Shown: one piece after another, positions 1 to 64,000 of the stretch
Numbering within the stretch: position 1 is the first letter of the stretch
How the letters are laid out: each line of letters begins with the position of its first letter
The notes under the pieces: model-generated
Database searches by the model: none
What the model was told of the DNA's origin: nothing
The model's input: only the letters and a program-made list of their open reading frames with translations
DNA from: a candidate division TA06 bacterium
Lineage (GTDB): Bacteria; Hydrothermota; DG-26; E44-bin18
Length of the DNA: 64,000 nucleotides
NCBI GenBank assembly: GCA_004376575.1
Contig: SOJN01000046.1
Coordinates: forward strand, 48,709 to 112,708
Direction of reading: 5' to 3'
Translations under genes and position numbers: made by a program

Positions 1-720
1 GCTGATGTTGAAGCGGGGGAATATGCCTTTCGCATGTTGAGTGAGGAGCCACCAAGCCCCCCCGAGCTCCTTATTCACGGTCACAAAATGATAGGTCTTG
101 CGTCGGATCCGACAGTGAAGATGATTGGACATGTCCTACTCTGTAAAGGGTATAGAAGACAGAAAGAGTATGAAAGGTTGAAGGATACTGCAATGCAGGC
201 AGTGCTCCGGTGGCCAACCGCTACTGGTGCGGGCTACAAGGAGGACATGCGCGTTGACTACTCCCGGGAGGTTCTTGAGCTAGTAGTCGAATCACTGACT
301 GAAGACCTTGATGACTACGATCAAGCACTCGCTTTCTGTGAGGAGTTAATCTCAGAAACAGAGCACCCCACACTGCACAAGAATCTGCTCTGCGCCAGAG
401 CTCGGCTTCTTGATGTTCTGCAGACCTCGAAAGAAGCTGTTGTCAGTGCTTACCAAGAATGCAACCATTGGAGAGTGCGTAAAAGGTTGAATACCATCCT
501 GTCCTTTCAGGAATACGAAGCCATCATTTCAGTGGGGCAAGTGGCTGTGAAATCGAGGCCGGCCCGTCAAGCAAAGGATCTCTTCATCCTGTCGAAAAGG
601 AACCGCGTGACTGTCCTTTACGAGGATCCCAAGCGTTACGACCAAGAAGACTGGCTGAAGATCCAGGCAAGCGGAGATCGGATTGGGTGGGTGGAGAGAT
701 CCACCTTTACACCAGAATGA
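1..720 (+). CDS. hypothetical protein; 5' end probably lies outside the window
   Basis: The reading frame is open from nt 1 and reaches the track ORF 34..720. No recognisable catalytic motif. Confidence 0.4.
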   Translation, partial: ADVEAGEYAFRMLSEEPPSPPELLIHGHKMIGLASDPTVKMIGHVLLCKGYRRQKEYERLKDTAMQAVLRWPTATGAGYKEDMRVDYSREVLELVVESLTEDLDDYDQALAFCEELISETEHPTLHKNLLCARARLLDVLQTSKEAVVSAYQECNHWRVRKRLNTILSFQEYEAIISVGQVAVKSRPARQAKDLFILSKRNRVTVLYEDPKRYDQEDWLKIQASGDRIGWVERSTFTPE

Positions 721-1645
721 TGGTTCATCACATCTTGACAAGGCTAACAGCGATGTCCTACGAAGAGTTTGTCCGGTGAACTTCCTATGATAATACTGTG
801 ATAAACCAGAATCAAATCCTGTTTACTCTGTGTTAAAGGTCACAAACGTAGCGCGGCGAGCCTGTTACAGAGAGTTAACCCTGAGGGATACCGAAGGGAG
901 ATGCTTCGCTCCGGGTGGCTCCGATCAGCATGAACTCCTGTGAAGTCAAAATCTGCGATAAGCCAAAGGCCGACTTTCTATTATCTTGTCGGCCTTGGAG
1001 TTACGCAAACACCCTGAAATGGATTTCAAATCCACTGCCGACCAGCCTGCCCTTCGGTTTACGAACATAGTGAGCCGGAGGGTTAGGTCTAGCCCTCCAT
1101 AGTCAGAAATTATGATACAGATAGTGCGCCGGCCTGTCAACTTGAATCCCTTCACCATGATGCCTCTAGTTGAGTGCAGAGTGTTGCCTGTCCCCACAGG
1201 CAATTGAAGTTCTGAAGAGAATTTGCGCATAGAAGAATGAAGGGATGAAGAAAAAAGGACCTTTAGGGGACAAAAGGAAGGCTATGGCCTTCATGAAGAA
1301 GCGGTTTCCTTGAGGGGGAGTTCGGACAATCAAAAGACCCTAGCGTCTTGAATGAAGTAGTATATGTCTTGGCTTGGTATAAGCATTCACATATACTCAC
1401 CGATTACTTTGATGTATTCTTTGAAAAATGGATTTGAAAACATGAATCGCCCTTAAAGCTGCGGACGGTGCTTGACTTCTTGACCCGACTACGTCTCTCG
1501 GGGCTTTCCCACTCCGCCTGCATGACTCCGTGGGATTTTGCGTGGGGCTTCGCTACCTGGGGTCAGAGCTTCAATTTCGACATCTGAGGTCTGACCCCAT
1601 ATCGGTTCCAGCTGAGATGGGGTGGATTTTAGGTGAATATCCTAC

Positions 1646-1673
1646 TTGACAGGATTCGCTAATTCTGTACAAT
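1646..1673 (+). promoter_or_regulatory. sigma-70-type promoter (TTGACA-16-TACAAT)
   Basis: Near-consensus -35 TTGACA at 1646-1651 and -10 TACAAT at 1668-1673, upstream of the 1856 ORF. Confidence 0.4.
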
Positions 1674-1855
1674 ACTGGGCAAGCAGAGAAAGCCTGAGAT
1701 CAGAGATGTAAGTACCTGCCCATAACCAGCCTTGAGGACATGGTGTAGTCCGTCCGGAGAGGAGAAGTCTCTCCAGGAATTTGGGCCAACTGAGTTGGCA
1801 TCAACATGAGCTTTCGGTCGGTCAGAACCACGAGCGGAACAAAACGGGGGTGAGC

Positions 1856-2260
1856 ATGGTCCCTTACGGCAATAGGGGCAAGAACAGAGGCAGAGGAAAA
1901 CGTAAGGATAAGAAGAAAAAGCAGAGGCCAAAGCAGAGGAAGAGGCGGATAAGAACGAGCAAGGTCGTAACCAGAGAACAGGAGCTGAGGTTCGTCGCAG
2001 ATCTGGAGAAACGCAGTGGTAAGCCAATTTCGGAGTGGTTTGAGATCCTGAGGAAATTCGATCCTCAGAAGAAGCTCCTTCAGGAAGAGCTTGGCTCACA
2101 TCTCGCAAGTAACTTCAGAGTTGGTAAGTGGGATGGAAAACTGATTGCATTCTACTACCAACATCCTGAAAGACTGGAACCACCTGTCGAGGTTGAATCG
2201 CCAGCATCGGATCCCGACAAAGCCGCCTGCGCTTCTCAACCACCCGACGCCAACAGCTAG
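1856..2260 (+). CDS. hypothetical protein with a KR-rich basic N-terminus and a DUF4287-like C-terminal region
   Basis: ATG at 1856 is preceded by GGGGGTGA. The motif SGKPISEWFEILRKF...LGSHLASNFRVGKWDGKLIAFYYQHPE resembles the DUF4287 pattern as I remember it. The 5' part of track ORF 1781.. probably is not coding. Confidence 0.4.
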   Translation: MVPYGNRGKNRGRGKRKDKKKKQRPKQRKRRIRTSKVVTREQELRFVADLEKRSGKPISEWFEILRKFDPQKKLLQEELGSHLASNFRVGKWDGKLIAFYYQHPERLEPPVEVESPASDPDKAACASQPPDANS

Positions 2261-2332
2261 CTCCGGCGGTCAGGACCGACTGCGCTTCTTCACCACACGA
2301 TCCCAACAACCAGCTTCGGCGGTCAGGGCCTT
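2227..2332. repeat. imperfect 53-bp tandem duplication (2 copies) spanning the stop codon of the upstream ORF
   Basis: ctgcgcttctcaaccacccgacgccaacagctagctccggcggtcaggaccga is followed by ctgcgcttcttcaccacacgatcccaacaaccagcttcggcggtcagggcctt. Confidence 0.5.
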
Positions 2333-2477
2333 CTAGGGGAGCCGCGAATTCGTGGGCGGAAAGGACCAACAGCATGGCTGCCTTTAGATTTCCTTCTGCA
2401 ATTTGAAGTTTGAGGTTTGTAGTTTGGGATTTGATATTTTGTAAGATGGAGACTGTGTTCTTAACCGGAACACTTAC

Positions 2478-3635
2478 ATGAAAATCCGAACAATAACGAC
2501 GTTCAGTAACCTGTCATACCCGGCCAAACCCGATGAGTTGGAGAATATTGCGAGTTTCAACAAAAGGGCAAAGCGGCTCCTGGAGGATCGAGGATTTGAG
2601 GTGCAGGAGACGCGGATTGCCACCAACTTCTTCGAGGGTGCCAGGCTGAATCTGAGTTACGAGGATGTGCTTCCGTGGGTGATCAACATCCAATCCATCT
2701 GTGACAGCTGTGGCATCGACTTCGTCAGCCTGGGGACGATAAGACCCGGAGTGAAGCCATCAGTCTACGAACTGATACCTGAGATAATATCTGAGACAGA
2801 AACCGTTTCTCTTTGTGTTTCTCTGACTCTGCCCGGTAGAGGGCCAGTCGCACACGCGGTCAGAGAGGCTGCGGCGGCGATTAAGCGAATCTCAGAGCGG
2901 ACTGAGCGTGGGGCTGGAAATTTCAGATTCGGGGTTGTTGCCAACTGCCCTCCTTTCGTTCCCTTCTTTCCTTCGGGGTACCACGACGGTGGGCATCCCC
3001 ATTTTTCGGTAGGGTTCGAGTCTGGGGGCAGCCTCTATGCTGTTGCCCACCAGGCACCAAACGCAGAGGCCGCAGTTGCTATTCTCCTGGGAGAGATGGA
3101 GTTTGAGTTGGAAAAGGTCGGGGCAGCTTGTGAAGAGCTTTCCAGATCGGAAAGGATTGACTTTGCGGGAGCGGACATTTCTTTGAACCCCGGAGTTCTG
3201 GAGACGGAGAGCATCTGCTTGGCTGTGGAGAAGCTTGCAGGAGGAACGCTCGGGTGCTCCGGGACGCTAAGGATAGTGGCCATGCTGGTTGATGCTTTGG
3301 GCAAAGTGGAAATCGACATGTGTGGATATTCTGGCATTTTTCTTCCGGTCCTGGAGGACTATGGTCTAGTTAAAAGGGCGAATGAAGGAAAAATGAGCCT
3401 TGCGCTTCTTCTGGCCATATCTGCGGTATGTGGCGCGGGGTTGGATGCTATCCCACTGCCTGGAGATATTTCACTCGAAAAACTCGAGGCGATTCTCTTT
3501 GATGTTGCTGCTCTGAGTTCAAGAACAGGCAAGCCTCTATCAGCAAGACTCCTTCCAGCTCCCGGGAAAGGGGTTGGGGAGAAGACCGAGTTTGGCATTC
3601 CGTTTCTTATAGATTGCGCTACTATTGCACCTTGA
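2478..3635 (+). CDS. UPF0210/DUF711-like conserved hypothetical protein
   Basis: 385-aa ORF with coding-like composition. The N-terminus MKIRTITTFSNL resembles the UPF0210 family start as recalled. The family assignment is tentative. Confidence 0.5.
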   Translation: MKIRTITTFSNLSYPAKPDELENIASFNKRAKRLLEDRGFEVQETRIATNFFEGARLNLSYEDVLPWVINIQSICDSCGIDFVSLGTIRPGVKPSVYELIPEIISETETVSLCVSLTLPGRGPVAHAVREAAAAIKRISERTERGAGNFRFGVVANCPPFVPFFPSGYHDGGHPHFSVGFESGGSLYAVAHQAPNAEAAVAILLGEMEFELEKVGAACEELSRSERIDFAGADISLNPGVLETESICLAVEKLAGGTLGCSGTLRIVAMLVDALGKVEIDMCGYSGIFLPVLEDYGLVKRANEGKMSLALLLAISAVCGAGLDAIPLPGDISLEKLEAILFDVAALSSRTGKPLSARLLPAPGKGVGEKTEFGIPFLIDCATIAP

Positions 3636-3819
3636 GGAACTGCAAACTATAAGCTATCGAAGATCCTGTCTGCCGGGGCCGTTTCACGGCCTCGCGAGCA
3701 CTTCGCTCTGCTCAGCATAAACTCCGTCGAGGGGAGCGTTGTCGAAGGACGAACTGGAAATGCGAACTGGTCAGCTGTCTTGAGCTCTCAGGCGTAGGTT
3801 GTGGAAAAGGCAGCAAACC

Positions 3820-3936
3820 TTTGGAGTCTATGATTTGGGATTTGTTTCGAAGTTGGAATTTGTCTTGAGTTTGGGATTTGGGTTATTGGTTATTGGTCAT
3901 TGTTTGGAAATCGGGAATTGGAATTTGTGATTTGCT
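3820..3936 (+). repeat. array of TTGG(G/A)A(T/A)TTG, GGA-containing short repeats in the gltX leader
   Basis: At least 8 copies: gatttgggatttg, agttggaatttg, gtttgggatttggg, tttggaaatcgggaattggaatttgtg. Similar units occur at 2396-2440 and 54711-54762. Confidence 0.5.
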
Positions 3937-5395
3937 TTCTAGAAGGGGGCTGCATCTGTCAACAGTCAGAGTGAGGCTTGGGCCGAGTCCCACAGGCTAT
4001 CTCCATGTAGGTACCGCCAGGATAGCATTGTACAATTGGTTATACGCCAAACAGAAAGACGGCACGTTTATACTGAGGATTGAGGACACGGATTTCGCCA
4101 GATCGAGCAAAGACATGACCGAGAAAGTCCTCGTGGGCCTTGAGTGGCTCGGCCTGAAATGGGGAGAAGGGCCATACTACCAGTCACAAAGGCTCGAGCT
4201 CTATTCTGAATACAAAGAGAAGCTCATCCAGACTGACACGACCTATTACTGCTATTGCTCTCCCGAGGAACTGGCGTCAAGGAAAGCGGCTACCCTCAGG
4301 CAGAAGAAGCCGTGGAAGTATGACAGAAAGTGTCTGAGGCTGTCTGCAGATGAGAGGGAAGCGCTCGACTCAAAGGGTGTGCCAAAGGCGCTTCGCTTTC
4401 GTGTTGCTGAAGGCAGGACCTCTTTTGAGGATGGAGTTCACGGCCATCTGGAAAAAGACAACTCGGACATAGAAGATTTCATTTTGGTGAGATCGGACGG
4501 CGTTCCTACCTACAATTTTGCTGTGGTTATCGATGATCACGACATGGGGATAACGCATGTCATAAGAGGCGTCGACCATCTTTCAAACACTTTCAAACAA
4601 GTTCTGATTTTTGACGCCTTGAGTTTATCCAGGCCTCTGTTCTACCATCAGCCGCTGATACTTGCAGAGGATAAGTCTAAGCTCTCGAAGAGACACGGAG
4701 CAGTCTCGGTTATGGAGCTCAAAGAGGCAGGGTATCTTCCAGAAGCACTCATTAACTTCTTGGCTCTGCTTGGATGGTCTCCCGGAACCGGTGAAGAAAT
4801 CTTCAGTACGGATGATCTCATCAGGGAGTTCTCATTTGATAGGGTGATAAAAAGGGGTGCTGTATTCGACAGGGAAAAGTTGGAGTGGATGAACGGTCAG
4901 TACATAAACCGGATGGAACCGGATGAACTCTTTGACGCAGCACTTCCTTTTCTGAAAAGCGGTGGGTTGGTAGACGATAGAATGGCGGCAGAAAAGAGGG
5001 AGTGGATAGTGAAGGTTCTCAACCTTCTGAAAGAGAGAGCGAGGACTCTAAGAGATTTCGTAACCCTGGGGCAGTATTTCTTTGCAGACCAGTTCAGCTA
5101 TGATGAGAAGGGAGTTAAGAAGCACTTCAGTGACGCTGATGTTGGGGAAAGACTTAAATCACTGAGAAATGCGTTTTCTTCTGCGTCCTCATATTCCAAA
5201 GAAGATGTTGAAACTCTCTTGAGGGGTCTGGCTGAGAAACTGGGAGTAAAGGCTGCCAGACTCATTCATCCTGCCAGAATGGCTGTGACAGGACTTCAGG
5301 TGGGTCCGGGCCTGTTTGAAATCATGGAACTCCTGGGCAAGGAGAGAGTAGTCGATAGACTTGACAGGGCTGTCGAATTTATACATAATCTATGA
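3878..5395 (+). CDS. gltX: glutamate--tRNA ligase (class I aaRS)
   Basis: Both class I signatures are present in the order and spacing expected for GluRS: HIGH as PSPTGYLHVGTA and KMSKS as KLSKRHG. The first about 25 codons translate a GT-rich repeat region, so the true start is probably downstream, for example CTG 3950. Confidence 0.9.
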   Translation: MGYWLLVIVWKSGIGICDLLSRRGLHLSTVRVRLGPSPTGYLHVGTARIALYNWLYAKQKDGTFILRIEDTDFARSSKDMTEKVLVGLEWLGLKWGEGPYYQSQRLELYSEYKEKLIQTDTTYYCYCSPEELASRKAATLRQKKPWKYDRKCLRLSADEREALDSKGVPKALRFRVAEGRTSFEDGVHGHLEKDNSDIEDFILVRSDGVPTYNFAVVIDDHDMGITHVIRGVDHLSNTFKQVLIFDALSLSRPLFYHQPLILAEDKSKLSKRHGAVSVMELKEAGYLPEALINFLALLGWSPGTGEEIFSTDDLIREFSFDRVIKRGAVFDREKLEWMNGQYINRMEPDELFDAALPFLKSGGLVDDRMAAEKREWIVKVLNLLKERARTLRDFVTLGQYFFADQFSYDEKGVKKHFSDADVGERLKSLRNAFSSASSYSKEDVETLLRGLAEKLGVKAARLIHPARMAVTGLQVGPGLFEIMELLGKERVVDRLDRAVEFIHNL

Positions 5396-5431
5396 TCTAA
5401 GATCTCAGATCTAAGATCTGGGATCTGAGAT
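5395..5431. repeat. AGATCT-rich direct repeat, copy 1, 5' of tRNA-Glu
   Basis: atctaagatctcagatctaagatctgggatctgagat begins at the gltX stop codon. It is about 85% identical to copy 2 at 5561-5596. Confidence 0.55.
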
Positions 5432-5478
5432 ACAGAAATGCGCTGGAGAAGTTTCAGCGCTGTAGTGTGCCGTTAAGT

Positions 5479-5556
5479 GGCCCCATCGTCCAGCCCGGCC
5501 TAGGACATCTGGTTCTCAGCCAGGAGACAGGGGTTCAAATCCCCTTGGGGCTACCA
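5479..5556 (+). tRNA. tRNA-Glu (anticodon CUC)
   Basis: Cloverleaf folded by hand: 7-bp acceptor stem ggcccca/tggggct, D stem gtcc/ggac, anticodon stem tctgg/ccagg, loop ttCTCag, T arm agggg-ttcaaat-cccct, encoded CCA at 5554-5556. Confidence 0.8.
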
Positions 5557-5560
5557 GTAC

Positions 5561-5596
5561 ATCTAAGATCTCAGATCTATGATCTAGGATCTCGTC
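5561..5596. repeat. AGATCT-rich direct repeat, copy 2, 3' of tRNA-Glu
   Basis: atctaagatctcagatctatgatctaggatctcgtc. Confidence 0.55.
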
Positions 5597-5743
5597 TTCG
5601 GTCGCTGGCGAAGAGTTGTTAGCCAATAGATCCAAGATATAAGACATAAGATGTAAGATTCTGTGTTTCATTATAGGTTCCCATTCATAAGTTTGGATTG
5701 TGTAGGGGCTTAGAGGCGGGTGGATGTTGCCGGCTGTGGTGCG

Positions 5744-5772
5744 TTGACAGGCGGTTTTTTTCATGTTAACAT
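5744..5772 (+). promoter_or_regulatory. sigma-70-type promoter (TTGACA-17-TAACAT)
   Basis: Consensus -35 and a good -10, 22 nt upstream of the M1 peptidase start. RBS AAGGAGAAG precedes the ATG. Confidence 0.4.
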
Positions 5773-5793
5773 GCCACTGAACAAAAAGGAGAA

Positions 5794-7794
5794 GTGATGA
5801 AAACCCTGGCCGTAGCGTTGGGACTTGTTCTCGTGTCGGTCACCCTAGGGATATCTTCTGAGCGACCGGAGAGGTGGAAGATGAGGGATAAATTTCACCA
5901 GATGGAGGCTCACCGTGCTTGCGTTGTGTCGAAGCCAGATTCCCTTCATGACTTTGATGTTCTCAAATATGACCTGAGCATAAGTTTCGATCTGGTCGCA
6001 CAGACCCTCACCGGGACAACGGGAGTGCTCATAAGGAGCGAAGTAGCCGATCTGGACAGCATCTTCCTGCATCTTGTGCAATTGACCGTGGATAGTATCT
6101 GGATGATGGACAGGAACTTGCCTTTCGGTCACAGTGCTGGAGTCATAGAAATAGGTTTGGATTCGACAATTCCTGCGGGCGACACATTCCAGGTAAACAT
6201 TGCCTATCAAGGCCACCCGGCTCACGAAGCATGGGGCGGTTTTTGGTTTACGTCAAAGGCTGCTTTCAACTTGGGTGTAGGACTGAACACTGACCCACCT
6301 TCGATGGGAAGGTACTGGTTCCCCTGCTACGATGTCCCGAATGACAAGGCAGAGTTTGATATGTCCTATACTGTACCGCTGGGTAAGGTCGCGGTTTCCA
6401 ACGGGATTCTTGTTGACACAATCCCTGACTACCCAGAGAGTACCATGACCTATGTCTGGTCAGAACACCATCCAACTTCGACCTATCTTGTCGCCGTGTC
6501 TATATCAGACTACGTGGTCGTACCAGATTCGGTCTACGCCTGGATCTACAATTATGTGTATCCTGAAGATTCAAGCAAGGCGGTAACCAGTTTCCGCAAC
6601 GTGCACAGGATGATGGATGCGTATGAAACCTTCTTTTCTCCGTATCATTTTGATAAGTTCTCCTTTGTGGAGACACCGAAGGGTGATATGGAACATCAGA
6701 CATGTGTGTCACACTACTATTTGTGCATAAACGGGGGCAACAACTACGATTGGTTACTAGCTCACGAACTTTCCCACCAGTGGTGGGGTGATTGGGTTAC
6801 GATTGCGGACTGGCGAGATATTTGGCTGAATGAAGGGTTTGCCACATACTGTGAGGCGATTTATCAAGAATACATCGGTGGCTGGAATGCGTACCACAAT
6901 TATGTGGTGAATAGTATCATGAACTATTACCTTGCTTCCGGAGAGCTGTTTCCCATATATGACCCCCAGGAAATGTGGGGGGCGACATCATACGAAAAAG
7001 GAGCTTCGGTTTTGCATATGCTCAGACATGTTATCACCGATTCTATCTTCTTCGATGCTCTCAACAGTTATGGCGACAAATATGCCTATGGTAATGTTGT
7101 GACACCAAACTTCCAGGCGGTTTGCGAGTCTGTATATGGTCAAGACCTTGACTGGTTTTTCGACCAGTGGATATATGATTGGGAGTATCCCAAGTATGTC
7201 TACAGCTACTGGCAGTCTGGAGTGGATACAGTAAGGGTTGTCGTTACACAGGAGCAGACAATAGGTCCCGTATTTGTGATGCCCGTAGATTTCAGAGTGG
7301 GTACTTCAACGGGAGATACCGTAGTCGTTGGCTGGGTAGATGAATCTCCTGAGAGTTTGACTTTTGCTTTTGAAGGTGCAAATACGGACAGCTTCGCATT
7401 CGATCCAGATGACTGGATCTTGAAGCTCGTCCGCAATGAGCCGGGCATCGCAGAAAGGCAAAATGCATACGGTCGTCAGGGAGAAAAAGCGCATATCGCT
7501 GTCTCGCCAAACCCGTTCGCCAGAAGCATTAAGCTCACGCTGGTCTCAAAGATGGGTACCCAATCCGAGGACGCTGTCTCTCTTTACATCTACGATATCA
7601 CAGGACAGTTGGTCAAGACTTTCCACATGGGTGGGGACGGTGAAGACAGCGGAGAAGTTGCACCTGGCTACTGTCACACTCTGGTCTGGGACGGGAAAGA
7701 TGATAGAGGCAATGGACTTCCCAGCGGAGTCTATTTCTGCAGGTTCAACTCCCGCCACGGAAGTGTCTCCTCCAAGTTGATCTTTTTGAGGTGA
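5794..7794 (+). CDS. secreted M1-family zinc aminopeptidase with a T9SS-type C-terminal sorting domain
   Basis: Signal peptide MMKTLAVALGLVLVSV. Gluzincin motif HELSHQWWGD-x18-E (LNEGFATY). The C-terminus VSLYIYDITGQLVKTF...VWDGKDDRGNGLPSGVYFCRF is a typical Por-secretion CTD. Confidence 0.85.
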   Translation: MMKTLAVALGLVLVSVTLGISSERPERWKMRDKFHQMEAHRACVVSKPDSLHDFDVLKYDLSISFDLVAQTLTGTTGVLIRSEVADLDSIFLHLVQLTVDSIWMMDRNLPFGHSAGVIEIGLDSTIPAGDTFQVNIAYQGHPAHEAWGGFWFTSKAAFNLGVGLNTDPPSMGRYWFPCYDVPNDKAEFDMSYTVPLGKVAVSNGILVDTIPDYPESTMTYVWSEHHPTSTYLVAVSISDYVVVPDSVYAWIYNYVYPEDSSKAVTSFRNVHRMMDAYETFFSPYHFDKFSFVETPKGDMEHQTCVSHYYLCINGGNNYDWLLAHELSHQWWGDWVTIADWRDIWLNEGFATYCEAIYQEYIGGWNAYHNYVVNSIMNYYLASGELFPIYDPQEMWGATSYEKGASVLHMLRHVITDSIFFDALNSYGDKYAYGNVVTPNFQAVCESVYGQDLDWFFDQWIYDWEYPKYVYSYWQSGVDTVRVVVTQEQTIGPVFVMPVDFRVGTSTGDTVVVGWVDESPESLTFAFEGANTDSFAFDPDDWILKLVRNEPGIAERQNAYGRQGEKAHIAVSPNPFARSIKLTLVSKMGTQSEDAVSLYIYDITGQLVKTFHMGGDGEDSGEVAPGYCHTLVWDGKDDRGNGLPSGVYFCRFNSRHGSVSSKLIFLR

Positions 7795-7797
7795 ATC

Positions 7798-8547
7798 ATG
7801 GCTCGAACCAGGCGTAGTAGTACCACGGCCATTGAGATTGCCGAATCAAGGAGTCAGATGGAGAAGAACCTTGAGAAATTGAGGACCTATCTCGCCGACC
7901 CTGACAAGTTGGATTCCAGAACGAAGTCCGGGCTGGAATCCTACCTGAAAAAGTTCGAGGAAAAGGCGGCTGAGCTTGATTCAGAACTGACCGAAAGCCT
8001 CAAGAATGAAATGGCTCAGAAGTTCCCTTTCCGAGAGATGACTATGCGCAGTCTGGTCAGTTTTTTTTCCAAAAGGGGACTGATACGGCCGGAGCACTGG
8101 CCACCCGTGAGAGAAGTACTGCGGGAGACAGGTTTTGGGGGGATCGAACTGGAAAAAGTGAGGCTGAACTTGACTGCTTTTGAAGAGGATCCTGTATACC
8201 TGATAGTCCTGTGGCTTGAAAACCGTCGCGGCACGAGGAACATCCTCGACCGTGTGGCCAAAACAAGACTGGATGCTATAGCAGAGCGTGTGAGAGAAAG
8301 GGCGACACATCCACTCACTCCCGTTTTGCTGGCGAGCATCCCTCTTCTCTTCGAGAACCCTGAAATGAGTTTCCTCAAGCAACTTCTGGACAACCCCGAA
8401 GAGTTGTCCGGGGAGGAGAAGGCGAGATTCAAGGAACTCTATCACCTTGCGATGAAAGGGGAGAGGGTTGAGCTGGGGGCCATTGTTGCCAAGGTGATAG
8501 ATGCCCATTCAGAGCTGATGACAAAAGCGAAGTTCTCGATAATGTAG
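7798..8547 (+). CDS. hypothetical protein
   Basis: 249-aa ORF starting 3 nt after the M1 peptidase stop. No recognisable domain. Confidence 0.55.
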   Translation: MARTRRSSTTAIEIAESRSQMEKNLEKLRTYLADPDKLDSRTKSGLESYLKKFEEKAAELDSELTESLKNEMAQKFPFREMTMRSLVSFFSKRGLIRPEHWPPVREVLRETGFGGIELEKVRLNLTAFEEDPVYLIVLWLENRRGTRNILDRVAKTRLDAIAERVRERATHPLTPVLLASIPLLFENPEMSFLKQLLDNPEELSGEEKARFKELYHLAMKGERVELGAIVAKVIDAHSELMTKAKFSIM

Positions 8548-8757
8548 CTGTACTCTATGCGCTGTACGCTTTGCAATAGCTATTAGCCATCAGCTGTCAG
8601 CTAAGACGAAAACAAGACGGTAAGATGTAAGACATGAGATGGCTGTAAAGGATTTGCTTTTCGGGGTTTGACCCCGACTGGAGGTTTGTAGTAATATTGA
8701 TGTGTAGTGGTGCGGTGTGTACGTCGGGTGCGGAGTTTGTGTATCGTTCGGGTTTTG

Positions 8758-8787
8758 CTTGACATAGGTCAAATCCTCTGATAAGAT
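8758..8787 (+). promoter_or_regulatory. sigma-70-type promoter for tRNA-Gln (TTGACA-18-TAAGAT)
   Basis: The -35 and -10 boxes place the transcription start about 6 nt before the mature tRNA 5' end. Confidence 0.4.
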
Positions 8788-8800
8788 TCTTGAAGTAGAT

Positions 8801-8871
8801 TGGGGAGTCGTCCAGCGGCAGGACACGTGACTCTGGATCACGGTACTGGGGTTCGAATCCCTGCTCCCCAG
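8801..8871 (+). tRNA. tRNA-Gln (anticodon CUG)
   Basis: Acceptor stem tggggag/ctcccca with U1:A72 and G73 discriminator, which is the tRNA-Gln identity pattern. D stem gtcc/ggac, anticodon stem cgtga/tcacg, loop ctCTGga, T loop ttcgaat. No CCA is encoded. Confidence 0.8.
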
Positions 8872-8936
8872 GCACGTGGTGGTTCTTGCCTGCCGGCTGG
8901 GTATTCATTCTTGGCTTCACTTTTCTGGAGGAGAAG

Positions 8937-9926
8937 TTGCCAAACTGGGACGTCTTGGTAACTCGGAAAATCCCCGAGGAGGGGCTTGAAATACTGAGAG
9001 CCCACTGTCTGCATGTTGAAGTGTACAATGGTAGTAGACCCATTCCAAGGCAGAAGCTCTTTTCTCTTATCAAAGCCAAAGAGGGCTTGTTTTGTTGTCT
9101 GACCGATATTGTGGATGAGAAGGTAATGGACGCAGGGCATGCACTCAAGGCCATATCGAACTATGCAGTAGGATATGACAATATTGATGTGGCCGCGGCG
9201 ACCAAACGGGGAATAGTCGTCACCAATACTCCCGGGGTGCTGACAGACGCCGCTGCTGAGCTGGCGTGGTCCCTCCTTTTTTCCGTTGCCCGCAGAACAG
9301 TTGAATCTGATAGGTTTTCCAGAGCTGAGAAGTTCAAAGGGTGGGATCCACTGGGATTTCTTGGGTTCGATGTCCACGGCAAGACTCTCGGTGTAGTTGG
9401 CGCGGGCAGGATAGGAACCGCCTTTGCGTTGAAGTCAAAGGGGTTCGATATGAAGATCCTGTACTACGACTCACTCAAGAATCAAGTTCTTGAAGACAGT
9501 TTGGATGCCAAGAAGGTGAAGCTGAATACACTCCTGAAAGAATCCGATTTCATATCAGTCCACGTACCCCTTACCGATAAGACGTATCATCTCTTTTCTG
9601 TCGAGGAATTTCAAATGATGAAACCTACTGCAATCTTCATAAACACCTCCAGAGGTCAGGTCGTCGACGAGAAAGCCCTTGTCAGGGCACTGAAGTCGAA
9701 CTCGATAGCCGGTGCAGGTTTGGATGTCTATGAGAAAGAACCGGAGATTGAACCGCAACTGATTAGACTTAACAATACCGTGCTCTGTCCTCACATCGGG
9801 AGTGCGACTATCGAAACCAGAAAGAAAATGGCGATCATGGCCTCCAGCAACTTGATTGCGGCGCTTTCCAATAAGAAGCCGGTCAATGTTGTGAACCCTC
9901 GTCCAACGGGGAGAAAATACAGGTAG
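8937..9926 (+). CDS. D-isomer-specific 2-hydroxyacid dehydrogenase (glyoxylate/hydroxypyruvate reductase-like)
   Basis: NAD-binding motif GVVGAGRIGTAFA and the typical 2-HADH fold order. Probable start is TTG 8937, which has a GGAGGAG RBS. The track start 8886 lies only 15 nt after the tRNA. Confidence 0.8.
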   Translation: MPNWDVLVTRKIPEEGLEILRAHCLHVEVYNGSRPIPRQKLFSLIKAKEGLFCCLTDIVDEKVMDAGHALKAISNYAVGYDNIDVAAATKRGIVVTNTPGVLTDAAAELAWSLLFSVARRTVESDRFSRAEKFKGWDPLGFLGFDVHGKTLGVVGAGRIGTAFALKSKGFDMKILYYDSLKNQVLEDSLDAKKVKLNTLLKESDFISVHVPLTDKTYHLFSVEEFQMMKPTAIFINTSRGQVVDEKALVRALKSNSIAGAGLDVYEKEPEIEPQLIRLNNTVLCPHIGSATIETRKKMAIMASSNLIAALSNKKPVNVVNPRPTGRKYR

Positions 9927-9940
9927 AGAGCGAGCATCCG

Positions 9941-10579
9941 GTGAGGGAAATGAAAGGCTTTGGAAGATTGGCAGCACTTCTGTTGGTTGTGGGCCTCATC
10001 TTGCCTCCAACTCAGGCGGAGGAAACCTCAAACCAAGGCGGCACGTTCAATCCCGGTGACAAAGTCAAGGTTATGATGTGGCGCCAGAAGGATATTACAG
10101 GAGAGTATCAGATCGGTGCGGATGGTAATCTGAGAATGCCCCTGGTAGGGTCCGTACCAGCTTCCGGTCTGTCTGTGGATGCCCTCACAGATACACTTGT
10201 GGCTCATTACTCGGCCTACATAAAGAACCCGCAGATAATCTTGATTCCAATGTTCAGGGTTACCATACTGGGTGCCGTCAAGATGCCCGGTTCCTACTGG
10301 GTGAGTGGATCGGAAAAGGTGACCGACTTGATTGCCATGGCCGGAGGTCTAGGGGGAAAAGCGGTCATGGAGAAGACAAAGATAACCAGAGGCGATAAAG
10401 TGATTGTGGTTAACGCCGCCGAATTCCTGAGGGCAGGAAAGACCCTCGGAGACATCGGAGTCCAATCAGGAGATATAGTGGTGGTTCCGAGGTCCCGATG
10501 GCCGAACTGGAGTGAATGGGCGGTTATTCTCTCTACCGTCGCTCTGGGTTGGTCTTTGTACAATTCAATCAAGGACTAA
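9941..10579 (+). CDS. Wza/GumB-like periplasmic polysaccharide export protein (Poly_export + SLBB)
   Basis: Signal peptide, then a Poly_export motif (PGDKVKVMMW...YQIGADGNLRMPLVGSV...GLSVDAL) and an SLBB-like C-terminus (ITRGDKVIVVNA...GDIVVVP). Confidence 0.8.
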   Translation: MREMKGFGRLAALLLVVGLILPPTQAEETSNQGGTFNPGDKVKVMMWRQKDITGEYQIGADGNLRMPLVGSVPASGLSVDALTDTLVAHYSAYIKNPQIILIPMFRVTILGAVKMPGSYWVSGSEKVTDLIAMAGGLGGKAVMEKTKITRGDKVIVVNAAEFLRAGKTLGDIGVQSGDIVVVPRSRWPNWSEWAVILSTVALGWSLYNSIKD

Positions 10580-10594
10580 GAACTGGAGGAGATT

Positions 10595-13138
10595 TTGGGG
10601 GACGTTCGGATGGATAGTGGTGAAGAGAAGACTCAAAGTCTACTTGACTATGCCCAGATATTGTGGAAGAGAAGAGTGATAATTCTCGTTCTGTTTCTCC
10701 TTGCTTCTTTGAGCACACTTTTCTACGTTATGAGGACGCGGCCGATATACGAAGCATACACTACCATAAGGCTTGAAAACGTTGGCGCACAGGGGACGCT
10801 TTTGAGTGATCTTGCTGCACTTCGAAGGGGTAATCCGATAGAAACCGAAATTGAGGTGATAAGGTCACGCAGCCTTGCTGAAAAAGTGGTGACTGCCCTA
10901 AACCTCAATTTCGGTACAACAGGCCAGTCCAAAGATTTCTCTGGAAAGCTGGAAGAGATCATCCTCACTCGCGATTTTCCTTACGGGGACTATGTTATTG
11001 AAATCGTTTCCAAAGCCGGAGCCTTCAAGCTCAGGGGTTTAAATGGTACTACAATAGGGAGTGGCAAAGTTGGAGAGACATTCGCTACAGACGGCCTCTC
11101 GTTCAGACTCAACTCATCGAGCTTCAGTCCGGGTGACAGTCTCTTTTTCCGTGTTGCAGACCCTGTGAGTGCTGCGAGAAGAATTCAGGGCAGCACCACA
11201 GTCAGGCCGGTAAAGGGTGCAAACATCATAAGGATAAGTGCAAGGGACACTTCCCCGACTCTTGCCGCGAGAATCGCCAACGAGCTCGCGAATCAATTCC
11301 TTAAGCAGAATCTTGCTTATGCAAGGGGCGAGGCCAGGTCCGCAAAGGAGTTCATACAGGAGCAGCTCGCAGTTGCTGCCGACACCCTTCGTGATGCCGA
11401 ACAGAAGCTCAAGGAGTACAAGGAAAAGGCGAGATTTGTACTTCTGGACGAGAACGCAAAGGAGAACATATCCACTCTTGCCCGATTCGAGGCGGTCCGT
11501 GAAGAGGCGAAGATGAAGAAGATCGAAGTTGAGAGGCGGCTTTTGTTGCTGAGAGCTCAACTCGCTGGCAAGGGTGCGTTTGCAGACTATAAGATCGTGG
11601 CTGCCAGCCCAATTGTGACCGGTAATCCAGTAATATCGAAACTGAAAGGAAATCTCTCTAATCTCGAAATACGTAGGGCTCAACTTCTGGAGGAGTATAC
11701 TGCGCTTCATCCCGACGTAATCGAAATAGAAGGCGAGATCGAAAAGGTGAAGGAGGAGTTGAACAAGTCTATAAGGCAGGTTTTGGAAACCGGGCCTTCT
11801 GCCTCAGACCCCGTATACCAAAGCATCATTTCGGGAATAATCAATGCTGAGGTTGAAGTGGGGGCTATTGAGGATAGGATAGCAGCTCTCGGTGAGGTCG
11901 TGGAGGTGTACAACTCCAAGTTGGAAGATCTTCCAGAGAAGGAAATAACCCTGGCACGACTTACCCGCAGGAGGGAGGTCCGCGAGAAGATATACACTAT
12001 GCTGTTGACCAAGTTAGAGGAAGCCAGAATCTCAGAGGCGATGAAGGTAGGAAATACGAGAATTGTCGATGGAGCGATACGCCCTGATAGGCCAATTCTA
12101 CCGAAGAAGAAACGAACCACATTTCTCGGAGCCGTTGGCGGGCTGATAATAGGGATCGGCCTGGCTCTGTTTCTCGAATATCTAGATACGTCGGTGAAGA
12201 CTGGCGAAGATATAGAACGGGATCTCAGGCTTCCTTTTCTGGGAGCGGTGCCCTCAGTGAGAAATGATCATGGTGGTGCCTTAGAAGGTGATGAGGAGGT
12301 TCTGAAAAGAGTGCTAATTTCCAGATTCGACCCGAGGTCTCCAATTGCCGAGGCATACCGGACCGTAAGAACAAACCTTCAATACGTACAGCTTGACAAG
12401 AAGTACCGTACAATAATGTTTACGAGCCCGCTTCCTGAAGAGGGAAAGTCAACCAGTCTGGCGAACATCTCCCTGACGCTTTCTCAGCTCGGGGCAAAGA
12501 CATTGGTTGTCGACTCAGATTTGAGGAGGCCTGTGCAGCACAGAATATTCGGCGTGCACAAGTCCCCAGGTCTGACCGGAATCCTGGTAAATGAAGAATC
12601 GCCTGATGAAGTGATAAGTCCAACCAAGTACGAGAATCTGTATGTTCTCCCATCAGGTCCTATTCCTCCAAACCCTTCTGAACTTCTAAGCTCCGACCGG
12701 ATGAAACAGCTTATCACTCAACTCAAGGAGGAGTTCGAATTCATTCTGTTTGATTCGCCGCCGATTCTTGTGGTGACAGATGCAGCAGTGCTCGGAGGAA
12801 AGACCGATGGTACGGTTGTGGTGGTCAGATTTGAGAAGACGGACAGACGAGCGGCTCTTGAGGCGAAGAAGCTTCTAGAAAATGCGAAGGTAGAGGTGCT
12901 GGGCGTGGTTCTAAACGACGTGAAGATCGAAAGAGCGCTGGGAGGATACGGTTACCATTACTACTGCCGATCTTACTACCCTCCTTACTACGGCGATGAT
13001 AAGGGTGAGAAAGTCAAAAAAAAGAGAAAGAGAGTGAGTTCCCGCAAACGCACAGCTTTGAGTGGTGTTACTAGCGGCTTGAGAAGCGTCTTGCGCTCAA
13101 GCAGATGGAGACAGGGCAGGAGGAAGAGGATCAGTTGA
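10595..13138 (+). CDS. Wzc-like polysaccharide co-polymerase / BY-kinase (tyrosine autokinase)
   Basis: N-terminal Wzz-type TM segment and a long coiled-coil periplasmic domain. C-terminal Walker A (PEEGKST), VLPSGPIPPNPSELL, Walker B (FILFDSPP), and a Tyr-rich tail YGYHYYCRSYYPPYYGDD. Confidence 0.85.
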   Translation: MGDVRMDSGEEKTQSLLDYAQILWKRRVIILVLFLLASLSTLFYVMRTRPIYEAYTTIRLENVGAQGTLLSDLAALRRGNPIETEIEVIRSRSLAEKVVTALNLNFGTTGQSKDFSGKLEEIILTRDFPYGDYVIEIVSKAGAFKLRGLNGTTIGSGKVGETFATDGLSFRLNSSSFSPGDSLFFRVADPVSAARRIQGSTTVRPVKGANIIRISARDTSPTLAARIANELANQFLKQNLAYARGEARSAKEFIQEQLAVAADTLRDAEQKLKEYKEKARFVLLDENAKENISTLARFEAVREEAKMKKIEVERRLLLLRAQLAGKGAFADYKIVAASPIVTGNPVISKLKGNLSNLEIRRAQLLEEYTALHPDVIEIEGEIEKVKEELNKSIRQVLETGPSASDPVYQSIISGIINAEVEVGAIEDRIAALGEVVEVYNSKLEDLPEKEITLARLTRRREVREKIYTMLLTKLEEARISEAMKVGNTRIVDGAIRPDRPILPKKKRTTFLGAVGGLIIGIGLALFLEYLDTSVKTGEDIERDLRLPFLGAVPSVRNDHGGALEGDEEVLKRVLISRFDPRSPIAEAYRTVRTNLQYVQLDKKYRTIMFTSPLPEEGKSTSLANISLTLSQLGAKTLVVDSDLRRPVQHRIFGVHKSPGLTGILVNEESPDEVISPTKYENLYVLPSGPIPPNPSELLSSDRMKQLITQLKEEFEFILFDSPPILVVTDAAVLGGKTDGTVVVVRFEKTDRRAALEAKKLLENAKVEVLGVVLNDVKIERALGGYGYHYYCRSYYPPYYGDDKGEKVKKKRKRVSSRKRTALSGVTSGLRSVLRSSRWRQGRRKRIS

Positions 13139-13941
13139 TAGATATTCATACACACATACTTCCCGGGATTGACGATGGCGCAAGAAACCTTGAGGTTTCG
13201 CTGGAAATGGCGAAGGGGGCAGAAAAGGATGGAATATCGCATGTTGTGGCATCCCCACACGTGATGGAGGAAGATTACGGAACCGCGCAGGAAATGATAC
13301 GTGCTGAAGTGAAGGAATTGAACCGTGCCCTGAGTGAAGAGAAGATAAGTGTCGAGGTTTTGCCTGGAGCAGAGGTTCATGTTTCTGCTGCGCTTCTGTC
13401 CAAGCCAGAGATTCTGAGGAATCTCTCTATCAACTCCGGAGGGAAATATGTGCTTCTGGAGTTTCCCTTGCAGGAGGTTCCGAAGTTCGCAGGCGAACTC
13501 ATATTCAAGGTTCTCCTTAAGGGCCTCGTGCCCATTCTTGCACACCCTGAGAGGAATCTAGGCATGATTGAGCGTCCAGAAGAGCTTCTTGGCCTTGTGG
13601 AAAAAGGAGCTCTTGTTCAGATGAATGCGGGAAGTATCACAGGAAAGTATGGAGAAAGCATAAAGGATTTTGCAGAGACAATCGTATGCAACAGGATTGT
13701 CCACTTCGTGGCTAGCGATGCCCACTCAGCCAAGAATAGACCTGTCATGCTCAGCTCAGCTCTCGTCAGGATGAAAGAACTGATTGGCGATGACGCCGCG
13801 AAGCTCGTTCTGGATAATCCTTTGGCCGCCTTGAATGGAGAGACACTGGAAGTGTCTGTTCCCAGACATCTGGATAAGCCTGGGAAGAAAATCTTCTCCT
13901 GGGTCTCCAGAAGACTCTCGCCCAGACTTTCTGGGTTCTGA
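13135..13941 (+). CDS. CpsB/YwqE-type PHP-domain protein-tyrosine phosphatase
   Basis: LIDIHTHILPGIDDGA at the N-terminus is the CpsB hallmark. TTG 13135 has a GAGGA RBS and gives MIDIHTH. It overlaps the wzc stop; the track ATG is 13105. Confidence 0.8.
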   Translation: MIDIHTHILPGIDDGARNLEVSLEMAKGAEKDGISHVVASPHVMEEDYGTAQEMIRAEVKELNRALSEEKISVEVLPGAEVHVSAALLSKPEILRNLSINSGGKYVLLEFPLQEVPKFAGELIFKVLLKGLVPILAHPERNLGMIERPEELLGLVEKGALVQMNAGSITGKYGESIKDFAETIVCNRIVHFVASDAHSAKNRPVMLSSALVRMKELIGDDAAKLVLDNPLAALNGETLEVSVPRHLDKPGKKIFSWVSRRLSPRLSGF

Positions 13942-13984
13942 CGAGCAAGTGAGGAGTGAGAGGAAGCAGTAGCCTAACAATGGA

Positions 13985-14021
13985 CCCGTACAGTGGGCGC
14001 CGCTTTTTTATGCTGTACGGG
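13985..14021 (+). terminator. strong hairpin after cpsB (9-bp stem cccgtacag/ctgtacggg, T-run in loop)
   Basis: Inverted repeat seen in sequence. The geometry is not a classic intrinsic terminator. Confidence 0.25.
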
Positions 14022-14041
14022 CCTTTCTGGTATAGAGCATC

Positions 14042-14245
14042 TTGCAAATGCCTGAGCCCAAGATTGACATCGGACGGAAGTCTGTGATAGGCATCGGCTG
14101 GAATGGAATATCGCAGATCACCTGTCAGGCATGCCAATTTATCGTCACTGCCGTGCTGGTAAGACTCCTGCTGCCGTCCGATTTTGGCTTGGTGGGCATG
14201 GCTTCCATTGGGTTTGGTCGGCGGGCTTCACAGGGTGGAGACTGA
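14042..14245 (+). pseudogene. N-terminal remnant (about 55 codons) of a Wzx-type polysaccharide flippase
   Basis: KSVIGIGWNGISQITCQACQFIVTAVLVRLLLPSDFGLVGMAS matches the conserved N-terminus of the Polysacc_synt (Wzx) family. The frame stops after 67 aa and the next gene is a GT4. Confidence 0.5.
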
Positions 14246-14248
14246 TGC

Positions 14249-15448
14249 TTGGAACTACATAGCGGTGGGGAAGAAGAAATGCTGAGAGTCGCTCACATAA
14301 AGAGAACGTATCTTCCGATTTCTGAGACTTTCATCTATTCATACCTGAAAAACATGACGGGTGTTGAATCCCACGTACTGGCTGAGAAACAGGAGAATAC
14401 AGATCTCTTCCCATTTGAGAGAAGGCACGTACTAATGCAGCAGAATCATCTTACGATCGGACATAGCCGTCTCGTGCACAAGCTTACCAGATCCCCGAAG
14501 ACAGGCTTTACGTTGTTGCCCAGAAGCCCTTTCGCCGAGAAAACGTGCAAAATCCTTAAGCCAGATGTGATTCACGCCCACGGCGGCTATGATGGATTCA
14601 ACTATGTTTCTTTGAAGCGCAGACTGGGCATACCATTTGTGACTACGTTTTACGGAAGGGACATAGGTGCCGGGTCCAAGCATCCTTACTGGAGAAAAGC
14701 ATACTCTATTCTCTTCAGAATCGGCGACCTGTTTCTGGTGGAAGGACCTGCAATGAAGGGAAAGCTGCTCGCAATCGGGTGCTCTCCCCTGAAGGTAAGG
14801 ATACAGCGCATAGGCGTTGACCTTGACAGGTTTTCCAGAAACGATTATGGTGAAAGACCAGACACAGACAAAGTTCTCATTCTGATGTGCGGCCGCATGG
14901 TTGAGAAGAAGGGACTGGAATATGGCATACGCGCATTTTCAAAGGTTCACTCAAGGTTTCCCCACACCGAAATGAGAATCATTGGTGATGGTCCCAGATT
15001 CGGTGAGCTGGAGCGGCTCGTCTGCTCACTCGACCTGAACAGCTCGGTAAAGATGCTGGGGTATACGTCCCATGAGCAGTATGCGGTTCAATCCAAGGCT
15101 GCGCACATCTTTGTTCAGCCGAGTGTGACCGCGAGCGACGGAGACTCGGAGGGAGGCGCACCAACTACGCTTCTGGAGATGCAGGCGATGGGCGTTCCGA
15201 TTGTGAGCACGTATCACGATGACATACCGCAAGTGGTTGTCGCAGGTAAGAGTGCATTCCTTGTAGAGGAAAGGGACGTGGATGGGCTTGCCGAGAAGAT
15301 TGGATTTCTGGTGGAGAATCCACAAATCCGGGGAGAGATGGGTAGGGAAGGGAGAAGGCACGTAGAGGAAAGGCACGACATCTGCCGGCTGGCAAAACAG
15401 CTTGAAGCCGTTTATGTGGAGCTTGCCGGCAGCGGGAGTCGCAGTTGA
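14249..15448 (+). CDS. GT4 family glycosyltransferase
   Basis: Glycos_transf_1 C-terminal motifs (EGGAPTTLLEMQAMGVPIVST). Confidence 0.8.
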   Translation: MELHSGGEEEMLRVAHIKRTYLPISETFIYSYLKNMTGVESHVLAEKQENTDLFPFERRHVLMQQNHLTIGHSRLVHKLTRSPKTGFTLLPRSPFAEKTCKILKPDVIHAHGGYDGFNYVSLKRRLGIPFVTTFYGRDIGAGSKHPYWRKAYSILFRIGDLFLVEGPAMKGKLLAIGCSPLKVRIQRIGVDLDRFSRNDYGERPDTDKVLILMCGRMVEKKGLEYGIRAFSKVHSRFPHTEMRIIGDGPRFGELERLVCSLDLNSSVKMLGYTSHEQYAVQSKAAHIFVQPSVTASDGDSEGGAPTTLLEMQAMGVPIVSTYHDDIPQVVVAGKSAFLVEERDVDGLAEKIGFLVENPQIRGEMGREGRRHVEERHDICRLAKQLEAVYVELAGSGSRS

Positions 15449-17808
15449 AAGTAGGAATAGTTACAGAAAGATTTCCGCCGAACGTGAAAGGTGGGGGAGA
15501 GATCAGTGTTTCGCTCCTGGCACAGGCCCTGAAACGCCGAGGCATCGACGTTGAAGTCCTTTCATTCGATGGTTGTGGAGAAGATGTTCATGAAGGAATA
15601 CGGGTGAGACGCACCAGAGGGAGTCAGTCTTTTCATTTCCCAGTGGAGAAAAGCAACATATTTGAGTATCCAAAGATAAGGGAGTTCTGCAGGGGAAAAG
15701 ACCTCATACACGGATACAACATGAAATACTATCCTGCAACTGCTCACGTCTCAAAGGCGCTGGGGTTGTCATCGGTCCTGACTATGACAACCTACGGATT
15801 CTACTACCCTCAGCACGTGAAGGGGCTGAAGAGTCCTGTGACGCTGCTTGGCGGCCTCCATCAGCGAGTTTCAGATGCCCTATGCAGGCGCCTTATCATA
15901 GCCGGGGCTGATGTGCTGGTGACTCTGTCTGCGGCTCAAAAGAGAATCTACCAGGAGTTAGGTTTTCCCGGAGAGAAGATAAGGGTGATACCAAATTTTG
16001 TGGACCCGTCCTTCCTTGAGAGAAAGCCGGCTACCTTCAACACTAGAGCGAGAATCATCCTCTACGTGGGTAGACTTTCATCTGAGAAAGGGGTAGGCAC
16101 TCTGATAAGAGCATTTGCATTGGTTAAGCCTGAAGATAAGGACTTGAAACTGGTCATTGTGGGGACAGGACCAGCTGCGGATGAACTTCAGACCCTTGCC
16201 GCAGAGCTGGGAGTGGATGAACGTGTAAGGTTTTCAGGAAAACTTCACTACGCGGAAACCAAAAAGACCTACGAAAAAGCGTCCGTCTTTGTTCATCCTG
16301 GACTATGGCCCGAGCCTTTTGGGAGGACAATGCTTGAGGCGATGGCTTCAGGGATTCCCGTTATCGCTACAAAGACAGGGTCTGCGCCGGAGCTGTTGGC
16401 CGGCTGCGGTCTCCTCTTTGAGCCAGGAGATGTTGAGCAGCTCGCTTCTCAGATTGGGCTTGTCCTTGAAGATTCTGAATTGGCCCGGAACCTCTCAAGA
16501 GACGCGCGAGCAAGAGCAGAATCCGAATATGGTGAGGAAAAAGTCCTGAACAAGATGGTGGACCTGTACCGGGAAATTGCCCCGAAGACTGGTCTGGTGA
16601 GGGTTCGGACCGGGCCCGAAGATAAGCCTACAGTTCTGGCTGAAGGCAGGTTGCGTGAACTAAGACATGTTTTTGGTCGGCTTATCGATAGAACGGCAGT
16701 TCCCGTACTCCGGAAGGTTTTCGACGTCTACTTCCGGCTGTTTTCCAAGCCGCAGGACTTGTCAAAACTCCAGGCCCCCAGGATACTCTTTGCAATGCTG
16801 ACCAGGGGTATTGGGGATGCTATCCTCTGCACGCCTGCTCTGAACGAGTTGCGCAGAAGGTTTCCAGATTCGCACATAACGGTTCTTGCCATCCCCTATG
16901 TTAGCGGTCTTGTGAGCAGATTCGGGTCTGTGGACAAGGTCATATCTTTCAACATTGAGCACGCCGGGACTTCGGATATCTACAAGGTGGTGAGGAAACT
17001 GCGTATTCTGAAGCCAGACCTGGCCATAGACATCTTGCGTGACCGTTCCGTCCTGTCTCCTCTTATCTTGTTCCTATCAGGTGCCAGAGACCTTGTTGGG
17101 TTTTCTGTTGGACTGAGGAGCATCTTCTTTAGCCACCGCTACAGTATGCGCACAACAGGAGTCCATTTCGCAGATGTGGTTAGGAATCTGGTGAACGGAT
17201 CGGGTCTTGGCACTGGCGGGAGAGTGGATTTTGAGACCGAGCTGGCAAATGAGGCAGATAGAGAATTTGCCCGTTCGCTTTTGGCGGGTAGCTCCAGGCC
17301 GGTGATTTGTGTCCATCCCGGCTCAAAGGGGATTAGGGAGCGTCGCTGGCCTGAAGACCGGTGGTGTATTGTCCTGGACGCGCTCCTGGTAAAATATGGC
17401 TGTGGAATAATCATTATAGGCAGTAAGAACGAGGAGAGGCTGTGCAGGGCCATCCAGGATGGAATGAAGGGCGAGGCTGTCAATCTCGCAGGAAGGTGCT
17501 CGCTGGGCCAGTTGGCTGCAGTCATAGCCCAGAGCGACATGTTGCTGTCTTCTTGCTCAGGGCCACTTCACATGGCCGTTGCCATGGGAGTACCTGCCGT
17601 ATACATTGGCGGAGGCGTGGACTTGACGAAGTGGGGCGCCTATGGCAGCTCCAAACTCCACAGAGTGGTATTCAGAGACCGCAGTTGCCGCCCGGAGAAG
17701 TGCGTCGTTTGTCGAGACAGATGGGAGAAATGCACAGATTCAATAACTCCTGAGGCCTTTCTTGAAGTGGTCTCTGAGACAATAGACAGTCTGGATTTCA
17801 AAGGCTGA
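15445..17808 (+). CDS. bifunctional glycosyltransferase: N-terminal GT4 fused to a C-terminal GT9 (heptosyltransferase-like) domain
   Basis: Residues 1-380 are GT4 (EPFGRTMLEAMASGIPVIAT). Residues 440-787 have GT9 hallmarks (LKPDLAIDIL, CVHPGSKGIRERRWPEDRW, GPLHMAVAMGVPAVYIGGG). TTG start with RBS. Confidence 0.75.
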   Translation: MKVGIVTERFPPNVKGGGEISVSLLAQALKRRGIDVEVLSFDGCGEDVHEGIRVRRTRGSQSFHFPVEKSNIFEYPKIREFCRGKDLIHGYNMKYYPATAHVSKALGLSSVLTMTTYGFYYPQHVKGLKSPVTLLGGLHQRVSDALCRRLIIAGADVLVTLSAAQKRIYQELGFPGEKIRVIPNFVDPSFLERKPATFNTRARIILYVGRLSSEKGVGTLIRAFALVKPEDKDLKLVIVGTGPAADELQTLAAELGVDERVRFSGKLHYAETKKTYEKASVFVHPGLWPEPFGRTMLEAMASGIPVIATKTGSAPELLAGCGLLFEPGDVEQLASQIGLVLEDSELARNLSRDARARAESEYGEEKVLNKMVDLYREIAPKTGLVRVRTGPEDKPTVLAEGRLRELRHVFGRLIDRTAVPVLRKVFDVYFRLFSKPQDLSKLQAPRILFAMLTRGIGDAILCTPALNELRRRFPDSHITVLAIPYVSGLVSRFGSVDKVISFNIEHAGTSDIYKVVRKLRILKPDLAIDILRDRSVLSPLILFLSGARDLVGFSVGLRSIFFSHRYSMRTTGVHFADVVRNLVNGSGLGTGGRVDFETELANEADREFARSLLAGSSRPVICVHPGSKGIRERRWPEDRWCIVLDALLVKYGCGIIIIGSKNEERLCRAIQDGMKGEAVNLAGRCSLGQLAAVIAQSDMLLSSCSGPLHMAVAMGVPAVYIGGGVDLTKWGAYGSSKLHRVVFRDRSCRPEKCVVCRDRWEKCTDSITPEAFLEVVSETIDSLDFKG

Positions 17809-17816
17809 GGTTTGCT

Positions 17817-19046
17817 GTGAACATACTCATTGTGACGCAATCCTTCTACCCTGACGTTGATGGCGGGAGCGGCACGTTCATATTTGAGTTGGGGAAGAGG
17901 CTTGTACAAAGAGGGCACAAGACTGCCATCATCGGGGCAAGAATGAATCATAGTCTTAGTGTGAGAGGCCAACTGGAAGGGATGTCTGTCTTGAGGTACG
18001 GAAATCCACTGTTGGGAACTATCCTACCGTGGTCGCTTACCAGTCCTTTTCTTGCCCACTCTGCTGCCAAGAGCCTTTCTGAGTCGATTCACTTTGATGT
18101 GGTCTGGTGCCACCACTACTTTCCAGGTCTGGGAGGTCTTTTGTTTGCAAAACAGAAGGGGATACCAGGCCTTTTCACCTATCATGCCTCGCGCTATCTT
18201 GAATGGAGTACCAGGGCGGGGCAGCCAAGGAGATTCAACTCAAAGTTGTCCAGGGTTGTTTTTAGGTGGTGGGCAGATAGAGCCTACTCCTCTTTTGCTC
18301 GCGTTGTTGAGGGTAAGTGTCTTGAGGAATCCGAGAGCATTACGGTTCTGAGCGGGTTTTCTCAGAGACAGCTTGAGAGCCTTCATCCCGGAAGCGTCTC
18401 CAAGGTGAGGATCATTCCCGGAGGCGTAGATACTGAAAGGTTCAAACCTGTTGTCGACAGGAACGCGCTCAGGAGAAGTCTTGGACTTCCGCTGGAGGGT
18501 TTCCTCGTGCTGACAGTCCGCAGGCTCATAGCCAGGATGGGCCTGGAGAACCTCATGGATGCAATGCCTATTGTGCTTGAGGGGAATCCCCAAACGTATC
18601 TTCTGATTGGAGGCAGGGGTTATCTCTACGAGAGTCTCAGGAATAGAGCAGTGCGCCTTGGGATTGAGCACCGGGTGAAGGTGCTCGGATACATTGACGA
18701 TGGGCTTCTACCGAAGTACTATGCCGCTTCAGACCTGTTTGTGCTGCCAACGCTTTCTCTTGAAGGGTTTGGGATGGTCACCCTGGAAGCTCTCGCATCA
18801 GGAACTCCAGTCCTTGCCACTGCTGCTGGTGCCAGCCCTGAAATCCTGAGCAGGCTTGATTCGAGGCTTATTCTCGAAAGGCTGGAGCCTCAACACATAG
18901 CCAAGCAGATTCTAGAATTCATAAGCATGGAAGGGCGTGAAGAGCTTGGAAAGAGGTGCAGAGCCTTTGCCAGAGAGAACTATGGAATGGACATGATCAC
19001 AGGCCAGATTGAAGAAGCCATGGAAGAAGTGCGGGACTATGCATAA
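17817..19046 (+). CDS. GT4 family glycosyltransferase
   Basis: GTG start with RBS. EGFGMVTLEALASGTPVLAT motif. Confidence 0.8.
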   Translation: MNILIVTQSFYPDVDGGSGTFIFELGKRLVQRGHKTAIIGARMNHSLSVRGQLEGMSVLRYGNPLLGTILPWSLTSPFLAHSAAKSLSESIHFDVVWCHHYFPGLGGLLFAKQKGIPGLFTYHASRYLEWSTRAGQPRRFNSKLSRVVFRWWADRAYSSFARVVEGKCLEESESITVLSGFSQRQLESLHPGSVSKVRIIPGGVDTERFKPVVDRNALRRSLGLPLEGFLVLTVRRLIARMGLENLMDAMPIVLEGNPQTYLLIGGRGYLYESLRNRAVRLGIEHRVKVLGYIDDGLLPKYYAASDLFVLPTLSLEGFGMVTLEALASGTPVLATAAGASPEILSRLDSRLILERLEPQHIAKQILEFISMEGREELGKRCRAFARENYGMDMITGQIEEAMEEVRDYA

Positions 19047-20112
19047 GCGTAAAAGGATATTGATGCTGGTGAACTGGCAGCTTCGGTACTCAAAGGAAGA
19101 CATTCCAAGTGAGCAACCATCAAATAAGGTTGTGGAGGGGATGAGGTACTGGTTTTTCAGACACTGGGATGATGAGGAACTGAAGGTAGATGTGGTTGAT
19201 TTCACCAGGCTATTTGGTGTCCATACCATTGAGAGACGGTTCTTGAAGTTCTATGTATCCCAAGCTCTGCGTGTCCTTCCTGACCTTGAAGGGTACGATC
19301 TCATCCTATCTCACAGTGCCCAAAGTGGAGTTTTTCTTGCGCTGTTGAAAGCGCTTCTGGGAAAAAGAACTCCTCCTCACATCATAATCGACCCTGGCTC
19401 ATTTAATGGTGGCCGTGAAAAAGTCCTGGAACTTCTACCCATACGCATGAGCCTCTCTTCTGTCACGGGCGTTATCGGCCATTCCAGCAGCCAGGTGCCA
19501 TTCTATACGCATACGCTCTGTTTGACTCCTGATCGGTTCAAGATAGTGCATGTGGGTGTGGATACAGAGTTCTACTGTCCGAGCGAATCCAAGTCTTCCG
19601 ATGACTATGTGGTTTGCGTGGGCTATATGAAGCGGGATTGGAATACCCTCCTGCGAGCGTGGAGGCAGATAGAGCCGGGCTCTGAACTGTTGATCGTAGG
19701 AAGAGTAGGTCTTGATGACGGGATGGCGCGTGTTAAGTGCATGCCCTATGTGTCGAGGTCCAGACTAAAAGAGGTTATCTCAAGGGCAAGGTTTGTGGTG
19801 ATCCCGCTGCCTTACCATACATACTCTTTCGGGCAGATGAGCCTGCTCATAGCTCAGGCTCTGGGAAAGGCCGTCATAGCAACCAGAGTGCCCGGGCTTC
19901 TGGATTACGTGGAGGAGGGAAAAACAGCCCTTTTTGTTAACCCTTACGATATCCACGACATGAAGAAGAAGATCCATTTTCTGCTCTCAAGTAGAGAGGC
20001 AGTGAATGAACTGGCAAGAGAAGCCAGAAAGACTGTCGTCTCTAAGTATAGTGAAAGGCAGATGGCTTTGGGACTGAGGGACGCAGTAGATGAACTCTGT
20101 AGGAGCAAATAG
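19039..20112 (+). CDS. glycosyltransferase (GT4-like C-terminal domain)
   Basis: FGQMSLLIAQALGKAVIATRVPGL motif. ATG 19039 overlaps the upstream stop; the track start is TTG 19009. Confidence 0.7.
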   Translation: MHKRKRILMLVNWQLRYSKEDIPSEQPSNKVVEGMRYWFFRHWDDEELKVDVVDFTRLFGVHTIERRFLKFYVSQALRVLPDLEGYDLILSHSAQSGVFLALLKALLGKRTPPHIIIDPGSFNGGREKVLELLPIRMSLSSVTGVIGHSSSQVPFYTHTLCLTPDRFKIVHVGVDTEFYCPSESKSSDDYVVCVGYMKRDWNTLLRAWRQIEPGSELLIVGRVGLDDGMARVKCMPYVSRSRLKEVISRARFVVIPLPYHTYSFGQMSLLIAQALGKAVIATRVPGLLDYVEEGKTALFVNPYDIHDMKKKIHFLLSSREAVNELAREARKTVVSKYSERQMALGLRDAVDELCRSK

Positions 20113-21688
20113 CAGCAGGGCTTTTTCTCTTGGCGGCAAGAAGTTGCTTCCAATTCCTTCAATTGGACATCTTCTTTCCAATCGCAGGTTCGTCAGTAGC
20201 ATGATCTTTCTTCTGGCGTGCCTGTTTGCCATTGCCGCAGGTAGGGAGTTGGCCAGAAGACCGGTGTTCATTGTGGGGGGAATGCTCGGAGCGGTATTGC
20301 TCGGCTCGCTCGCCGTACGTCCGAGAATGACCGTAATATTCGTTATGGCCTACACTCCTTTTGAGGAGTTCCTGCTCAAGCTCGTTGCACCGCAAGCATA
20401 CGCACTGGCGAGATATCTACCTGAGCTCCTTTTGCTCTCAACCCTTGCGATGCTTCTTGTTTCAAGAGTAGCTCGCAGACAACCCATAGACAGAACGCCC
20501 ATAGACATACCGCTCTTCTGTTTCCTGGGTGTTTCTCTCTTATCGATCTTCTATAACAGGATTTCTCTGCTGGTTGGTGTTCTTGAGCTCCGTATTCTGC
20601 TGAGGTATGCGGTTGGCTATTATATCCTGGTTCTGGCTGGATTTGACAAGCAGTTCTTGAACAAGGTTTTCAGACTGATGCTTGGTATTGTAGCCTTGCA
20701 GGTGGGTTTGGGTTTACTTCATTCAATACTCGGAAATACAGCCACCGCATTTCTTGCTCCCCAGAATGTCACGGTTGGCGACCTCTTCGTCAGAAGAGGG
20801 TTCTCGCAAGTTGTTTCTAGCCACACAAGAATCTTTTCCACCTTCGGCAGATACAATCTCTATGCTAACTTTCTCTCCTTCTTTCTGTTGTTCTTTGTTG
20901 CGATACTGTACTCAAAAAGAGGGGAGTTCTCAGGTGTTGAAAAAAGAAAAATCAGAGTGCTGTTGATTGCAGGTCTTGTTGTTCTTACGCTTTCTTTTTC
21001 CCGAATGTCGTGGATGGGGTTCTACGCAGGATTCATCTCCATGCTCCTGTTGATGAGAAAGAGCAAGGTGATTTCCTACTTGGTTATTTCTATGGTAGGT
21101 ACCTTTGTTCTTTTCCAGCTGTATGGCGCTGGAACCAGAGAAGTGAGTGAGACTGCGGCTGCTAGCGTTTTGCAGAGGTATCTGGGAATGTTCTCCCGGA
21201 GATACGTAGAAGTGTCGCTTCGAAGCGATAGACTTTACGCTATCACGACGACAACAAGGCGTGTAATGCAGATCTCCCCGGCCTTGGGCCTGGGGCCAGG
21301 AAGTGTGGCATCGGCAGCAGGAAAAGTATTTGGCGGCGGCGAGAGGTGGGATGTTCTTGATCTGCCCACAGAAAAGGTCATGCCACTTGGCGATGTCGGG
21401 TGGGCGGCTATTCTTGTACAATACGGTATACTGGGACTATGTGCGTTCCTGTGGATTATTTCTCGAATATTCACGGCTTCTCTGGCGTGTTTCCGCAGGG
21501 CCAGGGATTCCCTCGAATGGATTCTGGCACTCGGCTTTGTTGGTGGTTTTGTCTGTATCATGGTGGAAAACATGTTTAGCTTCAACTTCACCTACAGGGC
21601 GAGCAGTCTTTATTTCTGGATGTTTGCTGGCATTGTAGTCAGACTGCTCCAGATTCAGAAGGACGAAGAGAGAGTGGCTCAGAGATGA
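20090..21688 (+). CDS. Wzy-type O-antigen/EPS polymerase (O-antigen ligase-like membrane protein)
   Basis: About 12 predicted TM segments and a Wzy_C-like loop (LTLSFSRMSWMGFYAGFISMLLL). Confidence 0.75.
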   Translation: MNSVGANSSRAFSLGGKKLLPIPSIGHLLSNRRFVSSMIFLLACLFAIAAGRELARRPVFIVGGMLGAVLLGSLAVRPRMTVIFVMAYTPFEEFLLKLVAPQAYALARYLPELLLLSTLAMLLVSRVARRQPIDRTPIDIPLFCFLGVSLLSIFYNRISLLVGVLELRILLRYAVGYYILVLAGFDKQFLNKVFRLMLGIVALQVGLGLLHSILGNTATAFLAPQNVTVGDLFVRRGFSQVVSSHTRIFSTFGRYNLYANFLSFFLLFFVAILYSKRGEFSGVEKRKIRVLLIAGLVVLTLSFSRMSWMGFYAGFISMLLLMRKSKVISYLVISMVGTFVLFQLYGAGTREVSETAAASVLQRYLGMFSRRYVEVSLRSDRLYAITTTTRRVMQISPALGLGPGSVASAAGKVFGGGERWDVLDLPTEKVMPLGDVGWAAILVQYGILGLCAFLWIISRIFTASLACFRRARDSLEWILALGFVGGFVCIMVENMFSFNFTYRASSLYFWMFAGIVVRLLQIQKDEERVAQR

Positions 21689-22908
21689 GAATTCTTCTCT
21701 GCAATACGTATCTTTATAGAAGAGGTGGAGCCGAGGTTTCCTTTTTCGAACTTGCGGAACTGTTAGTTGCAAAAGGGCACGAAGTTGTCTTCTTTGGAAT
21801 GGAAGATCCGAAAAACGAGGTTTCTGACGGCTCAGGCTACTTCGTGAGCAACCTTGAGTTTGACGATTACAGACCGCACAATGTGTTGTGGAATGCCAGA
21901 GCCCTCGGGCGAGTGCTCTATTCAACTGAGGCTGCGAGTAAAGTGAGGAGACTGGTTCAAAAAAGTGTACCCGATCTTGTGTATGTGAACAACATAGCTC
22001 ATCACATATCACCATCAATACTCGATGTATTCAAGGAGTTCAGGCTTCCGGTTATGATGTCTGTCCGGGATTACAAGATTATCTGCCCAAACAGCGTACT
22101 GCTCGATAGATCCGGAATCTGCGAGAGGTGTAAAGGGGAAAAGTACTACAACTCGTTGATTCACAGGTGCAAGAGAAACTCTCTTATTCCCAGCGCCGTA
22201 GCCTGCTTGGAGGCGTATTTGCACCGCCACAGAAGGACCTACGATTCGGTCAGAGCCTTCCTAGCCCCAAGCCAGTTCTGTAAGAAGAAACTGGTTGAGT
22301 TCGGGATGGATAGGGAAAAGATATTTGTCGTTCCCAACTTCATCAGCCCGGAGGACTTTGGCTCAAAGGATACTTCTTCTGAGCCGTTCTGTGTCTACTT
22401 TGGGAGGTTGTCCAAAGAGAAAGGGTTGAAGGTGTTGATAGAAGCGGCAAAGGTGTGCGGTCATGAACTGCTGATCATTGGAGACGGTGAGCTCAAATCG
22501 TCCCTTGTACGCTACGCAGAGGAATTGGGTGCAGGGAACGTCAGCTTCAGAGATGGAATGGGTTTTGATGAGTTGATGACTACAGTTGGTGCCTCCCTTT
22601 TTACGGTCTTCCCCAGTTTGTGTTATGAGACTTTTGGGAGGAGTATTCTGGAGTCTTTTGCTGTGGGTAAGCCTGTTGTGGCTTCAAGAATTGGTGCTGT
22701 TAAGGAACTGGTGGACGATGGCGTTGACGGTCTTCTCTGCGAACCGGGTGACTGTGAGGAACTCGCAGAGAAGATGTCTTCGATGTTTTCTTCTAAACAG
22801 GCAACAGAGAAGATGGGTCGAAATGGTAGAGCCAAAGCCCTGAGCCGGTTTACGCCGGAAAATCAGTACCAGCACCTCATGCATGTGTGGGAGAGAATCA
22901 AGCCATGA
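21685..22908 (+). CDS. GT4 family glycosyltransferase
   Basis: ATGA overlap with wzy. ETFGRSILESFAVGKPVVASRIG motif. Confidence 0.8.
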   Translation: MRILLCNTYLYRRGGAEVSFFELAELLVAKGHEVVFFGMEDPKNEVSDGSGYFVSNLEFDDYRPHNVLWNARALGRVLYSTEAASKVRRLVQKSVPDLVYVNNIAHHISPSILDVFKEFRLPVMMSVRDYKIICPNSVLLDRSGICERCKGEKYYNSLIHRCKRNSLIPSAVACLEAYLHRHRRTYDSVRAFLAPSQFCKKKLVEFGMDREKIFVVPNFISPEDFGSKDTSSEPFCVYFGRLSKEKGLKVLIEAAKVCGHELLIIGDGELKSSLVRYAEELGAGNVSFRDGMGFDELMTTVGASLFTVFPSLCYETFGRSILESFAVGKPVVASRIGAVKELVDDGVDGLLCEPGDCEELAEKMSSMFSSKQATEKMGRNGRAKALSRFTPENQYQHLMHVWERIKP

Positions 22909-23900
22909 GTTTTCCTGTTGATGCTTTGTTGGCAGTTACATACCGCTGCAATGCTCGCTGCGTCATGTGCAACATCTGGCAGACTCCTATGCAGGATGAC
23001 CTGTCGCCCGCGGAGTGGGCGAATATGCCAGCCAGCCTGAAGGACATAAATATCAGTGGAGGTGAACCCTTCCTGAGAGACGATCTTCCGGAAATAGTAA
23101 GCGTGGTGAAAGGGAAATGCCCTGGAGCCAAGCTCATAATCTCCACAAATGGCATTGCCGTGAAAAGAATTGAGCGGTCTATGGAAAGAATCGTCCACAT
23201 TGACCCGAGAATTGGCGTCGGTATTTCAATTGATGGCATCGGAGAAGTCCATGATAGAACAAGAGGCCTCAAGGGCGCATATGAAAAGGCGATTCAGACC
23301 CTGCAAGTCTTGAAAAAGTTGGGGATTAAGAACTTAAGAATCGCGTTCACAGCCGTAGAGGATAACATCGATCAGATGAAGGATGTCTATGACCTTTCCC
23401 GGAGGCTGGAAGTGGAGTTCAGTTGCGTGGTAGCACATGATTCTGATGTCTATTTCAAAACGTCAGGCCTCAGATTGAACTCTCTTGGCTGTTTGAAAGA
23501 ACAGTTGAACCTTGTGGCGTTGAGTGAACTCAAGACTTTTGTGCCCAAGAGGCTCCTCAGGTCTTACTTCTACAGTGGACTATACGGGCTTGTTGAGAAT
23601 GGGAAGAGAGTTCTTCCCTGTTTGGCAGGGGAGGCAAGTTTTTTCCTGGATCCCACCGGCGAGCTTTACGCGTGTAATGTCCTCAATTCGAGCATGGGAA
23701 ATATCAGAGGTGAACCATTCGCCAAATTGTGGAACTCTCAGAAGGCGGCCCAGGTCCGAGAAAAGGTAGCAAACTGCAGAAAACCATGCTGGATGATGTG
23801 TTCTGCACGGTCTTCCATCAAGAAACATCCTGCAAGAGTTGGACTCTGGATACTGAAGAATAAGACAGGGATTTATCTCGGCAAGAGGAGCATAATCTGA
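22905..23900 (+). CDS. radical SAM protein with a C-terminal SPASM/twitch-like Cys cluster
   Basis: CNARCVMC (CxxxCxxC) at residues 20-27. C-terminal CLAGE...YACNV...GNI...CRKPCWMMC. ATGA overlap with the upstream GT. Confidence 0.75.
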   Translation: MSFPVDALLAVTYRCNARCVMCNIWQTPMQDDLSPAEWANMPASLKDINISGGEPFLRDDLPEIVSVVKGKCPGAKLIISTNGIAVKRIERSMERIVHIDPRIGVGISIDGIGEVHDRTRGLKGAYEKAIQTLQVLKKLGIKNLRIAFTAVEDNIDQMKDVYDLSRRLEVEFSCVVAHDSDVYFKTSGLRLNSLGCLKEQLNLVALSELKTFVPKRLLRSYFYSGLYGLVENGKRVLPCLAGEASFFLDPTGELYACNVLNSSMGNIRGEPFAKLWNSQKAAQVREKVANCRKPCWMMCSARSSIKKHPARVGLWILKNKTGIYLGKRSII

Positions 23901-24988
23901 ACATAGCAATTGTTGGGACAAAAGGCATCCCCGCCACCTATGGCGGAGTGGAGAGACACGTCGAGGAACTCGCCACCAGACTCGTGCACAGGGGACACAG
24001 GGTTACTGTGTATTGCCGACGGCACTATGTGGACGAAGACTCGGACTTCAAGGGGATCAAAAGGGTGGTTCAACGGACGGTAAGGCAGAAACATCTGGAA
24101 ATGATAGCGCATACAGGGGTGTCTCTTTTGGATTTGCTCACAAACAGGAAAATGGATGTTATTCATTTTCAGAGTGTGGATCCCGGAATACTCTCTTTCT
24201 TGGTCAAACTGAGAGCAAGAATTGTGGTCACCTCGCATGGGACGGCCTATAGGCAGGAGAAATGGGGCAGGACTGCAAAGTCTTTATCCTTACTTGCCGA
24301 GAGATTCTATGCCAGAGTACCACAGGCCAGAATCGCGGTATCCAAAACTCTAACAGAATATTATGGACGGAGATACGGTTGTGATGTATCATATATACCT
24401 AATGGTGTAAGTCTTCCAGGCAAAGTCAGAGACGATAGGCTTTCGGCCTTTTCGTTGGCGAATGGCGAGTATATTCTCTTTGTGGGGAGACTCATACGAA
24501 TCAAAGGTTGTCATCACTTGATTGAAGCATACAGGAAGCTGGATACTACCAAGAGTCTGGCCATAGTTGGAGGATCAAGCTATAGCAGTGACTATGTTCG
24601 ACAACTGAAACGCCACGAGAGTGACCGTATTCGATTTCTCGATTTCAGGTTCGGCGAGGAACTCCGACAACTGATAGCCAACTGTTACATGTTTGCGGTG
24701 CCATCAGAGGGCGAGGGGCTCTCTATATCTCTTCTTGAGGGTATGGCCGCAGCGAGACCTGTAGTATGCAGCGACATACCGGAAAATATCGAAGTTGCTG
24801 ATGGTTGCAGTCTTCCCTTCAGATGTGGCGATGTTGATGATCTGGCGGAGAAGATGAACCATCTCCTCAATCAGCCGCATCTTGCAAAGAAGCTGGGAGA
24901 GGCGGGAAGAGAGAAGGTGAGGGATGAGTACGATTGGGAGAAGATCGCGGATGCAACCGACCGTGTGTATTCAGGCCTTTTTCGGTGA
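23897..24988 (+). CDS. GT4 family glycosyltransferase (probable CTG start)
   Basis: The in-frame N-terminus LNIAIVGTKGIPATYGGVERHVEELATRL is the canonical GT4 N-terminus. AAGAGGAG RBS lies 6 nt before CTG 23897. The track start is GTG 23948. Confidence 0.7.
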   Translation: MNIAIVGTKGIPATYGGVERHVEELATRLVHRGHRVTVYCRRHYVDEDSDFKGIKRVVQRTVRQKHLEMIAHTGVSLLDLLTNRKMDVIHFQSVDPGILSFLVKLRARIVVTSHGTAYRQEKWGRTAKSLSLLAERFYARVPQARIAVSKTLTEYYGRRYGCDVSYIPNGVSLPGKVRDDRLSAFSLANGEYILFVGRLIRIKGCHHLIEAYRKLDTTKSLAIVGGSSYSSDYVRQLKRHESDRIRFLDFRFGEELRQLIANCYMFAVPSEGEGLSISLLEGMAAARPVVCSDIPENIEVADGCSLPFRCGDVDDLAEKMNHLLNQPHLAKKLGEAGREKVRDEYDWEKIADATDRVYSGLFR

Positions 24989-25011
24989 AAAATGAAAGTG
25001 TGGTGAGTAGT

Positions 25012-26001
25012 ATGACAAGGTGTGCACTGATAGGTTACGGTTACTGGGGGCCGAATCTGGCCCGGAACCTTTACGACAAACGTGACTGCGACTTGAGATA
25101 TATCTGCGACATGGATGAAGAGAGGTTGAAAAAGGCCAAAGATAAGTATCCTCTCGTTGATATTACTAGATTCAGCAGTACTGTTTTTGAGGACGATGAG
25201 ATTCAAGCAGTGTTTGTAGCGACTCCAATAGCCAGCCACTTTGAGGTTGCCAGAGAAGCCCTCTTGAGCGGCAAAGATGTGTTTGTGGAAAAGCCTATAG
25301 CAAATAACACAAAGGATGCAGAAGAGCTGATAAAGCTGGCTGAGAAGGGCAAAAATGTTTTGATGGTGGGCCACACCTTTGAGTACAGTCCTCCTGTGTT
25401 AAAGGTTAAGGAGCTTCTCGACAAGGGGGAACTCGGTGATATCCTGTTCATCAGCAGCATCCGCGTGAACCTCGGGATACATCAGAAGGACGTGAGCGTA
25501 ATCTGGGACCTGGCCTCACATGATATCTCTATTCTTATCTACTGGCTGGGAGAGGAACCCTCCTCAATGAAGGTGCTGGGGAGGGGATGCGTTTTGTCCG
25601 CGGTCCCAGACGTTGCGTTCTTGAGTATGGATTTCCCTTCTAATGTGATAGCCAACGTTGAGGTGAGCTGGCTTTCTCCAACGAAACTGAGAAGAACCAC
25701 AGTAGTGGGTACAAAGAAGATGTTGATCTATGACGATACCGAGCATCTTGAGAAGATAAGGGTTTTTGACAAGGGAGTTGTATTCAAGGAGCCCAAAGAT
25801 TTTGGAGAGTTCCAGCTAACCTACAGAACCGGAGATGTGATATCTCCCCTGTTGGAAAACTTCGAACCCCTCCAGGCAGAGGTGAGCCACTTTCTGGATT
25901 GCGTGAAAGAGCGGAGAAGACCAAGGACAGACGGCGAATGTGGCCTGCGCGTGGTGAGGGCACTGGAGATGGCTGAGATGTCCTTGAAGCGTGGGGAGTA
26001 G
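25012..26001 (+). CDS. Gfo/Idh/MocA-family NAD(P)-dependent sugar oxidoreductase
   Basis: CALIGYGYWGPNLARN Rossmann N-terminus and the family-typical EKP motif (VFVEKPIA). Confidence 0.8.
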   Translation: MTRCALIGYGYWGPNLARNLYDKRDCDLRYICDMDEERLKKAKDKYPLVDITRFSSTVFEDDEIQAVFVATPIASHFEVAREALLSGKDVFVEKPIANNTKDAEELIKLAEKGKNVLMVGHTFEYSPPVLKVKELLDKGELGDILFISSIRVNLGIHQKDVSVIWDLASHDISILIYWLGEEPSSMKVLGRGCVLSAVPDVAFLSMDFPSNVIANVEVSWLSPTKLRRTTVVGTKKMLIYDDTEHLEKIRVFDKGVVFKEPKDFGEFQLTYRTGDVISPLLENFEPLQAEVSHFLDCVKERRRPRTDGECGLRVVRALEMAEMSLKRGE

Positions 26002-27448
26002 AGGTGTAACTTTGGCCAAAAGGAAAGAGCGAGCTGCCAGGAATCAGAAGATAATACTCATCATTTTTGATCTCCTGGCCGTTTCCCTGGCTTTTTCGCT
26101 TGGCCGATGGTTCATAAGTGTCCTCCATCCCTTCGGCCGTTATATGGCGCCCTTTGGCTCGTTGCATCTCCTTGGTCTGGTTTTCACAGCTCTGGCATGG
26201 TTGTACATAGGCAGACTTCAGGGCCTGTACGACGAGCACACCTATGTGGGCCGACTTACCCAGGTCCCGCCCATAGTGAGGACGATTCTGCTGGGTATGT
26301 TTGTTCCTTTTGCGTACGACTACATCACCAAGACCGACATCTTTGTGGAGAGAAGATCAGTTCCTCTGGCGATCGCCGGTCTGGCTCTCTTCTTCTTTTT
26401 CTCTTTCAGGCTCATTCTGTTCAGGTCAATTTACGGTATGATGCTCAGACGGGGGCATTGGGGCAACAGAGTTATTGTTCTTGGGCAGGGGGAAGTGGGT
26501 AAGAGGATAGCGGCAAGGATAGTCGGGTCGGATTCCATGAGGCTGACTTTCGTGGGGTTTGTTGACTTCAGGATGGAGGAAATCGAGGCGACGACTGATC
26601 TCGTAAGAGACGCCATACGGGGCAAGAATGCAGATGAGGTCGTGGTTGCCGTGCACGGTCTTTCCCATCAGCAGATGCTTGACATAGGGGACTCCTGTGG
26701 CAACGGTGGTGTCAGGGTCAGTTTTGTCTCTGATCTTTTCGAGACGCTGTCCAAGAGGGTGGATCTGAGCAAAATTGAAGGGGTGCCTCTTCTTCAGCTA
26801 ACAAGCAACAGAAGGGGGTTACTGAGCTGCGCCTCGAAGAGACTCCTGGACATTGCAGGATCAGTTCTTCTTCTTCTCATTCTTTCTCCGCTTTTGGTTC
26901 TGTGTGCTGTCATTATCAAAAGAAGTTCTTCTGGACCTGCCCTGTTCAGGCAGAGGAGAGTTGGATTGGACGGGAAGGAGTTTATTCTATATAAGTTCAG
27001 GACCATGCATGAAAAGGCCGATCTGGAAGAGAATGAGAACATGCATAAGAGTTTTGTGACGGAGTTGATAAGAAATGGTTCTGCGAAACGTTCATCATAC
27101 AAGATTGTGAGAGATCCGAGAGTGACCAGTGTGGGCCTGTGGCTGAGGAAATACAGCCTCGACGAACTTCCTCAGCTTTTCAATGTTCTAAAAGGGGAGA
27201 TGAGCCTGGTAGGACCCAGGCCCCCACTCCCTTATGAGTTGGAATCGTACGAGAACTGGCACAAAAGAAGGCTTTCTGTCAGACCCGGGATTACCGGATT
27301 GTGGCAGGTTTCGGGCAGAAGCGAGGTTCCATTCGACGAGATGGTAATGCTGGATCTCTACTATGTTGGGTACAGGTCAATGTGGATGGACATATCCCTC
27401 TTGTTGAAGACCCTTCCAGCTGTGGTTACCACCAAAGGTGCATACTAG
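25991..27448 (+). CDS. polyprenyl-phosphate hexose-1-phosphate transferase (WbaP/WcaJ-type priming sugar transferase)
   Basis: Bac_transf motifs: PALFRQRRVGLDGKEFILYKFRTM, DELPQLFNVLKGEMSLVGPRP, PGITGLWQV. N-terminal TM segments. Confidence 0.85.
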   Translation: MGSRGVTLAKRKERAARNQKIILIIFDLLAVSLAFSLGRWFISVLHPFGRYMAPFGSLHLLGLVFTALAWLYIGRLQGLYDEHTYVGRLTQVPPIVRTILLGMFVPFAYDYITKTDIFVERRSVPLAIAGLALFFFFSFRLILFRSIYGMMLRRGHWGNRVIVLGQGEVGKRIAARIVGSDSMRLTFVGFVDFRMEEIEATTDLVRDAIRGKNADEVVVAVHGLSHQQMLDIGDSCGNGGVRVSFVSDLFETLSKRVDLSKIEGVPLLQLTSNRRGLLSCASKRLLDIAGSVLLLLILSPLLVLCAVIIKRSSSGPALFRQRRVGLDGKEFILYKFRTMHEKADLEENENMHKSFVTELIRNGSAKRSSYKIVRDPRVTSVGLWLRKYSLDELPQLFNVLKGEMSLVGPRPPLPYELESYENWHKRRLSVRPGITGLWQVSGRSEVPFDEMVMLDLYYVGYRSMWMDISLLLKTLPAVVTTKGAY

Positions 27449-27598
27449 TGCTTCGATTCGCAAATACAGTGACGTTCTATTCAAGGGACATTGCCCGGGG
27501 TTGCTCACTCAGCACTCGTCCTGAGTAAACGAATTCATGAATCGAAGGACTCAACAAGAAGAGTCAGACACTCAGACTGACCAGCGAAAAGGAGAAAG

Positions 27599-28879
27599 AT
27601 GGCAGCCAAAAATGAGGAAGTGATCATATACGAGGACGAAGCGTACAGGAAACTGTATCCCATAACATACCTCAGGCCTACGTTTGGAATTCTCTGTGGA
27701 TTTGGGAATTTGGTCCACAGGGTATCTAGAATATTACCAGATGCCCGCGTCAACCTGATTGCCAGAAGGCAGCTTGAAGAGTTCTTGAAGTTCTATTTTC
27801 CAGAATGTGTGGTGAACGAGCCGCCCGAGAATGGCGGTCTTTTCTTAAATGGCCGCTGTCTGAACTTGCCAGGGGCGATTCTCAAGAGCCAGGGCCAGAA
27901 GGTGTTTAGGAGCCGAGGTGCCATTGTCGGTTTTCGGACAGATGGGGAGATCGCGCTTGACCCAGAGTCCGGAGTAGTCGCCCAGAGAGCAATAGCTGAA
28001 TTGACCGAGCAGATGTCGGTGGATGATGTTGAGGTGATGGTTCTTGAGCACCCCTGGGATCTGATTCGATATAACCCAGAGCTGCTGGGTGAGGATTTCC
28101 AGACCTTCGGTGGGGGAGGAGTCGATGGGGATGTTGACACCCTGGCAGTAGTCTATGGTGATGCTTCTCTTCTCTCCATTGGTCCCGGCTCAAAGGTTGA
28201 GGCTTTTTGTGTGCTGGATCTGAGGGGAGGCCCTGTGGTCATAGGTGATGAGGTCACCATATCCTCACACTCTGTGGTCCAGGGTCCGTGCTACATAGGA
28301 AATGGTTCCAGGGTGCAATCGGCCCAGGTGAGAGCAGGAACATCCATGGGTCCCAGCTGCCAAGTCTCAGGTGAGGTGGAATGCACTGTGTTTCAGGGAT
28401 GGTCGAACAAACAGCACCTTGGCTATATGGGCCATTCGTGGATAGGGGAATGGGTGAATCTGGGAGCGGGCACAAACAACAGTGACCTCAAGAACAACTA
28501 TCAGTCTATCCGGGTTGGCCCTGAGGATTCGGCTGTGGACACGCAGATGCTGAAACTTGGCTGTTTCGTTGCCGACCATTCGAAGACTGGCATCGGCTGT
28601 CTTTTGAACACCGGTGCAATTGTAGGCCCATTTTGCAGTTTGCTTGGGGGGAGTGTCTCTCCCAGATATATTCCTCCCTTTTCCTGGCAGGGACCAAACG
28701 GCCTTGAGGAGTACAGGCTTGATAAGGCAATCTCAACGGCGAGGGTAGTAATGAGTCGAAGGTCTGTGGAGATGTCGGACGCGTACGAAAGGTTGGTCCG
28801 AAACTTGTTCGAGCAGGTTCGAGGGGGACAGGATGGGACTTTTTCGCCTGCCGCAGGACACAAGGGGAGTGGAAGGTGA
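27599..28879 (+). CDS. putative sugar nucleotidyltransferase-like protein with a left-handed beta-helix (hexapeptide-repeat) domain
   Basis: The N-terminus VIIYEDEAYRKLYPITYLRPTFGILCG resembles GlmU-like 'putative sugar nucleotidyl transferase' proteins. The C-terminal half carries hexapeptide repeats. Confidence 0.55.
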   Translation: MAAKNEEVIIYEDEAYRKLYPITYLRPTFGILCGFGNLVHRVSRILPDARVNLIARRQLEEFLKFYFPECVVNEPPENGGLFLNGRCLNLPGAILKSQGQKVFRSRGAIVGFRTDGEIALDPESGVVAQRAIAELTEQMSVDDVEVMVLEHPWDLIRYNPELLGEDFQTFGGGGVDGDVDTLAVVYGDASLLSIGPGSKVEAFCVLDLRGGPVVIGDEVTISSHSVVQGPCYIGNGSRVQSAQVRAGTSMGPSCQVSGEVECTVFQGWSNKQHLGYMGHSWIGEWVNLGAGTNNSDLKNNYQSIRVGPEDSAVDTQMLKLGCFVADHSKTGIGCLLNTGAIVGPFCSLLGGSVSPRYIPPFSWQGPNGLEEYRLDKAISTARVVMSRRSVEMSDAYERLVRNLFEQVRGGQDGTFSPAAGHKGSGR

Positions 28880-29826
28880 GAGAACGGGCCGAAGCGTTTG
28901 TGGGGGTGGACTTTGGCGCCACCAACATAAGGGCGGGCCTGGTCGACAAAGAAGGTCGGATCCTGAAACGCGCTCACTCCAGGACCTATGCGTCACAGGG
29001 GAAAGAAAAAGTCTTTTCACGGATTATCAAATTGGTACAGAATTTGGGGCAAAATGACAGGGTGGATGTTGGTATTGCGTGCCCTGGTCCGGTAGATGGC
29101 TCAACAGGAATCATATTTGACCCACCAAATCTTCCCGGATGGAAGAAGGTTCGCCTGAAGGAGGAGCTTGAGGAGAGATTGGACACAAGGGTCCATGTGG
29201 AGAACGACGCCAACATGGTTGCGTATGGGGAGTGGGAGTTCGGTGCCGGGAAGGGAGTGAACAATCTACTCTGTCTCACGCTGGGAACAGGAGTTGGCAG
29301 TGGACTGGTGCTTGATGGAAGCCTCTACACAGGCGCGAATGGGTTTGCGGCTGAATTGGGCCATACAATAGTGGAGCCGAATGGGCCTCAGTGCAGGTGC
29401 GGCGCCAGAGGTTGTCTGGAATCACTTGTTGGTGCAAAAAGCATTGAGGCAGAGGTTGAACGTGCCATTGCATCCGGCCAGGAGACGATTTTGACACAGG
29501 GAAATGACGAAATGACCGTATCCCGTATCAGTTCTGCGGCGGCAAAGGGAGACTCACTTTCAAGGAAGGTCCTGGAAAAGGCAGGCTTCTATGTGGGCAT
29601 TGCCGTTTGCAATGCAGTTGCACTGCTTGATGTAGAAATGGTGATCGTGGGAGGTGGAATCTCAAAAGCTGGTCCACTCATTATTGAGCCCATCCGAAAA
29701 GCCGTCTCCTCTAACCTCATCGGCCGTCGCCTGCGCACTTTGGAGATAGTAGGTTCACAACTGGGCGACGATGCAGGTATCCTGGGGATTTCCGCTTACT
29801 CAAGGGCTTCTGGAGCCTCAAAGTAG
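28876..29826 (+). CDS. ROK-family sugar kinase (glucokinase-like)
   Basis: FVGVDFGATNIRAGLVD N-terminus and the ROK zinc motif CRCGARGCLE. Confidence 0.8.
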   Translation: MRERAEAFVGVDFGATNIRAGLVDKEGRILKRAHSRTYASQGKEKVFSRIIKLVQNLGQNDRVDVGIACPGPVDGSTGIIFDPPNLPGWKKVRLKEELEERLDTRVHVENDANMVAYGEWEFGAGKGVNNLLCLTLGTGVGSGLVLDGSLYTGANGFAAELGHTIVEPNGPQCRCGARGCLESLVGAKSIEAEVERAIASGQETILTQGNDEMTVSRISSAAAKGDSLSRKVLEKAGFYVGIAVCNAVALLDVEMVIVGGGISKAGPLIIEPIRKAVSSNLIGRRLRTLEIVGSQLGDDAGILGISAYSRASGASK

Positions 29827-31515
29827 ATGTCTGGACTGACTGTCCTTGTTTTGCTTTCCTTTCTCGGCCAGGCTGCCTTTCCAGATCCGCCCGTCCCAAA
29901 TGTGGAATTTACTGGCAACCGCCACCTGTCAGAGGAAAAGCTCGTGCAAGCTTTTCACCTTGAGGCAAGATGCTTTGGCGAACCGGAGTCTGTTTTTGCT
30001 GCCCTGGAAAGGGTGCTGGCCCTGTACAGGGATTTGGGCTACCTCTTTGCGAAGGCAGAAGTGGTTGAAGAGCCAGATGAGCTAGCACGTCTCCTGGTCA
30101 GAGTGGAAGAAGGACAAAGGTACACTGTGGGCCACATTGGGATGGAGGGCAATGAGTCCATTTCGGACAATATGATTCTGTCCCAGATGGATACAAGAGC
30201 GGGAGGGATCTTTGTCCAGGAGATGTTCCTGAAAGACATGGAGCACATTCTGAGGTTGTATGAGGACAACGGGTTCGCCTTTGTCCAGGTTGTACCGCAA
30301 GGTTTCTCGTATGACACAGTAGACCACAAGATAGGCCTGATTCTCCGAATAATGGAAGGACCAAAGGTGAGACTCGCCGGTGTGAAAGTCAAGGGTTGCA
30401 CTATTTCAAAGCCGCAGTATCTAGCGAGAGAGTCAGGCATCAGAAAGGGTCAGGTCTTTTCAGCCTTAGAGCTGGAGAACGCAAAGCGAAGACTGGAAAG
30501 GCTTACCTTTCTGGTCAGAGTTGGCGACTTCAGGCTGGAACCTGCGAGTTCTGAGGAGATGGTGTGGGCAATCGTTGAGGTTGAAGAAGGTGCGATGAAC
30601 ATCGTCTATGGCATTCTTGGATATGAGCCCGGCGAAGAAGGCGGCCTCACGGGACTCCTCACCATCAGTCTGGAAAACCTGACCGGTCGTGGGAGGGGCC
30701 TGAAAGCCCGGTGGCAGAGAACGAACCCACTCACCTCGTGGCTTGATCTGGCCTACCGGGAGCCTTTTGTGTTCAACTACGATGTGGGGTTTGAGGTATC
30801 ATTTAGCCACCAGATCAGAGACACGAGCTTCACAAAAAGTTCGCTGTCTGTTGTTGGCGAGACAAGATCCGGGACCGTTCTTGGGTTCAGTCTGGGGTTG
30901 TCTCTTGATCGTGTACTTCCAGGCTCTTTTCCGGTTCCCAGCAGCAAAAGCTATGGTGTAAGGACTGGCATATGGGTCGACACAAGGGACAGTCCGAGAC
31001 TTCCTAGAAGAGGCATCTTCTACACAATCCATGCACAATACGCCTTGCGCATGAACAGCCCTACCCAACTTGTCAGAGAGCCCGAGCCGAGAGCCAACAC
31101 AGGCAGGCTCACTTTTGACTTCATTCACCATGTTCCCTCTTTCGGTGAGCAGTCGTTTTATGCAGCAGTTCACGGCAGAGAAGCGTATTCGAGTGAACCA
31201 GAAGTTCCTTTTCACGACTATTTTTTCCTGGGTGGTGCGAGCTCAGTAAGAGGATACAGGGAGGAGCAATTTGCCGGCTCCAGAGTGGCATGGGCCAACA
31301 TGGAGTACAGGTTTCAGTTGGGGGGAGACTCGTACCTCTATCCTTTTCTCGACATTGGATACTACGAGAGCAAAGGCACAGGCAGCGTTCTGGGTTATGG
31401 TATAGGGTTGACCCTGAAGAAGGGTCTAGCAGGTATTGGCCTGGACTATGGGCTGGCGAAGGAAGACAAACCGTTAGACGGAAAGATACATCTGAGATTG
31501 ACAGGACAATTCTAG
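29827..31515 (+). CDS. Omp85-family outer-membrane protein (TamA/BamA-like: POTRA repeats + beta-barrel)
   Basis: Signal peptide, POTRA-like repeats, and a C-terminal barrel ending in aromatic F (LRLTGQF). Confidence 0.65.
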   Translation: MSGLTVLVLLSFLGQAAFPDPPVPNVEFTGNRHLSEEKLVQAFHLEARCFGEPESVFAALERVLALYRDLGYLFAKAEVVEEPDELARLLVRVEEGQRYTVGHIGMEGNESISDNMILSQMDTRAGGIFVQEMFLKDMEHILRLYEDNGFAFVQVVPQGFSYDTVDHKIGLILRIMEGPKVRLAGVKVKGCTISKPQYLARESGIRKGQVFSALELENAKRRLERLTFLVRVGDFRLEPASSEEMVWAIVEVEEGAMNIVYGILGYEPGEEGGLTGLLTISLENLTGRGRGLKARWQRTNPLTSWLDLAYREPFVFNYDVGFEVSFSHQIRDTSFTKSSLSVVGETRSGTVLGFSLGLSLDRVLPGSFPVPSSKSYGVRTGIWVDTRDSPRLPRRGIFYTIHAQYALRMNSPTQLVREPEPRANTGRLTFDFIHHVPSFGEQSFYAAVHGREAYSSEPEVPFHDYFFLGGASSVRGYREEQFAGSRVAWANMEYRFQLGGDSYLYPFLDIGYYESKGTGSVLGYGIGLTLKKGLAGIGLDYGLAKEDKPLDGKIHLRLTGQF

Positions 31516-31519
31516 GCCG

Positions 31520-31780
31520 TTATTTGCGTGTTGTCGAATTCTCTCTATTCTCTTTCCTGTTCAATCTTCTTCTTCGACGGTAGAAGTTCCTTCTGGTCAC
31601 AGCAGAGAATATAGTCGGCAGCTTGGAGCTGGATTCTCTGGAGAGTGCGAGAAGGGCTAATCCCGAAAACTCGTGGGGAACATCCTTGTTGTCGTCATAC
31701 ACGCCGTAAACATAAAGGGCGTTCGAACGCCTGTCGACAAGCAAGAGATTAGTACTACCAGATCCTACGGCAGCTTTCAT
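31520..31780 (-). CDS. small hypothetical protein with an Arg-rich C-terminus
   Basis: ATG with GGAGG RBS 9 nt upstream, 86 aa. No homology recognised. Low confidence. Confidence 0.3.
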   Translation of the reverse strand: MKAAVGSGSTNLLLVDRRSNALYVYGVYDDNKDVPHEFSGLALLALSRESSSKLPTIFSAVTRRNFYRRRRRLNRKENRENSTTRK

Positions 31781-32127
31781 TTCAAAACGCCTCCCTGAGG
31801 GGCCATCTAACACCGTTTTCAATACACCCTGCCTTCCGCAACACACAGTATACAGCAAGAAATATGCCAACCCTGCGAGCAACTTTCGGGAAGAGCGTAA
31901 GTTTCAGTACCAGAAAGACCTAACCCAGATGAGAACGAGCATTTTCCCGGGAGGTCCGGGCCAAAAAATGGGGCCACAGGATGGCGGAAACGACAGTTTT
32001 TCTTGTAAGTTAATGAGATTGGGGAAGTTGCAAAACGCAACAAATAGTTGCGCAAACACCCCTTTCGCCCCCAGGTGTTTCCCTGTCTCAGCTTCTTTCA
32101 GGTCTGTTACCCTTCGCCAGAGCCTCG

Positions 32128-32280
32128 TTAGTCGCCCGGATCTGGAAGGGGCATAGGTGTGACAGGCCCACTACCAACCGGGGTTGGCGGACCTGCGATA
32201 GTCAACGAAACCCCGAACACCAAAACCGCAGCAAGAACAAGCATTGCGATAATGCTGCCCTTCTTTCTAAGAGGTCTCAC
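32128..32280 (-). CDS. small (50 aa) signal-peptide/TM protein with a Pro-rich tail
   Basis: GTG 8 nt after AGGAGG. MRPLRKKGSIIAMLVLAAVLVFGVSLTIAGPPTPVGSGPVTPMPLPDPGD. Not in the ORF track because it is under 60 aa. It has its own consensus promoter. Confidence 0.45.
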   Translation of the reverse strand: MRPLRKKGSIIAMLVLAAVLVFGVSLTIAGPPTPVGSGPVTPMPLPDPGD

Positions 32281-32358
32281 TTTCAACACCTCCTCTCAAC
32301 CGAAATTCAGTGTTATGTAGAAGTGATCCCCAACCCGTCTTCTTTACCCTTCGTCGGA

Positions 32359-32388
32359 ATTGTAATGGTTTTGTGACACCTTTGTCAA
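32359..32388 (-). promoter_or_regulatory. sigma-70-type promoter (TTGACA-18-TACAAT) for the small ORF
   Basis: Reverse complement reads CTTGACAaaggtgtcacaaaaccatTACAAT. Confidence 0.45.
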
Positions 32389-32502
32389 GTCTTTTTTTCG
32401 CTGGGAGTTATTGTTTTTTCTCGGTGAGATGTGGCTAAAAACCACACTGCGGGAAGGCATAGTGCAACCGTCTGTTGCGTCCTGGGAAGCAGCTTGCCTA
32501 CT

Positions 32503-37632
<5,130 letters not shown>

Positions 37633-37717
37633 TTCACACCCTCACCTGCCAGGATTTTTCGCTCACCGATTGGCTTCAGGCGATCTCGAACGGTTCATCA
37701 GAGGCAACGGTGTCGTT

Positions 37718-39094
37718 CTACGCGCTTGCATACTCCTTTGCGTTTATCCCGTACCTTTTTATCTTCTCGTGCAAATTCTGTCTTGCAATCTGAGCCATGC
37801 GCGCTGACTTGGCAACGTTCCCACCGTTCGCTTTGAGAATATCTACTATGTACTCTTTCTCAAAGGTTTCCTTAGCTTTTTTGAAGGGGAACTTGATGGC
37901 TGAGAGTCCTGCCTCAGGAGTCGGTGATGTGATGGATGTGGGGAGGTCGCCCACCTGTATGATGTCGTCAGAGCACAATGTCACCGCATGCTCGATGGCA
38001 TTTTCAAGCTCTCTTACATTTCCCGGCCAATCATGCCTCAAGAACCATTCGACTACTTCGGGAGTAAAACCTCTTACCGTCTTCTTCTGCTCTCTGCAGA
38101 ATTTCTGCAGGAAGTGATCCGCCAGGAGTGGTATGTCTTCTCTTCTCTCTCTCAGGGCAGGGAGAAAGATTCTTACCACATTAAGTCTGTAGAAGAGGTC
38201 CTTCCTGAAGGTTCCATTAGATAGCTCTTTGTTCAGATCAATGTTAGAGGATGCCATTATTCTGACATCAACTGTGATTTCCTTTATGCCACCAACAGGT
38301 ATGAAAGCACTTTCTTCAATGACGCGAAGAAGTTTTACCTGAGTGGAAAGGGGGGCTGTGTTTATTTCGTCCAGGAATATTGTTCCCCCCTCAGCTGCTT
38401 CGAAAAGGCCCTGCTTCGTTCTATCAGCACCCGTGAATGCACCCTTGGTATGCCCGAATAGTTCACTTTCCAGGAGAGTCTCCGGCACCCCACCACAGTT
38501 TATTGCAATGAATCTCTTATTCTTTCTCGGACTGGAGTAGTGTATCGTCTTCGCAACTACTTCCTTTCCTGTTCCACTTTCGCCTTGTATGAGAACTGTG
38601 GTCTTGGTTGGAGCAATCTTCCGTAAGAGTGCGTAAAGATCACGCATCTTCCTGCTTTTCCCAATGATGCGGCTGAAGGAGAACGTGTCCTCGAGCTGTT
38701 TGTGCAGATACCTGTTCTCATCCACCAGACTCTTTCTTTCAATTGCCCTCTCCACGACCAGCTTGACGCTTTCCATACCTATGGGCTTTCTGAGAAAGTC
38801 GTAGGCACCCAGTTTCATCGCCTCTACGGCAGTTTCGACAGTGGCATATCCTGTCAGCATTATGACCGAAGGATCAAACCTGTTTCTTCTTATTTCTTTT
38901 AGTACATCCAGTCCAGTGATGTAGGGCATTTTCAGGTCTAACAGAACAACATCATACTTAACGCGCTCGAGGGATTTGATGGCTGCTCTCCCATCTTCCG
39001 CCTTTGAAATGTGATATCTGTCTTTCAGAATGTCTTCCAGAGCATCTCTTATGCCCGGCTCATCGTCCACTATCAGAACGCTAGCCTTTTGCAT
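37718..39094 (-). CDS. NtrC-family sigma-54-dependent response regulator (REC-AAA+-HTH)
   Basis: [14 protein letters not shown] receiver, [21 protein letters not shown], and a Fis HTH. Start taken at [11 protein letters not shown] (ATG 39092-39094). The track start is 39178. Confidence 0.85.
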
Positions 39095-39177
39095 TACTAC
39101 CCCCCCGGGCCGCCTCAGAAGGTTAGGAACCAGACGCGGGGTTTTTCTGGGGAACCCTGCGAAACCCCTTGGCCGCA

Positions 39178-39378
39178 TCAGCTTGTGAGCGACGGGGCGT
39201 GCTCAACGAGCTTTGCGAAGAATGAAACAAGCCATGCGCAGTTCTTCCCCCCCCAATTGTCTTTTATGTAACTCTCGGTGTAGTCGAGATCCTTTGGGGA
39301 GGCCTGTGCAATTCTGGACACTACGTTGGCGATCTGCTCCAGCTCATACGTAGTGAGGACTGGATATTTCAGATTCAT
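39178..39378 (-). CDS. small protein, paralog A of a triplicated 59-66-aa family
   Basis: MNLKYPVLTTYELEQIANVVSRIAQ...WLVSFFAKLVEHA with a GGGAGGTGA RBS. About 60% identical to paralog B. Confidence 0.5.
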   Translation of the reverse strand: MNLKYPVLTTYELEQIANVVSRIAQASPKDLDYTESYIKDNWGGKNCAWLVSFFAKLVEHAPSLTS

Positions 39379-39459
39379 ACGTCACCTCCCTATGGTCTTT
39401 TAACACCAATTAGACAATCGCGGGATTTCTGGGGATTACCCCGCCAACCTTTGACTCTC

Positions 39460-39660
39460 CTAAGGATTGACCTTGGAGGCATGTTCCACGAGCCTGCCGA
39501 AGAAAGAAACCACCCAATCCGGGTTACTGCCAGGCCAACAATCTTTGAGATAGCTCTCCGTATCGGTGATTTCCTTATGGCTGGCTTTGGATAGCCTGTC
39601 GTAGATGTTGGCCATTTGTTCCAGCTCGTATGTGGTCAGGACCGGCCTCGGTCTCGTCAT
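39460..39660 (-). CDS. small protein, paralog B of the triplicated family
   Basis: MTRPRPVLTTYELEQMANIYDRLSKAS...WVVSFFGRLVEHA with AGGAGG 8 nt upstream of the ATG. Confidence 0.5.
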   Translation of the reverse strand: MTRPRPVLTTYELEQMANIYDRLSKASHKEITDTESYLKDCWPGSNPDWVVSFFGRLVEHASKVNP

Positions 39661-39717
39661 TCTCAGCACCTCCTTCCTTTCATGGTTTCCCACTTATTTA
39701 TAATTCTTTCTTTGATT

Positions 39718-40167
39718 TCACTGAGCATCCCCCATTGACCATTCGTCGCTCAAGAGGACAAGGTCTTTGCGACCGTCCAGAACTAAGGCATAGGCACCCA
39801 TAACATCTCTGCCCAGAAGACTCGGTATTTGCTTCTTATACTTCTCCGGCAACTGATCATGCTTGTTGACCAGCACCTCATCAATATCCTGCTGGTGCTC
39901 ACCGCCCTCAGTTATGAAGGAGAAGGTCAGGTCGTTCAGTTTGTATATCTGTGTAAACCCGCCTATTCCCAACATATCCGCATTCATCTTCTCCATTTGG
40001 GCGAAGTCTATGCCCAGCTTGGCCACGTCTCGCTCACTGATGACCGTTCTTGGCGTTCCCGTATCTATCAAGAATGCAATTCTCCGGGGGTGTCCACCGT
40101 TTCTTCTGAGGACGATAATGTCTAGAAAAGGAGAACCGTCTGAGTTGAAGTAACCTATTATTTTCAA
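39718..40167 (-). CDS. retropepsin-like clan AA aspartic protease
   Basis: Catalytic D-T-G-T in FLIDTGTPRTVIS. About 150 aa. A second glycine-rich flap region is present. The ATGA start overlaps the upstream small gene. Confidence 0.7.
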   Translation of the reverse strand: MKIIGYFNSDGSPFLDIIVLRRNGGHPRRIAFLIDTGTPRTVISERDVAKLGIDFAQMEKMNADMLGIGGFTQIYKLNDLTFSFITEGGEHQQDIDEVLVNKHDQLPEKYKKQIPSLLGRDVMGAYALVLDGRKDLVLLSDEWSMGDAQ

Positions 40168-40436
40168 AGTATCACCGTTGCCTTCGTACTCGTCAAATAT
40201 TCTGTAGAGACAAGTTTAGAAACTCTTGGAAGCCTTCTGTCCACCAGTCTCATCAGCTCTGAAATATCCCGGTGTGAACCGACCACCTTCTTGTTGAATA
40301 CTGCAACAAACTGGTCGGGATAGCGTCGCGCAAGCGCAGAATAATTCTCAGCCAGCCACTTGGGATCGTCTGTGCTCGCTGCCGTCAGCTCATCCAGCAG
40401 AGCCCCGGGAATCTTGGTTGTAGTTGCTTTTGCCAT
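40164..40436 (-). CDS. small DUF5678-like protein translationally coupled to the retropepsin
   Basis: AGGAGG RBS 5 nt upstream. The motif ...YPDQFVAVFNKKVVGSHRDISELMRLV... resembles DUF5678 as recalled. Confidence 0.45.
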   Translation of the reverse strand: MAKATTTKIPGALLDELTAASTDDPKWLAENYSALARRYPDQFVAVFNKKVVGSHRDISELMRLVDRRLPRVSKLVSTEYLTSTKATVIL

Positions 40437-40470
40437 CTCAACCTCCTGCTTTGATTTCTTCCTTGACGCT

Positions 40471-40650
40471 CTAAAGATCTTCAAGCAGCCTGCAAAAGAA
40501 GGTGATGTACAGTTTTTGATTGGAAGCAGAACTTTTTTGTACGATGTAGCGGCGAGTAGATTCTATTTCATCGGGAGTTGCCTCTTTCAGTCGATCAAGG
40601 GTCCACTTAGTGGTTTCCAGTTCATGTATTGTAACCACCGGTTTGGACAT
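40471..40650 (-). CDS. small protein, divergent paralog C of the A/B family
   Basis: MSKPVVTIHELETTKWTLDRLKEATPDEIESTRRYIV...LYITFFCRLLEDL has the same pattern (V.T.HELE ... FF.RL.E) and a GGAGA RBS. Confidence 0.4.
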   Translation of the reverse strand: MSKPVVTIHELETTKWTLDRLKEATPDEIESTRRYIVQKSSASNQKLYITFFCRLLEDL

Positions 40651-40667
40651 CGGAGAATCTCCTAATA

Positions 40668-42422
40668 CTAGATCTCTTGTTTGGACTCGTCCTGCATCGG
40701 GGGTAGCATGACCGTCACAGTTGTGCCTACTCCTGCCGCACTCTCTACCGAGATGCTTCCTCCGTGCTCGTCTACGATCCTTTTTGATATTGCCAGGCCC
40801 AGACCAGTTCCCGTTTCTTTGGTGGTGTAGAACGAGTCGAATATCTTGCCCAGCTCTTCCATCTTTATTCCGCACCCTGTGTCTTTGAAAGATACCAGAA
40901 CTCGTTCATCGCCCAACCTGTCCACACTCGATCCAGTGGAGACTGTCAGGGTTCCCCCCTCGCTCATGGCCTGTGCGGCGTTTGTTATCAGATTCAGAAA
41001 AACCTGCTGTAGTCTGTTTTTGTCTGCAAGTACACGCGGTAGATCGTTCTTCAGCGACCTTTCAAGTACTACGTTGTGGTTCTTGAGGTGGTTTTCTGTC
41101 AACAGGATGGACTCCCCTATAATTTGGGTTATGCTTTGAGGCTTGAACTCTGATCTGGACATGCGAGCAAACTCGAGTATCCCCTGTACTAGCTTTGATA
41201 TTCTTTCCACCTGTTTGTCAATAACATCGATGGAGTTGTATATCGGATCGCGGGGGTCTATCTTGCTCAATAGAATGTCTGTTCTGGCCATTATGGTCAT
41301 CAGGGGATTGTTTATTTCGTGTGCAATGGACCCAGCCAACTCGCCCACCGTGGCAAGCTTCTCAGACTGGAGCAACTGTGGGTAGGCCACAGCCATGGTC
41401 AGTGTGTTTTCCTCCAGCCTTGAGTACTTTTGTTTCAACATGTGATGGGACTGAGCCTTGGAAATAGCCAGTCCTACTCCGTCAGCGAAGGCCCTGAGTA
41501 GTGGCAAGTTATCCTCGCTGAAAGAATCCTCCTTCTTGTTGCTTTCTAGAAGTATGGCCCCAATTTTTCTGTTGTTCCTGCTGATTGGCACACATATGGC
41601 AGATTTGATTCCAGAATGGGAAACTGCGGATTCTGTCTCCTCGACACTGGGAGAGATCAAGAATGGCGATCCACATTCAATGACCCGTTCAGATATGTCA
41701 AAGTCTTTCGTTTGTTCCTCAATCAATTTCTTATAGTAACCATATCCCGCTCTAAGCGTGATGCTCTTGCCGGCTGCGTCAAAAGTCACGATTGCGGCTC
41801 CATCAACGTCTGGTATCAATTCGACCGCTTTCTTAATAACGAGCTCAAACATCTGCTGAGGATCCATGGTAGAGTTGATAGCGTTTGTTACGGATATGAG
41901 GCTTTCTGCCTCTTCGGACTTCTGCTGCATTCTATCGTAGTCGAGTTTTGCAATGAACGCTTCGCCAAACACTGAAATGAACTCCTGAAGCTTGGATCTT
42001 TCGTCGCTTCCGAGAAAGCCTTCCTTGATCCCGAGCACCATCCCTTTCTGCATGTTCGTTTTGCCAACTGGGAACAAGACTACATTGCAGGACTCTGGTA
42101 CCTTTGAACCCTTAGGAAGCAGGCAGTTCAGCTCACCTGCCGTCAGTGAAACGGCCTGGCTGGGTTCTGCAGAAAGCTTGAGAGTTGTCCTTATCCGACC
42201 TGGTTCCAACTTGGCAAGTTCCTTCTTGTGTTCCAGGAAGGGGGGACGGTAGGACTCTGCCATGAGACTGGGTACACCGAGGTTGTCCTTGTCAAAAAAG
42301 AGAAGGGCAGCATCCAGAGGAGGTACGCTACCACTGGTCAGATGTTCGACGATTACGTGAGGAATGCGAAATGTGGTCTTCAGATGTCCCGTCTTACTTT
42401 CTGATGCGGCCACGTGCCCCAC
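40668..42422 (-). CDS. soluble sensor histidine kinase (unknown N-domain - GAF - HisKA - HATPase_c)
   Basis: H-box HEINNPL, N-box NLITNAAQA, G1 box DTGCGI, G2 box GTGLGLAI. No TM segments. Confidence 0.85.
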   Translation of the reverse strand: MGHVAASESKTGHLKTTFRIPHVIVEHLTSGSVPPLDAALLFFDKDNLGVPSLMAESYRPPFLEHKKELAKLEPGRIRTTLKLSAEPSQAVSLTAGELNCLLPKGSKVPESCNVVLFPVGKTNMQKGMVLGIKEGFLGSDERSKLQEFISVFGEAFIAKLDYDRMQQKSEEAESLISVTNAINSTMDPQQMFELVIKKAVELIPDVDGAAIVTFDAAGKSITLRAGYGYYKKLIEEQTKDFDISERVIECGSPFLISPSVEETESAVSHSGIKSAICVPISRNNRKIGAILLESNKKEDSFSEDNLPLLRAFADGVGLAISKAQSHHMLKQKYSRLEENTLTMAVAYPQLLQSEKLATVGELAGSIAHEINNPLMTIMARTDILLSKIDPRDPIYNSIDVIDKQVERISKLVQGILEFARMSRSEFKPQSITQIIGESILLTENHLKNHNVVLERSLKNDLPRVLADKNRLQQVFLNLITNAAQAMSEGGTLTVSTGSSVDRLGDERVLVSFKDTGCGIKMEELGKIFDSFYTTKETGTGLGLAISKRIVDEHGGSISVESAAGVGTTVTVMLPPMQDESKQEI

Positions 42423-42425
42423 TCC

Positions 42426-42848
42426 CTAATTCCTCTCTGCGTTTCTTGCGGCCACTATTTCCCTCTTGGCTTGTGGCGAACACAGGTGTCTTGCAACTAT
42501 CCACCTGATGATTTCGAAGTTTAGCGGTTTTCGCGCATAGAAGACTATACCCAACTTTCTACATGCAATCTCCAGGTCATCTGAATAGTCCGAAGTTGTG
42601 ACAACGATGGGGAATGTAGAATCGAGTTCCCTTATCGTGGAGATAAGCTCTAACCCCCTCATGTCTTTCAGTTGCGTATCAGCAATAAGTATTGACAGAG
42701 CGCTGTTTCTGAATGCGACGAGAAGGTCTGAACCATTCTCAGCAGTAATGACTGAGAACCCCAGTCTTTCAAATGCCCTTCTCAATTTGGTGAGCCACTT
42801 TGAGTCGGCATCTGTGATTCCTATAGTCTTATCCATCGCGTCAACCAT
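42426..42848 (-). CDS. single-domain response regulator receiver (CheY-like)
   Basis: IGITDAD, phospho-acceptor Asp in ILIADTQL, and the conserved T (VVTTS) and K (YARKP). Confidence 0.65.
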   Translation of the reverse strand: MVDAMDKTIGITDADSKWLTKLRRAFERLGFSVITAENGSDLLVAFRNSALSILIADTQLKDMRGLELISTIRELDSTFPIVVTTSDYSDDLEIACRKLGIVFYARKPLNFEIIRWIVARHLCSPQAKREIVAARNAERN

Positions 42849-42883
42849 TTACCACCCTGACTAGGGTGGCACGAAACGTATCA

Positions 42884-42899
42884 TGCAACAATTGTGCCA
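42884..42899 (-). promoter_or_regulatory. sigma-54 (RpoN) promoter, TGGCAC-N5-TTGCA
   Basis: The reverse complement reads ctcTGGCACaattgTTGCAtg, a perfect -24/-12 consensus with correct spacing, about 36 nt upstream of the receiver gene. Confidence 0.55.
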
Positions 42900-43129
42900 G
42901 AGGACGGATCTCTGATGCGGTTTGCTAAAGTTATGATAGATTTGGACTTACGGAGCACACACAGAGCGTCTCGGGGGGGGTGGTTGCAGCTCTGTGTGTC
43001 ACCTTGACACGGAGTCAACCTTCATTTCAGGGAGATACCCAAGGATGGGGACGTTCGGAAGACGGGTCAAAGGTGCCTTGCTTGTGTCAGTCTGGTACTA
43101 TGGGGAAGTACTACGGGGCATTCGTCGGG

Positions 43130-44485
43130 CTATGCTGAGATGCCGTACTTTTTTATCTTTCTGTAAATGGTCTTTCTGCCCACGCCGAGCATGTCAGCAG
43201 CCCTGCCCTTGTTTCCTCCGCACTCACTCAGGGCCTGTTCTATGAGCTGCCTCTCCATCTCTCCAATAGTAGGCATGGCACCAGGCTTGGAGAGCCTCGT
43301 GTTGGATCTGCGTTGCAGAAGCTTTGATGGAAGGTTTTGTGGCATCAGGACCTCGTCACAGTTGAGGGCGAAGGCTCTTTCCACGACATTTTCCAGTTCT
43401 CGGACATTGCCCGGCCAATCGTAGTATGCGAATGTTTCCATGCAGGCGGGAGCTACAGACTTGACCCTTCTGTTGTATTTTTCGTTAAAAATCTTGATGA
43501 AATGGTGCACCAGTATGGGTATGTCGCCTTTTCTTTCGCGCAGGGGAGGTATCTTTATGTGTACAACACTCAGTCTGTAGTAGAGGTCATTTCTCAGGGC
43601 CTTTTGTGCCAGCGCTTCGTCAACGTCGGCGTTGGTCGCGGCGATCAGCCTCACATCTGTGGGAATAGTCTGGGTACTTCCTACTGGCCTGATCTCTTGG
43701 TCCTGCAATACGCGTAGAAGCTTCACCTGGAGGAAACCGGGCATCTCACCAATTTCGTCCAAGAACAAGGTTCCACTGTCGGCAGCCCTGAAGAGGCCGA
43801 CGTTATCGCTTATTGCTCCGGTGAAAGATCCTTTCTTGTGACCAAACAGTTCACTCTCCAGAAGGTGGTGGGGGATTGCACCGCAGTTGACCGGTATGAA
43901 CGCCTTTTGCGCTCTCTTGCTGTTGAAGTGAATTGCTCTGGCCACCAGTTCCTTGCCTGTTCCACTCTCACCTTCAATAAAAATAGGACTGTCGTTTGCG
44001 GATATTCTGTGGATTATTTCGTTTATTTCACGCATCTTTGGGGATATGCTCACCAGGACGCCGAACTCCTTCTGTTCATCGAGACGTTTCTTGAGGAATG
44101 TATTCTCCTCCTTCAAGCTCCTTTTTTCCATTATGTTGGTGATCACGTGATTTATTTCCTCCATGCGTGTTGGCTTGGTCAGATAGTCAAAGGCTCCCAG
44201 CTTCAGGGCTGAAACTGCAGAGCTCACAGTTGCAAAGGCGGTTAGCATCACAGCCTCGATACTGTCATCTATGCTTCTTATTGATCTCAGTAGCTCAATC
44301 CCGTCCATCTTCGGCATCTTCAGGTCAATTATGGCAATGTCGTACTGGGAATTTCGGATCTTCTCGAGTGCTTCAGGGCCATCGGCCGCAGTTTCCACCT
44401 TGTGTCCATATGGGGTCAATCCGTCCCTCAGAGCGTCTCTCACATCCTCTTCATCGTCGACTATAAGTACCCTTGCGCTCCCCAT
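43130..44485 (-). CDS. NtrC-family sigma-54-dependent response regulator
   Basis: VLIVDDEEDVRDAL receiver, [21 protein letters not shown], and a C-terminal HTH. Confidence 0.85.
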   Translation of the reverse strand: MGSARVLIVDDEEDVRDALRDGLTPYGHKVETAADGPEALEKIRNSQYDIAIIDLKMPKMDGIELLRSIRSIDDSIEAVMLTAFATVSSAVSALKLGAFDYLTKPTRMEEINHVITNIMEKRSLKEENTFLKKRLDEQKEFGVLVSISPKMREINEIIHRISANDSPIFIEGESGTGKELVARAIHFNSKRAQKAFIPVNCGAIPHHLLESELFGHKKGSFTGAISDNVGLFRAADSGTLFLDEIGEMPGFLQVKLLRVLQDQEIRPVGSTQTIPTDVRLIAATNADVDEALAQKALRNDLYYRLSVVHIKIPPLRERKGDIPILVHHFIKIFNEKYNRRVKSVAPACMETFAYYDWPGNVRELENVVERAFALNCDEVLMPQNLPSKLLQRRSNTRLSKPGAMPTIGEMERQLIEQALSECGGNKGRAADMLGVGRKTIYRKIKKYGISA

Positions 44486-44732
44486 TTAGACCCTTTCGGA
44501 CAGACTGGCCCGCCCTTTAAGATTGCGCCGGCAGGCTCATTTCAGAAGAATTGGCCCAGTTTGGCTTTCCCTCCGGCCAGTCAAGGGTAGAATGACTTAT
44601 AGCGGAAAGGCGGGTGTGTGTCAAGGGAAATCTTGGTTCTTGGGTCACTTTTTGGGACACAGGTCACAATTGTCTCGGTTGGGGCCAAAACGGCCTTCCG
44701 TCGTATACTGCATACTGCACGTGAATTTGGTC

Positions 44733-44761
44733 TTGACAACACCGTGGTATTTCCCTATAGT
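44733..44761 (+). promoter_or_regulatory. sigma-70-type promoter (TTGACA-17-TATAGT)
   Basis: Consensus boxes about 75 nt upstream of the sigma54 activator ATG at 44837. Confidence 0.4.
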
Positions 44762-44836
44762 TATCGGTGGGTAGGGCAGGGACCGGGGTGTGCACGCAGC
44801 GTTCGTAATCTTCAGTGCAGGACTGGAGCCGACATT

Positions 44837-45820
44837 ATGGAAGGTGCAGCCCACCCATTTGAGTTTTCCGGGCTGATCAGTAAAGACGGCAAGATGCGGG
44901 CCGTCTTTAACCTGATTGAGAAGGTTGCCTCCACTAACTCGCCAGTACTGGTGCTGGGGGAGACCGGAAGCGGCAAGGAACTTGTGGCTAGGGCCATACA
45001 TGAGAGGAGCCTCAGAGCGGTCGCTCCTTTCATCGCCATAAACTGCGCGGTGCTGTCCGAAACTCTCCTTGAGAGTGAACTCTTCGGGCACGAAAGGGGT
45101 GCGTACACAGGTGCAGTATCCAGAAAACATGGGCTGTTCGAAGTCGCAGATAAGGGAACTATTTTTCTGGATGAGATTGGGGACATGCCTCAAAAGGTTC
45201 AAGCGAAACTCCTCAGGGCTCTTGAAAGCAAGTCGTTCCGAAGGGTGGGAGGGACCAGAGATGTGAAGGTTGATGTGAGGTTGCTTTCCGCATCCGCGAT
45301 GGACCTGGCAGTAGCAATCGACAATCGTGTTTTCAGGAAAGATCTTTATTATCGACTAAGCACTGTCGTAATAGAAATACCACCTCTACGGGACAGAAGG
45401 GATGACATACCCGTGTTGGTTGAGTTCTTTCTCAAGAGGCTGGAAAGGGCGGCGGGCGGAAGGAGAGTGCGCATCACAGGTGCGGCTGTGGATGCTTGTT
45501 GCACCTTTCACTGGCCTGGTAATGTGAGGGAGCTGGAGCATGTGATAGAAAGGTCTTACGTACTCTCCGAGGGAGATGTGATAGATATTCTTGATCTGCC
45601 CGAAAGGTTAAGAGAGATCAGCAAAGCACCATCCGCCGACGCACTTGTTCCGCTCGAGGAAATAGAGAGGCGCTACATAGCCAGGGTCCTGAAGGAAACC
45701 GGTGGGAATAGGACGAGGGCGGCCCGGATTCTGGGAATCGACAGGAAGACTCTCTACAGAAAGGTGAGAATGGGGCAGATTAACCCAACTGGCTCTCCGC
45801 AGGGGCAAAAAACCACATAG
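44837..45820 (+). CDS. sigma-54 activator lacking a regulatory domain (PspF/HrpS-like AAA+ + HTH)
   Basis: [15 protein letters not shown], the GAFTGA motif in its variant form GAYTGA, and a C-terminal Fis-type HTH. The start chosen is [10 protein letters not shown]. The track N-extension from 44618 is probably non-coding. Confidence 0.75.
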
Positions 45821-45902
45821 TGCCTTCCTACCTCTCCTTTGCTTCAATTCATAAGTTACCGTCCTACAAAAGGTTAGTGCAGCACTCCCACCTTCTGATC
45901 GT

Positions 45903-45918
45903 TGGCATGTTTTTTGCT
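45903..45918 (+). promoter_or_regulatory. sigma-54 promoter TGGCAT-N5-TTGCT
   Basis: ttGGcatgttttttGCt has correct GG-N10-GC spacing, about 135 nt upstream of receiver paralog 1. Confidence 0.45.
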
Positions 45919-46053
45919 CAGTCTTAGTAGTGACACGGAAAACATGCAGTCTGAACCGGGGTCTGCGACATACTGTGGCATCTTTGCCCATTGTTATTTG
46001 AGTTTTAACCCGAGTCATTGTGCGACCCTGGTCAGTGCGTTGAGAGAAAGGCA

Positions 46054-46431
46054 ATGGCAAGAGTACTGATAGTTGAACAGGACGTCCTTTTTGGGAAGAT
46101 GCTAAGAGACCTGACTTCTGCCCAGGGGATAGAACCCGATTTGTGTCAAGGACTCGGAGAAGCGATTCTTAAGCTGCGGGAACACCACTACCAAGCTCTG
46201 GTTGTCGACATAGATCAGGAGAGTCTTGATCCTGCCGACGTGATTGGCGTCTTGAAGGCAGTCTCTCCCGGGGTGTCAGTTATTGCGATCACGGATGAGA
46301 ATCGGCTGGAAATGGAGAAACACGTCAGGGAACAAGGAATTTTCTATTACCTTGTGAAGCCGGTTGAGGAAAGAGAATACGCTGAAGCCGTCAATAGGGC
46401 TCTTCAATATTCGGATTCCTTCGCAGTTTGA
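46054..46431 (+). CDS. single-domain receiver protein, paralog 1
   Basis: MARVLIVEQD, Asp in ALVVDIDQ, T in AITDE, K in YYLVKP. 125 aa. About 50% identical to 49487..49864. Confidence 0.65.
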   Translation: MARVLIVEQDVLFGKMLRDLTSAQGIEPDLCQGLGEAILKLREHHYQALVVDIDQESLDPADVIGVLKAVSPGVSVIAITDENRLEMEKHVREQGIFYYLVKPVEEREYAEAVNRALQYSDSFAV

Positions 46432-46513
46432 TACTATCTTGCAGAGCAAAAGGCCAACATATGCCGTTTGACATTGGCTGTTAGTGCTACTAAAGTATCT
46501 GTAAAGCTAGAGG

Positions 46514-47220
46514 TTGGCGATGTCGGAGTCGTCCAAATCAATCTATCTGATTGGCTTTTTCTTTTTCGTTACTGCTGCTGCTGCACAGGAATCAGAGCCC
46601 TACTGGAAACTGGGCAATGTTCTTCCTGATTTTGGCCGCGACTCCTATGGTGAAGACGCTTACGAAAGAAGCAGTGCATTCAGAACCGACATAAACATTG
46701 TTAGGGCCGGTCTCGACTCAGATTGGCTCTACATAGAGATAGACTGCGAGGATTCCTTCTCTGGCAGCAGTGATGACCATGCAATAGAGTTGGACAACGA
46801 CCCTCTAGACGAATCAGATAGGGGTGACTGGCTCATATACGTTGGTGGGTGTGATGCTTTGGTCGATTCGGTCTGGGTCAAGGGCAAGAATGTGGGGAAG
46901 TTGTGCGGGCGCAGGCAAGAATTTATGGATTTGACCTGATGCAGAACTTCCCGAACCCGTTTGTAAACGTGACTTCAATGCGGTTCTCAGTTCCGGGTAG
47001 ATCATCTTCAAAAGAGAAAGTGAAAACATCTATCGACATTTTTGACGTGTCGGGTCGGTTGATCAGGAGACTCATACGGGAAGATATGTTCCCCGGCGTG
47101 TATCAGGTGGTCTGGGACGGAAAGACAACGGAAGCAAAAGGCGCTCCGTCAGCGATCTATTTGTGCAGATTGAAGATTGGAGAAAGGAGCGGAACAAGAA
47201 AGGTTCTTCTGCTAAGATAA
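46514..47220 (+). pseudogene. secreted T9SS-CTD protein split by a -1 frameshift near 46890-46925
   Basis: The frame-2 ORF (46514..46939) encodes a signal peptide and an N-domain. The T9SS CTD (FDLMQNFPNPF...IDIFDVSGRLIRRL...YLCRL) continues in frame 1 up to 47220. Confidence 0.5.
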
Positions 47221-47355
47221 AGACAGTCTTGAGCGGATTGGTCGGGACCGGCCTCGGTCTATGTTCATTTTCCCGCCTTAGGGAATGGCCAATCCGCTTT
47301 TGGTTTTAGGCTCACCCTAATCGACGAAATTAACTCCAAATTACAGAGCACAAAC

Positions 47356-47440
47356 GAAAAGTACGAGGTAGGAATTCCAAAGTACAAGGCCGCGCAAAGG
47401 CGATACTTCGTACTTCGCTTCTTGTACTTTGTACTTCTTC
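47356..47440. repeat. array of AAGTAC(A/G)A(A/G)G motifs in inverted orientation (imperfect palindrome)
   Basis: aaagtacgagg and aaagtacaagg on the + strand, then cttgtactttgtacttc / cgtacttcg on the minus strand. The same motif recurs at 54490-54547. Confidence 0.5.
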
Positions 47441-47564
47441 CCAAAGTGTGTGGGCGCCGTTTCCGCGCCCGTTGAATCTCATCAGTCGCTGTTTTCACTT
47501 ACTCTTGCTTGAGAAGTGAAGATGGCCCAAGTACATGACATGGTGAATGGACGACTCTTTTGAC

Positions 47565-47593
47565 TTGACAGTGCACATCAGGAAAGGTATCAT
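47565..47593 (+). promoter_or_regulatory. sigma-70-type promoter (TTGACA-17-TATCAT)
   Basis: Consensus boxes 24 nt upstream of the TTG start, which has a GGAGG RBS. Confidence 0.4.
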
Positions 47594-47616
47594 ATTGCGA
47601 CTTCTGGAGGTACGCG

Positions 47617-49251
47617 TTGCCAAAAAAAGAGGTATACACTTTCTTAGTAGTCTTCTGGTGCATACTAGTGCTCACCTATGGAACATCTTCAGGTGTGAGC
47701 GTCAACTGGGCTGGGGTATGCGGCTCAAGCAAATACCTGCAGGATGAGAATGACCGTAATCTCAAGGGTGTGTGGTTTGATTTCAGCTCGTGCGGACACA
47801 CAGTGTACGACCTTGTTTACCTGGTCTGGGACCAGGATATGGACGGCATTGAAGAGTTTGACTGTGATAGGCAGTTGGACGGAGACAGCATAGCAGACAG
47901 TATTTTCATAGGCCAGGGCGTTTTCTGCAACACTCCACCATGTTCTTCTGGTGGATTTTCCACAAACTTTACCTGGGGCGGTGAAGGCGACCTAGACACT
48001 TTTTACGTAATAGCGCTGAATGATACAACGCGTGCGTGGGCTACCTACTACGGAACGAGCGCTCAGCACAGCCCTTCTCTCTGGGAGGTTGACAACACTC
48101 AGGAGGCCGCAACGATAATCTGTAATGCAAATAGCACTTGGAAAACGGATACCGAGTTTCCAGACTCAGCGACCTTCACCGGGACCTCGATTGCGGGTAA
48201 TGCAGAACCAGGTGATAGGAAAGTTGGTATGGCTAAGATAGCAGCAGTAATAGGTACGGAAACTGCTATTTGGAATTCGATTAAGGTGGACAATGGGCCC
48301 AGCGCTGGATGCACCAATGATGACGAGGACATAGATTCAGTCAAGATATATAGGGAGGTTTCTGGAGCTGGCTTCGATCCCAGTGATGATCTGCTCATAG
48401 GTGAGGCGGAGTGGGGGCCGGGCCCTCCAGATGGGGGAACAGCCACAGTCACTTTCTTCGACCCGGAAACGTTGACCACCACCTCTGTAGATTACTACAT
48501 AGCTTTTGATATTGAAGCGAGCGCAGTCCGGAGCCACTGTGCCGCTGCCTGCATTCAGAATGACACATACTTTGGAATAAGTGCACCCGACTGCATTGAT
48601 GGGAACTTTCCATTCTGCTCTGGTGACGCGGGCCTTCCAGTGGAGATATCGAGATTCGAGGCTTTCGCAGGCGACAGGATGGTCACTCTTGAATGGACAA
48701 CCCAGACCGAGATCGATAATAGAGGCTTTCATATTTACAGGGCTTTGTCCGAAGATGGTGTCTTTTCCAGAGTGAATCAGGAGATGATCCCCGGGGCTGG
48801 AAATTCATCTTTGCCCATTGATTATGAGTACATAGATAGGGGCTTGAATAATGGGACTGAATATTTCTACAAATTGGTAAGTGTCACCTACGGCAATGAC
48901 TTGTCCTACTATGAAAATGTGGTCAGTGCGATGCCAAGGAAAGAACACTGGGGGAGGTCGGCAGACCAGACAGGCCTCTACGGATGCAGTCCCAACCCCT
49001 TCATCAGCTCTGCTCAGATTTCCTTCCAGTTGAGAGATGAGGCGGTCTCGAGCAGCGTGAGTCTTCAGGTTTACGACGTTTCCGGGAGGCTGGTCAGGAC
49101 CCTTGCGCAGGGGCATTTCGATTCTGGAGCCCACATGGTCCCGTGGGACGGGCTCGATGAGGGAGGCAAGCCTGTTCCCTCCGCTCTTTACTTCTGCCGG
49201 CTGAGGACCGACGAGGTTATTTCCATCATGAAGGTCGTAAAGGTAGATTAG
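47617..49251 (+). CDS. secreted protein with an N-terminal 'VNW / WDxDxDGI' domain and a T9SS C-terminal sorting domain
   Basis: Signal peptide. VSVNWAGV...LVWDQDMDGIEEFD is similar to the 53548 and 57220 proteins. The C-terminus LQVYDVSGRLVRTL...PSALYFCRLRT...KVVKVD is the CTD. Confidence 0.75.
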   Translation: MPKKEVYTFLVVFWCILVLTYGTSSGVSVNWAGVCGSSKYLQDENDRNLKGVWFDFSSCGHTVYDLVYLVWDQDMDGIEEFDCDRQLDGDSIADSIFIGQGVFCNTPPCSSGGFSTNFTWGGEGDLDTFYVIALNDTTRAWATYYGTSAQHSPSLWEVDNTQEAATIICNANSTWKTDTEFPDSATFTGTSIAGNAEPGDRKVGMAKIAAVIGTETAIWNSIKVDNGPSAGCTNDDEDIDSVKIYREVSGAGFDPSDDLLIGEAEWGPGPPDGGTATVTFFDPETLTTTSVDYYIAFDIEASAVRSHCAAACIQNDTYFGISAPDCIDGNFPFCSGDAGLPVEISRFEAFAGDRMVTLEWTTQTEIDNRGFHIYRALSEDGVFSRVNQEMIPGAGNSSLPIDYEYIDRGLNNGTEYFYKLVSVTYGNDLSYYENVVSAMPRKEHWGRSADQTGLYGCSPNPFISSAQISFQLRDEAVSSSVSLQVYDVSGRLVRTLAQGHFDSGAHMVPWDGLDEGGKPVPSALYFCRLRTDEVISIMKVVKVD

Positions 49252-49284
49252 GACTAAAGAAAGATCATATCGGCTGTTGGCCAA

Positions 49285-49316
49285 ACGCGCGGGTACATGC
49301 TCGCGCGTAATCTTTT
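49285..49316 (+). terminator. rho-independent terminator (acgcgcg-N10-cgcgcgt + tctttt)
   Basis: GC-rich 7-bp stem followed by a T-tract, 34 nt after the stop. Confidence 0.45.
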
Positions 49317-49433
49317 CGTTACGGGTGCCCCCCAATCATGACAGCGACCGCAACACGTTGGGCCGCTTTTCGAGTTTTGTAAGTTCTTTATGACACGTAT
49401 GTTACATGTCCATTACTTGTGTCCTGCAAAAGA

Positions 49434-49448
49434 GGCACGGAAATTGCA
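49434..49448 (+). promoter_or_regulatory. sigma-54 promoter GGCACG-N4-TTGCA
   Basis: agaGGCACGgaaaTTGCAgc is a perfect -24/-12 match, 39 nt upstream of the GTG start. Confidence 0.55.
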
Positions 49449-49486
49449 GCGCCTTGTTTGGCGCAGGTCAAACAAGGAGGGAAGCC

Positions 49487-49864
49487 GTGAGCGCTGTGTT
49501 GATTGTTGAGCATGACCCTGCCTACCGCAGGAAGTTTTTCGATCTTGCCTCTGAGTACACCGAGGAGACAGATTTCTGTACGCGAACCTGGCAGGCCATA
49601 GAAATGGTCCAGACCAAGAACTACTCATCCGTGGTGGTTGATCTGGACCAGGAGGGGATAGATCCCGTTGATGCGATCGAGGTGATCAAGGGGATCTCTC
49701 CGGGCACCGCAATCATAGCAGTGACCGAAAGGAACCGCCTGGAACTGGAGAAGACCGTAAGGAAAGAAGGTATCTTTTACTACATGGTCAAGCCTCTGGA
49801 CGATGATGAGTTCAGAGAAGCAATAGAGCGAGCAGTAGATTGCTACGGCGAGGCCTGGGAGTAG
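49487..49864 (+). CDS. single-domain receiver protein, paralog 2
   Basis: GTG start 6 nt after AGGAGG. VLIVEHD, VVVDLDQ, AVTE, YYMVKP. 125 aa. Confidence 0.65.
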   Translation: MSAVLIVEHDPAYRRKFFDLASEYTEETDFCTRTWQAIEMVQTKNYSSVVVDLDQEGIDPVDAIEVIKGISPGTAIIAVTERNRLELEKTVRKEGIFYYMVKPLDDDEFREAIERAVDCYGEAWE

Positions 49865-49880
49865 ACAGGCCTCGTTTTTT
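49850..49880 (+). terminator. rho-independent terminator (gaggcctg-N8-caggcctc + TTTTTT)
   Basis: Perfect 8-bp GC stem overlapping the stop codon, followed by a T6 run. Confidence 0.6.
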
Positions 49881-50512
49881 GCGATAAGCTTCGCATTTCG
49901 CCAGAGTTTCAAGCCATCTCCTGATAGAGGCTTCCCTCTGTGATCAAGGGTCTCAACTAGTTAGGAGAGGCATGGACTCTGGCACTCTTTTTGCTCAACA
50001 TTTCGTTGGGAAAGGTTCATAGGTGACGATATGGCAAACACAAACAACAAAGCTTCAAAGAATGCACCGTTTCTTTTCATGGTTGATGATGGCGATGCAT
50101 GTGCCAGCGGGCTGGTGGCTTACGGTAGGCCTCTAAGGACGTCTCTCGGTTCTCAGGAAGTTGACTCCGGGGTTGCATCCTGTGCCAGTTCCATGATGAA
50201 GTGGATGGCCATATACTCGGAAGATGGGAGCGAGCCTGAACAACATGCCCTTGTTTGGCACACAGCCTGCTTCGCTTTCTAGAGCGCTTTTCCCGCCAGT
50301 TTAACAGGGTGCTATCGTTTACCCCTATGCGGTACTGCAGAAGTAGATTCTGTCGATTGACAGAGCATCTCGTTCATCAAGGATGGGACAATTGCTAACA
50401 ACATTTTGTTACATGTGTCATTCAACTCTGGCCCAATCCGGAGCGGCAAAATGTTACAGAGCGCGAACAGAAGCTACAGAGGGCTTTTTCAGGTATTCTT
50501 TGTGGTCACATA

Positions 50513-50528
50513 TGGCACACTTATTGAT
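50513..50528 (+). promoter_or_regulatory. sigma-54-like promoter TGGCAC-N5-TTGAT (non-canonical -12)
   Basis: atatGGCACacttaTTGATac lies 70 nt upstream of ATG 50599. The same variant occurs at 54943. Confidence 0.4.
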
Positions 50529-50598
50529 ACTAAATAGATCGAGAAAGAAATCGTAATTGTGCAAACTGATAAAAAGCAGACAACATGAGGAGACAAGC

Positions 50599-53520
50599 AT
50601 GAATAAAAGTACAATAGTATTCAGCAACTGGAAATGTAGGAGATTGAAATTCCTGGCCAGCCTGGCTGCAGCAGGTTGCGTCTTGCTTTTCGCAAACCGG
50701 TGTGCAGGCGAGGTTGCCTGGTGGGACACAGACCATGACGAGAGAGCTCAGCTTATTGTTCAAAATCAATCCAGCAATACGCTTTACGCAGGGTATCCTG
50801 TGGCTGAGAGTCTGGACACCGGAACTCTCGTTTCTGCTGGCGACATGCTTGCCTCTGGAAACGATCTGAGGATTATTTACTACAATGGCGCGTCCAACGT
50901 GGAATTGGACAGGCGAATCATTTACATGAATTCCGACACCACGTTGGTCTGGTTCGCTGTTCAGCAGGATATAGCGCCTTCAGCAGCTGACAGCAACTAC
51001 TGGATGTACTACAACCACCCTTCAGCTTCAGCACCAAATGTTGACATTGACAGCATATTCGTGCCACCAAAAGATGGTTACAGTGCTGCACTCTACTTTT
51101 TCGAATCAGGCTCCGGTACGACCCTTGAAGACACTTCCGGGAATGACAATGATGGGACTGTTAATAACATGGACAACACCAACTGGGTCGAGGGAAAGCA
51201 CTCTCTTGGCCTTCACTTTGACGGGTCTAGTGAATATATCTCCGTTCCTGACGACGCCATCCTTGACATAGAAGACGAGATAACCTTGGAGACCTGGTTC
51301 AAACTCGATAATGCCTTCGGCCCCGATTCTGAAAACTATGACATGTCGCTCCTAGAAAAAGGGCCTTACGGCCTTAGGCTCGACCACGTTACAGGAGAAC
51401 TTGTATTCAGTCTTTCCGGTTGGACTGTGGAGTACGACTCTCCTCAGAGTGAGATCTATTCCTTGGCCCTCTACAACGGGAAGCTTTTCGCTGGTACTGG
51501 AGAGAGTGGCATAGTCCATACCTTTGACGGAGCCACGTGGTCTAGCGAGGACATCACTGATGAAAAGGATGTGATGTGCCTTTGCGTTTACGGAGGCAAG
51601 CTTTATGCTGGCACAGGTGAAGCGCAGGGTATTGGAGGCGGGAAGATTTATGTCTACGATGGCATAAGCTGGGTCCTGGAGTATGATACGCCAAGCAAAA
51701 ATATCCGCTCGATGGCCGTATACAGAGATACCCTTTTCGCAGGGAGCGGGAATTCGGGGTTGGTCTATAAGTTTGACGGGACTTCCTGGTCAAGTCAGGA
51801 TATTACAAACGATTGGGACATTTTCTCTCTACGAGTATACAACAACAAACTGTATGCTGGTACGGGGAACCCTTCGGCACAAGGCAAGGGATATTTCTAC
51901 TCGTACGATGGAACTTGGTCTCTTGAGTACGACAGCCCGTCAAAGAACATTTATTCGATGGCCGTATACACAGATACCCTTTTCGCGACGAGCGGGGATG
52001 AGGGGTTGGTGTATAAGTTTGACGGGACTTCCTGGTCGAGTGAAGATATTACATCACAAAAGGATGTGCTCTCCATATTTGTATATTCAGGCAAGCTCTA
52101 TGCAGGTACCGGGACCTTTGGATCTCCTATAGGGGCCGGGCTAATATACGAGTATGACGGCTCCTCATGGTCTCTTTCCTATAACACCCCTCAAAAAGAT
52201 GTATTCAGTCTTGGCGATTACAATGGCCTTCTCTATCTAGGCACTGGCAATTCTGGAATAATCTACACCTACCCTGATGAGGCGGTCTTGGCGTCTGCGC
52301 AGGGTTTATGGAACGCCGCCCAGTTCTACCACGTTGCAGGAACCTTTGATGGTTCTGACATGAAGATTTTTGTGGATGGGATTTTGGATACATCAAACTC
52401 GGTAAGTGTGATCATAGACAAGGACACTTCAGCACTGATGATTGGCGGAGGAATCGACACCACCTTTTTCAGAGGTTCTCTAGATGGTATGGGAGTTTCA
52501 GGTGTGGCGAGGACCGATTTCTGGTACGCCAAAATATCGCCAGAACCCACTGTGGCACTGGCTGGCACGGGGACATATACCTCCATGGGAGATATCAACA
52601 GGAGTACTTCGGACGGAAACATCGCCATCTATTGGCGGAGTGTCAGCGGAAGGACCTATGACGTTTTTTACTGCGATACTCTCCAGGGAACCTACACGGA
52701 TGTAGCAGATGTGGTTGCCAGTGGTGACACCACGAGCTGGACAGATGATGGTTCTGCTACGGGTACGCATCCTGATTCTGTTGTGGCCAGGTTCTACAGG
52801 GTTGAGTGCCAGACAGGAGCACTGAGCAGAAATACCACGGGCAAGATGAAGAGATCGATTGTCTCCGGGATGCAGCTCGTCAGCAACCCATTTATTCCAT
52901 ACAACTCATCGATTCAGAGTGTGCTTGGCGGACAGTTGACAGGAGCTGCGGATGAAGGGTATGCAGACAGGGTCTGGAAGTACGATACTGACATAGACGA
53001 CTACGTCTTTGCATGGCTGGTTGCTGGAGTTGGCGCGCCTTACGATGGAAAGTGGTGGAGTTCTCAGGACTTTGAGGAATCAACAATGGATCTGGGTCCT
53101 GACTGCGGTTTCTGGATACAATCGAGAAATGCAGCCCAGGAGATGACTTTTGTTGGTGAGGTCTCGGATACTTCTGACAGGGTGATATCGATTGTCTCAG
53201 GGATGCAGTTGTTTGGGAGCCCCTATCCGGATACAGTTCTCCTGAAGAACTCAGACCTGATTGAAGATGGTGCGACAGGTGCTACGACTGAACTGAATGC
53301 CGATAGGATTTGGTGGTGGGATCCTGATTCAACTAAGTACGACTATGCGTGGTTGGTGGACGATACGGGAGGCCCGAACGATAGTCTATGGTGGGATTCA
53401 GACCCCTGGGGTGAGACTTCAATCACTCTGAGGCCCGGCGAGGGTTACTGGTATCAGACAAGAGGTAACCCATTTACCTGGAGTTATTCGAAGCCCTATG
53501 ATGCGCCACCAAATCCGTAA
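50599..53520 (+). CDS. large secreted repeat protein (about 45-aa YAGTG/beta-propeller-like repeats, a LamG-like region, and a C-terminal tandem about-120-aa domain) with no T9SS CTD
   Basis: ATG 50599 has a GAGGAG RBS and a signal peptide. Repeats of the form LYAGTG...G.VY.FDG.SWS...DIT. The C-terminal 250 aa (VARFYRVE...GKWWSSQDF...WWDSDPWG...YWYQTRG) is shared with 55168..57201. Confidence 0.75.
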   Translation: MNKSTIVFSNWKCRRLKFLASLAAAGCVLLFANRCAGEVAWWDTDHDERAQLIVQNQSSNTLYAGYPVAESLDTGTLVSAGDMLASGNDLRIIYYNGASNVELDRRIIYMNSDTTLVWFAVQQDIAPSAADSNYWMYYNHPSASAPNVDIDSIFVPPKDGYSAALYFFESGSGTTLEDTSGNDNDGTVNNMDNTNWVEGKHSLGLHFDGSSEYISVPDDAILDIEDEITLETWFKLDNAFGPDSENYDMSLLEKGPYGLRLDHVTGELVFSLSGWTVEYDSPQSEIYSLALYNGKLFAGTGESGIVHTFDGATWSSEDITDEKDVMCLCVYGGKLYAGTGEAQGIGGGKIYVYDGISWVLEYDTPSKNIRSMAVYRDTLFAGSGNSGLVYKFDGTSWSSQDITNDWDIFSLRVYNNKLYAGTGNPSAQGKGYFYSYDGTWSLEYDSPSKNIYSMAVYTDTLFATSGDEGLVYKFDGTSWSSEDITSQKDVLSIFVYSGKLYAGTGTFGSPIGAGLIYEYDGSSWSLSYNTPQKDVFSLGDYNGLLYLGTGNSGIIYTYPDEAVLASAQGLWNAAQFYHVAGTFDGSDMKIFVDGILDTSNSVSVIIDKDTSALMIGGGIDTTFFRGSLDGMGVSGVARTDFWYAKISPEPTVALAGTGTYTSMGDINRSTSDGNIAIYWRSVSGRTYDVFYCDTLQGTYTDVADVVASGDTTSWTDDGSATGTHPDSVVARFYRVECQTGALSRNTTGKMKRSIVSGMQLVSNPFIPYNSSIQSVLGGQLTGAADEGYADRVWKYDTDIDDYVFAWLVAGVGAPYDGKWWSSQDFEESTMDLGPDCGFWIQSRNAAQEMTFVGEVSDTSDRVISIVSGMQLFGSPYPDTVLLKNSDLIEDGATGATTELNADRIWWWDPDSTKYDYAWLVDDTGGPNDSLWWDSDPWGETSITLRPGEGYWYQTRGNPFTWSYSKPYDAPPNP

Positions 53521-53532
53521 TAGAGAACAGAA

Positions 53533-54420
53533 ATGGAGGTGATGCCCGTGAAAAAGTTAGTTGCGTGTATTTCGTTGACGGCGTTGGTCTTTCTGATTGC
53601 AGCCCCGGCCGCATCTAATGTGGGGATAAATGTCAACTGGGGTGCATTCACTCATCCCATACTGGACAAGGGTGGCAAACCGCTGGATGATTTGTGTCTT
53701 GTTCAACTCATCTGGGATGCTGATGGAGATGGAATCGATCCGCCTGGTGAAGATGGTCTTCCTTCTGGCGGAGATGAGCTTCTTGATATCTCGTATACAG
53801 GATGTGGCAGCTTCTTTGCAGGCAAGTTCTCCGAGAATACGAATCTCAAGATTGTGGGAAGAGGTGAGTGTATCTATGTGAGAGCCTGGAATGCAGAAAA
53901 GATCGGTAAGGCCACACACTATGGTGATACGAGAGTTTTGGATCCCGGTCTGTGGGTCGTAGACAACAGGGTTGGCTTGACTGTGGATGCTACAGAAGAC
54001 ACGCCCTGGGGGACAACGCTTTGGTGGGGACCGGCGGACGTCCCGCTTGGGAGGCTGGCCAGGTACTATCGTACGGAACTCCTTCAGAACCGTCCGAATC
54101 CCTTCTTGGGGAATACGACAATAGGCTACTGCGTTCCTGGCGTACGAACCTGGGAGATGATGAAGGGTGGAGACAGGAATGCCGTATATGATGAGACTGA
54201 CCTGAATAGTGTGAGTGTCAGGATATACGATGTGTCTGGGAGGATGGTGAGGAAAGTAGTTGGTGCACACAGGCTGCCCGGCTATCACCAAATCGCCTGG
54301 GACGCAAAAGACGACCTTGGGAGAAGAGTTCCCTCGGGCTCATATTTCTGCAGGCTGTCTATTAAGAAGTCAGATGGGTCGGCCAGGACGATTACCAAGA
54401 AGATGGTGCTTTTGAAATAA
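53533..54420 (+). CDS. small secreted 'VNWGAF / WDADGDGID' protein with a T9SS C-terminal sorting domain (partner of the upstream large protein)
   Basis: Signal peptide. VNWGAFTHPILD...LVQLIWDADGDGIDPPGEDGLPSGGDELLD. CTD LLQNRPNPF...VRIYDVSGRMVRKV...SGSYFCRLS...KKMVLLK. The likely start is GTG 53548, which has GGAGGTG upstream. Confidence 0.75.
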   Translation: MEVMPVKKLVACISLTALVFLIAAPAASNVGINVNWGAFTHPILDKGGKPLDDLCLVQLIWDADGDGIDPPGEDGLPSGGDELLDISYTGCGSFFAGKFSENTNLKIVGRGECIYVRAWNAEKIGKATHYGDTRVLDPGLWVVDNRVGLTVDATEDTPWGTTLWWGPADVPLGRLARYYRTELLQNRPNPFLGNTTIGYCVPGVRTWEMMKGGDRNAVYDETDLNSVSVRIYDVSGRMVRKVVGAHRLPGYHQIAWDAKDDLGRRVPSGSYFCRLSIKKSDGSARTITKKMVLLK

Positions 54421-54446
54421 ACGACAATATCTTCCCTCCCACACAT

Positions 54447-54477
54447 GCCCTCTGTGATCAGTTTTCGCGCAGAGGGC
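54447..54477 (+). terminator. hairpin gccctctg-N15-cagagggc after the CTD gene (possible terminator)
   Basis: 8-bp GC stem. The downstream T-tract is weak. Confidence 0.3.
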
Positions 54478-54489
54478 ACTTCCTTTCTA

Positions 54490-54547
54490 CGAAGTACAAA
54501 GTACAAAATGCAAAGTACAACGCATAAGGTACGGAGTACAGTACAGA
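54490..54547. repeat. tandem AAGTACAA motif array
   Basis: cgaagtacaaagtacaaaatgcaaagtacaacg...ggtacggagtacagtacag. Confidence 0.5.
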
Positions 54548-54942
54548 GACCTCAATCCGAAAGCAAGACATTGGAACCACTAGATTACACAAGATTAACA
54601 CAGATTGAAACCCATCCTCATGGTTCAACCCGAACCAGAAGGATAATCTTGTGGTAATCTGTGAAAATCTGTGGTTCAGAGGCTTTCGAGGAGGTGGGGT
54701 CAGGCGTGCACTTTTGGACTTTTGCCCTTTGACCTTGCTCAGGACCTTTGGACTTTTGAAGAATTGCCAATTGTGAATCGGGAAAGAATGAGTAGAGAGT
54801 ACAGAGGACAAAGGCGCGAGGCGCGTAACGGTTTGTTATATCAGTACTTGGGTTCTAACCGTGGGGCACTGTGGCGGAGTGCAAAAAGCGACAAAACAGA
54901 GCCTGTGGAGCGTCTTTTGGAGACTGTTTTCGTGCTCATTTC

Positions 54943-54958
54943 TGGCACAGTTATTGAT
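54943..54958 (+). promoter_or_regulatory. sigma-54-like promoter TGGCAC-N5-TTGAT
   Basis: tcTGGCACagttaTTGATgc lies 210 nt upstream of ATG 55168. Confidence 0.4.
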
Positions 54959-55167
54959 GCTTAATGCATACGTGGGGTGCGGTGACTCGGTGGGAAATAG
55001 GCAATTGAACGGAAGGTTGGTTGTTACTAAGTGACAATAGCCGAGAGACTTACTAGGTCAAATCCTCTCGCACTGACTTATCTCTACTGCTATGAGAGCC
55101 TGGAATATGTTGTTATATTTGTCAGGAACAACGCAATGTGTTGTTACATGCCGTAGGAGGGGTTCTC

Positions 55168-57201
55168 ATGAAACCAAAACTTGTTAGAAGTAGATTCTCG
55201 GTGACTGCCCTGGTCGTCATCAGCATCATGTTCTGGGGAGTGACTTTCTCAGGAGACTGGCAGAGATACAGTGTGGATGAGAGGCCGCCAATGGACGTGA
55301 TTGCCCTGGCTGTTGGAGATGTCGATAATGATGGGGACAATGAAGTGGTAGCTGGAGGAACTGGCTCGGGACTTAGAATTTATGATGGAGCAAAATGCTC
55401 CTGGAACTCCGAAGAGATTGTCGCGGGATTGAAGATAAATTCAGTCACAGTTTCAGATGCAGACAATGATGGCGAACAAGAAGTAGTCTGCGGCACAGCC
55501 GATAAAAGGGTCATTCTGTATCAGTTCACGAGGAATGAGTGGATTGAACACATAGTCGATGCCAATGCGGGTAAAGCCGTTTTGTCAGTAGCCTGTGGAG
55601 ACGCCGACAATGACAGCTACATCGAGATCGTCGCGGGGACAGAGGGAAAGAAAGTATACATCTATGAGGGCTCAGGGGATTCGTGGACAAAGACATTGGT
55701 CGATGGAAATGCCGTGAACGATGTGATGGCCGTGGCTGTTGGAGATGCGGATGGAGATGGTCAGATGGAGATAGTGTGCGGGACAATGGGGAAGAGGGTT
55801 TACGTGTATGAGAAAAACGGGGAATCGTGGGAAAGGAGCGAAGTTGATCGCAAGGTCGGTTCCGCGGTAAGGAGTATTGACATAGGGGATTGTGATGGGG
55901 ATGGGGCGATGGAGATTGTTGTCGGCACAGACGAGAAGGGAGTGAACCAGTACAAGTGGGACGGATCGTCATGGTCAATGGAGACTATTGACTCGAAAGT
56001 GGGAGGAGAGGTTTACGGCGTGAGGATCTGTGACGTGGGTGACGACGTGTCAAGAAGACTGGCTGTCATAGTAAGAAGGAAGAAGGGGAAGAAGGGGAAC
56101 AAGGGGAACAGACTTCTGCTCTATAAGAAAGGACCGTCTGGCTGGGTTAGCACAGAGGTAGACGCTGAGGTGGAAGGAGAGGCGACAGCTCTCGCCATAG
56201 GGGATGCTAATGATGACGGGCACATTGAGCTACTTGCTGGCACATCGAAAAAGAGGAACCTTTTCATCTACGACCAATGGGCATTCTATGGTTTACAAAA
56301 AGTGACAGGGACTGATGACATTGTGCTGAACTGGCCGGGTAAACCTGGTATAACATATGAAGTTTTTTATTCCCATCAACCTTACGCGGGATTCCAGTAC
56401 GTTGCCGGTGTATCTGCGGTGACTGACTCGGTTCAGTGGATTGATGATGGCAGCATTATAGGCGTACACCCCAAGGATGTTGTTGCCAGGTACTACAGGA
56501 TCAGACTGAAGGGTTTCAAGAACTTTTCCAATACTGTTGGAAAATTCTCTAGAGCACTCGAAACTGAAATGCATCTTGTGTCTATGCCGCTTATCCCTTA
56601 TTCCACATCCGTACAGGATGTCATCGGAGACCAGCTGACGGGTGCACCAGATGAGTCGTATGCGGACAGAGTGTGGAAGTGGGATGCAGATATTCAAGAC
56701 TTTGCATACGCCTGGCTTGTTGACGGAGTCGGGCCGCCGTTTGACGGCAAGTGGTGGAGTTCTGGTCATTTCGGACCCTCCACTATGACCCTCAATTTTG
56801 GAGAGGGATTCTTCATTCAGACAAGGCACGAGAATCAAATGGTCACCTTTCTAGGCTCTGTGCCAGAGTGTGTCGTCTCCGTGGCTGATATCCGTCCGGG
56901 GTTGCAGATGATTGGCACACCATCGCCTGAGATTCTCCCGCTTGACGGTTGTGGGTTCCAGGCTAGCGGCGCAAAAGGAGCTCCGTCCGAGCTTTTGGCT
57001 GATAGAGTGTGGTACTGGGACGAGGATGGCCTTTTCTATACATACTCATGGCTTATGGACCGCACTGACGCACCTGAAGACGCCAGATGGTGGTCCTCAG
57101 ACCCCATGGGCCCGACTAAGATGACTATGATACCAGGGCAAGGTTACTGGTATCAGGCGAGAGGGACTGGATTTGCTTGGAGTTTTGCAAGACAAAGGTG
57201 A
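55168..57201 (+). CDS. secreted FG-GAP-repeat beta-propeller protein with a C-terminal tandem about-120-aa domain and no CTD
   Basis: AGGAGG RBS. Six or seven FG-GAP units (GDxDNDGxxEVVxGT...). The C-terminal 250 aa is paralogous to the end of 50599..53520. Confidence 0.75.
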   Translation: MKPKLVRSRFSVTALVVISIMFWGVTFSGDWQRYSVDERPPMDVIALAVGDVDNDGDNEVVAGGTGSGLRIYDGAKCSWNSEEIVAGLKINSVTVSDADNDGEQEVVCGTADKRVILYQFTRNEWIEHIVDANAGKAVLSVACGDADNDSYIEIVAGTEGKKVYIYEGSGDSWTKTLVDGNAVNDVMAVAVGDADGDGQMEIVCGTMGKRVYVYEKNGESWERSEVDRKVGSAVRSIDIGDCDGDGAMEIVVGTDEKGVNQYKWDGSSWSMETIDSKVGGEVYGVRICDVGDDVSRRLAVIVRRKKGKKGNKGNRLLLYKKGPSGWVSTEVDAEVEGEATALAIGDANDDGHIELLAGTSKKRNLFIYDQWAFYGLQKVTGTDDIVLNWPGKPGITYEVFYSHQPYAGFQYVAGVSAVTDSVQWIDDGSIIGVHPKDVVARYYRIRLKGFKNFSNTVGKFSRALETEMHLVSMPLIPYSTSVQDVIGDQLTGAPDESYADRVWKWDADIQDFAYAWLVDGVGPPFDGKWWSSGHFGPSTMTLNFGEGFFIQTRHENQMVTFLGSVPECVVSVADIRPGLQMIGTPSPEILPLDGCGFQASGAKGAPSELLADRVWYWDEDGLFYTYSWLMDRTDAPEDARWWSSDPMGPTKMTMIPGQGYWYQARGTGFAWSFARQR

Positions 57202-57219
57202 AAAAATGGAGGTGTCTAC

Positions 57220-58146
57220 ATGCAGAAGGCGTGTGTGATTCTCTTGGGATTTGCGTTATGTCTTGTGGTTGCGAATCCGCCATCATCTGGGGCTGGTGTG
57301 GTTGCCAACGGGGACGCGTTTAGAAAAGCCATACTGGACGATGTTGGAGTAGCGGTAAACTGGGGCGCATTTCAAAATCCCATACTTGACCATGATGGTT
57401 CAGTGATAGACGATGGATGTCTTGTTCAACTCATCTGGGACGCTGATGGAGATGGAATCGATGAGCCCGGTGAAGGTGGCATTCCCTCTGGAGGGGATGA
57501 ACTTCTGGATGTCTCGTACACCAGACAGGGTTCATTCTTCCCCGGCAAATTCTCGAACAATACAACACTAGGTAACGTGGGTGTAGGTGAGCGCATCTAC
57601 GTGCGTGCCTGGAACGCAGAGACTGTTAAGAACGCAACTTACTATGGCGATACTAGACTGGTCCAGCCGAGTCTGTGGAGTGTCGGCAACAGCATGAGAA
57701 TGGCACTGGACGCGACTGAGGGTGGGAGTTGGAGCACGACAGCGCGTTGGTCACTGCAAGGAGTCCTGTTGTGGAGGTTGGAAAGGACCTATTCTGCGGA
57801 GCTCCTCCAGAACCATCCGAATCCGTTTAAAGGGCATACCGCCATAACCTATTGGGTTGCGGGTAGACGAGTGTGGGGAATGACCGATGATGGAAAGGAC
57901 ATAATCACCTATTACGGCGGATCTGATAACAACATTGCCAACGTGTCCGTGTACGATGCAACAGGTAGATGCGTTCGCAAATTAGTTGATGAGGCGCGGG
58001 TGCCTGGATTTTACCAGGTCGTCTGGGATGGAAGAGACGATCTTGGACAAAAGGTGCCCTCGAGTTCATATTTCTGCAGGCTCTCTACAAAAAACTTAGA
58101 CGGCTCGGCCACAACGATCACCAAGAAGATGATACTTCTGAAGTAG
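57220..58146 (+). CDS. small secreted 'VNWGAF / WDADGDGID' protein with a T9SS CTD (paralog of 53548..54420)
   Basis: GGAGGTG RBS in the same context as its paralog. VNWGAFQNPILD...LVQLIWDADGDGIDEPGEGGIPSGGDELLD. CTD LLQNHPNPF...VYDATGRCVRKL...SSSYFCRLS...KKMILLK. Confidence 0.8.
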   Translation: MQKACVILLGFALCLVVANPPSSGAGVVANGDAFRKAILDDVGVAVNWGAFQNPILDHDGSVIDDGCLVQLIWDADGDGIDEPGEGGIPSGGDELLDVSYTRQGSFFPGKFSNNTTLGNVGVGERIYVRAWNAETVKNATYYGDTRLVQPSLWSVGNSMRMALDATEGGSWSTTARWSLQGVLLWRLERTYSAELLQNHPNPFKGHTAITYWVAGRRVWGMTDDGKDIITYYGGSDNNIANVSVYDATGRCVRKLVDEARVPGFYQVVWDGRDDLGQKVPSSSYFCRLSTKNLDGSATTITKKMILLK

Positions 58147-58593
58147 GGCCGCATGGCGATACGCACCTGCTGCATCCCTCCAGATAGAAACCTTCTGTAT
58201 GGAACTCTCAGACAGAGGGCTTTTTCTACTCACATTTAATAACATAAGCTGTCAGCTCGAACCCTGTAGGGGCAGGGTTTCCCTGCCCTGGATGGGATTT
58301 TGCTTTGGAGTAGCGCCACTTGTGGCGCGAGTGTGCGCCGAGCAGGCTCGGCTACTCCAGATTCATAGCAGGGTGTGGGGGCAGGCCCTTCGACTCCCCT
58401 CAGGATACACATGGACTTTTGATAAATCGCGAACTGCAAACTACAGACTATGAATTGACAGGCCGTCGGGCATCAGCTGCCAGCCGGCGTGTTTTCCATT
58501 TTCCTAATTTCCAGGGTGCAGGAAGAGGTTGGGAGGAATTTCTCAATTTCGATCTCTTGAGTGTGGGGTAGGGGACCGGGGATGTCTTTTCTC

Positions 58594-58622
58594 TTGACTC
58601 TCACCTATCTCCAGTGTAGTAT
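58594..58622 (+). promoter_or_regulatory. sigma-70-type promoter (TTGACT-17-TAGTAT)
   Basis: Boxes seen in sequence. They place the transcription start about 58630, which supports GTG 58674 (GAGGAGGGG RBS) as the start codon. Confidence 0.4.
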
Positions 58623-58673
58623 AAACCACTGGTGGAATCGGGCTTAATTAAGTTTGTGAGGAGGGGTCTGCGT

Positions 58674-61600
58674 GTGGCTTTCCGATCGAGAGGCTTGCCT
58701 CTCCTTTTTCTCATTCTGGCATATCCGTGCCTGGCCCTCTCTTTTGGCGCTGAGACAGAACGCACATCCCTGATAGAAATTGTCGCCCTGGGCCCTGAGA
58801 GAGTAGAGATAGAAGTCACCTGTGGCTCTATCGCTAACATGGCGTTGACAGGCGACTCTCTGAGTACCTTTTCGGTTACGATCCCCGGGTTTGATCAAGA
58901 TTGCACACCTTTTGGCCCCTGTCTGCCGGTCAAGGGCTTTGCCGTTGGCATTCCGGTGGATGCAGACCCCGCAGTCACCATTATTGAGAAGAGTTCTTAT
59001 GATCTGAAGATACCATCAGGATGGCCAAGCTCGCTGGGGAGTTCTGAGATTCAATCTCCCGTTGAGATTGGACTGGTTGGCTTCATAAGAGATCTGAAAG
59101 TTGCCCAGATTCTGATCCATCCCGTCGCTTATCTTCCTGAGACCAAAACCCTGAGGGTTTATGATCACATCAGGTTTGTTGTCAGATTTAAATCCAATTA
59201 TGCTGGTCCAATTGATGGCCTCGGTACCCAGGACCCTCTGGATAGGCTTCTGTACTCTCTGGTCATAAATCCCGAGCAGTCGAGTAAATACAAGGTGAGA
59301 AGGCAAAGAGATAACAGACAAAGCAATCTGCTCGCCGGTGGAACTGAAAGGTATAAGATCCTTGTTCAAGAAGAGGGAATATACAGGATAACTGGTTCTG
59401 AGCTTGAGGCTGCGGGCATGGAGATCGAGTGGGTAGACCCTCGTATGATCCACCTTGAAAACCTTGGTCAACCTGTTCCCCTCTATGTCCACGGGGATGC
59501 TGATGGGAAGCTGGACGAGGACGACTACCTGGAATTCTACGGAGAAGGACCAAGAGGTGACTATACTTATTTCAACATGTATGCCACTTCTAATGTGTAC
59601 TGGCTCTTTGTGGGTGATTCTCTAGGTCTTCCCATGATTGAAGAGGATGGTGGTCTTCTGGAGACTGACCCAGCGCAGTTGGAAATGCCGACCTCTTACG
59701 ATTTCGATGTACACACCGAAGTGGATAACTGGTTCGAAAGGCTTCCCAACGACACCATGGTGCAGCAGGATATGTGGTTCTGGGACATGGTGAGTGCGAG
59801 TGAGCAGGCAATAAAGGACTTTCCTCTGGATCTTCCGGATCCGGATTTGGGCTCAGGGGACACCGTTGTGGTGAAACTGGGGCTTCAGGGAATGAGCCAT
59901 CATGGGGATGTCAACCCCGACCACCACTGCTTATTCTATTTGAGCGGTGCACTTGCAGGTGGAACCTACTGGGATGGACAGCACACGCATGTTTTCAGTT
60001 CTGAGGAGGAAGGAACAGGACTGGAAAACACTGTGCTCTCTGAGTCCGGCAACAAGCTTACCATCGTGATGCCCGGGGATACGCCGGCGGGATTTGAGGA
60101 CAGAGTTCTCGTTAACTGGATTGAGATTAGCTACACAAGGCAGTATAAGGCAGAAAATGATTACATCCGTTTTTCCAAACCTCGCAATGGAAGTATCGGG
60201 CTGTATCAGTTCACCATAGAGGGTTTCACGACCCCTGAGGTTTCCATCTACAAACTGGGAAAGAGTAAGCTGGCAAATCTGTCCATAGAGCCTGTCATAT
60301 TATTTGGGGACACGTCATACCAGGCTGCTTTCCAGACGAGAATAGTCTCTGAGGGTGTGGAGTTTGTGGCCGTCGCGGAATCCAGAAAAAAGAAAGTTGT
60401 TTCGCTGGAGAAAGATCAACCTTCTGACCTGCACTCAAGCCTGAATGGTGCCGACATCATAGTCGTGGTGCATGATTCCCTGGCCGTTTCCGCAGAAGAG
60501 TATGAGACTTTTAGAGAGTCCCAGGGCTACAGGGTCGAACTGGTGAACGTGAGTGATGTTTACGATGAGTTCAGTTATGGAATAAGAGACGCAAGCGCGA
60601 TAAGAGATTTCTTGAGGTATGCCTATTTGAATTGGATTCCTCCCGCTCCTTCGATGTGTGTTCTGATTGGCGATGGTAGTAGTGACGATAGAGACCTGAA
60701 CAAGAGGGGAGGGAACCTGATCCCTGTTCACGTTGAGAGGTCCATCTACAGCGGGCTGGTGGCCAGTGATAACTGGTACGCTTGCATCATCGGCGATGAC
60801 TTTCTCCCTGATATGATTGTCTCCAGGTTTCCTGTATTGACTCGCCAGGAGCTTTCGTCTGTCATAGAAAAGCTCAAAAGGCATGAGGACAGATCCACCG
60901 TGGGTGCATGGAGGGGGAGAGTGCTCTGTGCTGCGGGTGAAGGAGGGGGCTTCGGGGTAAGATTCAGAGAGCTGATGGAAGACAGCATCGCGAAAATCTA
61001 CCTTCCAATCTGGGCTGACGGAAAGAGGGTATACGCAGAGCATCTGCCCGGAGTTGACCCTGACCCCTTTTACGGAGACAAGGGCGATCTTTTCGGCTTC
61101 TTAAATGATGGTGTGTCGGTAGTCCAGTATCTCGGCCACGGAAGTGGAGGGACTTGGTCCAACCCTTATCTTTTGACTCCCCAGGATGTGCCGGACCTGG
61201 ACAATACGGGTAAGATACCAGTGGTGGCGAGCTTCACATGTTTCACTTCCGTGTTCGACCAGCCCAGCAGACAAGGCCTGGGTGAAGCGTTGTTCCTCGA
61301 ACCGGAAGGGGGCGCAGTCGCGGTGATCGGGGCAACATCCCTCGGCTATTTCTGGGAGGATGTGGACCTGGCGCGCTCATTCAACCAGACGATGGTGGAG
61401 GATTCCACAAGAACCGTGGGGTCGCTCTTCTATGGTTCAAAACTGAACTACGCATTCTCCAACTATGGAGGCTACGCCGCCACAATGATTAAGTGCTACT
61501 GCATGCTGGGTGATCCCGCCTCCCGGTTCTCATTACCAGTTCGAGAAGTTGAAGTGGGTGTCTATCCCCGGTCTGTGGGCAAAGGCGACAGCGTGAGATT

Positions 61601-63509
61601 GGAGTTGCGTTTGACTTCGCAGAAGCCGGATTCCGCGTTCGTCTGTGTGAGCGATTCAGCCGGCACCTTTGGTGAGACAGTCATTCCGCTGGCTGGTGGC
61701 CAGGGAGCGATCAGCTTTGAGGTACCTATGGGAGTCAAGTCGGGAATGGCGTTGGCCAGAGCCTATGCGTGGGATACAGAATCGGCATTTGACGCTCTGG
61801 GCGCCGCGGAGTTCGCCATCTCATCGCCGTCCATCTATCTGGTAAAGACCATTCCCCAGAAGCCCGGACCATGGGATTCGGTTCACGTGATGGCCTGTAT
61901 CCAATACAGTCCTGGGATCGACTCGGCAAACACCTACTGGGCAAGATCGAGAAGCCCTCAAAACTGGAACACGATAGGGATGACAGCCATTGCCGGAGAT
62001 ACCTTCCAGACCTCATCGCCTATTCCTCAACAAACTCCGGACAAGCCGGTCTGCTATAAGGTAGTTGCGTACGGGTCAGATGGAAAGACGCTGGAGAGCG
62101 CGCTGTACTCATACCAGGTCCCGGATAGACCTAATCTCCTTCTCCTCAGCGAGGAAGACATCTACCTTGGAGGAGAAAGAAGGGTCACGTTGTCTGCGAA
62201 GGTCTTCAACACCGGAAGCGTTGAGGTTGACTCATGTCCGGTCCTATTCAAAACTCTTCCTGACAGTCTTTCCATTGGCGAAGGTTGGGCCTCTGTGCCG
62301 GTCCTCGGGTACGGGGAGGCTTCTGTCCCCTGGTCCCTCGGAGGGTTGCTCTGGAGTGTCTATGTCGAGATAGACCCTGGAAACGAGATTGATGAGTCTC
62401 GGGAGGATGACAACTCGAGCATCAACTCACCAACCACAATCATCGTGGATAGATTCAATGTCTCAAAGGAATCCGGCACCTCAGGATGGGTGAGCAGCAT
62501 TGACTCCAATCTAGTTTGCAGCATACCATCCGACGCTGTGAGCGACAGCGTTGTACTTCAGATTCAGGTTGTAGAACCGCACGTGATGGAACAGCCGAGT
62601 CTGAGGTTTGCCGCCCTTCCAGGTTTCAAATCGGGAGGTGCGTACAAGCTCTCCCTTGCTGATAGCAGTGACACTCTGCTGTCGGGAAAGGAAATGGTCC
62701 TCAAAATGAGATTCGACAGTGAGGACTCCTTGAATAACGAGGAGCTGGATCTCATGGGAATCTACGCGTTCAATCCGCTCACTTTGAAATGGAAAAAGTA
62801 CGGAGGCCAAATAGATTCTTCAGAGATGAGTCTTCAGGCGAGAAAGCTTCGGGAGTATGCAGTGATCACGAGCGGTGACGTTCAACCACCTGAGATCAAA
62901 GTCTCTGTCAAGGACCAGGCCTTTGCCAGTGGAGACTTTGTCCCCGCCAGCCCTGCAATTTCTTTTCTCCTGATAGACGACAATGGCATTGATATGGAGA
63001 AAGGGCTTCTTCTGGTTCTGGACGGTGAGGATGTTGGGATTGCGGACTATGTGTACCCTGGAATATTTGGTGATGCAAATGAGGTGCAGGTCGGTTTTTA
63101 CCCTCATCTAACAGATGGTCCTCATACCATAAGGGTTGGTTGCTGGGACTGCTCTGGCAATTTCAGAAGTTTGGACTTCGCCGTACAGGTTCAGTCCGAA
63201 TTCCAGGTGACAGGCCTGGGCAACTACCCCAATCCCGTAGAGTCAAGAGAGACCGTTTTCGCATTCACCATGACTGCAGTCGCCGATGAGGCTGAGCTGA
63301 GGATTTACACACCTTCGGGAAGGCTCGTCAAATCGTTCGACAGAGGGAGATGGCGGGATCTCAAGGAGATAGGGTATCATGAAGTGGTCTGGAACCTGAC
63401 AGACGAAGATTGGTTTCCAGTAGCGAATGGTCTCTACTTCTATATGTTCAGGGCTAAGATAGAGAATAAGACCATAAAGGAGACGGGCAAATTGGCGGTA
63501 TTGAGATGA
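58674..63509 (+). CDS. very large secreted peptidase C25 (gingipain-like cysteine protease) with a T9SS C-terminal sorting domain
   Basis: Signal peptide MAFRSRGLPLLFLILAYPCLALSFG. Gingipain catalytic region VQYLGHGSGGTWSNPY...KIPVVASFTCFTSVFD (His in GHG, Cys in FTCF). CTD LGNYPNPVESRETVFAF...LRIYTPSGRLVKSF...GLYFYMFRA...KLAVLR. The track start is GTG 58632. Confidence 0.75.
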   Translation: MAFRSRGLPLLFLILAYPCLALSFGAETERTSLIEIVALGPERVEIEVTCGSIANMALTGDSLSTFSVTIPGFDQDCTPFGPCLPVKGFAVGIPVDADPAVTIIEKSSYDLKIPSGWPSSLGSSEIQSPVEIGLVGFIRDLKVAQILIHPVAYLPETKTLRVYDHIRFVVRFKSNYAGPIDGLGTQDPLDRLLYSLVINPEQSSKYKVRRQRDNRQSNLLAGGTERYKILVQEEGIYRITGSELEAAGMEIEWVDPRMIHLENLGQPVPLYVHGDADGKLDEDDYLEFYGEGPRGDYTYFNMYATSNVYWLFVGDSLGLPMIEEDGGLLETDPAQLEMPTSYDFDVHTEVDNWFERLPNDTMVQQDMWFWDMVSASEQAIKDFPLDLPDPDLGSGDTVVVKLGLQGMSHHGDVNPDHHCLFYLSGALAGGTYWDGQHTHVFSSEEEGTGLENTVLSESGNKLTIVMPGDTPAGFEDRVLVNWIEISYTRQYKAENDYIRFSKPRNGSIGLYQFTIEGFTTPEVSIYKLGKSKLANLSIEPVILFGDTSYQAAFQTRIVSEGVEFVAVAESRKKKVVSLEKDQPSDLHSSLNGADIIVVVHDSLAVSAEEYETFRESQGYRVELVNVSDVYDEFSYGIRDASAIRDFLRYAYLNWIPPAPSMCVLIGDGSSDDRDLNKRGGNLIPVHVERSIYSGLVASDNWYACIIGDDFLPDMIVSRFPVLTRQELSSVIEKLKRHEDRSTVGAWRGRVLCAAGEGGGFGVRFRELMEDSIAKIYLPIWADGKRVYAEHLPGVDPDPFYGDKGDLFGFLNDGVSVVQYLGHGSGGTWSNPYLLTPQDVPDLDNTGKIPVVASFTCFTSVFDQPSRQGLGEALFLEPEGGAVAVIGATSLGYFWEDVDLARSFNQTMVEDSTRTVGSLFYGSKLNYAFSNYGGYAATMIKCYCMLGDPASRFSLPVREVEVGVYPRSVGKGDSVRLELRLTSQKPDSAFVCVSDSAGTFGETVIPLAGGQGAISFEVPMGVKSGMALARAYAWDTESAFDALGAAEFAISSPSIYLVKTIPQKPGPWDSVHVMACIQYSPGIDSANTYWARSRSPQNWNTIGMTAIAGDTFQTSSPIPQQTPDKPVCYKVVAYGSDGKTLESALYSYQVPDRPNLLLLSEEDIYLGGERRVTLSAKVFNTGSVEVDSCPVLFKTLPDSLSIGEGWASVPVLGYGEASVPWSLGGLLWSVYVEIDPGNEIDESREDDNSSINSPTTIIVDRFNVSKESGTSGWVSSIDSNLVCSIPSDAVSDSVVLQIQVVEPHVMEQPSLRFAALPGFKSGGAYKLSLADSSDTLLSGKEMVLKMRFDSEDSLNNEELDLMGIYAFNPLTLKWKKYGGQIDSSEMSLQARKLREYAVITSGDVQPPEIKVSVKDQAFASGDFVPASPAISFLLIDDNGIDMEKGLLLVLDGEDVGIADYVYPGIFGDANEVQVGFYPHLTDGPHTIRVGCWDCSGNFRSLDFAVQVQSEFQVTGLGNYPNPVESRETVFAFTMTAVADEAELRIYTPSGRLVKSFDRGRWRDLKEIGYHEVVWNLTDEDWFPVANGLYFYMFRAKIENKTIKETGKLAVLR

Positions 63510-64000
63510 GTTTTAGGCTGGGCATAGGTATTGTTGCAGTAGTTCTTGTGTTTCCTGTTACATCATCAGGGGGAAGATATGCCGGCGACTTCCTGGACAT
63601 TGGGGTGGGGGGAAGGGCCCTGGGTATGGGGGGAGCTTTTGTTGCTCTGGCCAACGATGGTAGTGCGGCGTTTTTCAATCCTGCTGGTTTTGGACAGCTT
63701 GAAAAGAAGGGAATAACCCTTATGCACACCTGGCTCTTTATGGGGATGGCGAACTATGACTTTTTGAGTTTTGCCGGCCCTGTTGGAGACGGTCTTGGCA
63801 TAGGCCTCTCGTTGGTAAGGCTGGGCGTGGACGAGATTCCCATCTTTCCCGAGCTTTCAGGAACACCTGATGAAAGGAGAGACTCCCTGGAGTTGAGGCC
63901 TGACGGTACGCCTCTGGGGTATTTTCAAGATGCGGAATATGCCGCTTACCTGAGCGTGGGCAAGGCTATCACTTACGAGTTTGGAAAAGGTGTGAGGTAT
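63506..64000 (+). CDS. FadL-family outer-membrane beta-barrel, possibly a PorV/PorQ-type T9SS protein (3'-truncated by the window end)
   Basis: The ATG overlaps the peptidase stop (ATGA). Signal peptide. GGRALGMGGAFVALANDGSAAFFNPAG resembles the FadL/PorV N-terminal motif. Confidence 0.45.
   Translation, partial: MSFRLGIGIVAVVLVFPVTSSGGRYAGDFLDIGVGGRALGMGGAFVALANDGSAAFFNPAGFGQLEKKGITLMHTWLFMGMANYDFLSFAGPVGDGLGIGLSLVRLGVDEIPIFPELSGTPDERRDSLELRPDGTPLGYFQDAEYAAYLSVGKAITYEFGKGVRY

Follow-up and report, generated by a model that had tools for sequence, protein, structure and literature searches.

It is known that in cellulosomes the dockerin-bearing enzymes bind the cohesins of scaffoldins, and that the scaffoldins are anchored by SLH domains or by sortase; the dockerin is a duplicated calcium-binding F-hand of ~70 aa (PF00404), and the cohesin is a 9-stranded jelly roll (PF00963). 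It is also known that the T9SS transports folded proteins. In Tat hitch-hiker export and in peroxisomal piggy-back import, a protein lacking a targeting signal travels with a partner that bears one (reviewed in PMC9251779). The literature searched contained no report of hitch-hiking or piggy-backing by way of the T9SS, no description of a cargo that docks onto a protein of the PEP-CTERM type, and nothing relevant on PorU2/PorV2 or on TA06 in connection with the T9SS. The surface and secreted proteomes of uncultured diderms are predicted from sorting signals (T9SS CTDs, PEP-CTERM tails); if a module allowed tail-less adhesins or enzymes to be displayed via a small adaptor, there would be a class of surface proteins invisible to such predictions. 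The gene pair described here offers a concrete candidate case in which hitch-hiking by T9SS-type sorting could readily be tested.

The pair is present twice in the window, i.e., the whole 64-kb stretch of candidate division TA06 DNA that was analysed. The first cargo gene, large1 (50599..53520, + strand, 973 aa), was defined on the ORF list, Pfam, and the alignment with large2; its product comprises a signal or possible lipoprotein signal, a LamG domain (Laminin_G_3) split by Kelch-like YAGTG repeats, and a C-terminal docking-like module (52594..53517, +) ending in FTWSYSKPYDAPPNP. The second, large2 (55168..57201, +, 677 aa), encodes a signal peptide, an FG-GAP/VCBS beta-propeller, and a C-terminal docking-like module (56293..57198, +) delimited on the AF2 model and alignments. 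The ORFs of these two genes and of a third one (protein E, see below) were found where a preliminary description of this DNA had placed them, and Pfam bore out its statement that the two large proteins differ in their N-termini (LamG/YAGTG vs. FG-GAP repeats). The same description had assigned to both a common end domain of about 250 aa; the domain is indeed shared, the last 300 aa of the two proteins being alignable without gaps (47% identity, E 3e-90), and its length is ~300 aa.

This module consists of one FN3-like domain (about 52594-52848 in large1 and about 56293-56547 in large2) followed by two ~105-aa repeats (52849-53184 and 53185-53517 in large1; 56548-56877 and 56878-57198 in large2), with 41-48% identity between the two (E about 1e-20). 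Many Trp and Gly residues are invariant in both repeats of the alignment, and a conserved FxWxY(P)KPY motif closes the module. In the AF2 model of the large2 module (pLDDT 88.9), the FN3-like domain and the two repeats reach the last residues. The module HMM matches large1 at E 2.7e-138, a value obtained on a sequence that is itself one of the building rows of the HMM. Pfam and NCBIfam contain no model for the module, and no CTD model of either collection was matched by large1 or large2 at E<=0.1; moreover, the profile-profile comparison (hhalign) of the module with the CTDs of the window returned a probability of 0.1%. A cryptic CTD in the large proteins is thus ruled out by these scans and by this comparison, in agreement with the claim that they lack a T9SS sorting domain.

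Each cargo gene is closely followed by a small gene, as previously noticed: small1 (53533..54420, +, 295 aa as listed) starts 12 nt downstream of large1, and small2 (57220..58146, +, 308 aa) 18 nt downstream of large2. The sequence aaATGGAGGTG, containing GGAGG, is common to both large/small junctions, so the shared RBS context of the partner genes reported earlier is real; the true start of small1 is most likely the GTG at 53548 (290 aa), 7 nt past GGAGG, which matches the call of the NCBI orthologue P0009. The two products are paralogous, as had been stated (56% identity, E 4e-114), and share the same layout: a Sec signal peptide, judged by eye from basic residues followed by a hydrophobic stretch, an N-domain referred to as YVRAWN (53614-54012 in small1, 57337-57744 in small2), and a FlgD_ig/T9SS-type CTD (54085-54417 and 57802-58143). 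The N-domain is a beta-sandwich of ~135 aa (pLDDT 91.1 in the AF2 model of small2), and the AF2 models of the isolated module and YVRAWN domains are confident and look complete. A search of PDB sequences gave no match for either of them, the FlgD-like CTD alone being matched. Since each pair is in frame, read-through of the stop codon fusing the large and small ORFs was also considered; it is ruled out by the tandem stops of large1 (TAA TAG), by the RBS and signal peptide that each small gene possesses, and by an out-of-frame pair at locus L003.

The CTDs of small1 and small2 pass the Pfam model PF13860 FlgD_ig (35.6 and 30.7 bits, cut-off 27) and remain below the cut-offs of PF18962 Por_Secre_tail (17 bits) and TIGR04183 (15.4 and 13.9 bits); they also bear an insertion of ~20 aa. 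The latter two models describe the Ig-like C-terminal sorting domain of ~80-100 aa that is expected of T9SS type A cargo. Because of these two missed cut-offs, the label of bona fide T9SS CTD given in the preliminary description is slightly too strong by sequence alone. Similarly, the DxDxDG region, taken there as conserved, is kept only in the close subfamily; it is absent from distant YVRAWN domains, so that a calcium loop cannot be used as a hallmark of the family. The NCBIfam choice-of-anchor models gave no match for small1, small2, and protein E (E<=0.1) or for P0037, a partner from another lineage (E<=0.01); the choice-of-anchor behaviour itself is nevertheless observed, the YVRAWN domain being joined to a CTD, to PEP-CTERM, or to other tails.

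The genes flanking the pairs recall the T9SS attachment complex. Immediately 3' of the second pair lies a C25 peptidase gene (58632..63509, +, 1625 aa), PorU-like and with its own CTD, followed by the 5' part of a PorV2-like outer-membrane barrel gene of the PorV/PorQ family (63506..64000, +), which is cut by the end of the window. The former matches Peptidase_C25 at E 1.4e-78 (Pfam), NF033707 PorU at 320 bits (cut-off 420), and NF052324 PorU2 at 192 bits (cut-off 450); the 164-aa fragment of the latter matches NF052325 PorV2 at 98.9 bits and NF033709 PorV_fam at 52.4 bits, both under the cut-offs set for full-length proteins. Judging from these matches, the two are clear homologues of PorU and PorV, though below the equivalog cut-offs. 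Like the type A cargo of the T9SS of Bacteroidota (PorU/PorV/PorZ/PorQ), the small partners combine a signal peptide with an Ig-like C-terminal domain of the FlgD_ig/Por_Secre_tail class; unlike it, the large proteins have no CTD, the small CTDs stay under the TIGR04183 cut-off and carry the insertion, and the host belongs to candidate division TA06 rather than to Bacteroidota, with PorU/PorV homologues under the NCBI PorU, PorU2, and PorV2 cut-offs. No T9SS core gene (SprA/Sov, PorKLMN) is present within the 64-kb window. A polysaccharide biosynthesis/export cluster is located in the window at about 9.9-29.8 kb.

Upstream of the pairs, protein E (47617..49251, +, 544 aa) is composed of a YVRAWN-type N-domain, a middle domain, an FN3-like domain, and a CTD. 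Its N-domain matches that of the small partners (40% identity over 101 aa, E 2e-12) and is of a diverged type (YVIALN); the earlier observation that N-domain and CTD coexist in this single polypeptide is therefore correct. No cargo gene is located directly upstream of protein E, whose layout equals that of the 'long' partner of distant SLH-type clusters.

The pair can also be compared with cellulosomes. A C-terminal docking domain carried by diverse cargo, a complementary beta-sandwich on a separate anchor-bearing protein, and 'adaptor' proteins with both domain types (here P0094, P0140, P0146, and P0174) recall cohesins and dockerins, whereas neither the PF00404 dockerin nor the PF00963 cohesin is recognisable in the pair. 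Comparative genomics makes it moderately probable that cargo and partner form a docking pair of the cohesin-dockerin kind, in which the small partner would supply the envelope sorting/anchoring signal and display a tail-less cargo. Cargo and cognate anchor would be encoded together in each operon. The large protein, with its LamG/Kelch-like or FG-GAP propeller region, is probably a ligand-binding surface protein, and its C-terminal module (FN3-like domain, two Trp-rich beta-sandwich repeats, FxWxY(P)KPY tail) would act as the docking module. The small protein would be exported by Sec, and its CTD would bring it to the outer membrane and keep it there by way of the neighbouring PorU-like/PorV-like proteins; the YVRAWN beta-sandwich would bind the cargo module non-covalently, and the cargo devoid of a sorting signal would in this way be shown on the cell surface. 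The physical binding of YVRAWN to the module is suggested by comparative genomics alone, and the surface location of the cargo and the role of the PorU/PorV-like proteins are likewise inferred.

The cargo module belongs to a large family: a threshold of E<=1e-3 retrieves 1822 representative clusters, and one of E<=1e-30 retrieves 193. Of 65 members sampled, 64 terminate no more than 12 aa from the module, and the cargo, adhesin-like or enzymatic, is highly varied in its N-terminal domains (fn3, TSP3, Big_1, invasin, cohesin, PMP, beta-helix, M23, FG-GAP, LamG, and others); one C-terminal module shared by many kinds of cargo is typical of modules that serve in sorting or docking. If the docking reading were true, about 1,800 protein clusters would be missed by predictions based on sorting signals, two new domain families would acquire a testable function, and the pair could be used as a modular tag-and-anchor tool in surface display; a hitch-hiker mechanism, if true, would be without a described piggy-back precedent in T9SS-type and exosortase-type sorting.

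The proposal of a conserved two-component module was borne out by the search for the same adjacency in other genomes. At every informative locus of the C-terminal type that was inspected, in about ten lineages, the gene 3' of the module gene starts with a YVRAWN domain, and the two are separated by anything from an overlap of a few nucleotides to a gap of 47 nt; of the two components, it is the partner that bears the envelope-sorting signal. These loci comprise the two pairs of the window, L001, L003, and a JGI contig with different flanks; others lie in SLH-type clusters (L004-L007, L010/L011, and L016), which end in a PorV-family barrel gene, or elsewhere (L008, L009, and L013). The pair was also found in all three distant representatives that were picked arbitrarily (L017, L018, and L019); the remaining loci came to light in searches that started from either the module or YVRAWN. 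The adjacency counts are not systematic, the back-translated patterns used being narrow (one locus from the contig pattern scan, five from the metagenome scan), and word-index homology searches under-report the module and YVRAWN families (10, 18, and 9 matches). On the JGI contig, too, a partner of the small2 type accompanies an FG-GAP cargo, so the cognate pairing between cargo and partner looks conserved.

In all partners, the YVRAWN domain is N-terminal, right after the signal peptide; what follows it varies. The L008 partner has a type A CTD above the TIGR04183 cut-off (28.8 bits), and that of L018 is a fusion of YVRAWN with a PorU-like C25 peptidase and a C-terminal hydrophobic (membrane) tail. 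No recognised sorting tail is present in P0029-P0035 or in the 271-aa partner of L019. In one lineage (L009), the partner P0037 passes the PEP-CTERM model TIGR02595 and thus resembles proteins sorted by the PEP-CTERM/exosortase system (PMC1569441), from which the window partners differ in bearing a T9SS-type CTD. This variety bears on the piggy-back secretion originally suggested, in which cargo and partner would bind in the periplasm and the partner CTD would drive the folded complex through the T9SS translocon. Several features agree with it: the cargo has a signal peptide and no sorting domain, the tight operon coupling and the common RBS context suggest stoichiometric co-synthesis, the partner bears a CTD next to PorU/PorV-like genes, and folded proteins are what the T9SS moves. 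We nonetheless regard it as unlikely, because the same pairing exists with PEP-CTERM or tail-less partners, where no T9SS pore is implied, because SprA/Sov and PorKLMN are missing from the window, and because no T9SS hitch-hiking was found in the literature; its likeness to Tat and peroxisomal piggy-backing would be a conceptual one, as machinery and compartment differ (PMC9251779). A T9SS-specific pairing is accordingly not upheld, and the association of YVRAWN with PEP-CTERM, with no tail, or with a PorU-like peptidase favours general docking/anchoring over a T9SS-specific escort. A broader hitch-hiker export or display, in which an escort with any anchor would carry the signal-less cargo across or onto the outer membrane, is likewise improbable.

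The fusion at L018 might point to a different role, with the module as a sorting/processing signal for the PorU-like sortase and YVRAWN as a substrate-recognition adaptor, the cargo being cleaved and/or covalently attached. The strictly C-terminal position of the module, its conserved FxWxYPKPY end, and the PorU-like gene 3' of the window pairs would suit such a scheme; about 300 aa is, however, very large for a cleaved signal, tail-less partners occur, and no C25 peptidase is encoded in the 10 kb inspected of the L009 contig, whose partner is of the PEP-CTERM type, which makes this scheme quite unlikely. As for the docking of cargo onto an anchored partner, some observations speak against it. 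In one subfamily, giant proteins carry the module N-terminally, and at L020, the single locus of this kind inspected, no partner is encoded nearby; furthermore, anchor-less partners of ~155 aa exist, showing that some partners do not provide an anchor on their own.

In some proteins, both domains are joined, either as a module followed by YVRAWN (P0094) or with YVRAWN at the N-terminus and the module at the C-terminus (P0140, P0146, and P0174). YVRAWN and the module could be imagined as complementary subunit ends (e.g., by strand complementation) of a fibre or pilus-like structure assembled head to tail, whose minimal form in the window would be a tip (cargo) and a base (anchored partner). In donor-strand subunits of type V or chaperone-usher pili, a strand of the neighbouring subunit fills up an incomplete Ig fold. 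Such an assembly of the window proteins is very improbable, since they hold one domain each and cannot polymerise, and the fold matches are non-specific. The conserved tryptophans of the module would also fit a glycan-binding module, a further point against docking; in another reading, the two proteins might not interact at all, the module binding LPS or exopolysaccharide as a glycan/envelope module and the small protein being an independent, co-regulated surface protein. The many invariant Trp and Gly in both repeats, the slight similarity that YVRAWN shows to CBM20/41 domains, which bind starch, and the polysaccharide cluster of the window are compatible with this, yet it would leave unexplained both the immediate adjacency in about ten lineages (with 3/3 arbitrary picks) and the proteins containing both domains, and its probability appears minimal.

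Finally, a pattern scan disclosed sigma-54-type -24/-12 promoter-like elements upstream of both cargo genes: TGGCACACTTATTGAT (50513..50528, +), 70 nt 5' of large1, and TGGCACAGTTATTGAT (54943..54958, +), 210 nt 5' of large2; a site with perfect consensus lies farther 5' of large1 (49980..49995). Over the whole window, the matches to the pattern are not above chance, and the case is based on position and conservation rather than on their number: apart from the block around the motif, the upstream regions of the two paralogous pairs have no conserved stretch in common. This suggests that the two pairs may be co-regulated by sigma-54. Genes for PEP-CTERM proteins are typically controlled by sigma-54/PrsR, and genes for sigma-54 activators occur in the window.

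The positions that had been assigned to the large, small and protein E genes proved to be correct. The two cargo genes, large1 (50599..53520; 973 aa, Laminin_G_3 domain and Kelch-like YAGTG repeats) and large2 (55168..57201; 677 aa, FG-GAP repeats), encode proteins whose final 300 residues align without gaps (47% identity, E 3e-90), in agreement with the common C-terminal end noticed in the preliminary description. AlphaFold2 modelled large2 residues 376-677 with confidence (pLDDT 88.9, pTM 0.84); the resulting fold of this module is all-beta, and in it two sandwich repeats of ~105 aa, sharing 41-48% identity (E about 1e-20), come after an FN3-like domain. The N-terminus of large1 (50599-50720; ...RRLKFLASLAAAGCVLLF...) might represent a lipoprotein signal (AAGC) instead of a type I signal peptide, and its Cys is kept in the orthologues P0038 and P0039.

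The partner genes, small1 (listed as 53533..54420) and small2 (57220..58146), are indeed paralogous (56% identity, E 4e-114). The junction between large1 and small1 reads ...CCG TAA TAG AGA ACA GAA ATG GAG GTG ATG CCC GTG..., and that between large2 and small2 reads ...AGG TGA AAA AAT GGA GGT GTC TAC ATG...; thus, both small genes are preceded by the same GGAGG context, as the proposed identity of their ribosome-binding sites implied. Judging from the sequence, the start of small1 is most likely the GTG at 53548, which agrees with the 290-aa NCBI orthologue P0009. The C-terminal sorting domain (CTD) of the partners is of the FlgD_ig type, passing the Pfam FlgD_ig cut-off and remaining under those of Por_Secre_tail and TIGR04183; a ~20-aa insertion (e.g., GRRVWGMTDDGKDIITYYGGSDNN) following the first strand of the small1 and small2 CTDs (54085-54417 and 57802-58143) is missing in protein E and in P0016. 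The expected relationship of protein E (47617..49251) to the partners was also recovered, since it has the CTD in common with small2 and an N-domain 40% identical to that of small2 over 101 aa (E 2e-12). The WDADGDGID loop, previously described as a conserved region, is conserved in the close subfamily, but only there. These proteins correspond to the public entries TET46717-TET46719 of a candidate division TA06 MAG, annotated simply as hypothetical, "FlgD/Vpr Ig-like domain-containing" or "VCBS repeat-containing".

When the module profile was searched against 1.84 billion representative proteins, 1822 clusters were matched at E<=1e-3, 802 at E<=1e-10 and 193 at E<=1e-30. The protein ends no more than 12 residues past the module in 64 of the 65 members sampled, in which a tail FxWxYPKPY recurs at the module end, and the N-termini of the cargo are highly varied (fn3, TSP3, Big_1, invasin D3, cohesin, Chlamydia PMP, NosD/beta-helix, PEGA, peptidase M23, Agd3 deacetylase, FG-GAP and LamG). 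Among the best 150 representatives, about 20 are giant TSP3/LamG/PA14 proteins with an N-terminal module; in this subfamily (P0136, P0147, P0161, P0165, P0167, P0170, P0171, P0176; 1300-3450 aa) a tandem module is followed by an FN3-like domain, and at the one such locus inspected (L020, encoding P0161) no YVRAWN partner was found, the next gene encoding an RHS/YD-shell protein.

Both window pairs are kept in close relatives (loci L001 and L003), and a JGI contig whose flanks are unrelated (TrkAH) retains an FG-GAP cargo with a small2-type partner. Distantly homologous modules, 33-37% identical, are embedded in another conserved, surface-fibre-like cluster of a different lineage (L004 400-13700; also L005-L007, L010, L011 and L016). 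This cluster contains a giant PQQ or beta-helix protein together with fn3 and F5/8-type-C proteins, one to four paralogues of ~370 aa (one with a weak DUF11 repeat match below cut-off), a ~150-195-aa protein, the module protein, a ~155-aa protein in most clusters, a ~590-aa Big_5 protein and a PorV-family barrel to which SLH repeats are fused. Here, hmmsearch (E 1e-18 to 2e-5) identifies the ~155-aa protein and the N-terminal end of the Big_5 protein as YVRAWN domains; the C-terminus of the latter protein, read from the sequence, is CTD-like and has a weak match to the C-terminal portion of the PorU model. In L008, the sole match of a GTDB genome scan, the module gene is followed by a partner composed of YCRAWN, FN3-like and TIGR04183-positive CTD domains; in L009, a 2536-aa He_PIG/PKD giant with a terminal module (E 3.5e-24) overlaps by 4 nt the gene of a PEP-CTERM-tailed YVRFWN protein. 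The adjacency is also present in L013 and L016.

In the reverse direction, a YVRAWN gene was next to the cargo gene in all three distant C-terminal-type representatives, picked arbitrarily: L017 (2128-aa cargo), L018 (1044-aa cargo; YVRAYN, FN3-like domain, PorU-like C25 peptidase and hydrophobic C-terminal tail in the partner) and L019 (1096-aa cohesin-containing cargo; 271-aa partner without a recognised sorting tail). By eye, the tail of the L018 peptidase (7144-10689), directly 3' of the module-bearing Big_1 protein, is MYXO-CTERM-like (Gly-Cys, hydrophobic, basic). Word-index searches, which under-report, disclosed only 27 YVRAWN proteins; because such genes are apparently rare, chance adjacency is very unlikely. 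Moreover, the two domains coexist in single proteins, the module preceding YVRAWN in P0094, and YVRAWN at the N-terminus with the module at the C-terminus in P0140, P0146 and P0174.

The strictly C-terminal position of the module, the diversity of the cargo, the always N-terminal partner domain, the immediate operon coupling, the dual-domain proteins and the swapping of the partner's C-terminal envelope signal between lineages suggest that module and YVRAWN domain probably dock with each other, and that envelope targeting or anchoring would come from the partner. The two domains represent a widespread, unannotated cargo-adaptor pair. Adjacency, domain positions, dual-domain proteins and swapped tails likewise support the earlier ideas of a two-component cargo system and of an anchor. 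By analogy, the pair would function like cohesin-dockerin, but it lies outside that family, with no Pfam matches and only a generic fold match. No literature was found on either domain.

Directly downstream of the second pair lies a gene for an unusually long PorU-like C25 peptidase that carries a CTD itself (58632..63509, 1625 aa; best match the NCBI PorU model, weaker PorU2, all below cut-off), which overlaps by 4 nt a PorV2-like PorV-family barrel gene (63506-64000, onward; best match the PorV2 "type IX sorting system" model, below cut-off). Their host, TA06, is a non-Bacteroidota candidate phylum. The partner's CTD and these proteins would place the window partner at the outer membrane, and the cargo would be retained via binding of its module to YVRAWN. 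Small1 and small2 are similar to T9SS type A cargo or to components of the attachment complex, among which they may belong; large1 and large2 do not qualify as T9SS cargo. True piggy-back secretion of the latter via T9SS is an attractive, albeit rather improbable, possibility: no T9SS core genes were found within the 64-kb window, nor any literature in which proteins without a CTD hitch-hike on T9SS cargo, and the PEP-CTERM and tail-less partners argue for docking, rather than T9SS-specific escort, as the conserved function. An M1-family peptidase (5794-7794) also bears a FlgD_ig/Por_Secre_tail-type CTD, showing that in this genome the CTD is used on ordinary enzyme cargo too.

Long spacers of ~740 nt precede large1 and large2; the sole conserved block of each contains TGGCACA(C/G)TTATTGAT, a -24/-12 element of the sigma-54 type whose -12 part is imperfect. 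Such elements (49980-49995, 50513-50528, 54943-54958, 45903-45918 and 42884-42899 (-)) precede large1, large2, a receiver gene (46018) and a histidine kinase gene (40668-42422). Since the motif count over the whole window does not exceed chance, putative sigma-54 control of the large genes is just a lead. Four genes for sigma-54 enhancer-binding proteins are located within 14 kb just upstream (32503-37632 (-), 37718-39178 (-), 43130-44485 (-) and 44618-45820 (+)); one encodes a 1709-aa protein in which Ser/Thr kinase, AAA_16, TPR, GAF and sigma-54 activator domains are fused, and the product of 44618-45820 lacks a receiver domain. Stand-alone receivers are encoded by two paralogous genes (46018..46431 and 49406..49864), each followed by a block of genes for secreted proteins with a CTD; the arrangement is matched in L001 and L002. 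Two overlapping frames, 46514-46939 and 46903-47220, encode a small secreted protein and a T9SS-type CTD; they represent one gene with a frameshift or two separate genes, and the independent assemblies L001 and L002 show this split as well, called there as two genes.

Follow-up and report, generated by a model that had tools for sequence, protein, structure and literature searches.

To our knowledge, all that has been learned to date about the mechanism of the T9SS attachment machinery comes from the Bacteroidota. The closest described counterparts of the locus considered here are the adjacent porU and porV genes of P. gingivalis (PG0026/PG0027) and F. johnsoniae (Fjoh_1556/Fjoh_1555), in both of which porU lies immediately 5' of porV on one strand (PMC5445135). 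The two products act together, with PorV anchoring PorU at the cell surface (PMC5445135). Mutation of the catalytic Cys of PorU (C690A) abolishes its cleavage activity (PMC4560394), and a further residue, Arg722, which lies 32 residues past this Cys and is conserved in Bacteroidetes PorU, has been proposed to be a sortase-like Arg (PMC4560394; Gorasia 2015). Beyond the Bacteroidota, several FCB phyla, Cloacimonadota among them, are reported or suspected to have T9SS components, and a co-occurrence of T9SS genes with proteins that have a T9SS-type C-terminal domain (CTD) has been reported (PMC11285876). In our literature searches, no work addressed T9SS in TA06 specifically, and none was relevant to "PorU2/PorV2" (NF052324/NF052325), a putative second sorting pair that likewise combines, in two genes, a PorU-related peptidase with a PorV/Q-related barrel.

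We analyzed a stretch of 64,000 nucleotides (hereafter, the window) from a candidate division TA06 bacterium, which ends in a gene for a very large C25 peptidase and the 5' half of a gene for an outer-membrane barrel (Table 1). The peptidase matches PorU far more strongly than it does the gingipains and displays PorU-specific domains, and its neighbor codes for a PorV-family barrel; thus, the two are best understood as a porU–porV attachment-complex pair like that of the Bacteroidota. We therefore consider the locus to be probably a porU–porV operon of TA06, coding for two subunits of the T9SS attachment complex, to which a third, co-translated gene for an FN3-type lipoprotein is joined.

Table 1. 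Features of the TA06 locus, in window coordinates (residues in 1611-aa numbering)
Feature	Position	Strand	Remarks
Sigma-70-like promoter candidate, TTGACT-17-TAGTAT	58594..58622	+	Upstream of the PorU-like gene; 9/12 consensus matches
Shine–Dalgarno-like GAGGAGGGG	58658..58666	+	8–9 nt 5' of GTG 58674; seen in the sequence
PorU-like C25 cysteine peptidase gene	58674..63509	+	1611 aa; candidate T9SS C-terminal signal peptidase/sortase
Predicted Sec signal peptide (MAFRSRGLPLLFLILAYPCLALSFGA)	58674..58751	+	Read from the translation
PorU-type N-terminal domains and C25 catalytic domain	59349..61556	+	Aligned to PorU model positions 7–741
Catalytic His codon (His822), GHG motif	61137..61139	+	Aligns to PorU GHG
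Catalytic Cys codon (Cys856), TCF motif	61239..61241	+	Aligns to P. gingivalis PorU Cys690
Clade-specific middle region, residues ~1003–1400	61680..62873	+	Unaligned between PorU segments 397–833 and 933–1135
C-terminal region, homolog of PorU 933–1135, with T9SS-type CTD	62874..63506	+	CTD is the last ~90 aa, ending ...ETGKLAVLR
PorV/PorQ-family outer-membrane barrel gene, 5' half (164/336 codons)	63506..64000	+	Remainder past the window, L001:14833-15843

The peptidase and its affinity to PorU

The longest ORF at the locus extends from GTG 58632 to 63509 and codes for 1625 aa, while two public gene calls, from NCBI and Logan, place the start at GTG 58674, giving 1611 aa. Since the latter GTG is preceded by the Shine–Dalgarno-like GAGGAGGGG, the start coordinate 58674 in the initial annotation is correct, but the length of 1625 aa that accompanied it belongs to the ORF from 58632. 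Farther upstream, a promoter consensus scan recovered a single sigma-70-like site where 0.3 were expected, which is weak evidence. The predicted signal peptide has a basic n-region, a hydrophobic core and an ALS/FG-type end. An identical protein product is recorded in a candidate division TA06 MAG.

The initial annotation had recognized a C25 peptidase from its active-site motifs, and this assignment holds: Pfam Peptidase_C25 matches residues 610–965 (1625-aa numbering) with E 1.4e-78, and the motifs are present as YLGHGSGG (61128–61151) and SFTCFTS (61230–61250). Among the NCBIfam models, the best family is the T9SS sortase PorU (NF033707, 320.5 bits), ahead of PorU2 (191.9 bits, far under its cutoff of 450). 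The alignment to NF033707 begins at residue 240 and covers model positions 7–741 of 1095 plus a C-terminal stretch, a coverage that recurs in six relatives from five phyla; in all seven proteins compared, PorU outscores PorU2. The TA06 protein does not reach the PorU equivalog cutoff of 420 bits, nor do six clade members from other phyla, which score 277–416 bits. Consistent with the family assignment, the best match in a phmmer search of the PDB is PorU itself (6ZA2; E 4.7e-36, 126.8 bits), with both the catalytic and the C-terminal/CTD segments matched.

In its overall plan, the TA06 protein resembles P. gingivalis PorU (6ZA2, PG0026) in combining N-terminal domains, a C25 domain with a His/Cys dyad, a C-terminal region and a CTD. 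It differs from the 1158-aa P. gingivalis protein in being ~450 aa longer, with an N-terminal extension of ~220 aa and an insert of ~300 aa in the middle region, by which this region exceeds the matching PorU stretch. No Pfam or NCBIfam family was found for the middle region, which shows scattered invariant residues common to the clade. The catalytic dyad is intact, and its His and Cys are invariant in 83/83 related loci, the His being invariant among 18 homologs as well. In contrast to Bacteroidota PorU, the position of Arg722 is taken by a Ser in the alignment to PorU (GATSLGY). This column is S, G or T in every one of the 83 loci, and the TA06 protein has no Arg within one position of it on either side.

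That the protein ends in a T9SS CTD, as initially proposed, is supported by three comparisons. Residues 1401–1594 align to the C-terminal region and CTD of P. gingivalis PorU (35.8 bits, i-E 1.3e-8), the CTD is recognized by an HMM built from four neighboring CTDs (28.4 bits, E 4e-8) and, reciprocally, the C-terminal part of the PorU-like profile matches the CTDs of these neighbors. None of the curated CTD models reaches its threshold (Pfam FlgD_ig, 20.8 bits, cutoff 27). Four or more genes of the window are candidate cargo genes with a CTD: one for an M1 peptidase, and three or more for small proteins just upstream. The CTDs resemble the ordinary type A, with borderline matches to TIGR04183 and Por_Secre_tail. 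The position of candidate cargo genes directly upstream distinguishes the TA06 locus from P. gingivalis, where the T9SS genes have no adjoining cargo genes (PMC5445135).

The PorV-like barrel, the third gene and their conservation

The barrel ORF, which begins MSFRLG...GGRALGMGGAFVALANDGSAAFFNPAG, leaves the window after 164 codons, and the full-length protein (336 aa) was taken from the source contig of the candidate division TA06 MAG. Its PorV-like nature, suggested earlier from the N-terminus, is upheld by the PorV/PorQ family model NF033709, which the full protein matches at 118.9 bits against a cutoff of 90 over model positions 4–324 of 326. The fragment within the window scores best on PorV2 (98.9 bits, over its first 114 residues), with 52.4 bits on PorV_fam. 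None of the equivalog cutoffs is reached by the full protein (PorV NF033710, 42.2 against 250; PorQ, 34.9 against 220; PorV2, 105.4 against 325), setting it apart from Bacteroidota PorV, and Pfam PorV gives 18.2 bits against a cutoff of 27. It shares with PG0027 (PorV/LptO) and F. johnsoniae PorV (6H3I/8GL6) a barrel with the conserved N-terminal G-x-R...NPAG segment. An AF2 model of the protein (pLDDT 88.9) retrieved F. johnsoniae PorV at ranks 1 and 2 of a Foldseek search of the PDB (8gl6_F and 6h3i_F; TM 0.71 and 0.69; E 2.7e-12), and a family-profile search of the PDB confirmed the identity of these chains as PorV. A single-sequence phmmer search of the PDB with the PorV-like protein gave no meaningful match; the family profile was needed, and with it PorV reached E 1.1e-16, compared with 0.067 for a FadL homolog.

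The peptidase and barrel genes have 4 nt (ATGA) in common, as first described: the stop codon TGA (63507–63509) of the peptidase gene shares bases with the ATG (63506–63508) of the barrel gene. This differs from P. gingivalis, where a gap of 75 bp separates porU from porV and separate transcription is predicted. Using an alignment of eight sequences to find related loci, we found that 32 of the 36 relatives outside Poribacteria in which the downstream sequence could be read have a PorV-like gene immediately 3' on the same strand. The pair is present in Cloacimonadota, Calditrichota, KSB1, Latescibacterota, Edwardsbacteria, Kryptonia and unclassified MAGs, as well as in MAGs labeled Cytophagia and Caldisericaceae, so that the peptidase–barrel gene order is conserved in at least six non-Bacteroidota lineages. 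Closed chromosomes of Cloacimonadales and Calditrichia are among the carriers of the module (OY782499.1, OY782781.1, OZ245730.1). In Poribacteria, the peptidase is present with no adjacent PorV; a relative with 28% identity on a 6.1-Mb contig (P0006) also has no PorV neighbor, which fits the Poribacteria pattern.

Just past the window, a third overlapping gene codes for an FN3-type lipoprotein. It is present in most relatives too, the overlapping arrangement being conserved in 22 or more loci that represent at least five phyla, and a relative at 60% identity preserves the gene overlaps of 4 and 10 nt. The attached lipoprotein gene, together with the placement in phylum TA06 rather than Bacteroidota, separates the locus from the P. 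gingivalis and F. johnsoniae pairs. The lipoprotein matches no Pfam or NCBIfam family and no known T9SS family. Its structure prediction is poor (pLDDT 50.2), as only 14 close homologs could be supplied as input. When its profile was searched against 1.84 billion representatives, multi-FN3 repeat proteins dominated the matches, with no indication of function.

As for the remainder of the secretion system, porK/L/M/N, sov/sprA, porT, porZ and porQ were all absent from the ~81 kb searched (the window, where nearly all ORFs of at least 150 aa were included, 10 kb downstream and 7.5 kb upstream). Indirect support for a T9SS core in the genome comes from the CTD proteins of the window, of which there are four or more.

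Competing readings of the locus

The features that depart from the Bacteroidota pattern could also point to a distinct sorting system, paralogous or independent, in which the peptidase, barrel and FN3 lipoprotein of these non-Bacteroidota phyla constitute a self-contained attachment complex whose partners would differ (no PorZ/PorQ), as might its chemistry or translocon. The scores of the whole clade under the PorU cutoff, the loss of Arg722, the conserved insert and N-terminal extension, and a conserved overlapping lipoprotein gene without a known T9SS family would all be accommodated by it, as would the preference of the barrel's N-terminus for the PorV2 model and the Poribacterial peptidases lacking an adjacent PorV. 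Moreover, the genome paper of Caldithrix abyssi reported Bacteroidetes-type gliding machinery to be absent (PMC5317091), yet Calditrichota carry the module. We nevertheless regard a separate system as quite unlikely: PorU always scores above PorU2, the CTDs are like ordinary type A, and T9SS components are reported or suspected in FCB phyla, including Cloacimonadota (PMC11285876), while the negative core-gene result covers ~81 kb rather than a whole module-carrying genome. In a related vein, we tentatively raise the proposal, itself unlikely, that the long PorU-like peptidase, PorV-like barrel and FN3 lipoprotein are the three components of a distinct module for surface attachment in non-Bacteroidota candidate phyla of FCB type. 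Such a module may be typical of TA06, Cloacimonadota, Calditrichota, Latescibacterota and Kryptonia, and its lipoprotein may take the place of PorZ/PorQ, e.g., in anchor delivery or positioning; the module may also work with another anchor molecule or translocon.

The initial annotation had offered another view, namely that of a 1611-aa gingipain-like protease, secreted or surface-located as a T9SS cargo, with a PorV-type shuttle of its own. The resemblance to the gingipains RgpB and Kgp (PDB 1CVR, 4RBM) is real in that they share the C25 fold with its dyad, the T9SS CTD and the lack of the PorU Arg722; the TA06 protein also bears the UniRef name "Gingipain domain-containing protein", is large and multi-domain, recalling the adhesin-bearing gingipains, and shows a weak propeptide-like match in its N-terminal extension (Propeptide_C25, 19.3 bits, under the cutoff of 22). 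However, whereas a gingipain would be expected to be closest to the gingipain catalytic domain and to feature an N-terminal prodomain, RgpB and Kgp are matched in the PDB phmmer search at E 1e-14 to 8e-10 (40–56 bits) over the catalytic domain alone. PorU is ahead of them by ~22 orders of magnitude, with a match extending to both sides of this domain. The PorU-type N- and C-terminal regions find no match in gingipains, which are devoid of PorU-type N-terminal domains and do not feature a conserved pairing with PorV. Further, only one PorV-like and one C25 gene were found within the ~74 kb searched with both profiles, and the pair is conserved over many phyla in a single-copy-looking form, as is more in keeping with machinery than with a lineage-specific cargo. 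The tight coupling was taken initially as the sign of a dedicated cargo–shuttle pair; as the same adjacency is standard for porU and porV in P. gingivalis and F. johnsoniae, it instead reflects two subunits of the attachment complex. Hence, a protease cargo with a dedicated shuttle is very unlikely, and the large "gingipain-like" protease is most likely a PorU homolog. The word cargo remains apt in one narrow sense—the T9SS also exports PorU, whose CTD is not removed and which PorV holds at the surface (PMC11285876, PMC5445135).

Finally, it is extremely improbable that the barrel is a generic FadL-type transporter of hydrophobic compounds with a functionally meaningless position beside a protease: it does share with FadL and TodX the FadL-like β-barrel fold class with an N-terminal segment within the barrel, FadL, TodX and CymD do occur among its Foldseek matches (E ~1e-5), and some relatives have precomputed Toluene_X (PF03349) matches, but the TA06 protein itself has none at E <= 0.01 and scores above the PorV/PorQ family cutoff, profile and structure searches alike place PorV far in front of FadL (FadL is at Foldseek rank 7, E 2.7e-5, TM 0.48 against 0.71 for PorV), and the 4-nt overlap with cross-phylum synteny argues against a chance position.

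Proposed mechanism and implications

For the porU–porV reading, the biochemistry of the pair is modeled entirely on P. gingivalis (PMC5445135, PMC4560394, PMC11205867). After Sec export, the CTD proteins (the M1 peptidase and the small proteins, three or more in number) would pass the outer membrane through the T9SS translocon, and the PorV-like barrel would collect this cargo and bring it to the PorU-like enzyme. The latter would itself be exported by means of its own, uncleaved CTD and be held at the surface by PorV. Cys856 would then attack the peptide bond preceding the CTD of the cargo to form an acyl-enzyme, whose resolution by water would release the cargo, and by the amine of a surface glycolipid would anchor it.

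With the well-known PorU–PorV attachment pair in place of the suggested new cargo–shuttle coupling, the finding as first written becomes an ordinary one: an unremarkable operon from a lineage that has received little study. Its products appear in public records as "hypothetical", "Gingipain domain-containing" and "UPF0164", which indicates that the T9SS attachment machinery of TA06 and several sister candidate phyla is one that the curated equivalog models leave unannotated. Handles on CTD cleavage and anchoring outside the Bacteroidota are offered by the lack of Arg722 and by the conserved third gene, that of the lipoprotein.

Identity of the C25 peptidase

The C25 peptidase gene and its downstream neighbor are a real gene pair, most likely an ordinary porU–porV pair in a poorly annotated phylum, PorU being the sortase of the T9SS attachment complex and PorV its outer-membrane barrel partner. 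The longest forward-strand ORF runs from a GTG at 58632 to the stop at 63509 (1625 aa); the GTG at 58674, preceded by GAGGAGGGG, is the start chosen by two independent public gene calls. The exact 1611-aa product is also present on JAUUXS010000002.1 (129 kb; assembly GCA_030590645.1) and in one Logan assembly. The identical protein is recorded as 'hypothetical protein E3J62_03720 [candidate division TA06 bacterium]' and labeled 'Gingipain domain-containing' in UniRef.

The initial annotation described a gingipain-like C25 peptidase with a T9SS C-terminal sorting domain (CTD). Its C25 assignment is borne out by the Pfam Peptidase_C25 HMM (E = 1.4e-78) and by both catalytic motifs, and the CTD falls into one class with the CTDs of neighboring genes, sharing with them the final residues ...KLAVLR. 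A gingipain-type identity was not supported: P. gingivalis PorU (6ZA2) was the top match among PDB sequences (E = 4.7e-36), in separate segments covering the catalytic region (residues 585–1002) and the CTD-bearing C-terminal region (1401–1594), whereas RgpB and Kgp matched the catalytic core alone at only 1e-14 to 8e-10. The top NCBIfam family was likewise T9SS sortase PorU (NF033707, 320.5 bits; model positions 7–741 of 1095, and a further stretch at the C-terminal end), with PorU2, from the putative second sorting pair of that collection, as runner-up (191.9 bits). Cys856 aligns with PorU Cys690, whose mutation in P. gingivalis abolishes CTD cleavage (PMC4560394), and it is invariant, together with His822, in 18 database homologs and in all 83 fetched loci. 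The PorU of P. gingivalis also carries a CTD, which is not cleaved off (PMC11285876). From the PorU-best matches, the Cys690 alignment, the invariant dyad and the CTD, the peptidase is therefore most likely a PorU-type enzyme rather than a gingipain-type cargo.

The PorV-like barrel and conservation of the pair

The previously noted ATGA overlap was confirmed, with the peptidase stop (TGA) at 63507–63509 and the next ATG at 63506. The ORF opened there contains GGRALGMGGAFVALANDGSAAFFNPAG and leaves the window after 164 codons; the remainder of the gene and 10 kb past it were taken from JAUUXS010000002.1. PorV2, PorV_fam and PorQ already match the part encoded in the window. At full length, the protein clears the PorV/PorQ family cutoff (NF033709; 118.9 versus 90 bits) and lies under every equivalog cutoff tested. 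An AlphaFold model built from a 65-sequence alignment was confident (pLDDT 88.9, pTM 0.81), and its best two Foldseek PDB matches were 8GL6 chain F (E = 2.7e-12, TM 0.71) and 6H3I chain F (E = 4.5e-11, TM 0.69), both PorV chains. A profile search of the PDB agreed, matching PorV at E = 1.1e-16, with a FadL homolog next at 0.067. The PorV-like identity proposed initially is thus upheld. A generic FadL transporter was rejected, with FadL reaching only E = 2.7e-5 and TM 0.48 against the model and no Toluene_X match in the protein.

Scanning a single genome for each GTDB species yielded 80 loci whose PorU-like proteins align across nearly their full length at 25–33% identity. To find neighbors, HMMs built from the PorU-like, PorV-like and downstream proteins were run on the translated ORFs of every locus. 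Of the 36 non-Poribacteria loci with readable downstream sequence, 32 have a PorV-like gene immediately after the PorU-like one, in the same orientation (spacing −60 to +472 nt between stop-to-stop ORFs): ten from Cloacimonadota, seven from Calditrichota, three from KSB1, two 'Cytophagia' MAGs, six unclassified, and one each from Latescibacterota, Edwardsbacteria, Kryptonia and a 'Caldisericaceae' MAG. The 4-nt overlap itself is preserved in a 60%-identical TA06-clade relative. The same adjacency is seen in P. gingivalis (PG0026/PG0027) and F. johnsoniae (Fjoh_1556/Fjoh_1555) (PMC5445135). By analogy with these systems, so close a coupling is what an attachment complex normally shows, not the mark of a cargo-specific shuttle, leaving the proposed pairing of a gingipain cargo with a dedicated shuttle unsupported.

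Forty Poribacteria genomes, as MAGs and chromosomes, encode full-length PorU-like relatives (26–28% identity), with a CTD in 39 of 41 loci. The downstream PorV-like gene was absent from all 40 Poribacteria loci with downstream flank, and none was found within 6 kb of the PorU-like gene in the 40 genomes. Reviews describe T9SS genes as confined to the FCB group.

Departures from canonical PorU and a third gene

Compared with canonical PorU, the TA06 protein falls under the curated 420-bit cutoff, as do six relatives (277–416 bits) from Cloacimonadota, Calditrichota, Latescibacterota, KSB1, a 'Cytophagia' MAG and Poribacteria; in all seven the PorU score exceeds that of PorU2. It is also ~450 aa longer, with an N-terminal extension of ~220 aa (Propeptide_C25 match sub-threshold) and ~400 aa separating the catalytic from the C-terminal region, where PorU has only ~100 aa. 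Bacteroidetes PorU proteins conserve Arg722, proposed as the sortase arginine, which gingipains lack (Gorasia et al.; PMC4560394). The equivalent position (GATSLGY region, residues ~885–891) is Ser in the TA06 protein and S/G/T in 83 of 83 loci; in members from KSB1 and 'Cytophagia' MAGs, the next column holds an Arg.

The product of the gene following the barrel carries a lipoprotein signal peptide, and its lipobox Cys is invariant. At least 22 loci, from at least five phyla (Cloacimonadota, Calditrichota, Latescibacterota, Kryptonia, a 'Caldisericaceae' MAG and unclassified MAGs), have a homolog with a lipobox-like Cys in this position; none was found there in KSB1 loci. No Pfam or NCBIfam family matched it. 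A PDB profile search matched residues ~57–140 to FN3 domains of titin and neogenin, and its profile retrieved mostly FN3 repeat proteins from a representative library; the predicted structure has a pLDDT of 50. Besides the FN3-like domain, the protein has a second beta-rich domain. This lipoprotein may be an unrecognized subunit of the attachment module.

Candidate substrates and predicted mechanism

The window and the extended source-contig locus (L001) contain a single PorU-like and a single PorV-like gene.

Features of the TA06 locus (window positions unless prefixed L001)
Feature	Position	Strand	Remarks
M1-family aminopeptidase with C-terminal T9SS-type CTD	5794–7794	+	Candidate substrate; ~51 kb from PorU-like gene
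Polysaccharide biosynthesis and export cluster	9941–31515	+	
1709-aa fusion	32503–37632	−	Ser/Thr kinase, AAA_16 ATPase, many TPR, GAF, sigma-54 activator with HTH_8
Three further sigma-54 activators, GAF histidine kinase	37718–45820		Beside 1709-aa fusion
CTD-only ORF	46855–47217	+	Almost entirely CTD; 121 codons stop-to-stop; local CTD HMM 76 bits, Por_Secre_tail 21.8 bits
544-aa CTD protein	47617–49251	+	Candidate substrate; upstream of PorU-like gene
Two paralogous two-gene cassettes	50557–54420 and 55138–58146	+	Candidate substrates and related genes; upstream of PorU-like gene
PorU-like gene	58674–63509	+	1611 aa
YLGHGSGG	61128–61151	+	C25 motif
SFTCFTS	61230–61250	+	C25 motif
Arg722-equivalent region	61335–61343	+	
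PorV-like gene	L001:14833–15843		336 aa
FN3 lipoprotein gene	L001:15834–16532		232 aa; beyond window end, directly after PorV-like gene, 10-nt overlap with its stop

The first gene of each cassette encodes a large protein that lacks a CTD, with LamG in one case (987 aa) and FG-GAP in the other (687 aa); the two share a Trp-rich C-terminal module of ~70 aa and are 47% identical across their last 300 aa. The second product (~300 aa; paralogs 56% identical) combines a shared 'VNWGAF..PILD' N-terminus with a T9SS-type CTD and may carry or anchor the large protein. In the 60%-identical TA06-clade relative, an FG-GAP cassette likewise lies upstream of the module. The CTD-only ORF may represent what is left of a disrupted cargo gene, or else a very small CTD protein.

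The polysaccharide cluster encodes Poly_export/SLBB, Wzz-GNVR tyrosine-kinase-like, CpsB, radical SAM and Omp85/POTRA proteins, an initiating phosphotransferase, numerous GT4 glycosyltransferases (including one heptosyltransferase fusion) and an O-antigen-ligase-like membrane protein; that it supplies a surface glycan anchor is speculation. A dense regulatory island of sigma-54 activators and kinases (32.5–45.8 kb) separates it from the CTD-protein/PorU region.

No T9SS core genes were found in the window, 10 kb downstream or 7.5 kb upstream, which is uninformative because the T9SS genes of P. gingivalis are likewise dispersed (PMC5445135). Reviews place T9SS possibly in several FCB phyla, including Cloacimonadota, and do not mention TA06 (PMC11285876); we found no paper on T9SS in TA06.

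The domain content, intact dyad, CTD, PorV-type barrel and conserved operon structure are observed features. On the P. gingivalis/F. johnsoniae model (PMC5445135, PMC4560394, PMC11205867, PMC11285876), CTD proteins would cross the outer membrane via the translocon and be carried by PorV to PorU, itself held at the surface through PorV. The catalytic Cys would remove the cargo CTD through an acyl-enzyme, which water would resolve to release the cargo and an amine-bearing glycolipid to anchor it. Some potential for novelty is limited to four points: the FN3 lipoprotein with its conservation, the long form of the peptidase, its lack of the Arg, and the Poribacteria homologs that have no PorV beside them.
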